Assembly: GCF_011386835.1 (NCBI RefSeq)
Contig: NC_088797.1
Span: 33,790,001-33,854,000 of the forward strand
Direction: 5' to 3'
DNA: 64,000 bases
Source: Chrysemys picta bellii
Taxonomy: Eukaryota
Of this stretch, positions 1-64,000 are shown one piece after another (within the stretch, counting starts at the first letter, position 1; the number at the start of each line of letters is the position of its first letter). The position numbers were made by a program, and so were the translations under genes. Below the pieces are notes generated by a model. That model had not been told where the DNA came from and did no database searches. It was given only the letters and a program-made list of their open reading frames with translations.

Positions 1-11101: not shown

Positions 11102-13694
11102 AGCAGCATCCTTGTGCTGCACCAGCTGCTTCTGAAACAGCTCTTGGTGGGGAAAAGGACCAGCATGCCAAGTTTTTCCCCTCAGCATCTGGTACAAACC
11201 ACGCACTTCACCCTCTCTATAAGCAGCTGGAACGTATCTTATCCTGGAGCTGGTGGCATTCCCAACACTGACCTGTCCTAGGAAGAGCTGCCAGCAATTC
11301 CAGCTTCTGACACAGGATTTCACTGTGGGGATTGCATTTTGTTTAAAAATCTCGGTCTAATTTTTTCCATAGAGTAGTGACTGAGAGGATGGTTCTATGG
11401 GCCTGGAAGAAGCTACCACCTTTATGCCCCAGAGCTGTTATTGGGTGTGGACTGGCTGTTCCTGAAGCCAAACTGTACTTGACTCTCACATGTTGTTGCT
11501 CTTTTAGTCTAGCTGCGGGTGAGATAAAAAATTCGGCTGCCCATGGATTGCTGCTTGGCTGAAACTGGCAGTTCGGAGTGAACTGAACCCCTCTAATGAA
11601 AGGAGAGTAATGAATGGAAGTTTCCTTTATTGAGAAGCAGTGTTTCCTCCTATCCTGAGCAAAGCTGGGGATTGGAACTCCCCAAATCATCATCCCTGCT
11701 CTATCCCTGAGCTGCCCAGCAGCTTTGGCCAAGTTGCCTGTGTAGGTAGGGGTTCTAGTAGTAGTGACTCTTCCAGCCAGGGATGTAGTGAATACAGGTT
11801 AGTCTATGTTCTGAAAATGTCCAAGCCCCAGCTTGGAAAAGTGCATGCCTGCAGCCTAAATTAAGGAGCCCCTTCTCATTGTCACAGACCATTCTGCTCC
11901 TGCCTTGTAATTCTTGAGGGCCTTGGCTAATGCCTTCATTTCCAAGGTAGGGTGCTATATGCTGGCAGGAGAGAGGGGTTCTGGCTTAGATGGCAGAAAC
12001 CTAATTTCACCCCCTCTGCTCTGTTGGATGCCCCCTGCGCTCTGGTTCATGAAGCTGGGAATCCAAGGGGGAAGTGGTGAGCAGTGGGTTGGGGACTGGG
12101 CTCAAGGCCTGGGGCACATGATTGGGAGAATGGTCTCTGAGTGGAGGCATGGTGGTCCCCTGCTAGGGAGAGGCACAGGCATGATAACACTGGTCTTCAG
12201 CATTCTAAAGGTTAACTGTTCCTCACCCACTTTCCAGTGCTAAAATACTGATTGCCAAGAGATCAGTATACCTATAGGATCGCCCTGACACTGCCCATGC
12301 CACTCTAGGGCAGCTTGTGGATGAAGTGGATGCAGGCAATGGGAGACAGCTAGAGCTGGGAGCGATTCGAGTGACACTGGAGAGTGCAGAAGACAGTTGA
12401 GGACGCATTTAATGTTTCTGTGCCCCATTTAAGCTCTTCTGCTTTATTTCACCCCCAGGGGAGCAGAAACCAGATGTACTACCAGGCCCAAGTCAGATGA
12501 TGACAACCAGAGTTCTCTCACTCTCAAAACTGGCTACTTGGTTCTCCATCTTAGCATGCAAAGCACCTCCTCTGTGCGATCCAGTCCTTGTTGCAGGTAA
12601 TGCTCCCTGCAGCATAGAGGAGGAAACTATTTTTTGTGAGGGGAAAATAAAGGTATTTTCTTAGAAATGTTTGGGTTGTTCTTGTTAAAGGAGTGTCTGG
12701 AGTAGAGTGGGGAGGCCAGAACCTGCATTTTATGCCTGGCTCTGACAGTGAGTCACTGCACCCGCTTGCTTAATCTTTGCTTGCCCATTTGTAAAATTGA
12801 CTGTCCTCAGAAGCTGGATGCTCATCCATCGAGCTGTATAAATGCAGACTTACTTTCTTGGTGGAGTTTGCACCTAGGCACATCCCACGTGTCCATCTAC
12901 ACCACTCTATGCGGGCCTCATCCTACCCTTGTGTATATATTATTTCCCCTGCCTGTCTCCATGTGGTTACGCCGTAGGAACATAAGAACAGCTACAATAT
13001 ATCAGATGAGAGAATCCCTCTAGCGCAGTATCTTGTCTCTAATAGTGATCACTACAAAAGGAAGGGCCAAGAAATCCTGCCATGAAGGGATAACCTGTCC
13101 TCCTGAGCCATTCTCTCCTGACCTCAAGAGTTAGTGGTTGTTAAATGCCCCGATGCAGGATGGTTTGGATCCCTTCTGGAACTCGTGGAGATTCTCTTTA
13201 GCCATATACTGTCCAACCCCTTTATGAATGCTGCTAAGCTGTTCACCTTGATGATGTCTTGTGGCATTGAGATCCACAGGCTAGGGTGTAGGAATGGCCA
13301 TTGGCTGGGCTGTACGGTGGCCCATGTGTGTACCTGCAGCTGAGCTGAGCGCCCAAGCAGTTGGATAGCCTGATGTGTAAATGTGGAGCTTGCAGCCTGA
13401 TGTGTAAATGTGAGGCGCTCTTATTGCCAGCTATGAGAAATAGGCAGTTATTAAGTGCTACCCACAGGTAGCTTTCCCTGCACTGTGGGATATAGAAGTG
13501 GCGTCTCCCTTACTAATGCCATATGAGAAGGCACCAAGGTGCCTCTGACACAAGGGAACGCTGCAGCCTATCCCCGTCCTTGTGAAGCCAGGGTCCCATC
13601 CAGCTCATTTAGCCAGTGGGAATCTTCGCCAGCAAAGTCAGCTGTGGATGCTGTGTGCTGATTCTCTGCTACAGTGGATGCCTCACTGGGGCAA

Positions 13695-13870
13695 GGCTGC
13701 ATGGCCTAGTGGATAAAGCAGTGGACTGGGACTTGGGAGGTCACTGGCCTGCTGGGTGACATTGGGCAAATCACTTCCTCTCTCTCTGCCTATTTTCCCT
13801 TCTGTAAAATGGGGATAATACTGATCTTTGCAAAGTGCACTGAGCTCTACAGATGAATAGTACTGTGGGA
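13695..13870 (+). mobile_element. MIR/CORE-type SINE
   Basis: GGCCTAGTGGATAAAGCA..GGACT; GTGAC.TTGGGCAAATCACTT; CTGTAAAATGGGGATAATA core. Similar fragments at about 350-520, 10230-10385, 21030-21145, 24820-24935 and 53870-54060. Confidence 0.7.
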
Positions 13871-15168
13871 TTGCTGTAATTAAAGCTGAAGGATGGTCTC
13901 TGTTTTAAGTTGGACAAATTCATATCTGGGGCTGTAATTTTCCAGGCTCAATCTGACCCTACAGGTGACTTTAATAGTTTGCAGCTGATGTGGTTGTGCC
14001 ATTTTGAATAGGGTATGGAGGGGTTAATAGATATTTTCCATAATAAAATATTCTTGCTCCCTATGTTGGAAAAGTCCTCTTCAGCTGACACTGGGCAGGT
14101 GACATTGGGTCTGGGAAGAACCCTCACTGCAGAGCATGATCTTGTGGCGGAGAACATTGGGTTGGAGTGACTTCCAAGTATTCAGGCAGTCTGGTTTTGG
14201 CTGCCTGTGAGGGTTGGTCTACACATGGACACTCTGGAAAGCTGAATTAACTGAAGGAGTGAAGTTAAGGGCATTAAGCCCTGTAGATGCTCTCATTCAG
14301 ATGTGAAGTGGCCTTAGTTTGCTGTAGCTCCATCTTCCTTCAAAGCCATGCTGAGCTGTGGTATCTGGGCTGACTCCCAACTCTTCTTTCTCCAATGAAT
14401 TTCCAGTTCCAATCCCCCCAGCACTGAGGAGATGTGGGTGCCATTTTTATAGCTGTGTTAGGTGGTCCCAGGCCCACTGGGTTAACTGATATGAAGTCCA
14501 GAAATGCCCAGTTGGATCATACAGTCCAACTCCTTGAACTGTATAATGTAGGCTGAAGAATCCCAACAAGCTCATTGCTTGTACCTACCATTACACTGAC
14601 CAAGCTCCTCCTGCCCACTCTGGGCCTTTTAGAGAACGTTGGCCCTTCAGAAAACAAACTCCCTAGGGCGGCTGGGCTTTGCAAAACCTGACTGCTCCCA
14701 TTACAGTCAGCGCGAAAATATCACTGATGTAAGTGGGAGCAGAGTTAGGCCAATGCTGAGTGTTTTGCACCCCATCTCTAGGGGTTTATAGCCCAAAATA
14801 ACTTGGTTTGTTTTCCCTCCCTGCATCATTCCTTCTCCCTATATGTCCCCTACTCCAGTGAATCCTCTCTCTCCCCCCATCCCAGTTCCCATCCCTTCCC
14901 ACATGGTGTTCCATACTTCCTCACAATTTCCTCCCCACCTTCTGATGGAGTGCTCTGTCTCCCCTTCCCTCTTCTGGCTGCTGCATTCCACCTTGAGTGC
15001 TCCAAACACTGGCATCTGCCTCCCTGAGCCCAGCTTTGCTCCCTGGATTTTCTACAAGGATAGGCGTGTGAGTGATGCTGCTCTAAGTTGTGTATGCTGA
15101 GTCCAGAACAGATGCACCAGCCAGTAATGGATCCAGGGAATAATTAACTGCTCTGGCTTTGTAATGTA

Positions 15169-15174
15169 TTTATT
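15169..15174 (-). terminator. Candidate poly(A) signal for CCDC87
   Basis: TTTATT on + (AATAAA on -), about 145 nt past the stop codon. Confidence 0.55.
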
Positions 15175-15317
15175 GCTCTTGTTTGGCACTTCACTCACCC
15201 TCTTCTGATGATTCTCCATCATAGGGTGACTACAGAAGATCCTTACTTTGGCCTGGCAAGATCAGAGAACTGTCCCCATTGAGTCATTTACCCAGATGAT
15301 CCGTTTTCCTTTGCACA

Positions 15318-18059
15318 TTACTGGGATGGGGGAGAGAATCCCGCACTGCTGCCTACCTGAGCCAGTGGAGGTAGCTTCCAAAGCCTCGCCTCTCTCCCCG
15401 TTTCTTTTGCCAGGGCACCAGCACGGCGTTCCTGCTGCAGCCAGTAGAGCATCTCCACTTTGTCCCACCGCATCTTCTCCAAATATGGGCGGCCCTTGAA
15501 AGTCACAGTGTCATGGAACCTCTCCTTGATCTGGGGCAGAATGATGTAGAGGTCAGTGTCGCACTGGGCGATCGCTGCATACAGGCGGCCTCTGGTCCTC
15601 GACTCCCAGGTGCGTGTGGCGAAAGACTCAAGGCTCCTTTCGAAGAAGCGGTTTGGGTCAGAGGCGGTTTGCTCAAACTTCTCCAGCTCTACCAGCAAAA
15701 GCTCCCGTTCCTGGATACTCTTTGCTGCTTTCTCCCAGGCTTTGAGCATAGCTGGCAGCTGAGCATAAGACTGGTTGGAGCTGTACTTAATCGCCATATC
15801 AAGCCTCTCCCTATCAGGGAAATGAAGAACTTCCCAGAGTCTCTCCAGTCGCTTCTGCAGCACTCTGAGGTCTTCAGGCTTACGGTCCTGGTCCTCAAAA
15901 GTCCCAAGCCCGCCAAGCATGATGGTGTTTGTGTTCCACATCCCAGGCATGTACTTCTCTCTCTTTGAGCGGACCTCTGCCACTTTCCGTTTTACCTCTC
16001 TCAGTGCTTCCTCCAACTGTTTCTTTTGGGCTTCATCTATGAAAAGTGGCTCCTCCCCCTCATTGTACAAATGAAATATCACATGCAGGTAATCAGACTC
16101 CTTGGTGGATACATATTTCAGGTAGTCATCGGCGTTGAGGGCAGATTTCCACCACTGATACCAAGTGGTTTTTTGTTTACGGGCAATCACGAGGGGCAAA
16201 CTTGATTGCACTGGTGTAGTGACTTTCTGGGTGCTGAACGGTCCAGTGGGCAGCAGCTTATTCAATTCTGTATTGATTACCTGCTCATTTTTCCTTTTGG
16301 TCAGCGTGGAGGAAGCCAAGCTGTTGGATAAGTCCACGTTCACAGCTGCAGGCTCTATCAAGGGTCCTTGGTCAAATCTCAGATACTCTGTGGGGATGAT
16401 TTTTATCAGTTCCTTGTAAATTTCCCGGATCTCTTCCCCAGCTGAAAGCTTTGCATCCAGGTAACTCACTGTAGCAGTATCAATCTCTCCCAGAAGATCA
16501 TTGTACAAGGGGCCGTATCTCTGAATTGCCACAGAGTCAACAAGTGCTCTGTCGGACACTTGTAGGTCAGCTGCCTTTGCTACCATGCCATGGTGTATTT
16601 GAAGATTCACCGTGGCACCTTGAGGGTGAGTGGGTGGTGCAAAAACTACCATATCTCTCAGCTGTTGCTCAGCCATCTCCTCTTCTTGGAGGCATCTAAG
16701 TGTCTCCTGAAGCTGCTGGAGTTTGGTTACATTGGCTCTGCGTCGTGTCAGTGCTCCAATGATGGGAGGCAGTTCTGCGTCCTCAATCTCATCTCTTCTG
16801 TTACCACTTCTGAGGAGGGAGCCTTGAACTAGCTTGCGAAGGTCCTCGGCTATGGCCATGGACTCTTCAAGATTGCCATCTGTTGCTGACTCAGCATAGT
16901 GACTGGGCACGATCGGTGTGAGGGGGCGAGGGGGAAGATGGATCCCAAGTTCATCTGAGAGGAGTTGCCCGGCTCTCATATTGGGCAATGAATGACTTTT
17001 TTTGGAAATGGAGCCAGCCTCATGCCTGACCCTCTTTGTGACTTCCTGATCTTCTGAAGCAGGGGTACAGGAGCAGGGGGTTCTCACTGCTACACATGGC
17101 AGGTTGGTAAAGCAACTGTCAAAAGTCTCTACATTAGGGATTAAGTGACAGACTCTGCTTAAATCCAGTGGGGGTATCTCCTCGAGTTCTTTGATATCCT
17201 TTGCGATTTTCTGCCTGCAGGTCTGCAGGTGGGGCCTGGTCAGTTTGATGAAGTGAGTCATGGTGAGGCCAAGGCGGCAGCCCACAGTGCTTCTGGCTGA
17301 GTGCCGGCCTCTCTGTGGTGGCCGTTTTCGCTCTGGCCGAACTGGCTTGCTGTCAAGAGAAAAGTGGTTCTGCGGGGTCTTCAGCTCTGCAATGAGATGG
17401 CGCTGGATGGCAGCCATATTGAGGAGACTGGAGCAGTCCAGAGAGAGCTGGGCTGCGAAGCGGGTGAGGTTGGCATAGTCAGTGAAGACAGCCATGCCCC
17501 GGTGGAGCTCCATCAGGCAGAGATAGTGGAAGAAGAGGTGTTCAGAGACAAGTGTGATGTATGCCACCAGATGCTGGTATAGGTCCTTGTTCTGCAAGCT
17601 GAGGAGGGCTGGGTTGGAGAGTGACTGACTGGCATCCTCCCAGGCGAATTTTACTTCTGCCAGGATGATCTCCTTGAAGACCTGTCCTGCCTGGCTGGAG
17701 ATGGGCAACGACTCCCTGCCCAAAGAAAGGCGCCCTTCAATCAACTGGGTCAGAGCAGCTAGGGAAACGGGGATACAGAATGCAGGCACTGGAGTCTTTG
17801 GGGAGCCAGATGGTAGCGTGTGGCTGGTCTCCGGGGTGCTGGGAGGCTCGGCAGAACTAGTCTCCTGTGTACCATGGAGCTGGGGGTTGGGTGGAGCCGG
17901 GGCTAGGGTGGGCTGTGAGGCTCCTGGGGGCCCCTTTGAAGGAGGCTGGAAGAGGGAGAGCGGGGCCAGGATGCCCTGGTAGACCTGGTGCAGCGTCTGG
18001 GTCACTTCCTCCGTCTCCTCCAAGGCATAGCGATCCCAGGAGGAGCCAGCGCGGGGCAT
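15318..18059 (-). CDS. CCDC87: Coiled-coil domain-containing protein 87, single coding exon, 913 aa
   Basis: Uninterrupted 2.7-kb ORF, first ATG at 18059-18057 (the ORF track starts at an upstream GTG). The C-terminus LERLWEVLHFPDRERLDMAIKYSS...KGRPYLEKMRWDKVEMLYWLQQERR matches my recollection of CCDC87. Intronless and head-to-head with CCS, as in mammals. Confidence 0.88.
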   Translation of the reverse strand: MPRAGSSWDRYALEETEEVTQTLHQVYQGILAPLSLFQPPSKGPPGASQPTLAPAPPNPQLHGTQETSSAEPPSTPETSHTLPSGSPKTPVPAFCIPVSLAALTQLIEGRLSLGRESLPISSQAGQVFKEIILAEVKFAWEDASQSLSNPALLSLQNKDLYQHLVAYITLVSEHLFFHYLCLMELHRGMAVFTDYANLTRFAAQLSLDCSSLLNMAAIQRHLIAELKTPQNHFSLDSKPVRPERKRPPQRGRHSARSTVGCRLGLTMTHFIKLTRPHLQTCRQKIAKDIKELEEIPPLDLSRVCHLIPNVETFDSCFTNLPCVAVRTPCSCTPASEDQEVTKRVRHEAGSISKKSHSLPNMRAGQLLSDELGIHLPPRPLTPIVPSHYAESATDGNLEESMAIAEDLRKLVQGSLLRSGNRRDEIEDAELPPIIGALTRRRANVTKLQQLQETLRCLQEEEMAEQQLRDMVVFAPPTHPQGATVNLQIHHGMVAKAADLQVSDRALVDSVAIQRYGPLYNDLLGEIDTATVSYLDAKLSAGEEIREIYKELIKIIPTEYLRFDQGPLIEPAAVNVDLSNSLASSTLTKRKNEQVINTELNKLLPTGPFSTQKVTTPVQSSLPLVIARKQKTTWYQWWKSALNADDYLKYVSTKESDYLHVIFHLYNEGEEPLFIDEAQKKQLEEALREVKRKVAEVRSKREKYMPGMWNTNTIMLGGLGTFEDQDRKPEDLRVLQKRLERLWEVLHFPDRERLDMAIKYSSNQSYAQLPAMLKAWEKAAKSIQERELLLVELEKFEQTASDPNRFFERSLESFATRTWESRTRGRLYAAIAQCDTDLYIILPQIKERFHDTVTFKGRPYLEKMRWDKVEMLYWLQQERRAGALAKETGREARLWKLPPLAQVGSSAGFSPPSQ

Positions 18060-18199
18060 GACGGACACGCCCGCTCAGGGGCCCAGAGAGGATTCTGACC
18101 CTCGGCCTCCCAGCAGCCTCTCGTTCCCGGCTCCCAGACCATGGGGGGAGGCAGGCCCCTGGGCTCACCACAACCCCCAGCCGCTGCGTCCTAATCCCG

Positions 18200-18430
18200 G
18201 GGCTCAGGCCGGCCCTTGCTCGCCACTTCCCGGCTCAGAGCCTGGAGGGCGTCTCAGCAAGCAGAGTTTCCATGGTAACAGCGCACCGGAAATAGCTCGT
18301 GCCTTCCCCGCTAGGCGGCGTCTCAGCTTCCGCCAATCAGGCTGGCGGCCGGAAGTGTCGTTACCGGCGCGTTTCCTGGAAACGAGTCCGGTCCTGGCGG
18401 GCACAGCTGAGGGGCAGACGGGAGCGAGCG
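18200..18430. promoter_or_regulatory. Bidirectional promoter CCDC87/CCS with RFX X-box, ETS/GABP and CCAAT motifs
   Basis: GTTTCCATGGTAAC at 18266-18279; CCGGAAGTG at 18350-18358; CACTTCCGG about 18224; CCAAT about 18332; CpG-rich; the two ATGs are only about 370 bp apart. Confidence 0.8.
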
Positions 18431-18478
18431 ATGGAGGCGACGCCAGGGCCTGGGGAAGCAGGGGGCCCCAGCTGCCGG
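18431..18478 (+). CDS. CCS: Copper chaperone for SOD1, exon 1
   Basis: ATG at 18431, MEATPGPGEAGGPSCR, donor CGG|gtaagg, phase 0. Confidence 0.8.
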
Positions 18479-19220
18479 GTAAGGAGACTCCGCAGTGGGG
18501 GAGCTGGGTTGTGCCTCTAGGAGGCAACGTGCCGGGGCGGGTTCTGTTCCTGGCTCTGCTGCTGCTATTGGGCAAGTCCTCTCCCCTTTGGTACCTGTGT
18601 TTGTTTGCACTGCAAAGCTCTTCCGAGCTTAATCAAAGCTGATCTGGGATCGTCCCACTGCCAGGAGCCCGGGGCACGCCAAACCACATGAGACTCGTGA
18701 TAAGATCTGTCCTCAGAGTTGTCAACGCTTGTAGGTGGGGGAACATAGTGCCCTGTGTGTGTTTTGGGAGGATAGTGAGAGTCACGGGGGCATGCTGGGG
18801 GTGGGGGAGGTACACTTCTTGAGGGTTAAGTCCCCTGTGTATATGCCTGGAGGAGAAAGAAATTGTGTGCCGTGGTGGAGGGAATGAGAGACAGTCTCTT
18901 TCTGGAGGACATATGCCTCTGGGGCAAAGTCCCCTGTGTAAGGAGTAGCAAGGAGAGGGATGAATGGGGCAGAACACAAATATCTTGTGGGTGGACCAAT
19001 GAACATGGGGGGCAAAGTCACCTTATGTATGAGCATGTGTGGCACAATGCAGAATCCCTGCATGGGAGGGATTGAGAGAGGGGAAGTTGCTGGAGATGAG
19101 AAATCCAAACTGCCCAATGTAGGGAGGATTGTACAGTTGTAGGGTATGAGGTGGTTGGTTTAGCTTCCTCTAGGTGGGGGGCAATTCTGGAGAGAACAGG
19201 AAACCCCCCTCTGCTGGCGT

Positions 19221-19400
19221 GAACATGCTGGGTCAGACCAAAGGGAATGAACAGAACAGGTAATCATCAAGTGATCTACCCCCTGCCACCAATTCCCAGC
19301 TTCTGGCAAACAGGCTAGGGATACATCCCTGCCCATCCTGGCTAAGAGCCATTGATGGACCTCTCCTCCATGAACTTACCTAGTTCTTTTTTGAACCATG
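19221..19400 (-). mobile_element. CR1 3' fragment in CCS intron 1
   Basis: Closely matches 45470-45680 (GGAATGAACAGAACAGGTAATCATCAA; CATCCCTGCCCATCCTG; AGCCATTGATGGACCT). Confidence 0.75.
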
Positions 19401-19527
19401 TTCAAGAGAGGTGTTCTAGTTCTGGGCCAGGGGAGGGGTAGGGCTGATGGATGAAGACTGCCAAGGTGGAGAGTTGGGTTGTTTTTCATGACAAACCCTG
19501 TCTCACATGCCTCCTAAAATCAACCAG

Positions 19528-19600
19528 CTGGAGTTCGCAGTGCAGATGAACTGCCAGGAATGCGTGGATGCCGTGCAGGCCTCTCTGCAAGGAGCAACAG
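19528..19600 (+). CDS. CCS: CCS exon 2 (Atx1-like domain, MXCXXC motif)
   Basis: LEFAVQMNCQECVDAVQASLQGAT; caaccag| ... CAG|gtgaga; 73 nt. Confidence 0.93.
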
Positions 19601-19685
19601 GTGAGAGATGCTCCAGCCCTCCCATTCCCCATGACAGCTGGTGTGGGCTCCTGCTGTTTTCACCATACCAGGGCTTTTCCTGCAG

Positions 19686-19823
19686 GGCTCCAGGTGCTGG
19701 ACATTCAGCTGGACTCTCAGACTGTGCTGGTGGAGACCAGCATGAGTGCTGGGAAGGTGAAGGGCCTGCTGGAGAGCACAGGCCGCCGGGCTGTGCTGAA
19801 GGGCATGGGGAGCAGTGAGCCAC
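19686..19823 (+). CDS. CCS: CCS exon 3
   Basis: GLQVLDIQLDSQTVLVETSMSAGKVKGLLESTGRRAVLKGMGS; ttttcctgcag| ... CAC|gtgagt; 138 nt. Confidence 0.93.
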
Positions 19824-20269
19824 GTGAGTATGGAGTCCCTGGGTCATAGCCTGAAAGGAACAGGAGGTAGCATGGGGTAGCGGCTAGGCGTTCCAGTCTA
19901 TTGCTGTGGGTTCTATTCCTGGTTCTGCTGCTGGGCAAATCCCTTCACCTCTCGGCATTGTGTTTGGCTCTTTATGCTATGAGCTCTTCAAAGCAGGGGC
20001 TGCTTCACGCTGTGTGTCTATGGTGCACCTGAAACGGGGGGGAGGGCATGTGGTGTCTGGTATGTCGGGGGCCCCGATGTAAGATGGGTGCCTCTATATG
20101 ATCTATCTGTGTAAGGTAGTTTTATTATCCTCATCACTGTAGTATTTGGGTGCTTCACAGTCTTTACTGTATCTACCCTCACAGCTTCCCTGGGAGGCAG
20201 GGCAGTGCTATTAGCCTCTCTGTGTCTCAGTTTCCCGATAAGGGACTTGCCCACTGTCAAACAGGGAAA

Positions 20270-20419
20270 CTGGAAAAAGAATAGGAGTACTTGTGGCACC
20301 CTAGAGACTAACAAATTTATTTGAGCATAAGCTTTTTTTTGCTCAAATACGTTTGTTAGTCTCTAAGGTGCCACAAGTACTCTTGTTCTTTTTGCGGATA
20401 CAGACTAACACAGCTGCTC
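20270..20419. mobile_element. Head-to-head inverted fragments of a Penelope-like terminal repeat, inserted in a SINE
   Basis: GAGTACTTGTGGCACC(C/T)TAGAGACTAACAAA is present in both orientations, and the same sequence occurs singly at 43085-43171; CAGGGAAA lies on both sides. Family assignment from recollection only. Confidence 0.6.
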
Positions 20420-20727
20420 CAGGGAAATTGGGTCAGAGCAAGGACTTGAACCTGGATCTCCCAAATCCTAGGCTAGTGCCCTAGCCCCTGGGCCATACCA
20501 TAATACACAGAACGGTCCTCAGTTCCATTGTGCTGAGTGGCCAATATCTTCCCCTTCCCTAAACAGCCTGTGCTGTGATTCATCCTCTCAGCTGCTCCTC
20601 AGGGAGTTCTTGGACACTGGTGCTGCTATGCTGTCTGGCAGCAGGAGCTCCCCTACATCTTGGTTGGGGAGGGGAATGCGGGCGGCTGTGACTGTCTGTG
20701 TCCACCTGACTTTGCCCTCCCTTTTAG

Positions 20728-20905
20728 AGAACCTCGGTGCAGCTGTGGCCATGATGTCAGGCCCCAGCCTCGTCCAAGGGGTGGTGAGATTCCTGCAGGT
20801 CTCCCCAGAGAAGTGTCTCATTGAAGGGACCATTGATGGTCTGGAGCCAGGGTTGCATGGGCTGCACGTCCATGAATTTGGGGATGTCACAAACTCCTGT
20901 GACAG
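20728..20905 (+). CDS. CCS: CCS exon 4 (start of SOD-like domain)
   Basis: NLGAAVAMM..VQGVVRFLQ..CLIEGTIDGLEPGLHGLHVHEFGD; cttttag| ... CAG|gtaaga; 178 nt. Confidence 0.95.
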
Positions 20906-21433
20906 GTAAGAGACCTCTCCCCTGCAGGGAGGTGTTGCTGTCCAGTGTAGCAAGCTGGGGTTTGCAAAGGTACTTAAAGGAAATGAGTGCCTCCCAACTT
21001 AATGGCATTTAGTGTCAAGATTCCCATTTAACAGATGGGGAAACTGAGGCATTGAGAGACAAAGGGAGGGACCTTCCTAAGGTCAGTGGCAGAGCCTGTA
21101 ATAGAACCCAGGGCTCCCAGCCCAGTGCCCTCTCCATTAGGCCCTCCATTTTTCAGCAACTGTGAAGAGTGCATCTGATGACACTAGTTCAGTGAGATTG
21201 GCCTGTGTCTGGGGGAGGCACGTAGATAGTCACAGCAAGAGGACACGAGCTGTTAGGGGGGTGAGGCTGTTTCCCTGTTCAGCTCCTTCCCCTTTGGCCA
21301 GTGCACGTTCCAACCCTATGTTGAAATGTAGAGTAGAGCAGGTAGCCGGCCAGATCTCTCTGGAGGCTGTGGTGTGAGGCCTCTGCACTAGGTCATCCTG
21401 GCTTCCTTTTTTGTTTTGTTTTTCCCCAAACAG

Positions 21434-21494
21434 TTGTGGAGACCATTTCAACCCAGACGGGAAGCATCACGGGGGCCCGCAGGATGCACACAGG
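21434..21494 (+). CDS. CCS: CCS exon 5
   Basis: CGDHFNPDGKHHGGPQDAHR; ttttccccaaacag| ... AGG|gtgagt; 61 nt. Confidence 0.95.
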
Positions 21495-22415
21495 GTGAGT
21501 TCTGGTCATGTTTATGCATTCTGCCCTCACGGTCAGGGCTGGCCCCAGTGCCCTTTGGTGATGCTAGCGGGCGCAGTGCTGCAGGGAGAGGAGTGAGTGC
21601 CTCTGGGGAGGGTGCTCTCCTCTCAGTCAATGCTCACCCCAGTGTGATGGAAGGGGTGGCTTGCTGTGCTGCATGGAGCTGGGGACTCAGTAGGGCACTC
21701 TCCTCTTAGTCGTTCTGCGGGTGACTGGGGGAGAGTGGGTGACTTGATAGGGGATGCTCTTCTTTGGCAGTCAGTGCTGACCCCAGTGTGGTACTGAGGA
21801 GGCACGGGGGTTGACTCAATAGAGGGTAAGCCAGAATGAAACAGTCAATCATCTGTCCAGAGACAGCAAAGACTTCAAACATTGTAGTTCTCCAAGAAAA
21901 GGCACCTTTCCCAGTCCTCAGGCTGCCACATTCCTGCCTCTGCTGCTCTTGGGGACCTCTGAGCAATGGTTTCCATTTGCATGCCCACATTAGTTGGCTC
22001 TCACTTTGCCATGTGGGGCCAGATACAGCTTGGCTTTGAAACAAACTAAACTGAAATACTTGTCCAACACAGCCTGATCACAGCCCACAGAGTTGTTATT
22101 CACCCCCTTGGAAAATACCAATTGTTGTTTTCTTTGAAATTTTGGAAAACAAAATTTCCCCCCAAAATCTTTCCATAAAACCGTAAACAATTTTGGTTTT
22201 CAAAAACTGTTTTTGGTTAAACATAAGGTTTTGGGGCCATTTCTTTGTCAGAATTCCAGAAATTTTCAACCCAAATATTGGTTTTGGTTGAAAAGCTAGG
22301 TTTTCTTCAGCCAGAAAAGAATTTGAGTGAAGAAAATTCGCTCTGCTCTTGCTGTGTTTGTGGTTCGAGTCAAAGTTCCCAGGGTCTGACTGTGTGGGTG
22401 GATGCTCTGTTCCAG

Positions 22416-22493
22416 CATCTCGGAGACCTTGGCAACGTGCTGGCTGGCAGCAATGGAAGAGCAGACTTCCGGATGGAGGACACCCGGCTAAAG
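22416..22493 (+). CDS. CCS: CCS exon 6
   Basis: HLGDLGNVLAGSNGRADFRMEDTRLK; ctgttccag| ... AAG|gtgagg; 78 nt. Confidence 0.95.
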
Positions 22494-23498
22494 GTGAGGT
22501 CCCCTGATCTGCACAAGGGATTGCTGGGGAGACAGCAGTGGGAGCTGTGTCAGATTAGGGCATATTGAGGGATCCTACTGTTCCTTTCAGAAAGGCATCA
22601 CTACAGTGGATCAGAACAGCAAACCCATCCAGCTGTCCCACAGCTGCTTCAGAGGAAGGGGCTCTTAACCCTCCATTAGGCTTTGCTGGGATAACCTCAC
22701 CCAAAGGAACATTCCTCCTGACCCCATTTGCTAGGGGTAGACTCCTGCTGTGAAACAAGAGGGATAACTCCTTTCCTCAGCTCCAGGTTCTCTAATATTA
22801 TAACTCCGGACACTTGATAGAGATGAGAATGTCTGATCCTTTTATGAATCCTACAGAACACTTTTGCTCTTAGGGATATCATAGGAACAGAGGAACTGCC
22901 TGAATAGCTCAGACCCCAGGGCCATGTCGCTCAGGATCTCTTCTTCCACAGGGCCCAACACCAGGTGCTTCAGAGGAAGGTCTGCCTCCAGTAGCAGATG
23001 TGGGATATTCTGACCCCAAACACTAGGTCTCACCCTGGTCTCTAATAGTTAAACTAGTCAGAACCCTGAAGCAGTAGGTGTAATATCCCAGGTGGGAAGT
23101 GGGGAGCACAAAGAGCATGTAGCAGTTTGGGGCTGCCTTTGCTTTCCCCTCCTCTAGTCAAAACCTTCCGTCAGCTGCTCTCCTGGGAACTGGGGTCTCA
23201 TCTTCCCTCCAGCCGATGGGCCACCCACATGGTGCAGTGGGACAGGGAGCCGAGCTCCTGGGGAGGGGCAGAGGCTGAGATGGCAGCAGTCGAAGGGAAA
23301 CTAGGGCGCAGGGATCAGCTCCTTTAGAGCTGACTGCACTTTCCTGGCTCCAGGGCGCAAACCCCTCTCCAAACTGTGCCTGGATGCACTGGTTCTCATC
23401 ATGCAGAAGTCCCTTCCCAGGACTTTAATGGCCTCTACCAGGGGAGCTGGGGATCCACACATGCAACAGGGATGGCCAAAGGCTGTGATCCTTCCTAG

Positions 23499-23602
23499 GT
23501 CTGGGACATCATCGGCCGCTCTCTGGTGGTGGATTCTGGTGAGGACGACCTTGGCCGTGGGGGTCACCCACTCTCTAAAGTCTGTGGGAACTCGGGTGAG
23601 AG
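23499..23602 (+). CDS. CCS: CCS exon 7
   Basis: [34 protein letters not shown]; ccttcctag| ... GAG|gtgagg; 104 nt. Confidence 0.95.
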
Positions 23603-24047
23603 GTGAGGAGCCAGGGGGAAGAAGCAGGAACCAGGGGAGTAGCTCAAGGCAGCATCTTGCTGGCACAAATACTCGGGGGTCAAACTGACTGTCAGACTGG
23701 GCAACAGCATGGAGGAATGGGATCAACTGTGAGCATGGGAGGAAGGATGGCTTAACCTAAGGGAGCTATAGGAAGTTGAGGGGGGTCAGTCTCTCTTCCT
23801 TCCCTTCCCCCTCCCGCCAAAGGGGCATGAGGCAAGAGTGGGATCTGCAGGTATGGTCAAAGGAGGGGTTAACGCCTCTTTATTGTCTTGGTACAGCTTG
23901 CCTCTTGCACTGTAACAAGTAAGATGTCTGGTCTTGCCTGACCTTTGACTGGGCAAATGGTCAAGTCATGGAGCTGCCCATTTAGTCTGCAGGGACTGGA
24001 GCCCCTGGCAGCACAGCATCTGCTAATGCTCCCTCCCTCCCTTCCAG

Positions 24048-24201
24048 GCTGGCCTGTGGGATCATTGCCCGATCTGCTGGGCTGTTCGAGAACCCCAAGC
24101 AAATCTGCACCTGTGATGGCGTGACGCTGTGGGAGGAGCGGGAGAAGCCAGTGGCAGGGCCAGCCAGGAGGAAGCTTGGCCAGCCCACCCCTCACCTGTA
24201 G
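24048..24201 (+). CDS. CCS: CCS exon 8 (domain III CXC motif; total protein 277 aa)
   Basis: [31 protein letters not shown]...PHL-stop; cccttccag|; TAG at 24199-24201. Confidence 0.95.
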
Positions 24202-24724
24202 GATTATGACTTTCCTTTCTCCACATTATGCCTACTGGTTGTTGCTCTATGCCGAGGCTCAGTCTGTTTCTAACATCAAATGGGTGGCACTTTGGGCCTG
24301 CGGTATAGTTAGATCTGACGTGAGCTTTAGGTGGGGACTGGACTTCTTCACAGCGTCCCCGTCTCATCCCACAGTCTCGTTCTTCTATTGCCAACCTCTG
24401 AGCAGTTTCGTGTCCTGACCCTTCCCCAGCTGGGAGCTCCTAAACTTGCTAGAGACGATGTCTCATTTTATAGGGGAGCAGTAAATAGGCTCTGCAGTTT
24501 TTTGCTGCTTTGGGATTTGTAAAGGCAGTGAAAAAAGCATCTTAATTCTCTCTCTACCCCCCCCCCCCTTGCTTATTTGTTCCTTTTTAAAGTGCCGGGA
24601 TATCAAGGGTGGTTTTGCTGGGGGAACTAGAAAAGGGGGAGGCAGGAAGCTTGGGAGTTCTCTTGTGATCACTTTTGCACTAAGTAGATGGGTTGGGTTG
24701 GGGGGGGGGGGTTGAACCTTTAAT

Positions 24725-24730
24725 AATAAA
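24725..24730 (+). terminator. Candidate poly(A) signal for CCS
   Basis: AATAAA about 520 nt after the stop codon. Confidence 0.6.
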
Positions 24731-25699
24731 ATATTAATAATCACTAGTTCATATCTGCCACTCTGAACCAGCATATCACCAAGCACTTTACAAAGGGGTT
24801 TAGTATCATCTGCATTTTACATATGAGGAAACTGAAGCACAGGGGGGGGAAGTGATTTGCCCAAGGTCACCTAGCAGGCCAGTGGAAGAGCTGGGTTTAG
24901 AACCCAGGTTTCCCAAACTAGTGCTCTTTCTGCTAAGCCACATAAACAGATAGGACATTGTCCACAGAGGGCATTAGTCGCTGGAGTTACATAAGTATCT
25001 ACAGGAAACCTGCAAAGGTTTCTTTGAGCTCAGGATCGAAGTCTCTTGCTGCTCTGCTTGCCCCAGACTGTTTTGGGAAATCTGTCTGGCAGTAGCCAAG
25101 GTCGCAAGTGCTGTGGATTGCATGCACTGCAAAAGAGGAGAAAGTGCTGAGCTACCTATGCCTGACAAATGTTTCTAGAAAGCTGCAGCCTGAGCATAGG
25201 CAGCTAGACAGGAGGGTCTGGGTTAGGCTGTAGCCTGTTTTCCATTTAAAATCAGCTGTGGAGGCGAGATGACTTTAAGTATCTTTCATGTGCGCTGAAT
25301 CTGCCATTAAATAATATTTTCCTACTGTCACCCTGCTGTCTTGCTGCCCAAGCTGGTCACCTTGCATTGTGGTGGTGCCCAGACCTCAGGCACCTACTGT
25401 GCAAGATGCTGTATAAATGCAGAGGCACATCGTCTCTGGGATAGGTTCTGGGGCTGGGTGGCAGGTGCCTTGGAGGTGGGGGATTTGGGAAAGGGGGAAT
25501 CCCTAATCCCCCAGCAGGACAGTGGAGAGATCTCACTCACCCAGCTGGGGGGAGGGAGTAGTTCCCGTGACAGAAAAAGAACATGAGGCGGTCACTGGGT
25601 GTGGGCGGAGCCTGCCTATCACCGTGCCGGAGCCTGAGGGCGAAAGGGAGCACTCTGCACGTGGGTGGCGGGAGCACCATTTTGTTTACTGGCGAGTTA

Positions 25700-26131
25700 A
25701 CGCAAGGTCGGGCGTTGCGCATGTGCCCAGAGGCTCGGATAGGTGCATTCGTCACTGCGCAAGGGAAGGGAGGGAGATGCCGGAAATACGCAGGCGCGCT
25801 AGGGCTGGCGGCGCGGATTGTGACGGATGTAAAACAGGTTACAGGCGGTTGGGACTCAAGTGCGCAGGCGCAACGACGTTGCTAGGAGAAGAGCAGGGGC
25901 GCGGATGGAGAGGCAGGAGTGCGCAAGGCACTAGTAGTACGCAGGCGCGGCATTAGCCGAGTGTCTCTCTTCGCAGGCGCAGTTGCTCGTAGGTGGTGGC
26001 ATTCAGCGCGCTGCGCAGGCGTGTTGACGGCCGGGTGGTGCCTTCCTCTTTCCTTCCCATCTGAGCGTTCGGAGGGTCTGAGGTGCTGCCGCCATTTTGT
26101 CAGGCGTCCCGGTGCCAGCTCGGCCGCGGCC
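25700..26131 (+). promoter_or_regulatory. RBM14 CpG-island promoter/5'UTR with clustered NRF1-type motifs and a YY1 motif
   Basis: TGCGCAGGCGCA at 25861; CGCAGGCGC-like copies at 25789, 25940, 25972 and 26012; TGCGCATGTGC at 25716; CGCCATTTTG about 26090. Confidence 0.75.
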
Positions 26132-26477
26132 ATGCGTCCCGGAGTGAAGCTGTTCGTGGGGAACGTGCCCGAGGAGGCCACGGCCGAGGAGCTGGGCGAG
26201 CTGTTCACGGGCGCGGTGGGGCCGGTGCTCGGCGTGGCCCTCATGAAGCAGTTCGCCTTCGTGCACCTGCGGGATGAAGCGGCCGCTGTCCGCGCCATCG
26301 CCCAGCTCAACGGGCACCAGCTGCACGGCCGCCGCATCGTGGTGGAGCCGTCCCGCCCGCGGCCCACCAACACCTGCAAGATCTTCGTGGGTAATGTTTC
26401 GGCGGCCTGCACCAGTGGAGAGCTGCGGGCGCTCTTCCAGCAGTACGGGCCCGTGGTGGAGTGCGACGTGGTGAAAG
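26132..26477 (+). CDS. RBM14: RNA-binding protein 14 (CoAA), exon 1 (RRM1 and first half of RRM2)
   Basis: [76 protein letters not shown]; donor AAAG|gtaccg; 346 nt, phase 1. Confidence 0.95.
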
Positions 26478-27609
26478 GTACCGACCCCCCGGGTTCCCTA
26501 ATATCCCCCCCTTCCCCGGTACCGGCCCGTGGTGGAGTGTGACGTGGTGCCCCCTGGATTCTCCGCGCCCCCTCCCCCCCCGTACTGGCCCGTGGTGGAG
26601 TGCGACGTGGTGCCCCCTGGATTCCCCACCGCCTCCTCCTCCCCGTCTCCCCCCCCCCCCCCGGTACCGGCCCGTGGTGGAGTGCGACGTGGGGAAAGGT
26701 ACCGACCCACCGGGTTCCGCATCCCCCCTCCCCGGTACCGGCCCGTGGTGGAGTGTGGTGTCGTGAAAGGTATCAACCTCGGGACAGGGACCCCCTCCCC
26801 CTCTTCCTGATACCAGCTCATGGTGGAGTGTAACGTGGTTCCCTGCCCATGGTGGAGTGCGACATGGACCCCTCCCACCCTTGGTACCGGCTGGTAGTGG
26901 AGTGCGACGTGGTCAGAGACCGATCCCTGGGATATCGCTCTCCCTGGGACAGGGACTTTACACCCCTGCTGCCAGCCCATGATGGAGTGTGACATGGTGA
27001 AAGGTGCTGACCCCTGGGTTCTCTGACCCACCCCTGGTATCGGCCTGTGGTGGAGTACAACGTAGACAAAGGTAGTGACCTCCAGGATCCTCAAGTCCCC
27101 CACCCCTGGTACTAGCCTGAGGTGGAGTGCAACGTGGTAAAAGGAACCAACCCCTGATATCTCCCCTCCCACCCGCCCCCCCACTCCCACCCCCAGGATA
27201 GAGACTCTTCACTCACAGTACTGGCTCATGGTGGAGTGCAATGTGGTGAAAGATACTGACCTCTGGGTTCCATGACCACCTGGTACCGACCTGTGGTGAA
27301 AGGTTCCCTCTGCTGGGTTCCCCAGCCCCCCCTCCAAACTCTGGTACTAACCCATGGTGGAGTGCAGCATGGTGAAAGGTACCAACCCTGGGCTCATTTT
27401 TCCCCTCCTCCCCCACAGACCCATGGTGGAGTGTGATGCGGCCGGTGGTTCCCCGGCACTCCCCACCCTCAGTACAGGCCTGAGATAGAATGTGATGTGG
27501 GCAAAGATACCAACTCTCTTCTCCCCCATGGGGTAGGAATCCCTTCAACCAACCTCTCCCTGGGGCTAGAATCCCCTCTCCCCAGCAGTATGGGCCCATG
27601 AGTCATGAT

Positions 27610-27904
27610 TAAGGCTACGATTTAATCATGGGTATTTTTAGTAAAAGTCATGGACAGAAACAAAAAAATCATGGCCCATGGCCTGCCCGTGACTTATACC
27701 ATTAATACCCCAATTGAATCTTGGAAAGCCCGTGGCACCAGCTGCGGGGGAGGGGCACTACTGGTGATGGGGAGCCCTGGGGGCCAGCAGCTGCTCCAGG
27801 TGCCCTGGGACCGCTGCCCGAGCGGCTGGGTGCTGCAGAGGTTGCAGGAAGTCACGGAATCCGTGACTTCCGCCACCTCTGTGTGTGACAAACACGGAGC
27901 CCTA
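27610..27904. mobile_element. Non-autonomous hAT-type DNA transposon (MITE)
   Basis: Imperfect TIRs TAAGGCTACG... / ...CGGAGCCCTA; 8-bp target duplication GTCATGAT (27602) / ATCATGAT (27905). Confidence 0.75.
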
Positions 27905-27918
27905 ATCATGATGGAGTG

Positions 27919-29035
27919 TGTGATGGGATCTCTGGGGTGCAGCCTGGGACTGTGGGACCGCTGTGCCCCCTGAACTCTCCAGCCTGGGCTGTCTTTCACA
28001 ATACCTTGCTAGTGACCAGCAGTAAACCCCTCCAAGCACTGTTATCATTCAGCACAACTGCATGTGGAGCCCCACACCCTCCTAGATTGCATGAATGCTC
28101 CCAGAGCCACTCATGAATCACACAGGGAAAGGCACCAGCCCAATCCCCCCCCAGCTCCTAGCCTTGCACCCCAGGCACTGATCAAGATGATTTATTAATT
28201 GGTTCACCACTTCATCAATGGAAAGTGGATATACACCAGCCTTTGCAAAACATGAGCAGATTTGCCACACACTTCATACAAACTCACTGGTAAAGATAAA
28301 CAGTAAAACAAATGTATTGACAACAGAAGATTTTAAGTGACTATGAGTGTTAGGCAAAAAGTCAGAGATAGTTACCAAAAGTACATAAAATATAAGCACG
28401 CAGTCTAAACTCTCAACCCTATTAGACTGGGCAACATCTAGATTAAGCAGTTTTCTTCACTGCACTGGATATTGCAGTTCATAGTATACAGATTTCACAC
28501 TTGAAATCTGGGGCAGTCCCCTCAGTTGGAGTCTTCAGAGTGTCCTTGTTGCTTGCAGTGTAGGTGGGTGAAGGAGAAAGGCCCAGCATGGGGCCACTGT
28601 GTTCTGTTTTATTCCCTCAGTCCCATGTGCTTGGGGATCACAAGTCCAGGCATGTCTGGGGGCACTGCTAAGTCTCCAGCCAAGATTGAGCAATTCCCCT
28701 GGTATGGCCTCATGCAGGTGAGTCATTGAATTGTAGCTCCCTTGCTGGACAATGGTTGTAGATGGGACGTTTGGTTACTTTCCTTGCTGTTGCCTCTGGG
28801 GAGCTAATATCTGACCGATTCCCCAACTGACAGCATGTTTTAGTGACAACCATACAACACAATTCTCATAACTTCATATACATTAATGAGATACATATAT
28901 GGATAGAGAAATGACTTTCAGCAGATAACTTTTCCCCAGATACCTTTTAAGGCATGCTTTATATGTAAGATCACGGTTATATAAAAATGAGGAATATGGG
29001 GGTTACAGGATGCTCCCCCAAGGTATAGAATGTCC
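27919..29035. mobile_element. Probable solo LTR (about 1.1 kb)
   Basis: Starts with TG; flanked by 5-bp direct repeat GAGTG (27914-27918 and 29036-29040); no ORF; the interrupted array unit resumes right after it. The 3' end reads TGTCC rather than canonical CA. Confidence 0.7.
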
Positions 29036-32000
29036 GAGTGTAACAGTCGAAGATACCAATCCTCTCAGCGGAGCAGGGCCCACACCACACGACTAAGTCT
29101 AATATCTTCCTTCACCCTAGCAATTCCAGCCTGTGGTGGAGTGCCACATGGTTAAAGATACTGACCACTTGATTACGGGCAGACACCTCCTCCCTCCGTC
29201 TTTCCCTTTCTTCCCAGCAATATGGGCTTGTAGTGGGGTGCCATGTAGTCCAAGGTACCAACATCCTCATGAGGTGAAGCCCCCCCACCAATATCAATCC
29301 ACCAGTATGCATCTGTGAAGTCAGATGTTACCATAGGTACCAATTGCCCCACATTTTTCTTGGGACATATACTACCCCAACTCCTCCCTGCACCAGTGGG
29401 GGACTGTGGGGCCTCTTTGGCAAAGCAAGCCAACAGCAAAGCATGTAACATCAAAAGTACCAGTCTTCCCGTGGAGCAGGTATTGCCCCCAATCTCTCTG
29501 TCCTGCACTAGTGGGGAGTGGCAGAGGCTTTTTCAGCAACACGGGCCTGAGGTATAGAAATTGCCCCCTATCTGGGGGCAGAGACCCCTTCTAATCCTTC
29601 ATGAAGCAAATAATGCCCCCCAAATTCCCTGTCTTTGCACCAGTAGGGAGTTACTGGAGTTCTTTTGGCAGTATAAGTCCATAATGCAATGTGACCTAAA
29701 AGGTGCTGACTGCATCAGTCCTCACTCCCCATGGGGCAGATACTCTCCATAACCCCCTGCCCCCCATACACACACCAATGGAGAGATGAAGGGGTTGTTC
29801 CAGTTACTGTGGCGGAGTGCAACATCAACAAAGGTACTGACTGCTCCCAACCCCCCTTTCACGGAGCATTTACTTTCTTCCACCAGCAAGTGGGTAAACA
29901 TCCACTTTAAACTTCCTGGGGCAGATACTGCCTTAATCCATATTCTTCTGCCACAGTAAGGAGCTGTGTGAGGTCTCTTCCAGCAGTATGGATGCATGGA
30001 ATAGTACACTGACAAAGGTATTCACCCCATCCCACCTCACCTCTTCAAGGAGCACGCCCCGCCCTCAATTCAACCCCTATACCTGCTGGAGCTGTGAGGT
30101 CTCTTCAATTGGTACAGGCGGGTGATGAAGTGTGACATCAAAGGTGCCAACAGCATCTAACATCCCTCCAGTCCTTCACTGTGACAGTGCGGTCTTTGTG
30201 GGTGTGTGGAGGTGCTCTTCCAAGGGGAGAAGAATGCAGAAATAGGACACAACCATTGCAGCAGCCAGAAGGTTGAGGGGAAGAGTAAAGGAGCAGAGAT
30301 CTCACACAACCTGGTCACTGCCAGGAGAATCAGAGGGAGACATGGATAGAGGAAGGATAGCAACCAAAGGAGGAAATATGGGGTCATATTTTGGATGGTG
30401 GAGCCATCAGGCAGAGTTCAAGGGATAGTGGAAAGAACCCCAGCAGTTTCCTTTTATATCAGTCTGACCAATATGTTTACTCCTCTGGCTCTTTGGAGTC
30501 TGGTAACATTTTCAAGTGAACATGGGAGTGTATGGGCAGGAGAGATTAATGGGGTAAATTGGACAAGACAATAGTCTGAGGATTTAGGTTGCAGGGCAAG
30601 AGAGAAGGTCTAATAAAGCAGTAGAGGTGAGTAAATAGTATTCACAATTATTGTTCCAGCTTCACTGGAATTTGGCAGACTTTATAATCATTATAGTCAA
30701 CTGTTTGACTATGATCTGATGAATGCTGCTGAAATTCATTGAACAATATATCTGAAATTATCGGCTACTCCATCAGCTCCAGTAACATAATTATTACATA
30801 AAATGATTTAAGTTCTGGAGCTAAACATAACACACATAATTACTGTTGCTTTATACTGAAATATATATATTGCTTTATATTACTGTTGCTTTACGGTAGC
30901 ACAGGCATTTATCTCTAGCTGTTAGGCTTAGATGTAGGGTTAGTACCTGTCAGGTACATTTCCCTAAGCCTTAGATAATGCCCTCAAAGGTGGATATATT
31001 CTCATAAGTGCACCCTGCACCATCAGGCTGTTCATGAGCCTATTGTCAAATGCATCATTTCCAAGTTGCCAACACCTCTCTACTTGTCCTGGAATACTAG
31101 TGATGTGGGCCAGTGAGTGAGTGAGGTACTGTTGAAGCCAACCGCCCTACTTCTCCCCTGCATAAAAATTCCTTTTATATCCTGCGCCACTTGCTAATGT
31201 CCCGGAGCCGCCGTCATGTGTGACACTTATATGGGAACATTTAATGGACATCCCACCACCACCCCTTTCCCTTATGTAGGAGCTGTACATTGAGTGAGAT
31301 ACATTAGCGATGGTATCTCAGGGCCATAACCAATACTGCACGCTTTTCAGTTTCATGCCACCTTTGAATGCCTGCCTCATTCCTCAAATTACTTGTATAA
31401 TCAAAGGCAATTACTCTGCTCTCTGGGACACACAATCATGGAGCAGGGGTTGGTATTCCTTTCCCTTGCATCTGGAGAGCTGTTTCAAGTGATATGGACC
31501 TCCACCAAATGCAGTGTGTGTAACCATTTCTCCTTCACCAGTGTAAATGCCCCTTCCAGGCCCAGCCTCTGTGCCCATGCAGCTGTTCTTAAAAACAATA
31601 CCATAACAGCCAATCAACTACAGTTCTTTTGGGGCCCATATACACCTGTATCATCCCAGCACTTCTAGGGGATTGCACAACTTTGAAGGGCTGGCCAAAG
31701 CCCATAATCCAGGGTAATGAAAGGCAACAGACTTCCTTGCCTCAAGGGCTTGGGAGCAGCTCTATCCCCAGATCCTAGCAGGGGGGTAGCAGTAGCTTTC
31801 TGTGTTAGTGCTCTCTCTTCCCCCTTTCCTCTCATTTCCTTTTAGCTGTCCTTCTCTTTTGGTGCTATATTATTTTCCTTTATCACTTTTTTACTGCCTT
31901 TTTGTTTGTCTATTTGCAAAGAGCTCCATGCAGCCTCCCTTTCCTTTAAATATACACTTCGTGGCACAGGCAAATATCCCTTAATCGACCCCTTGCCTTC

Positions 32001-33534
32001 CTCAGAGGGGTTTAACTTCCTCTCACTTCCAGCATGGTGTCTTAGGAGAAAATAATTTTCCTAATCTAAATATTGTGGCTAAAAATGGCCCCCTCACCCA
32101 CATCAAATACCCCTAGCTTTTCATCCACTATATTCTAATATTCTGTGGCAGACTTCCCAGCTTCCTGACTGAACCAAATGATCCCAATGTACTCAGTCGT
32201 GTCTGCACATGAGCTGTATGTTCCTTCTGAATGTTATAAAGTTCTTCATCCAGGGCAAGGTGATGAAAGGCATAATTTCCAGGACCTAATATTAAATACA
32301 ACATGCTCTCTCCATATTGTGTGCTGCCTGTTGCTGCAGTTGGGTTACCCTTCTCTCCCCAGGGCCCAGCTCAGCTTTGCAGTGCCTGAGTATGCCTTGG
32401 ACTCATTTCAGAGTGTGGTGTTGTGGAACAATAACATCTCTAATTGCATAGTTATTTTCCCTTTCTATTGAGGTAAATAAGGCCTCTTACACATGGGTCC
32501 CAAGAAAAAACTCCAAGTGTCACCTGTTGTATGGGCTAGATTTGAGTGACCTAGACTCGCCGTTGATTGTGACCCGATTAACTGTAACCGACAGAACCTG
32601 TGTGTACTAGTGCCACTGGAGGCATGGCCTATTAGTTAACTTTTTCTTCACTGTAAATAATAATCCCTTCCCTGTGCTATGCCTTGCACAGCCTGATTTT
32701 GAGGATGGAGAGGGATCTCAATTTTGGTGTTGTCAGCTGCAGTTTTTCCCTTCAAAGGATCTTGCCAGCCCTTCTGCCCAAAGCTTTGGCCTAGGGCTTG
32801 ATGTTTTGGGCTCAGGCCTGAACCCAAGTCCCCCATTTAGCATGAGAACCCTTCGCTGTGACCCTCTGCATTTTCGTACTGATTTGCTAATACTGTTGCT
32901 GAATGTCTTATCCTCAAAGGTTGTGTAGCAATGTTGCTGCTTTTTCCTCTACCAATCATCACTTGAACTGACCAATTCAAGAGTATTCAGCCTGCCTTCT
33001 GTCATGCAATTTATATAATTTATGCCACATGCCAAATGTTCACCATATAGGAACTGACCAGCACAGATGCTCCCATATGCTTTGTTCATTGGGCAATAGG
33101 GAGCCCTTTCTCCAGGGTTCTAATGTGCTCAGAAAGTGCTGAGCTCTGGGGTCTGTTTTAATTCAGGAAGAGAATGAAAGAACCAAACCATAAATAGTGG
33201 TGATGGCTCTCCTGTAATTACTGGAGAAAGTGAATTCTGAGTGTTTCACCTGAATTACTTTAATGCCCTTATCTTCACTTGCAGGTGGTTGATAACAGTC
33301 GAGTATGGTGTAATCTGCACAGCCAACTCAAGTGTGTTGAGATGTTTGCTGACTTCTCGAGAGACTTTGAGAGATTTATTTTTCAATTTTTTTAGCTGCC
33401 TAGGTCTGAACAAGTCATTGTGATTCCTATAGCACTACTCTATTTGGACTAGATTACCAAGGGATGTGGGAAATTCTTCATCAGTTGGAGTCTCTATGTT
33501 GAAATTGTGTATGCCTCTTTTTCAGATACATTCT

Positions 33535-33670
33535 ATCTCTGCCCAAAACAGGCTGGATTCAGCAGTCACTGGGTGGAATTATCTTGCCCATGTTATGCAG
33601 GAGGTCAGAGTACATGATTATAATGGTCCCTTCTGGCCTTAAAATATACAAATTGAATCTATGAATCTAT
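33535..33670 (+). mobile_element. CR1 3' end with AATCTATG tail
   Basis: GTTATGCAGGAGGTCAGA..ATGATTATAATGGTCCCTTCTGGCCTTAA followed by GAATCTATGAATCTAT. Confidence 0.8.
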
Positions 33671-35009
33671 TTTCATAGACCTGACCATCACACATGAACA
33701 ACAGATTGTTATGCCCACTTACTGAAAGATTGCACCATAAAAGTATTGCTGAAAACTATTTTTCTAGTGCAGAGTCCTTGGGGCCGCCTGCTTCTATAGG
33801 CAGAAATCGGCTACAGCATTATTGGTGTGCAAAAAACACCAGCTTCTCACCATTCACCAAACATGAAGGGCAATAACAAGAGCAGGCAAGATCTCCACAA
33901 CTCCTTGAAGTATATAAGGCCTTGCTGAACTCAGGGGAAATCCCAAGGTTTCATTTGGCCCTGCTGGTAATAGCGGAAGGATGGTTGTAGGTACTTTTAA
34001 GAGAGCCTGTGAGGTATTGGTGCATCTGATGTGTTTGGACACCGGCAGATCTTGCTTGCCTATACAGTCGGATGTTTTTCTAGCACCATAGTTTGGATCA
34101 TTGGAAGCCAACCTTGCTGGTAGGGCCCTATTGGGCCAAGTGAGCCCTTGGGAAGGAGGGATGGGGTTTGGGGTACAGCATGGCTCCAACTCCTTCATTT
34201 CCAGATTAAATTTGGTATTTCCATTCTGTTTTGTTGGTTGAGAAAGATGGCCTATTTGTGAAGTAGGCCAGCAGAAGCCATGTTTGAACACTAAGAATCC
34301 TTACCATAGCACTTCTGAGTTCCTAAGCCTATAGAACTCCTGGAGAAGGGTGCCCACCAGGGATAGTGCAGCTTCCCATGTTGCTGGTCCCAAGTCAGTC
34401 CTTGCATACTGGGATTCAGTACATTGGAAAAGGCTCCCGTTGCTTCAGGGTCCCCAAAAAATGATCTTGTGATTTGTGCTCGGCATGCTAAGAATGTCCA
34501 GTCCATGAGCAGCCAGTTACTTTCTCCTCGTTCATTATAAAACGTTGGAGACTCTCCAGAGGCACATAAATTGAAATGACTTGCCACGGCCCTCAATATG
34601 GGAGTGGAGGAATAGCAGGGCCTGGATTCTGGATTGTAGCAGGGAAGTTGAGCAATGGGGCTTGTGTGGGCTGATTTTAATCCCTTGAGCTGTTAATTCC
34701 TATGGTGTCCTCTGCATGTGGGGTTGGCTCTATGTCCTTTAGAGTATAGGGATCTAAATTATGAAATATTGGATTAGACATTTGCTTTGTGTTCAGTAAA
34801 AGTCTAGTTTCTTGTAAGTGTATTTTTTCTAAACTGCTTTAGAATTACTGCTGTTGGAACATTCCCTAGCTCCTGTCGTGTCATAAATGTAATAGTCACT
34901 TCAAGTGTTTTGCTGGTATAGACTAAAATTATGCTTATAAGAATATATCATTCTAGATTTCTGTGTGTAAGATAGTTATCTGAGCCGCTGTAGCTTTGAA
35001 TTTGCTATA

Positions 35010-35206
35010 CAGACACCCCCTGACTTACGCAATCGTTCTGTTCTGGAAAGCCTTACACAAAATTTGAGTTATGCACGTTGGAAACGTATACCCATACATT
35101 ACGCAAAAATTTCCGCAACTCGAAAATCCTATTTCTGGCTTATGGAACTTTTTCCATAAGTGTGAATTTGCGTAATTTGGGTCTTGCGTAACCCAGGGAG
35201 CGTCTG
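35010..35206. mobile_element. Tc1/mariner-pogo (Tigger-like) MITE
   Basis: TIRs CAGACACCCCCTGACTTACGCAA / TTGCGTAACCCAGGGAGCGTCTG, flanked by TA on both sides. Confidence 0.8.
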
Positions 35207-36349
35207 TAGCTATTATGTTCAACCTGAGGTCCTGCCACAGACTAAAACACTTAATTGTTTTTAGAAAAAACTAAGGGTAACCATACAGTTTCTGTAAGTG
35301 AGAGGTGAAGATACCAAATTATTAATATATGTAGACTTTAAAATAACTCTTCCCTGCACTGCAAATGAAAATGTCAGTAGATTTGGTTGTCTAGTATGAT
35401 GCAGCACAGAAAATGTGCTTTTTTTTAAATTAAAAATAAGTTGAGAAACTAGAGGTAAATCCTTCTGAAATACTGAATTTTTCAATGTAATTGTAAAGCT
35501 TACCCATACCGAGTTTCAGGATTATTAAAGTCAGAATAGTCAAGAGGCTGCTACTTTTTTCTACTTATTTGGCTTTTTAAAATATAAAAGGTGCCCAGTC
35601 TCGGTTCTAGATGTTCTGACATACTTGATTTTCACAAATATTTAAATTGATTGCTCACTCCACTGACTAAATATATTTTATTAAAGATTCTTTTGTAGAT
35701 ATTAAATACAGTCCTCTTAACCCTGTTTAAGTTTGTATTCTACAGTGTAATACCTTTGACAAACTAGAGGGTTCCAAAGCAGATTAGTTTGGATGTTTTT
35801 TTGCAAGATTAGCATGAGCTGCTGGAAGAATCTCTAGTTTGTGGATGGCTAGTAATTTCCTTCCTGAAATTTCAAGAAAACTGTATTGGTTACATGTTCT
35901 TTAATGGTACAAAATGGACTAAAGTCAACTCTGGTATGACTCCATAAACTTCAATTTGGCTCTGTGTTCTCCGAACTGAATGAGACAATATTGTAGAATT
36001 TAAGATTTTGGGAACTATTTGTGGATATTTGAGGGTATTTGTAAACAAACCTACTGAGCACATGGATTTCTTTCTGTGCCTTGATTAGATACTTGTGGGT
36101 TTTCTCTACTTTTTTTTTTTTTTTTTTTTTTTTAGAATAGACTGCAGTTTTCATAATGTAGCAGCTATGGTAAATTGGGGTAATTTAGTTGCCAGCCCGC
36201 AGTTTATTAGGAAGGCTACAATACAGACTCTGTTTATACCCAAAGTGCATTTAAGTAATAGCAGAGAGATGCGTGCATCTGTTAAGTGTTCGATCCTGTA
36301 ATAAAATGTCTTGTCTTCTTCACTGATAACCCTCTGTCTACTTTATCAG

Positions 36350-37967
36350 ACTATGCATTTGTTCACATGGAGAAAGAAGCAGATGCAAAAGTTGCCATCG
36401 AAAATCTTAACGGAAAGGAAGTGAAAGGAAGAAGAGTCAATGTGGAACTCTCTACTAATGTTCAGAAAAAGGGGGCAGGACAAAATGCCCAGGCAGGCAT
36501 CAATGCTGACAAGAGCAAGAGAGCAAGTGTGGACTTTAGAGAGAAATATCAACCCAAGATCGACGGTTACGAGCAGCTTAGGCCTACAGACTCTACATAT
36601 CCATCAGTCTCTGCAGGATACACTGCATCCTCGCTCTACGATTATCAGCAGCGCTTCGGTGGCACCAACACTTCAAACAAATACAACTCCTTTGACACTC
36701 AGACAAGGCAAGCATCTCCCTCATATTTTGGAAGGGACAGAAGCCCAATTCGACGATCACCAACAAGAATCGGTTTTGCCACTGTGTCGCTACCCATGAC
36801 AGCACAACCAGCATCCTACAGAGCTCAGCCATCAACCTCACTGGGTGCAACCTACAGAGCCCAGCCCTCTGCATCTCTCGGAATGTCTTACAGACCCCAG
36901 CCAACAACGGGACAGGCAGCATCTTACAGGGCCCAGCCCTCGACCTCACTTGGAAATACTTACAGAACCCAGTCCTCTGTTTCACTAGGAGCTTCTAATA
37001 CCCAGCCTGCAGCCTCATCACTAAATTCCTACAGCGCTCAGGCTGCTGCTGCTTACAACACCCAGGCTGCAGCTTCCCAGTTAGCCTCTTATGGGGTCCA
37101 GTCCACAGCAACACTAGCATCATCCTATGGAGCTCAGCCTTCAGCCTCGCATGCAGCCTCTTATGGTACTCAGCCTGTGGCTGGTTACTCAGCCTCCTAT
37201 GGAGCTCAGCCAACAGCCACACATGCAGCCGCTGCCTATGCAGCTCAGTCTGCAGCTGGTCACACAGCCACCTATGGAGCCCAGCCTGTGGCCACACACG
37301 CAGCCGCCTATGGAGCCCAGCCTGCAGCCAGCCACTTGGCTTCTTATGGAGCCCAGCCTGTGGACAGCCACTCAACCTCTTATGGAGCCCAGCCTGCAGC
37401 TACTCTCTCAGCCTCATATGGAGCTCAGCCAGTGGCTGGCCATTCAGCCTCATATGGCGCCCAGCCTGCAACTGCTCTCGCAGCCTCGTATGGCGCCCAG
37501 CCTGTGGCCGGTCATTCAGCCTCGTATGGCGCCCAGCCTGTGGCCGGTCATTCAGCCTCGTATGGCGCCCAGCCTACAGCTGTGCTCTCAGCAACCTATG
37601 GCACCCAGCCTGCATCCACTCTGGCTGCATCTTATAGCAATCAGTCTGCAGCAGCTTCCTACAAATCACAGGTCTCTGCTCCACTGACCACACCCTATAG
37701 AACACAGTCTTCAAACTCAATGTCAGCTTCCTATACAGCACAGCAGCCCTCCTCTGTTCCCTTGGCAGTCACTTTCAGAGCTCAGCCTGTGACCGCATAT
37801 GATGGGCCAACCCAGCTTGGACAACAAGCAACCCCGTATTTGGGACTGTCTCAGTCTTCTGCTGCTGCTGCTGCCATCGCACCACCATACGAACGCACCC
37901 GCCTTTCTCCTCCACGGAGTGCTGGCTATGACGATCCTTTCAAAAAATCATCTGCTTTGGCTAAAAG
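36350..37967 (+). CDS. RBM14: RBM14 exon 2 (end of RRM2 and prion-like S/Y/A/Q-rich domain)
   Basis: ctttatcag|AC gives [36 protein letters not shown]; [11 protein letters not shown]; YGAQP repeats; [10 protein letters not shown]; donor AAAG|gtatgc after 37967; 1618 nt. Confidence 0.95.
37081..37630 (+). repeat. Coding 36-bp (12-aa) tandem repeat, about 15 units of SYGAQP-x6
   Basis: TATGG(A/C)GC(T/C)CAGCC recurs every 36 (once 39) bp; 37489-37524 and 37525-37560 are identical. Confidence 0.9.
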
Positions 37968-39120
37968 GTATGCTGCTAAGCCAGTGATAATACTTTGCAC
38001 ATAAATAGAGCCTTTCGTCCAAGGATCTCGATGTGCTGTCCAAGGGACTAGAGGCAGTCAGACTCAATACAAGTCTATTGGTCTTCGCCTTTATAAACTT
38101 GGTTCTGCTTCACCAAAAAGTGGAAATTCCCCTGCTAATACATTACACTAACTTACTGTTCTGGAAGCATTGACAGGGTGGGAGGTGAAACTTGATGCAT
38201 TATTAAAATGACAAAATGGCTTCCCGCTCTGGCAGTAATACAGATCATTACATAGTCCCCCCGCCCCCTTACAATTTCTTTGCTTCGGGTGCGTCTGGCT
38301 AGGGTGAAGGGTGGGATAATATGCTGGTGCACCCCTCTTACTGGTCTGCAGATTCTACTGGATATTTATTTAGTGTTTTTTTTACAGTTTTGTGTGAAAG
38401 TTGCAAGATTGGCAGCCCTGGGGCCAGGAAATTTCTTCTGCCTAGGGCGTGTATACCCCAGACAATGGCATTAAAGATTTCTTGCACTCTACCACAGACA
38501 GTGTGCCTTATCCCTCACTTGGAACTACAACCCTTAGGGCTAAGATGGGGAGTTGAGTTTCTCTCACAGGTTGGCACCTCTGCTTAAACTGCGAATGAAA
38601 GACTCAAACTACTGTCAGTTGTGGTGGTGCCGTGTTGTAGGTGCCTGCTCTCTAGGAACTGGACTGAGACCACCGTTACTGACCTGGATTGGATTTTAAC
38701 CAATGTCCTCAACCCCATAAGTCGTCAGACCAGTCCTCCCTATTTTCAGTGCTTAATAAGTAAATGGGCTGCATTTGTTAAGAGAAATGGCAGGCATATC
38801 CAGCTCTTGCTTTCCCATGCGCTATTTACTTGCCTAAGAGTTGGGGGAAATTTAACATGTATATTTGAGGTATCCATCGAAGGAGGTAAAAGATAGCTAA
38901 GGAACTGTTCTGAAAAGAACTGATTAACCCACAAGTTCCTCTGGTTTGCCTTAGTGAGACATGTACTAATAGTGTTGCTCTGCGGGTATGGTCTTCACTG
39001 GAGAGATTCTGATCTCTCATGAGGGTCTCCTCAATATATATATTGCGTAACCAGGGCGGTGTTAGGCCACTATCACGGACCCTTTTGTTTTATTCATTAA
39101 ATGTCTCTTTTCTTAACCAG

Positions 39121-39328
39121 GTACAGTTCTGACCGCCGTTTATCTGACCTCTCAGATTACCGTCGTTTAGCAGACTCGCCACTTGTGTACCGTCATTCGC
39201 CGACAAAGTCCCCGCTGGATTATCGCCGTCTTCCAGAACCGCATTCCGACTATACCCGTTATTCGGGTGCCTATGGCGATTATATGCATACTGCTCGGCT
39301 ACATTCTAATTACCAGCGCCGCCTGTAG
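39121..39328 (+). CDS. RBM14: RBM14 exon 3 coding part (total protein 723 aa)
   Basis: ttttcttaaccag|; [37 protein letters not shown]-stop; TAG at 39326-39328. Confidence 0.95.
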
Positions 39329-40095
39329 TGGGGTTGGGGTTCCTGTTCCAGATGGGGGCAGTATCATTAATTACATGTTCCCCATTGGGACACGCTTTCT
39401 TAGCATAAAGCCAATCTGCGTCTTTACTAGGCTGGCTTCCTCATTCAGTTCTCTGCAGATTCTGAGTTATTAAATTTCCTTCCCTCCCATGCTATCTCAG
39501 GTGTCATTACAGCCTGTCGTTTTGGCTCTGTTCCTTCATGTCACTTGATTAAAGAATTATTTGAGGCGATAGTATGAGGCGTGTCTGAGACATGCTACTA
39601 CATCCAACACAAATAGCATTCTCCTGGTTTTTACTTTGGGGGATTTTATTTTCAGCTGCCTTTTTTGTTGCGTTTTTAGAATGATCTGAATTTATGATCT
39701 CAAGAAGAACCTGTCCTGCAACCCCAGGAACAATGTAGACGACTGCTGCACATTGTGTCTTTGAAAGTCGAAGACTCGAGTTCCTTCGTGCTCCAGTAGG
39801 GCTAAGAATGCCATAGCATATCTGGAATCGGTTTTTGTTTGCGACTCCTGATGCTAATGTCTCTATTAGTAAGACATAAGCTGCTCATGCAGGATTCCTA
39901 ATAAATGCAATTCACAATGACTGTTGCTCAGTATTGTTTTTATAACCCGAGCAATTGCTTTCTCTGAATAGAAGAGCAAATGCTCTTTTATGTAACATGA
40001 AAATCCTTTTTCTTTTTACACCGGTGTTAAGTTTGCAGTAGATGTGATGTTTGAATCTATACATCTGAAATGAGTTAGTTTTTGTATTGACTGTA

Positions 40096-40101
40096 AATAA
40101 A
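40096..40101 (+). terminator. Candidate poly(A) signal for RBM14 (another AATAAA at 39900)
   Basis: AATAAA followed by U/GU-rich sequence. Confidence 0.55.
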
Positions 40102-42653
40102 ATGGGGGCTATTTACAGTTTAGAAAGTTGTCTGGTGTATTTTTTTTTCCAGTTTAATTGGTTTCAGGAGTAATGTCCCATGTTCTTTAACTCTCTTCCT
40201 TTCATCCTAAAGGTAAATCAAAGGACTTTAATGAGTGCGTGCATACATACAGCACCACTGCAGGGCAGCCAGCTCTAGGGAAGAAATGTGGTAGCCAACT
40301 GGTGCATAATAGTAAAGAGAGCTGGAGTATTGTCCAAGAGCAGGCCAGATCTCTGTTCTTAACATGTGCTGTAAGATTTGTTGTTAAGACCATAGGTGTG
40401 CCCCTTAAGTCATATCGGAGGTCCCTGGGAGCTTATAGTTTAAACAGAAAATGTGCTTGGGAGAAGAGCAGTGGGTGACTTCATTTCCTAAAGTGGGTCA
40501 ACACCTCATCTTAATTCCCATTCCAAAGAACCTCTCCCCAGGACACTGCCTGGTACCAGATTCATCTACCTCTGCAGCGTGGAGCTCTCCATCAGCTCTT
40601 CTGGGCATTTAAACCTGCAATTTGAAGGTATTAGGTGTTTGCCATCTACATGATGCCAGAATTGAACTTCCAGTCCCTGCCCTGAATTTGTTACAGCATA
40701 AATTAGATAAACATGGAGCCTGAAACTGATAAAGGACAGGCATAGAGAAGGGAAGGACAAGGGTTAAGGAAATGTCTTGCCTTGAGAGAATGTTCTGAAT
40801 TGTCTAAGTATGGCAGAGTAGCTAGGAAGAAGCAAGTGGCCTACATGTTTAAGGGCAGACTAAAGGAATGATTTCTGAAGGACTGAAAACAGTGGGGACA
40901 GGAAAAGGATGTCTCTCTGCATGAACACTGTGATTCCACACTAGAGGTAAGGTTAGCAAGAGAGGGGTAGTGCCTCAATGTAGACACTCACTACAGCAAC
41001 CTGTGAGTGCAAGGATCAAGGAGGAGCCCCACCTTCAAGTGGATTGGGGTGGGAGTGGATTTGATCAGACGAGAATGGTTATGGCTTGCTGGACTTTAGG
41101 GGGATGTTCAAAATCCCAGCTTGCTTCCTGGACTCTTCCTGATGTTCCATCTGGCTGCACCTACCACATGACCATGATGGCAGCTACTGGGGTTAGAACC
41201 TGCTTGCTCTCTCCTGATGGTGACACCAGTGGTTTTTTTATTAGTAGCAATAATGCTGCTCTTTCTAGAAGCTCTTTGAGGAGGAGTGATTTTGATGGGC
41301 ATCTTTGTCACAGGCCAGCCAAAGTGATGACTCATTAATTTCCTTCTTTAGGATGCGAGGCATTTTAATTCTTACTATAGATTGTGTTCTTTATTGGTGA
41401 GGGCTTCTTTCCCGCTATAGGTGTCGCCTGAGTGGTAGTGAATAATTCACCTTTGTATTTACTCAGTCCCCTCCTAAACCAAGAGGACTGATAATGTGAC
41501 TTCTCATCAAGCTTCCTTTGTGTAGTCCATGAGCTGTAGCCACCTCACCAGACTGAGATTCTCTCTCCAAATTGACAAATGCAGGAGCTACCTCAACTTT
41601 TTTCTAGAAGATATATATTTTTATAGATTTGTCATTTATATCTGATTTTGAAATTGATGTGATATGCAGTTGCCTTGCCTATTGGGTTGTTTAGATTTTG
41701 CTTCACTTACTATATCCACAAATCTTTAGCCTTCCAGTATGTTGAGTGAATTTGTTGGCATTAGACTTGCCAGCGAACCTGTTAACTTCTTAAAATGCAC
41801 TTAAAAAATAAATGCAGACAGGTAAATGATTAAACTTGAGTAGGAAAACAGTTTCAGTTGGAAACTTAGATTATGGTTCAATGATTTTGTACCCAGAAAA
41901 CTTTGTGAAAATATAGCTGTGGGTGTGAACTTTTTGCAAATTTTTTAGTTTTTAGGTAACATTCTCTGCTCCATCTCAAATATCCAGTCCCTAGTACACT
42001 TGCTGTTCTGTAGCTGTTGTTGAAAGTCTGGGTTGGACATGGAAATTTAAGTTTAACATGTTATAGATTAGAAGTATTTTTTAACTTTAGGTAATTTAGC
42101 TTTGTCACTCATGCATGTAGAAAATGGTGTCTGTCCTTTGGGCAGAATTTACAGTTAGGTTATGTACATATTTCTGTTCTGAATCTAGCTCAATTTGTGT
42201 TTAAATGCTTTTTTATCATCAAGCCAAAAATCTTTCTCAACAGTTTTATAATCACTTACTACATGAGTAAGTAGCTTTGTACTGATTGTAACTGATTTTT
42301 GTGTTTTTATGTAACTAGTAACACATGGTTGAATTTTGATCTCATATACCAAAGTTTGAGGTTTTTTATTGCTGATGTGTTTATTAAAATGTCTAGAATG
42401 TTTTTTTTTGTATTGTTCTATCTGTTTGCCTTTGAATTGTGAAATTCAGTAGAAGTTCATTTATTTTTAAAGAAAATTATCTTGTGTTCTAATCCTATTT
42501 TTTTTGGGGTGGGTTAAATTTTAATTCTAATAAATGATTATTTTATTAGGGGGGGAAATTGGCAAGAGGCTGGATGTGAAAATAAGGTGACAAATTCAAA
42601 ACTGTAGTGTGGGGAAAAAATATTATCTTTTACCAGTTAGTCTGTGGAACTCA

Positions 42654-43822
42654 GGCTATGTCTACACTTAAAATGCTACAACAGCACAGCTGTGCCACTG
42701 TAGCGCCTCAATGTCGACACTCACTACAGCAACAGGAAGTATTCTGGTGCTGTAGTTAATCCACCTCCCTGAGAGGTGATAGCTAGATCAACAGACGAAT
42801 TCATCCTTTGACCTAGAGCTGTCTATACTGGGTGTTAGGTTGGCATAGCTACCTCTAAGGGACACTGGATTTTTTTCACACCCCTGAGAGATGTAGCTAT
42901 GCCAGTGTTAAGTTTTCAGCATAGACCAGCCCTAATTGTCCCAAGGCAGCATTAAGAGCAAGAGTTTGAGGCTTTAAAAAGGGATTTGACACTTACGGCA
43001 ATAATATCCATTTAAAAAATGAAATTAAAAAACATTTGAGGGATATAAGCTAATCTGCTTCAATTGGGACATAAACGAATCTTTATGCCCAAATTTGTTA
43101 GTCTCTAAGGTGCCACAAGTACTCCTGTTCTTTTTGCGGATACAGACTAACACGGCTGCTACTCTGAAACCTTTAAATATTAGGACTCAGGAAGCTTCCC
43201 CTGGAGGAGTTTCCTCCTCTTATCTCTAAGGGCTTGTCTACACTTAAAATGCTGCAGCTGCACTGCTGTAATGAAGACGCTATCTATGCCAATGGGAGAG
43301 CTTCTCCCATCACTGTAGCTGTACCAACAGGAGAAGCCCTCTCATTGACATAGCGCTATCCACACTGGGAGTTAGGTTCGTGTGGATTTTCCATGCCCCT
43401 GAGCAACATAGTTATTCCAGCATAAATTGCTTATGTAGACAAAGACTGAGGTCTGGACTACAGGTTGAAACAAGGCAGTTTATATTGACCTAACTATGGA
43501 AGTGTTTACCCGTAACTTTTGCACCAGCTGACATAACTGCCACGCAATGCCAATTCCATGAGCAGCATAGAGTCAAGGTCAATGTAGTTAGGTCGACACG
43601 GTGTCAGTGTAGATACTGCGTTGCTTATGTCAACTATTGTTAGCTTTCAGGAGCTGTCCCACAATGCCCCACACTGACAGTACAATACAAGCATTTCTGG
43701 TGAGGACGCACACCACCGACACAACGAGCAAAGTGTAGACACGCACAAGTGATATAATTAGTGCGGCGGCTGTATGCTGATGTAAGTTAGGTTGACTTAA
43801 TTATGTAGAGTAGTCATGGCCC
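42654..43822. mobile_element. Cluster of three MITEs with GG(G)CTxGTCTACAC-type TIRs (PIF/Harbinger-like), plus CR1 and Penelope-like fragments
   Basis: Elements at about 42654-42932, 43230-43446 and 43450-43822 begin GGCTATGTCTACAC, GGGCTTGTCTACAC and GGTCTGGACTAC, and end ATAGACCAGCCC, GTAGACAAAGAC and GTAGTCATGGCCC; TAA/TGA-type 3-bp flanks. Confidence 0.55.
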
Positions 43823-44409
43823 AAGTCTGCTTTTGGTTTGCAGAGAGCAGCTAGCGCTATCCAAAGAGCTTGTAAGAGCTCAAGCTTCACAGCAGAAGGT
43901 TAGGGAAGCAAAATAAACACATGAAATTGAAACACTACATGTTGATTGTATTGAAAATGATACACCTTAAAGATAGACTTTTTCACAAAATGGTGAGTTC
44001 TGGGTTTATATCCCACAGCTCAAAGGAATCTCAAGTATCCTTGCTATATATCTTTGCCTTTGTCACTGGTTCAGGGTAATTACCCTTACCTTCCAAGAAG
44101 ATGGGACCCAGACCTTTCTCTCTCTGAATCTGCTCACTACTGTCTTAAATAACTCCCTTTCCTTGAGAGCTAAGCTCATCATAACTGGCATAGACAAAAC
44201 ACATTGCTAACCTAGTACCATGAACTCTGCCTGATGTGGCTCTGTGAAGACCCGAGCTGAGAAGTGTATTCAGGTTTCAGAAAGCCTCGTGTATTTGCAT
44301 ATCTTGCAGTAGGAGACTTTTCCATTAAATAAAGGTAAGAGTATTTATCTAGTGCACGTTATCAAGTACATGCAAAAGTAACTTCTTAGCAACTAGCTTT
44401 GACAATACG

Positions 44410-44537
44410 AAGGTTTGTTACTGTCTGTGCTGGCCTTGGGACTACACCAACACTAGCCTGCTACTGCATTTTCAAGGTTTGTTACTGTCTGTGCTGGCCT
44501 TGGGACTACACCAACACTAGCCTGCTACTGCATTTTC
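44410..44537. repeat. Perfect 64-bp tandem duplication
   Basis: 44410-44473 is identical to 44474-44537. Confidence 0.95.
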
Positions 44538-45429
44538 ATGGTTCCTTCCAGCCCGTGGACCAACAGCAACTACCTTATAAACATGCTATTGTCACTGCAC
44601 ACTATGTATGAATTTTAATTCCATCAGCATCCTTTTAAATGGTCTCCAAAGGGAAAGAATGTACTTTTGAACAGAAACTTACTGGTGAACTTTTTTACAA
44701 ACTGTCTAGGAAATGACTAGAAAAGTACTAGGGTCTTGATTACTCATTGGAATGTGACCCTTTTGTGCAGAAATGTCACTTGTACTTTATGTACACCTTA
44801 TCCTGTTTGAATATAGGATGCATTTTCTGTAAAAGGTTAAACTCTTTCTTTAAATCTCCTCCTCCAGTGAGATTTGTGGAGATGAATATGTAACCAATGT
44901 GAAGGTTTATCAATACTTGATTCAGCATTTACAAAAGCTAATACACCTGCTAACCAAATCTATATGTGCTTCCAGGTGCCAGTAGTTGTATATTTATAGT
45001 AGATGCATTAATGACACACTACAGCAAGTGCTGTGACTGAAAGAAGTAATGCTGCAATGTAATTCTAAACCATTACCCTGCTGGCACTTTTTCATTATTC
45101 TGCAATGTTGCAAAGGTAGTTTCTTACATTCAAGGGGAGGAAAGAAGAAAAACAGGTTCAGTTTTTCAACTAGAGAAGGAAAGTTCCATGCTGCTGTATG
45201 CCATGGAGTACTGCCATGCAGGATCAAAGACAACCACCCTCTGCCAAAAATCACCACTGCCCCTCCACCTGAGCTGAAGGCTATAACTCTAAAGTGACTG
45301 AATTAAAATATTTTTTAAAAATTAACTATTTTCCCACTATAATTACCCTGCCTGCAGACAGTATATGGAGTAGAAGTCAGTTCAATCTTCATGGAAATCC
45401 AGCTAGAAGGAAGTTAAGGAAAATAGTTT

Positions 45430-46770
45430 TAAGAACATCCCATGCACTAAGTACACCTAAGAACGGCCATACTGGGTCAAACCCATAGGTCTATTTAGCT
45501 TCGTATCCTATTTTCCAACAGTGATTGCCAATGCAGGTACTTCAGAAGGAATGAACAGAACAGGTAATCATCAAAGGATCCATCGCCTATTGCCCATTCC
45601 CAGCTTTTGGCAAATGGGGGCTAGGGACACCATCCCTGCCCATCCTGATTAATAGCCATTGATGGACCTCCTCCATGAACTTAGCTATTGTATATAGTCG
45701 TTCATAAGCTGAATATTTTTGGTAAAAAAGTGATGCATCAAAGAGTGGGGGTCGGCTTGTAAACGGGTCTACACCAAAATTTGATAATTTTTAACTCCAT
45801 GGAATCATTGAATTGAGTATCTAATACATTGTCTTTTGCTTACCTAGAGTGTCTGCAGGCATGGAGCCCCTCAGTTCCCTGTGGCCGCGGTTTGCCCTTC
45901 CCAGCCAATGGGAGCTGCAGGAAGTGGCATGCCTTGCCGCTCCCATTGGCTGGGAATGGCGAACTGCGGCCAAAGGGAGCTGAGGGGCTCATGCCTGCAG
46001 ATGCTCCAAATAAACAAAACGTCCCGATCCACCTGCGGCTTACCCTGACTGCAGGGAGCCAAAGTTTGCCAACCCCTGAAATATAGGGTCGTCTTATGAA
46101 AAGGTCATACAGTTTTTGCTATTTTTACCTAACCATCTCGGGGGTTCAGCTTATAAATGAACAAGTATATACGGTAGTTCTTTTTTGAATTCTGTTATAG
46201 TATTGGCCTTCACAACATCCTCTGGCAAAGAATTCCACGGGTTACCTGTGTAGTGTGTGAAGAAATACTTCCTTTTGTTTGTTTTAAACTTGCTGCCTAT
46301 TAATTTCATTTGGTGACCCCTAGTTCTTGTGTTTATAAGGAGTTAATAACACTTCCTTACTTTCTCCACACCAGTCATGATTTTATAGACCTCTATGATA
46401 TTCCCCCTTTAGTCGTCTCTTTTCCAAGCTGAAGAGTCCTAGTCGTTAATCTCGCATCATACAGAAGCTGTTCCATACCCCTAATCATTTTTGTTGCCCT
46501 TTTCTGTATTTTTTCCAATTCCAATATATCTTTTTTTGAGATGGGGCGACCAGGTCTGCTTGCAGTATTCAAGATGTGGGCGTACTATGGATTTATATAA
46601 TGGTAATATATTTTCTATCTTCTTATATATCCATTTCCTAATGATTCCCAACATTCTTGTTAGTTTTTTTTTTTTTTGACTGCCACTGCACATTGAGTGG
46701 ATGTTTTCAGAGAACTATCCACAGTGACTCCATGATCTCTTTCTTGAGTGGTAACCGCTAATTTAGACCG
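45430..46770 (-). mobile_element. 5'-truncated CR1 LINE (ORF2 C-terminal remnant and 3'UTR)
   Basis: Minus-strand peptide RMLGIIRK..IENILPLYKSIVRPHLEYC.Q.WSPHLKK (46481-46693) is a CR1 ORF2 signature; AAGAAC tail remnants near 45430-45465. Confidence 0.85.
45688..46174. mobile_element. Tc1/pogo-type MITE inserted into the CR1
   Basis: TIRs TTGTATATAGTCGTTCATAAGCTG / CAGCTTATAAATGAACAAGTATATACGG, TA on both sides; CR1 sequence resumes after 46176. Confidence 0.7.
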
Positions 46771-47344
46771 CGACATTTTATACTCCAAGAAGCAGTATAG
46801 GTACCTACCACTCCTTCCTCTCTAAGCACAAACCTAAACTTGGCTTATGGGCAGTTGCTTTGTCATAGATATGCCACAAACTATAAACAAATGGAACTAC
46901 ATGTGCAACTCCAAATTTTACCCTATTTAGCATTGGGCCAAGTAGCATTAAACGGCTTGCTGCTAGCTGATACCTTTATGCTAGTATTGTGCCAATTAAG
47001 CAGCAGTCACTTCCACTCACTACCATTTGGCTAAATCTATTCCAATAAAGCAGTGTTAATAGTTCATAAGTACACAAGAAAAATCAGAAAGTAACACGTG
47101 ATCAATTAGGCTACCCATACCCAGCTTGAGTCCAGCTAAGAGAGCAAAACGGCTACCCTTCAGGAAACAGGAAGGCAATAGAACATAAATGTTGGCATTC
47201 ATGTGCAAGAATGAAATTAGGACTATGAATTTGAACAAATAACTAAAGGGTGTTTTTGTTGTTTAAGACAATGATAGCTGAAGCTGGAAATTAGTGGGGA
47301 TTTAAGCATGAAGTGGCTGAGCTGCTAGGAAAAAATGTACAATG

Positions 47345-47627
47345 CAGGGGTGGCCAAACTTACTGACCTTTCGAGGCACATACAACAATCTTCAGAAGTT
47401 CAAGAGCTAAGGCGGGAGGCACCTGCTGGGGCTCAGGGCTTCAGCTCCACTTCTACTGAAGCCCCAAGACCCCCTCCTTGCTGCAAGGCAGAGGTCCCGA
47501 GCTCCTCTCCCCTCCCCCCAAAGTCTGGTAGGTGGAGAATGGGTGGGGGAGGGTGGGTGTCTCTGTGAGCTTCACTTTAACTGTAAAAGAGCCGTATGCG
47601 GCTCGCAAGCCAGTTTGGCCACCGCTG
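47345..47627. mobile_element. hAT-type MITE
   Basis: TIRs CAGGGGTGGCCAAAC / GTTTGGCCACCGCTG; 8-bp TSD GTACAATG / GTATAATG. Confidence 0.85.
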
Positions 47628-47649
47628 GTATAATGCTTTATTAAAATCA

Positions 47650-48830
47650 TTTTTTTGGACTGGAGAATATTAAATAGTATACCTATGTTTGAAAAAAGGC
47701 TCTAGGGAGTTACCAATCAGTCAGTCTAATTTCTGTCTGGTAAATTAGTTGAAAGGATAATTTACTAAAATACCTAGATCATATTAAGATAGATTCCAAC
47801 CAATAAAGCTTCTCCAAAGAAAAATTCTCATTCAGCTATAAAAATTATTTGAATGTGTCAATAAGACAGTCATTGAAAGAGAAATGAGTGCTATACTTTG
47901 TTTTCAAAAGGCTGTTGACAAAGGCCCTCCCTGGAGGCTAATAAAGAAACTAGTGCTGATATGAGATGTGAAGTACCACCCTGAATCAAAAACTGGCTTA
48001 GAGTAGAAATAAATGGTAGTGTGGCCAGAGGTTGACAGTGCTGTGATCTGAGGTTCTGTATTAAGATGGGTGGTGGTAATATATTTATAAATGATTGGGA
48101 AAAGGAAGTGAGAAGCCACGTGGCAAAATTTACATATGACACAATGTTTTTAAGTCAGTAAAGACCAGAAAAGACTCTGAGGAACTGCAGAGGGTCCTAA
48201 CCATGCTAAGGGAGACGGCAACCTGATGCAAAGTAATGCATGTTAGGAGGGGAGTCTCTAAACTACTTCTGTATCTTACTAGATTGTAAATTAACTGTAT
48301 CCACTCGAGGAAAAGCCCAGGGCATCACTGTGGACACTGAAGACAACTGGTGAATGAACAGCAGCAGTCAAATAAGCAAACAAAATATAGGATGCATAAG
48401 GAATGTGACAGAACATATTCTATTGGCATTATGAATGGGTCATCCTCATCTGGACTACAGGGTGGTATTGGTTCTCATCTCATCTCCAGAGAGACAGCAG
48501 AATTAGAGGGGATTCAGAGACAGGGAAGGAGACTGATTAAGATGCTGGGAAAAAATACATATGAAGAGAGACTGAAAAAATTGGGACTGTTTAGTGAGAC
48601 ATGATAAAATTATATAAATAAATGACTGCCATAGAAAAGAGATCAGAAACTTCTATATTAATAACATCAGAACAAGAGGATAATCAAAATTGAAAGGTGG
48701 CAAATTAAAAGCTGATAAAAGGAAATACTTTTTCACACACACACACACACACTGCATCCCTTAGCCAGTGGAACTTATTGCTGAGAGTGGAGCAGCGTTC
48801 AGTAAGAGACTCGATGTTTATGTGGGCTGA
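47650..48830 (+). mobile_element. Decayed CR1 ORF2 (reverse transcriptase) fragments
   Basis: Remnants of PIFKKG...PVSL...GK near 47660-47760; EGIQR...YEERLKKLGLFS (ORF 48350-48604); CR1 3' sequence GATAAAAGGAAATACTTTTTCACACA. Confidence 0.75.
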
Positions 48831-48964
48831 TGCTCTCACCCTTCCAACTATGGAGATCTATGTATCAGGAACGTGTGTCAGCATATCCTTCCAAGCTGGA
48901 AAGCATGCCCAAGTCAGTCAGCAGATGGAGCACAGCATGCAGGACCCAGGTTGAGTGAGTAGAT

Positions 48965-49291
48965 CAGTGGTCCCTAACCTTTTTTGTCTGGCAGCGCCAG
49001 ACGACGAGCCACAGAGGACCATGGCGGCGGACGAGCATCTGCTGAAATGCCGCTGACAAGCGGCAACATCAATAGGTGTCGCTGCCGAAATGCCGCCGAG
49101 AAGCAGAGTCCTCCAGAGGCATCGCCACCGAAATGCCAAAAATCGGCAGCATTTCGGCGGTGACGCCTCTGGAGGATGCTGCTTCTCGGTGGCATTTCAG
49201 GCGGATGCTCGGCTGCTGGCCAGTACGTGGGCGCACTTAGACGCCCCAGCGGGCACCCTGGCACCCACAGGCACCGCGTTACAGACCCCTG
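48965..49291. mobile_element. GC-rich hAT-type MITE
   Basis: TIRs CAGTGGTCCCTAAC / GTTACAGACCCCTG; 8-bp TSD GAGTAGAT / GGGTAGAT; internal GCCGAAATGCC repeats. Confidence 0.8.
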
Positions 49292-52200
49292 GGGTAGATG
49301 GACAGATGTGTTGGGTGCATCCTAAACCCTCAGGGTGTGTCATATGACTTGTCCCCAAACACTGGCTCCACTCTGGTGGGTGAGGAGTAGGGCAAAATCA
49401 AAAACCCCCTCTCCCTGAGAGGTGTGAAGAGCATAGTAGGTGGATGGGGCAATGGAAGTGCTTATGGCAAAGATAACTGTCCAGACTCTCAAAGTGACTG
49501 AGGTGCAGGGGGAGACTGGGATATTAGGACAGCATATACAGACTCCATTCCCATCCTCCCCCCTGGCTGGGGCTTGGTGGCACAGAACAACTCCAAGAGA
49601 CAGACTCAGGCTGAGAAAGCAAATCCTAGTGTATGCGCAATATGCCTCAGGTGGCCAGGCTTCACCAAATTTGGTCTGCTGGTTGGATCATTAACTGGCC
49701 TGGATCATGTGACTGCTAATCCATGCCCCTTGGAAAGCACTGATGTAACTGCCCACCTGAATATTTTTGTTGGTTTTGCAGTTTGGCTTCACCAGGGCCA
49801 AATACTCTACCCTGCCTGCACACTTTTAGATGGCAGAGGAAGCTTGGCATACATAGTCTGCTCTGCACAGCTCCAAACCTGGGACACAGCTACCTTTCCG
49901 CATTCAGCAGAAAATCCCCCCTGCACCCATTAGCTCCTAGTCCTCCTTCAACAGAGGGATTCCCTGCTCCTCAGTGTACGTGTATGGCCCATTTAGCACA
50001 GAGAGCTCTCCATAACCAGATGAAATTGCAACTTCCCAGTGTACTTTAATTTCCCATGCCAATAACAAGAGCATTAGGGTTATAATCCCATTCCCAAAGC
50101 AGGCCTTGGATTGAAAACCTGAGTGCTTCTGAAAAGGAATGGAGGAGAGGGGGAATGGTGGGTTCCTGAGAGAACTTTTCACCCTGCAAACTCCCAGTGG
50201 GAAGATGAGGTGTTAACAGTCCCGCTGCTATCACTGGTCTTCTGGCCCGTGGAGGGGATGAATACCTAGCTTAACCTTAATACTCCTCAGGATTGAGTTT
50301 CCCTCCACCATACTCTCTAAACCTCCCACCACTGTGGTTCAACCCAAGGGGAAGTTAATTACAAGCCCCACCAGCTGCAGAGGAAGCAATGAGGCCTGTA
50401 AAGGCCATGCTCTGATTGGCTGCCGATTATGTCAAAGCCCAAATCTTTGGGAGAAAGGAGAGCACGTAGATGTGGGACCCTGCACTTCAGTCATTTACAC
50501 CAGTGCAAAGTCCTAGCACATCACAGCAGCAGCATTCTGCACCCTGCTGGTACTGGTGTCAGAGACCACACAGCCCCCTCTTTCTCCAAAGAGTAGATGG
50601 TAGGAATCCAGCTGCCTCTATGTGGCATTCAATTGAGAAAGGGGGATTTTCACACCAAGTCTGGCTGCTTATTTTTTGTCTAAATGGGAGCTGCATACTT
50701 TAGAAAAAAACTCTGCCTGCCAGTCACTATCAAACACCTGAAAATCTGCCTCCCAGTATTTAAATGCATTAACAAAAGGAGATCCAAGCAAGGGGAAAGA
50801 AGTGCATCTTTTGCAAGATAGCTGCCTGGGGGGAGTGAAGGCATATTTAGGCCTGAGAGAAGCCTGCTGTGGATTTTAAATGTCTGGTCTGATAACATTT
50901 AACAGCATAAGTAGAACTGTGTATGTGTAAGAAATTGTAAAATAATAATGTTTGTAAGAACAAGAAAAAATAAGTAACTAAAAAGCTAGAAAAGATCGGT
51001 TTGAACTAACACCAAACTTGTTCTGCCCGTGGAAGGGAGTTAACCTGGAAATGAGAGCCTAACACAGATGTATAAGAAAAAATAAAAACTTATTTATGTT
51101 TGTGTAATAGAGGGAAGTTGAAACTGTATTGTCCACTTCTGAAGGCGACTATGATGAGATCAACCTGATGATCTTCCCACTTGTAACTGATCACTACTTG
51201 CTGAGTATTTTGCCTTAATAAAGATTTTAGCTCCATCTGCTGAGTAAGTGAATCTTAATCCACTACCACCCAGCCTAGCAATCATGAGAGGGCATTAATA
51301 CTTGAGCTAAAAATAGCCCTTCTATTGGCTCAAAACCACCAGACTATGCAAGAAACTACACACTGCCCTCTCTTGCCTGTAAAGGGTTAGCAATGAGCTT
51401 ATATCAAGTCTGCTCCTTTGTCAGCCACACAGATTTTCAATGAGCGTAGCTGCTGTGGGTGCAAGCTTCTGCCAAAACAGGAAAAGAGAGAATAGATCAC
51501 ACTTGGGGTTCATCTACTCCAGAATCTTGTCTCCAAGAGCAGACAACAGCAGACAGTTCAGGGAAAGGAAATCTGCAGTAGGCAGTGATGGGATAACTGC
51601 CTCCCTGTAGTTAGAAGTTGGCTTGTGTCCTCATTGCTTCCAAAACACCTGCTTATTTTTAATGTCTTTTCTAATTCTGGTTATTCTCATTAGCTATGTA
51701 AGTGTCTGATATCCTGAATCCTGCAGAGCTTATGGCCTCAATGCTGTCAAGTGGGAATGAGTTATATAGGCTAGTTCTACATTATCTGGTGGCTTGCAAG
51801 AAGTGAACTGTGGTGGAATTCAGTCCCCCATCACTTAAAGCTGCAAATAGAAATTGGACATATCTTTTTAAAAGCTATGCTTTAGCTCAACCCTAAGCAA
51901 TTGGGCTTGATGTAGAAATCACTAGGTGTGGTTCTCTGGGTTGTAAAATGCCAGTCAAATTAGATGATCAGAGTGGCCACCTCTAGTATGAACATTCATG
52001 AACCGAGCAGGTGCCTGCATGAGCAAAACCAACACAATTGTCACTCACTTGTCAGTTTCTTAGCCCAAATGCTGACTCTAAATATGAGTACTCTGAATGC
52101 AATATTGAGGGGCTCCTCCCACTCCAGCTATTTGACAGTAACCCACATCTGTAACTCATAATGTTTCACAGGGAGGAGAAGGGCTATTGTCTACTGCGTA

Positions 52201-54189
52201 ACCTTGTACCTCACGGTGTGTGTTTTCTGCAAGGGTGGAGTCTTTCTTGAAAGCAAGCAGCATTATTATTAATAAAACTCATTGCAAGAGCAGCTAGAGG
52301 CTAACCAGCTCAGTCTCAACATGCTAGGCACTGTGCAAACAATTGTGTATTGTAGGAGCAGCTAGGGACCCCAGCATAGTAAGCACTGTATAAACACACC
52401 ACATAAAGAGAGGCCCCGCAGTAAAGGACTTATAAGGAGACATGGCAAACAGAAGGCAGCATGATAAGCAGCAGTCACAGCATCACACTTGCCTAATGTT
52501 GAACTTCTTGTACATTGCATGGCAGAGGAGAGCTTTAAGGAAGGGCTGTGAAAGATGACATAAGTGTTGAATGTTTACAGAAAATGCACAAAGAGCTTAG
52601 GTCCACACATCAACAGTATTTGAGGATCCACACCTTATTTTTGTTGCCCTAATGTAGCCAGCTAGGCAGTGATCACTAGCTACATAAGAAGGAAGTTTTT
52701 GGTATGTGTTAGTTGGAGGATAAGGGGATGATGGCTTTACAGATTTGGATGGGGAGCTTTTCCCCAGAGGAAAAGGGCAGCATAGGCCAATGCACAAAAG
52801 TGATGGTGTGAGAGAGGGAATTTAAAACACGAGATTAGAGGAATGTAGAAAATGGCCTCAGATGGGAGCTGTTGAGGCTTGCCCTATTTCTGTTTTCCTA
52901 CTCATTTCTTCACTAGACTAGATTAGGTAGCTAGATTTGAGGACATCAGGGATCTTGAGACAGGGTGGCGGCAGCAGGAAACCCCACCCCCAGGAAGAGA
53001 ACCAGCTACAATGGCCCACTCAGCAGGCCACAAGGAAGCAAGATTCAGTAGCAGGATGGCTATGAGGCAGCTTTGGATAAGTTCAAAAAGCTAACAAAGT
53101 ACAAGGGGAAAAAAAAACCCTCCTCATTCTAAGCCTACACCAGCTCAACTGCTGTGTTTCTTCACTGAGCAGATAAGGCCCTTCTATGTCACCTTCAGAC
53201 ATCAGAAGTTAACAGGTAAGGTACCTGACTGAGAAAGCAACTGCTGTGAGTGTACCTCCATGTACTCAGCTGGGAATGCACATCAAAAGCATTTCTTGTA
53301 CCCACACTATTGTGCAGGATCTCACTCAGGCATTTACCCAGCTCAGGAGCTTTTCCTCTTTTGCAACTAGATCATAACCTGCCACAAGCCACCTCCTCAC
53401 CCGGCTTTCCTTGCAGACTACAGATTTGATTATAGAGTGGTGCTAGTAAGACAGTCAGAGTAGACTAAACTAGATGGAAATAGATTTGTTCAGGCACCTC
53501 CAACTCTGAACTTGGCTCATGCCCTTCAAGTTTATCAAAAGAGACATACAGCAGCTTCTCTCTTCAGAGGGATTTGACAGAGCTGGGCTGACAGCAGCAG
53601 GGTTGCTGCTACAGAGATCTACTTACCTCCTTGTATCTTTTTCAAACTGCAACTTCTACAACAAGAGGAAACTGCTGAGAAGCAGTGAGATCAGCCTGTG
53701 GCTCTTTCCCCATGCAGCATAGACCCTATACAACCCTGAAGAGGGAATTCCACATCAAAGCAGCATGAATAAGGTTGTAAGTCCTGCAACAGCTGACTGC
53801 TGAGAAATTCCTGCCTACTGTTGCCTCTTAAAGGGTATAGCTTAGACCTAGATGATACTCAGAGGTGAACTGGAAGGGACTAATGCATAATCCCATGGCT
53901 GAGGACTCTGGAGACCTGAGTTCAATTGCCAATTCAGCTACAAATTTTTCCTACTGTTACTGAGTCCCTACTCCTGCCCCTTGTCTTGTCTATTTAGACT
54001 AATCTTTTGATAGCTATATGTATTTACAGTGCACACCACAATGGGACCCCCACTGTCCTTTGAAGTTCCAGGCACTACTATAATAGTGGCTTAAGTATGC
54101 GGTCTTGAACTGTTTCATTCCATAAAATCACTCCCACAAGCTTAGACCAGTGCACCATGCATGGTTCTGGTTTACACAAGACACAAGTA

Positions 54190-54813
54190 TACTCTCATCT
54201 GTTACAAGTGTTTATTTTGCTGGAAAAAGAGAGGTGGTCAAACGATGCTAAACTTCAGAGAGAAGGAGAGTTACAGGTTATATTCCAAAAATAATGGTGG
54301 GGCAGAAGAGACGACTCCAGACTGCAGGCTAGAACTAAGGGTGGCAGGCTTCGCAATACTACGTTAAGATATATTTCATAGTTAACTAAGACTGGTTATT
54401 CACCTTTAAAAACAAATATACTATTAAATAGGCAAGCTACAAACTGAACTGCAAGAGGAAGACAGTAATCCCAAGCATGTCTCCAAAAAAGAGTAAACTA
54501 GCACTGCAACTACTCTAGCTCAAAAGCTGGGCTTAAATTGGATAAAGGGTACTAAGGTCCCAAAGAGCAGCAAAGAATAATGGCTCTAGGGTCATGGGAA
54601 AATAAAAGGCCAAAAAATTATTCAAAGCAATTTCTGAAAAATAGAAAAAGGAAGTTAAGTTACTTTTCACTACACTTTGAAGAGAGACAAATGTCCATTA
54701 AGAGTAAATGCATTAGCCGTGATCAGTATGCTTTGAAGCCCAGCACAGTTTGACACGTACGATATAGATTTCACGTGCAACAGGAACCCGACGTCCAGCC
54801 GCACATATCCTAC
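54190..54813 (-). other. RBM4: Probable 3'UTR terminal exon of RBM4 copy B
   Basis: Acceptor tttttatctttcag|GTAGGATATG at 54813; AATAAA (minus strand) at 54211-54216; pairs with the donor GAG|gtgaga at 58424/58423, 7 nt after the stop. The 3' end is approximate. Confidence 0.65.
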
Positions 54814-57800
54814 CTGAAAGATAAAAAGCACAATTCATTCAAAGGCCTAAAGACAGATTTCTGCCCTCAAATACACTCAGGCCACCTTGAGTCTCCTGTA
54901 CAAAGAAGAGGTGCATTTCCTAGAGAAAAAGTCAACCTATCTGTTCCTGAAAGTCACAAAAATCAACATGAGAAACTCTTAATGGTTATGGCATTATTGA
55001 GGTTCCAGTTTCCAAGCTCTGTATTAATTGGGTCCAAAACCAAAGACAGAAAATTGGGCTTCATGTTTACTTCTTGGTCTTGGCTGTGGTTTGGTCAAAC
55101 AAGTTCAGGCTTTTGCTTTTACCGCAAAGAGCTGCTCCTTTATAGAATTCATTGCATTTATAGAGAAAACCACTTCATGTGTAATTATACTCCATTTATT
55201 TCCTCTGTTAGAGGCAACTGTATGGAAACTGACCTCCAAACTCTGAAAAACTCTGAAGATTATATTTGTAAGGGAATGGGTCCTTAATGACCAATGACTG
55301 AGTTTTGAAAAAAGTTACTCCAGAGCATGTGCAGGCAGCCCTCCCATACTGGAATCCATTTCAAGTTCTTTCAGTTAAAAGATTTAAGTTTCTAATTTTT
55401 AAGACAGCCTTCCTAATCTGACCAGTACAGCATATCTCTGAGTCCACAGGCAGATCTAGTGGTTTTGCTGATGCTCATCATTTTGCCAAGCAGCAAAACA
55501 AAATTAACTAAAACCGATTCTGTTCATAGCTGCTGTTCAGAACTCCTTAGGCAGAGCTAGGAAGCCAACAACCAAGTCAGTTTCACTTTATAGCTGCTTG
55601 GCAAAGCAAACACCACAGCAGGGCCTGGAGCAGCAGAATCTTCATCCTGGCCCTTCCCTACCAACAGCCAGCTGGTGTGGGGAGAAGAGAAAACTCCTTT
55701 TTCCAGTAGTTAGAGGGCAATGGAGCACCAAGCCAACTTGACCTCTAATAGCCAGAGCCGGATACCGAAGACCTAATGTTCACATGGGGCCCAGGATGGA
55801 CATCCTGATTAAAATCCCTGTGCCTGCCCCCTCTACTGGGGTGACAAGAAGAGCACAGAGGGCTTCCATCAGTACATTGACCTGGTCCTTTACAACAGGA
55901 CCTACTTCTAGGTGGCAGGGAAGATTTTTTCCAAGGACAGAGAGTAGTTCTGCTTCTTAGAATGTACCTAAACAAAGTTTTATAGGAGGCATCTGCTGTG
56001 CTGTAGCTATTGGTATGAGTGGGCCAATTAAACAATCACTGTAGTTTAATACAGTTAAGTGTAGCATTCAAGTTATGGCATTAACAAAATCCTGTTCAAA
56101 TATCTTCTCTGAAATGCAGTAGCATCAAGACCTCCAGCCCATTTAGAAGCTCATCTTCTTGCTGTGGATCTACCTTTCCAGAACATGGACTAAAAATAGC
56201 TCCCCAGGTTGAGGTTGTTCTTGCTCACAATTCAAAGACCGCTTGAATTAAACAAGAAGAGAGAGAATTAAGAAATCAGATAGCTCAGTCTCCAGAAGAT
56301 TTTGGGTGAAGTCTTCAAAAGCACTAAAATGGCATAGGAACCCAAATCAACAGGGGTTAGGCACTTTTGAAAATTTTACCTTTTGGCCTTTAAACAATGT
56401 CCAAGAAATTTAGGTTTAAAAACCCCATTTACTTTACACAAGGTTTCTTTTAATAAAGTTTAAAGTGCCCGAGGACCCTACTTACTTGCAGAAACTGCTT
56501 CCTGAACACAGACTCTCAGCAGCTGACTTTAGGGATTAAGGGTAAAATGTTCCAAAGTGCCTAATTGATTTAGGAGCCTAAATCCCAACAGACATGGTGT
56601 CTTGTATTCAGCTTGGTGTCTTCTTGCACTGAAATGGAAACTTATTACAAGATTCATTGCAACCCTACATGAACCTAACTGCTAATGCACTTTTGAGAGA
56701 GGATGCAGAATGGCCTACTCAGTGGGGGAATCAATAGATAACTCTCCAATGCAATACAACAAAAGCAACCCCTGGAAATGCACTGCCTGGGCCTCTTTTG
56801 CTGTAATCAGATGGGTCATTGAAGAACAAAATGCTACTACCTGGCTAAACTCAGCTCAGAGTACAATGCTGTTATTTGAGTCAGAAACTTCTGCTCTCTC
56901 TCATTACTTTTACATTTGAACCCTGGCCACATGCAAGAGGAGCCCTGGGAGATTCCCAGGTCCTTCCCGCTAGGAGTGGTGCAATGACAAGGCGAGAACC
57001 TTCATGCAAGGTGAGCTGAGTGAAGAATCCAACCCTGTAAAGTGAAGTCCCTCCCACGACAACAGACTGGTAGGAGAACTGGACACACCAGCTACACCTG
57101 GTGTGTAAAAGGGGGCTCAGATTTAAGCTGAGAATTCTAATCCTTCATCACCTTTCAAATCCTCTGGCCCCTCCTAGGTCACCTACTATCACTGGAGGCC
57201 ATGCCACAAGCTTCCAACTGTTTAAACTGAGACAAGTTAAAGCAGTTGTGGGTGAATGCTCCTGTTCCTCGGAAGCAGGCATTATGGTAAACAGGATGCT
57301 CGTTGGCAGGAACGAACAAGACAGTGACCATTGTCCTCAATGTAAGACATTCTCCTGACTCTCAGCAACTTGCAAGCTCCAAATATTATTTTGTGAACAG
57401 TATTTGTGGTAGTTCAGACCAGTAAGACAGTGCCCCTGCCCTGAAGGCTTTAACTTCCCAACTCATCTCTGCTCCTGAAGTCCCAAGAGGAGCAGACAAG
57501 TGCCAGTAACTTCTTTCATCTTTGACTCGTTCAGCGCATGTGCCCTCCCCCTTCCTAAATTAGACTACTATAGCTCCCTCTCTGTGGGGGCTCCCACAAG
57601 GCCATTGGGAAGCTTCATCTAGTACAGAAGAGACTGCTCAGAGGAAACTAGACCCACGCTCCACACAATAGTTGTAAGTCATTTCACCTGGAAATTCGTG
57701 CTCACTGCAAGTTACAATGCCCTAGATATTCTGGGTCCTAAATAGCTCCCCACAACATCACATCCCAGTACAGGAGTTTGAAGGAACACCACCGCAAAGG

Positions 57801-58430
57801 GGGGGGAGGGGGCGCAGAGCTCTCAACAACCCTCTCATCATAAAGCTGAGCTTATTCTTAGAGTATAGTGACAACTGTAATCATGCTCTGGCCTTTAACT
57901 GCAGGAATCCCCTTGACAATTAATCCCCTGGCTGTATCCCCATAATTCCATTCCTGGTCTTATTAATGTAGCTGTACAGTAGCAGCATAGGTAATATAAA
58001 ACATGCTCTATTTGGGGGGAAATGTTCCAAGCCCTACATGTACACCTGTTTCAGTTATATGCACAATGCACTAGATTCTCTGGTGACAGATACCTCAGAA
58101 AAACATGCGTTATTTCTGGACTTGACTCAGTTTACATTTCATTCTTACATCCTGGCTTTGGAAAATGTCTACTTCCAAGTAAAAGGCCTGATGTATGATT
58201 GATTTAAAATCCTAACAAGGGTCAAAGCTTTGCCAAATGCCTGACAAGTGAAATTCAGAGTTTAATAGGTGTAAGGCACTTTTTGCTAGCATCCAGTGAT
58301 ACAGGGCCAAATGTGCCCCTGTAGCACCATGTATGTTACATACTTAGAACCTAGGAAGAGGATCCCCATGTCCTCAAAGTATCAGGACAAAAAACGATGA
58401 ACTAGACCGGAAAGTGCTCTCACCTCCGAC

Positions 58431-59143
58431 TCAAAACGCAGAGTACCGCGCCCTGTCCGCATACGACTCCCGCCCGAACCGCTGAACATCGTAGAGGGAG
58501 GCCCGAGCGACCGACGAGACTGGAGACAGCTGACAACGTTCATAACCGTACGCCTCTCCGACGGTGGTGGCCGCGGTTGCCGTGCGACGCAGGGGGCTTC
58601 TATCCCGGGTGTAATAGGTGGAGGATGCGGCTGCTGCAGCGGCAGTTGCAGCTGCAGCTACTGCTGCTGCTGCTGCTCCCGGGGTTGGCAGCAGCGCTCT
58701 ATCATAAGGGTCTAGGGTAGTAGTGAGGCGATTGGCCATGGCTGTGGTGGCGGCCATGGCTGTGGTGGCGGCCATGGCTGTGGTTTGTACTTGGGAGTAT
58801 TGCGCATACTGCGAATACTGGGCCATTGTTTGCTCTGCATAGGCGTCGTATGCAGATGCCGTAGCATAGGGCCTCACGCGATATCTTTTGTAGTAGTCGA
58901 CCATTGCTCCATACCCATCATCGTAATACATGGTCTCCCCATAGCCCGCGGGGTAGGGAGTGCGCACCGCTCCGTACTGCTCATTATAGGTTTCGGTAAA
59001 GTCAGGCACTTGCCCCGTGCGATCTACCGGACACTCTTTAGACCAGTGCCCTTCTTTCCCGCACCGATAGCAGCCACTCTTGTCTCCCATCCCGGGCGCG
59101 GTCCTGAGCCGACTGGTGGACAACTGCACGTGCATCCGCTTGC
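58431..59143 (-). CDS. RBM4: RBM4 family copy B (RBM4B-like position), second coding exon: CCHC zinc knuckle, Ala-rich region, RS dipeptides
   Basis: ctgtttcttaaag|GC gives [39 protein letters not shown]...RDRSPLRR...[10 protein letters not shown]-stop; 713 nt, phase 1. The RRM exon was not found in 59144-64000. Confidence 0.95.
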
Positions 59144-61974
59144 CTTTAAGAAACAGACGCAAGAATGGTTGCTATAATAAACTGATGCCACATGGAAAAC
59201 CACAAGATTTGTAACAAAACAAAGCATATTAAATCTTGATTTAAAATGTATCAAGACAAGCTGATCGATTCACCCCCTCAGTACATCTAACCAGACAGCT
59301 ACAATTATTGAGCATTCTGCCCATAAGTCAAACCAACAATTTTACCCGTCAGCTTTTACGGGATACTGGCTCCTCACTGTCTACTAAGATTTACCCCCGT
59401 GAAGCGATGCAGAGCCCCAAGAACAGACAGAACTCCCAAGAACTCCAGTGATTGTATCTGTCTTGGAATGGTTATTGATGGAACTCCGGAAGGAAACACA
59501 TCCTGACAAATCCCAAGATGACTTTTCAGAAGATATCCATATAATGATTGTCAGAGCAGACCAGGAACAACACAGCATGAACTACCATACTTAGCAAGAG
59601 GGTTCAAGAAAGTTACATACATTGGCAGCACAAGTACAATTCAAAATGGTCTAGACTCTCTGGCCATTTCCAGGCCTGGTGAAGGCTGGGCATTACCAGA
59701 TACGTACAATAAGCTCACACCACAGCAATCTTATGGCAGGCGATTTGCAGAACAGCTAAACAAAAAGGAGCCACGTGCCCACCATCCAGGCCACAGGGGA
59801 GACCAGGAGAAGTTAACTGGCAGAAAGGGCATGGGGATGGCTCCTACCAATGTCCAAAGAGATCTTTAACCCCCTTTTTAAAACACAAAGCCCGCAGCAC
59901 CTGATGGGAAAAAGTAGCAGGATGGATATAGCAGTCATGGGCTCTGTGGACAAAGCATTGTAGAACTATTGCGTGTGCTTGTGGTTTTCCATTGCTTATG
60001 GTCAGTTTTGTGGAAAAACATTTTCCTCTGACACTGAAGTCAGTGGGAGCTGCTCTGAATGTCAGGCCACTTATTTAGATGCCTTTACAGCAATCTTGAT
60101 ATGCAAGTTTAGACTGTCAAGTTTGAAAGCACTAACTAAACTGTGTAAGGCAATCTTTCCATGCAAGTTAGCTATAAGCCTCTGGATAATTAACAGTTTT
60201 GTAATAGCAATTTGCTCTTCCACCTCAAATGAAAAAGCTACACACGAAATTTCTCACACTGCAAACACTTTGGCTGCATGTTTAGTCTGCAAACCTAACC
60301 TAGAACTAACTTGCTGTTCTGTTTTCAATATCAGTGAGTCCTGCGGAACTCAGTGCTAGATTTTTCTTTGGCAGTTTTCTTTGCCAAGATGTCTCAGCTG
60401 ATTGCATACAGCAAGTGAGCTTCTCCTTGCAGAGGAGGCAATCTATTCTATTTAGATTCTTATACCATGCACCTTAGCACAGCAAGAATGCTGTAGTTGC
60501 ATGCTAGATGTAGATGATGTACTACAAAGAAAGTGGATTTGCCAGTTAGCCCAAAGCAAAGGAGCATTTCAGACCAGAAACGGTCTACTTGTCACTCAAA
60601 GTTTTGACTGTAGGACAAGAGACTGAATATAGACACTACACAAAGGAGTTCTTGGTGTGAAACAGCCAATACTTCAAGGAGCATAATGTAGGGATCCTTG
60701 TGGTTTTGGTATTAAGGTCAGATTTAAGTATAGCACTTTTGCCAGCTAATCTGAAAAATATTTAATTGTTTGAATTACTGAGTTACTTGCTACTTTCAGT
60801 GTATTAAAGCTATTTATTGATCACCATTCTTGTGCTTTGCAATGTACAAAAGCAGAGGTGAGAAGGTCCCTCCAACCAGGTGACACTGAAGGAGCTTCTG
60901 CACTTGAAGCTGGAAAAGAAAAAAGCATTGTAACCACAACATGCGACCTCTATCTCCGACATGCATCCGGCCCTCAGCAGCATTCAGAGAGTCAAAACCC
61001 AGATTATATTCTACATCAAGAGCCACCATTTCAGTTAGATGTTACAGAACATAAATCACAACAGAATCCAGTAATCCTTTAGCCAGAAGTCCATAAACAG
61101 TCCCAGTTTAACTGCACAAGCTTATGGGTGATCTCTTGCCAGCTTGACTTACCTTAAGTTACAGAGATATAGCCAGTGTTTTCGGTAGCAAAGCAACTTA
61201 CCACTATGGCACTTACCTGACAGAGAAGGACACCATTGCATTCACCTTCTACGGTGCTTCCCATCAAGTGTTTGAGACTGATACTAAACAGGTAGGAAAG
61301 TGCTGTAGGCTCAGGGCTGGAAAACCAGTTATACGATACTTGACCATAGCAACCTACCGAATAAAGCCAATCCTCTGCAGTGAGAGTTGAGCAGCCCTTT
61401 TTATATTCCATTTTATCATGAGGGACGGACTAGATTAATCCAAAGGCCCTTTCCATGCTACTCCAATGTAGATCAGATAGACTTGTCACATAGAATCCTT
61501 AAAAGAGTGTATATTCTCCTCAGCAGTCTGCCAAGACATCACATGGCCAGAAATACCTCTGCACAGTTCCAGTTAAAAATAGCTATTCTTAGACAGCTGT
61601 CAGGAGCTTGAGGCCACTATTTGGGTGTACATTTGACTGAAATGAGCATGACCTCTTGTTCTCAAGCATTTCTTTGAACAATTCCCATCTGGGCCTTCTG
61701 CCTCAAACATCACTTCTGCGAAAGGGACATGGTCCGCCAGGATGCATATTTGTGAAGATGGTCTGGGTGCAACATGGCCAACTTCCCCATGTTATAGATC
61801 AAGTGTATCATTTTCAAAAGTGCCCATGTCACTTTTGAAAATAGGCCTTAAGAGGTTAAGTGACACTTGTTTTTGAAAATGTTACCCCTAATGGTGCTTG
61901 TGTTTTCAGAAGTAAGTAATAAAGTCCCTCTCAGAAAAAAAACACAAGTAACTTCATTTTTTATATATTCTAGA

Positions 61975-61977
<3 letters not shown>

Positions 61978-62004
<27 letters not shown>
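61978..62004. repeat. (CA)13 microsatellite
   Basis: Read directly from the sequence. Confidence 0.95.
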
Positions 62005-62005
<1 letters not shown>

Positions 62006-63519
62006 GGCAGCCCTGAAAGCTGAAGTAACATCTATAAAATAGGTCTGGCACTACCGGTGCCCACACAATGTGCCAGCATCCCCACCCAGCCAAAATGTCT
62101 TAATCCTGACCTGGAGGGCCACTTTGAAGGGGGTGGGGGGGTGGGGGGGTTCCATCCTCCATGGCCAGTTCAATCTTTGGACTTTCAGGGTTTATGAAAG
62201 GTGCACACCTGTTCAACAGGAACTGGGCTGGGACCCACCAGCTTATTTAATGGGAATTATGGAAGTGCTATGAGTAGGCTTGGAGGAATTTAATTTTTAA
62301 TCAGAAAACCTCTATTTCACTGTACATACACTAACCAGTGGAAAAAATATTTCCATCGATAATTAAAATTTACAGATAGGCAACATAAGAAAAATGTGTT
62401 TTCCCCTATAATGCAGTAAAAATTTTTGGCTCCCGAGGACAGCGTTATATCGGGGTAGAGGTGTAACTATTGTCTGACCCTCCCTCCCCTAATTTCACAC
62501 AACTGTGAACATTTAAAGCATTTTTTTAGATTTTTTGTTAATTTAAAATAATACTAGCCACCAAAATATTATAAAAATAAAATTCTGCCAAGCCTAGCTT
62601 TGGGGTGTTAACAGCTTTTGGTCACTGAGCCTGGGACAGAAGAATTAGTGGCAAGGTGCAAAACACCCTTTGTTTCATAGTCTGAATATAATCAATGAGA
62701 GAGTTCTATTTCTGCTTGTCACTAGAAAATGGAAACCAAATGTCTTAGCCACTTACGGTGCAGAGAAGTTTATTAGTAGAAACACGAAACAAGCACTCAT
62801 GCATTAATAGCAGCCCTGCTACAAGCTTCAAATGGCTAATCTCCCTAAAATCCCATTAATTTCTATGTAGGCCATATGGGTATATGCAATGCAGTGTTTT
62901 AGACCCAAGACAGTCAGGCCTCCAGGCACACACCCTTTCTTTTACAGGGCTGCCTAAAGATACACCTGGCTGCTGCTTCTAAGAGAAGACAAATATTCTG
63001 TTCTAAACAGAAGAGCAGCTGTTTCTTTACTAAAGATTATGTCTACAAACCCTTAACAGGTTAACTTTTGGGATGAGGTGTTGAGAGATGCAGCATCACT
63101 TTCAATGGTTGTACCAGACATGCCCGTTAGCTGAGGTAGAGCTTCACAGCCTAACTCCCAAGACTAGATAGGGCGTACCCATTGTAGGACCCAAAGATCT
63201 GTGCACAGGTGTAACATGACAGTCTACAAATCCACTTGCTTTCCACATTGCACTAACAGATGGCTTTGTACTGCTGGAGCAGAGACAGCTCATGCAACCA
63301 AAACATTGGGAATGACAAAAATTGCACATCTGTTTTGTTGCCACTGCTCAGTGTTGATAAATTGAAAGTATTCCCTGCTATGTGCATTAATTTGAACGCT
63401 TACTGAGTTCCTAAATTAGCTGGATCAACTCTAAGAGATCTGGGCACCACTCTGGGCAAGTCAATGGAAACCAGTGTGCAGGAGCAAAGTGCTAAGGTAC
63501 GTAAGGGATGGGATGGAGA

Positions 63520-64000
63520 ATCCTGAAGATATAATGCCATTCTATAAATCATTGGGACACCTCCACCTAGAGTACTGTGTTCTATTTTGGTCACCCCAGC
63601 TCCATAAAGTATGTATCAGAAACAGATGAGGGCAAAAGACAGGTGATGAGAATTATGAGCCTGAAAAAACTCTCATATGAAGAGATTAAATGAATGGGGC
63701 CGTTTATCTTACAGACAAATGAGAGAATGTGATAGGAATACACAAAACAACAAATGGGATAGAGGCAATAGACTGGATGCTATTTACCCTCTCATCATAC
63801 AAAAACATGGGGCTATTCCACAACAGTGATAGTGTTTCCTTTGACCTGTTTTAAAGTTGCTCCTCTTTCCACACTGAGCACAATTCACATGTGGAACTCA
63901 CTACCTCAAGGTATCACCAAGATCAAAAACTAAGCAGGATTCAAAGAGTATTGACCATTTACAGGGATAAGGATAGCCAGAACAAGAACAGTAAATGTTA
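63520..64000 (+). mobile_element. Decayed CR1 ORF2 C-terminal/3'UTR fragment
   Basis: TATAAATCATTGGGACACCTCCACCTAGAGTACTGTGTTCTATTTTGGTCACCCC corresponds to YKS...PHLEYC..WSP; TCATATGAAGAGATTAAA follows. Confidence 0.7.

Follow-up and report, generated by a model that had tools for sequence, protein, structure and literature searches.

A Tandem Array of Exon-End Copies in Intron 1 of Turtle RBM14, Probably an Old Minisatellite

The RBM14 Locus and Its Intronic Repeat Array

The window analyzed here is a 64,000-nucleotide stretch of the Chrysemys picta bellii genome that contains RBM14. The coding part of exon 1 (26132–26477, + strand) opens with an ATG at 26132 and ends at 26477 in phase 1, and its translated open reading frame (MRPGVKLF...ECDVVK) comprises RRM1 and the first half of RRM2. 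The true donor, AAG|GTACCG at 26475–26483 (+ strand), reads AAAG|GTACCGACCC in its longer context and is weak, agreeing with the U1 consensus CAG|GTAAGT at 5 of 9 positions and lacking a G at +5. Weak donors of the AAG|GTAYC type are also found in Chelonia, alligator, Rhea, quail, and a gecko-like squamate. A snake "RBM14-like" locus was set aside as not comparable because it lacks a GT at the junction. Exon 2 (36350–37959, + strand), entered through the acceptor cag|ACTATG at 36349/36350, encodes the rest of RRM2 and the YGAQP-type repeats, and translates to the same sequence as Chrysemys picta bellii RBM14.

Read-through of the true donor meets an in-frame TGA at 26540–26542 (+ strand; ORF 25919–26542), giving a 136-aa product, and our ORF check agrees on both points with a preliminary description of this locus. 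As that description also held, any downstream donor would give a premature stop: the TGA at 26540 lies in frame and upstream of all pseudo-donors, so it would enter the mRNA with any alternative junction. A CpG island (25750–26750; CpG observed/expected 0.7–1.1) spans exon 1 and the first four repeat units, and the ratio past 26750 is about 0.2.

Intron 1 had been described as holding about 25 tandem copies of the exon-1 end and its 5' splice site, and our hand count of 25 units, of which c16 is split by an insertion, confirms this. A search with nhmmer using the exon end as the query returned 21–24 further matches (E values of 1e-13 to 0.4), all on the + strand within intron 1, where they form two blocks at 26511–27600 and 29105–30152; over the 64 kb, the only matches outside intron 1 were homologous RBM4-like exons on the minus strand. 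The units lie head to tail on the same strand at a spacing of 29–184 nt, and the TRF rows in the array have periods of 63, 72, and 82. Individual units align around the junction from up to −78 to +22, including both the exon end and the intron start, with the last ~35–78 nt of exon 1 as the template. The proposal that the copies are self-derived from the exon-1 end and donor stands. No RNA family in Rfam matched over 25500–36500.

The proximal block (c01 to the first half of c16; 26511–27605, + strand) has a spacing of 29–106 nt (median ~70) and C-rich spacers, among them the C14 run at 26649–26662 that had been correctly pointed out. AG|GT is intact at 26698, 26769, 27003, 27071, 27302, and 27378; elsewhere in this block it is lost through an 11-nt deletion (c01 and c02), deletion of the GT (c07), a T>A change (c10), or a G>A change (c11 and c15). 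The best copy, c03 (26664–26718, + strand), has 52 of 55 positions in common with the exon/intron junction, and its donor at 26698 equals the true donor over AAAG|GTACCGACCC, an identity with the motif at 26477 that the preliminary description had rightly recorded.

The distal, older block (second half of c16 and c17–c25; 29036–30155, + strand) is more widely spaced (82–184 nt). Its units carry up to ~75 nt of exon sequence at 68–79% identity to the exon, and AG|GT is intact at 29254, 29336 (as TAG|GT), 29702, 29833, 30017, and 30143. Four distal units have a 3'-splice-site-like YAG 34–37 nt upstream. All 11 AG|GT sites listed previously, from 26698 to 30143, are correct; the TAG|GT at 29336 and an AAA|GT at 29456 are further GT-bearing sites outside that list. 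The sequence that splits c16 (27606–29035) is an interspersed-repeat (transposon) insertion and not part of the array. It is collinear in the Chelonia mydas locus and is thus common to both species, its depth in whole-genome run X15 is 10^3–10^4 times single copy, and many loose contig ends fall at its edges (27605–27610 and 29034).

Could the assembly have collapsed the repeat or expanded it falsely? High GC content and a C14 run mark the region, and short-read contigs break at 26649–26660 and at 27164–27210. Breaks within 26546–26694 leave the contigs of different runs without a common basis for counting copies there, and copy number is least certain in the first ~250 nt. However, independent whole-genome DNA contigs from the same species show 0–1 differences per contig across the array at single-copy depth, and unit order is the same in a relative diverged by ~1–2% and in the Chelonia mydas assembly. 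We regard an artefact as extremely improbable.

Decay and Conservation of the Copied Donors

We compared the fate of the donor dinucleotide with that of other positions in the units. Across 17 alignable units, the fraction of copies that retain the base is 0.76 for G+1 and 0.88 for T+2, against a mean of 0.80 for non-CpG columns and 0.52 for CpG columns. G+1 and T+2 are no better preserved among the copies than other non-CpG columns, while CpG columns decay. Even when non-CpG sites alone are counted, units farther from the exon are less identical to it (rho −0.56, p = 0.013). The relative diverged by ~1–2% carries a G>A change at 29254, which is position −1 of a pseudo-donor.

Donor-like motifs are not concentrated in the array. 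Scored with a hand-entered donor matrix, GT sites equal to or better than the true donor reach a density of 6.2–7.4 per kb in the array; the corresponding figures are 6.5 per kb for the remaining intron and 5.4 per kb for the transposon. By U1-match count, which is independent of the matrix, all 12 AG|GT pseudo-donors are weak, with 4–5 of 9 matches and no G at +5. Much stronger donor-like sites lie outside the array, for example GAG|GTGAGT at 30626. Poly(A) hexamers were looked for in the array and none is present, so there is nothing local for U1 to protect, and the suggestion that the array suppresses premature polyadenylation loses its footing.

The array is orthologous in the independent assembly of Chelonia mydas, which places it in two turtle families. 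From c04 onward the units match one to one, and the two turtles differ in unit number and by large indels only within the first ~250 nt of the intron, the remainder being orthologous. In this region, the Chelonia TRF array consists of 72-nt units in 3.4 copies, starting 34 nt inside exon 1, and these units have the donor AAA|GT. Identity between the window and Chelonia is lowest in the proximal array, at 0.862, whereas the distal array (0.920) evolves at the same rate as the remaining intron (0.921).

The preliminary description had proposed to ask whether GT positions are more conserved than their flanks across turtle genomes. Pseudo-donor cores (−3 to +6) instead change at the background rate: 11 of 54 core positions differ from Chelonia against 270 of 1147 in the background (p = 0.74), and 5 of 54 against 119 of 1044 in a second comparison (p = 0.83). 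Four of the 12 AG|GT sites of the window are lost in Chelonia. These selection tests cover 12–17 sites, so that weak selection on site number could escape them. Chelonia mydas has the orthologous c03 donor, AAG|GTACCG, in intact form together with 35 nt of exon context.

Among the lineages compared, relics of the array are found only in turtles and alligator. Alligator RBM14 intron 1 contains degenerate copies, although a spacer-only profile of the turtle units gave nothing significant against it, and no copies were found in our search of three birds and the gecko-like squamate. This limitation to slowly evolving lineages fits neutral decay. The units also carry a marker of relative age. At position −5, 9 of 10 distal units have C or T, reflecting the ancestral GTC valine codon, whereas G stands in six proximal units and in the turtle exon (now GTG); C is the base in the exons of alligator, Rhea, quail, and the gecko-like squamate. 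The difference between the distal and the proximal units at this position indicates that copies were made both before and after the synonymous change in the exon.

Donor Use in Turtle RNA

We searched RNA contigs and annotated isoforms for junctions at the pseudo-donors. The one spliced contig, from run X5, spans 25977–26477 and stops exactly at 26477, using the true donor. Contigs from the RNA-like runs X1, X5, and X9 are unspliced through each pseudo-donor that they cover; these runs are not plain genomic DNA, since their transposon-to-unique depth ratio is ~100-fold below that of whole-genome run X15. No pseudo-donor junction was present in the contigs or the annotated isoforms, contigs being of a kind that misses minor or NMD-sensitive junctions, and among the loose contig ends listed over 25950–30400 none lies at a pseudo-donor. 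The reading VVK|DYAFVHME is common to all eight full-length isoforms among the 15 cluster members, which come from seven turtle species, and short turtle isoforms with placeable extra exons also proceed from the true donor.

Contigs of intron 1 including the array come from many RNA-like runs, spread over two studies or more; they give no library type, strand, or level. These intronic contigs are compatible with intron detention.

An unproductive isoform of a different kind is annotated in sea turtles. Dermochelys isoform X7 includes a poison cassette exon in RBM14 intron 1, with a Chelonia orthologue at L002:13466–13561, that lies ~5 kb into the intron, shifts the exon-2 frame, and is unrelated to the array. 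The acceptor AG of this exon is missing from the window. The tail of Caretta isoform X2 is encoded neither in the window nor in the Chelonia locus L002.

Origin of the Array and Comparison with Known Systems

Given that the copied donors change as neutral DNA would and that no use of them was observed, we read the array as most likely an old, junction-anchored minisatellite and neither a selected splicing device nor a set of regulatory decoys. The preliminary description had offered neutral repeat expansion as a fallback, and decay, motif density, the orthologue, and usage all favor it. A founding unit, made of the last ~35–78 nt of exon 1 and the first ~40–55 nt of intron 1, would have undergone tandem duplication where the RBM14 CpG island ends downstream, presumably through slippage during replication, unequal exchange, or gene conversion in DNA rich in C tracts. 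More copies would have been added over a long period, with renewal next to the exon. The older units farther downstream decay at the neutral rate and lose CpGs outside the island. The transposon inserted into the array, which tolerates this 1.4-kb element and many indels. The pseudo-donors would be by-products of copying an already weak donor, kept or lost at random. The first donor is favored in splicing, and the spliceosome would take the authentic one as the first downstream of the cap.

The main proposal of the preliminary description was a self-derived, U1-binding array of decoy or poison donors. If selected, such an array might bind U1 or form decoy mini-exons (CTCTTCCAG|CAG...AAAG|GT, ~34–37 nt), thereby holding intron 1 or diverting transcripts to the stop and tuning RBM14 dosage; its function would lie in the number of sites, sustained by unit birth at the exon side. 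Consistent with this are the exon-derived context of the 12 AG|GT sites, the YAG upstream of four distal units, the intron-containing contigs across many RNA-like runs, and the persistence of the array in two turtle families and, in degenerate form, in alligator. Quail intron minisatellites, which are unrelated, likewise carry AAG|GTG in each unit. However, the sites decay at the background rate, an outcome that the preliminary description had itself named as refuting, with one third lost between families, and the whole array evolves as fast as or faster than the remaining intron. Donor-like motifs show no excess in an array of uniformly weak pseudo-donors that is interrupted by a transposon, copies went undetected in three birds and a squamate, and no use of a pseudo-donor was seen. 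Moreover, the annotated unproductive sea-turtle isoform relies on a poison cassette exon of the conventional kind at another place in the intron, and a human CoAA minigene from which most of intron 1 is missing is still spliced and still undergoes isoform switching (PMC1874587). We therefore judge a selected decoy array improbable. Very doubtful is a self-renewing reservoir of weak U1 sites or 34–37-nt decoy mini-exons dating to the turtle–crocodilian common ancestor, in which units would be disposable, their number upheld from a selectively frozen exon end, and intron 1 detained or diverted to the TGA at 26540 to buffer RBM14 dose.

Pseudo-donors, foremost c03 at 26698, might also be used at a low level without regulatory purpose, the resulting transcripts with the TGA at 26540 being NMD-cleared noise that is neutral or slightly harmful. 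The match of c03 to the true donor in motif and in 52 of 55 nt of context would allow this, and the youngest units beside the exon have disabled donors (the 11-nt deletion in c01 and c02 of the window; AAA|GT in Chelonia), as would fit selection against strong competitors. The −1 G>A change is, in addition, recurrent in three units or lineages. Yet the contigs and annotated isoforms hold no such junction, donor cores overall change neither faster nor slower than background, and c03 is intact in both families, so we consider low-level use unlikely. Three observations weigh against the neutral minisatellite itself: the long renewal and the likeness to alligator, since an array under selection and kept up by turnover would have much the same appearance; the persistence in both turtle families of c03, a perfect donor copy with 35 nt of exon context; and the presence of intron 1 with the array in many RNA-like runs, which is compatible with what intron detention would give.

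Polar GC-rich minisatellites of the Jeffreys type are unstable arrays with G/C tracts, such as CEB1. The RBM14 array shares with them its head-to-tail, GC-rich units of tens of bases, change at one end, and degenerate older units, but its end unit is a protein-coding exon end fixed by selection. De Grassi and Ciccarelli (2009, Genome Biol, PMC2812944) reported internal tandem repeats at exon–intron boundaries; their cases are recent primate events in segmental duplications, and several give rise to new introns or to alternative transcripts. In those cases, as here, the unit spans the exon–intron junction, splice motifs are multiplied, and copy number varies between related genomes; unlike them, the RBM14 array is ancient, mostly decayed, in a single-copy gene, and without sign of altered splicing.

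The Rous sarcoma virus negative regulator of splicing and the P-element pseudo-5' sites are further examples of splicing decoys. Decoy exons and splice sites promote intron retention (Parra et al. 2018, RNA, PMC6097662; 2020, PMC7373989). RBM14 resembles these systems in its nonproductive 5'-splice-site-like motifs, long intron, RNA-binding-protein product, and premature stop upon use; in contrast, known decoys are single and conserved and need their splice sites for activity, whereas the RBM14 sites are many, weak, conserved at background level, and not seen in use. The closer likeness to poison cassette exons of RNA-binding-protein genes belongs to the sea-turtle exon, which is separate from the array. 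For RBM14 itself, the isoforms CoAA, CoAM, and CoAR arise from three exons with alternative exons 2 and 3 (Yang et al. 2007, NAR, PMC1874587). Turtle RBM14 is the same gene with the same exon-1 donor, and that work describes neither an intron-1 pseudo-donor isoform nor an intron-1 repeat array; we found no description of such an array in the literature searched.

If the regulatory reading were true, this gene for a paraspeckle and condensate protein would provide a new decoy-splice-site regulator built by repeat turnover and not by site conservation. Under neutrality, the locus would illustrate repeat turnover beside a CpG island followed by neutral decay over roughly 100 million years at least. 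Because one unit is the conserved exon end, the array can then be read as a dated fossil series of that exon, recording its synonymous GTC>GTG change. For splice-site predictors and annotators it is a caution, because 12 of its sites resemble donors and sit in real exon context, and one of these is identical to the true site.

The exon-end array in RBM14 intron 1

The coding part of RBM14 exon 1 runs on the forward strand from the ATG at 26132 to 26477, ends with ...ECDVVK plus one base, and is followed by the donor AAAG|GTACCGACCC. Exon 2 starts at 36350 on the same strand, preceded by ctttatcag; its translation is identical to Chrysemys picta bellii RBM14 over 536 residues and differs from the Trachemys protein at 2 residues. 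The true donor, AAG|GTACCG (26475-26483), is weak, matching CAG|GTAAGT at 5 of 9 positions, and as judged from sequence comparison this weakness is conserved over a very long time. Reading through it reaches an in-frame TGA at 26540-26542, with an ORF of 136 aa, as the preliminary description had predicted.

We searched the 64 kb with a query spanning the last 90 nt of exon 1 and 23 nt of the intron (26390-26502), followed by a profile built from the first matches. These searches returned 21-24 further matches (E 1e-13 to 0.4), all on the plus strand and all within intron 1, in blocks at 26511-27600 and 29105-30152. Elsewhere in the 64 kb, only the homologous minus-strand RBM4-like exons match. 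The ~25 tandem copies of the exon-1 end and donor that had been read in the intron are borne out by a manual count of 25 units (c01-c25); each of the 11 AG|GT positions reported with them is correct, and the C14 run lies at 26649-26662. GT is also kept at 29336 (TAG|GT) and 29456 (AAA|GT). Units are spaced ~70 nt apart in the proximal block (c01 to the first half of c16) and ~120 nt apart in the distal block (second half of c16 to c25), where up to 75 nt of exon-derived sequence is kept.

A high-copy interspersed repeat (27606-29035) is inserted into unit c16, as shown by its sequencing depth in a whole-genome run, thousands of times that of single-copy DNA, and by many loose ends at its borders. 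This repeat is composite and common to Chelonia within the array, and ~190-220 nt of it (27628-27847) are missing from many of its genomic copies. The reference bases at 27006 (G) and 27209 (T) read A and C in the same-species whole-genome DNA run X15, the RNA-like run X1, and the close relative sampled by run X9; counted from the pseudo-donor at 27003, position 27006 is +3, where Chelonia likewise has A.

Decay of the copied donors

In a paralogue comparison, 17 units could be aligned; 0.76 of them retain G+1 and 0.88 retain T+2, against a mean of 0.80 for non-CpG columns and just 0.52 for CpG columns. The donor losses are varied, comprising an 11-nt deletion in c01 and c02, deletion of the GT in c07, T>A in c10, and G>A in c11, c15, c16, and c17. 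On a simple frequency matrix, GT sites that match or exceed the true donor occur 6.2-7.4 times per kb within the array, compared with 6.5 per kb across the other 6 kb of intron and 5.4 per kb inside the transposon, and the strongest pseudo-sites lie outside the array. The array thus duplicates exon context, not unusual U1 complementarity.

The Chelonia mydas locus, reached via protein searches, is collinear with the window across exon 1, the array, the transposon, and the remaining intron, with one-to-one orthology of units from c04 onward. With gaps excluded, the distal block (identity 0.920) is on a par with the remaining intron (0.921), and the proximal block is at 0.862. Taking units with AG|GT in either species and defining the donor core as −3 to +6, we found differences at 11/54 proximal core positions versus 270/1147 in the background (Fisher p = 0.74) and at 5/54 distal core positions versus 119/1044 (p = 0.83). 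AG|GT is present in both species in 8 units and in the window only in 4, the Chelonia losses being G>T in c04, G>A in c08, and G>A at −1 in c23 and c24. Run X9, from a relative 1-2% diverged, carries G>A at 29254, the −1 position of another pseudo-donor. The GT positions decay at the neutral rate, the outcome set beforehand as refuting the proposal that the array serves as decoy donors.

History and distribution of the units

A CpG island (~25750-26750) covers only units c01-c04 of the array, with a CpG o/e of 0.2 further on. This accounts in part for the fall in identity to the exon with distance, a fall that is also seen when non-CpG sites are taken alone (rho −0.56, p = 0.013). Over the initial ~250 nt of intron, the window and Chelonia disagree in unit number and structure, and Chelonia has a 72-nt unit repeated 3.4 times in an array that starts inside exon 1, indicating that recent turnover adjoins the exon.

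Both turtle exons end their last Val codon in G (position −5), a base shared with six proximal units; C or T stands there instead in 9/10 distal units (e.g., 29048, 29250, 29829, and 30139) and in c07, c09, and c15. The alligator, Rhea, quail, and gecko-like exons have C, pointing to an ancestral GTC Val codon that is now GTG in the turtle exon. The ancestral base in the distal units suggests that these are fossils of older exon sequence, and the occurrence of both states among units implies copying before and after the synonymous change. The interleaving of C-type and G-type units at 26900-27500 means that new units did not always join next to the exon.

At the Alligator mississippiensis RBM14 locus, the turtle profile found one copy at 8558-8582 (E = 5e-5, 19/24 core matches), a second at 8212 (19/24 core matches), and ~10 weaker matches on the same strand at 8047-8956, with none elsewhere in 9.9 kb; three matches were observed versus a mean of 0.25 in mononucleotide shuffles. 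A search of alligator with the turtle spacer profile found nothing, and in quail, a further bird, Rhea, and a gecko-like squamate only the exon itself matched, with no copies. The array may have arisen once, in the turtle-crocodilian ancestor, or twice independently. Relics are detectable in the two slowly evolving lineages alone, as neutral decay predicts.

In alligator the reverse holds, with GTG GTC in the two clearest copies and GTC GTC in the present-day exon. Exon-1 donors of the type AAG|GTAYCN, lacking the +5 G, are common to turtles, alligator, birds, and a squamate (loci L001, L002, L003, L005, L008, and L009). Quail RBM14 intron 1 (L003:1025-2224) contains unrelated minisatellites from 240 nt past the donor (31 nt × 4.7 and 144 nt × 7), every unit of which includes AAG|GTG (TAAAG|GTGTCG or ATAAG|GTGMTT); the resemblance may be coincidental or convergent, or the units may be a diverged remnant of the array seen in turtles. 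Four "RBM14-like" proteins are found in Crotalus adamanteus, and rattlesnakes carry several short RBM14-like genes. The Crotalus tigris junction is AAAG|GAGTGG, and because it lacks GT this locus may be a retrocopy or pseudogene.

Splicing of intron 1 and origin of the array

RNA evidence came from Logan contigs over 25950-30400, from which level, strand, and minor junctions are not readable. A 537-nt contig of RNA-like run X5 covers 25977-26477, breaks off precisely at the true donor, and then carries 35 nt foreign to 25950-30400, indicating that X5 is RNA and that splicing takes place from the true donor. Every pseudo-donor covered by contigs of X1 (26649-27639), X5 (26765-27164, 27210-27655, and 28897-30400 and beyond), and X9 is read through unspliced. 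The intron, including the array, is present in many RNA-like runs of two studies, so unspliced or intron-retaining RNA is common enough to assemble, which, for contigs, is no proof of detention and leaves room for rare use of the pseudo-donors.

The annotation points the same way: among 15 cluster members, 8 full-length RBM14 isoforms from 7 turtle species contain VVK|DYAFVHME, and short turtle isoforms join the true donor to other exons. Chrysemys isoforms X1 and X2 (139 and 148 aa) join exon 1 directly to an exon at 46540-46638 (plus strand, 100% match), skipping exon 2 and retaining RRM1 and half of RRM2. Dermochelys isoform X7 includes an annotated intron 1 cassette exon (window 31426-31527; L002:13466-13561 in Chelonia) followed by exon 2 in a shifted frame, which makes it a conventional poison exon in sea turtles. 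Chelonia keeps CAG|GAG...ATGG|GTAACC at this exon. In the window, TGG replaces the acceptor AG and 1 nt is deleted, so the exon is probably not usable there.

The array is probably a minisatellite of long standing, anchored where exon 1 meets the intron, with units that would be renewed beside the exon and pseudo-donors that would be neutral by-products of unit copying. Low-level, non-adaptive cryptic splicing from the pseudo-donors is an unlikely description of what the array does. A decoy array under selection and maintained by turnover is quite improbable. What stands from the preliminary description is the observation of a real, accurately described array; the selected decoy function is not supported. 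Mis-assembly, in which the copies would be an artefact, is very hard to reconcile with same-species DNA contigs that match the array with 0-1 differences each. Tandem repeats that span exon-intron boundaries have been described as a class (PMC2812944), as have decoy splice sites (PMC6097662); the literature searched contained no description of an exon-end and donor array at RBM14.

RBM14 has RBM4-like neighbours on both sides, all on the minus strand (7583-8098, 58431-59162, and ~63242-63290). At 7583-8098 a single exon codes for both RRM1 and RRM2, with no counterpart of the RBM14 intron at the homologous K|D position. A 916-aa single-exon ORF lies at 15318-18068 (minus strand), and two ORFs occupy 9317-11101 on the plus strand. 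Upstream of RBM14, the alligator locus carries a DDE_Tnp_4 gene and a Sod_Cu/HMA (CCS-like) gene.
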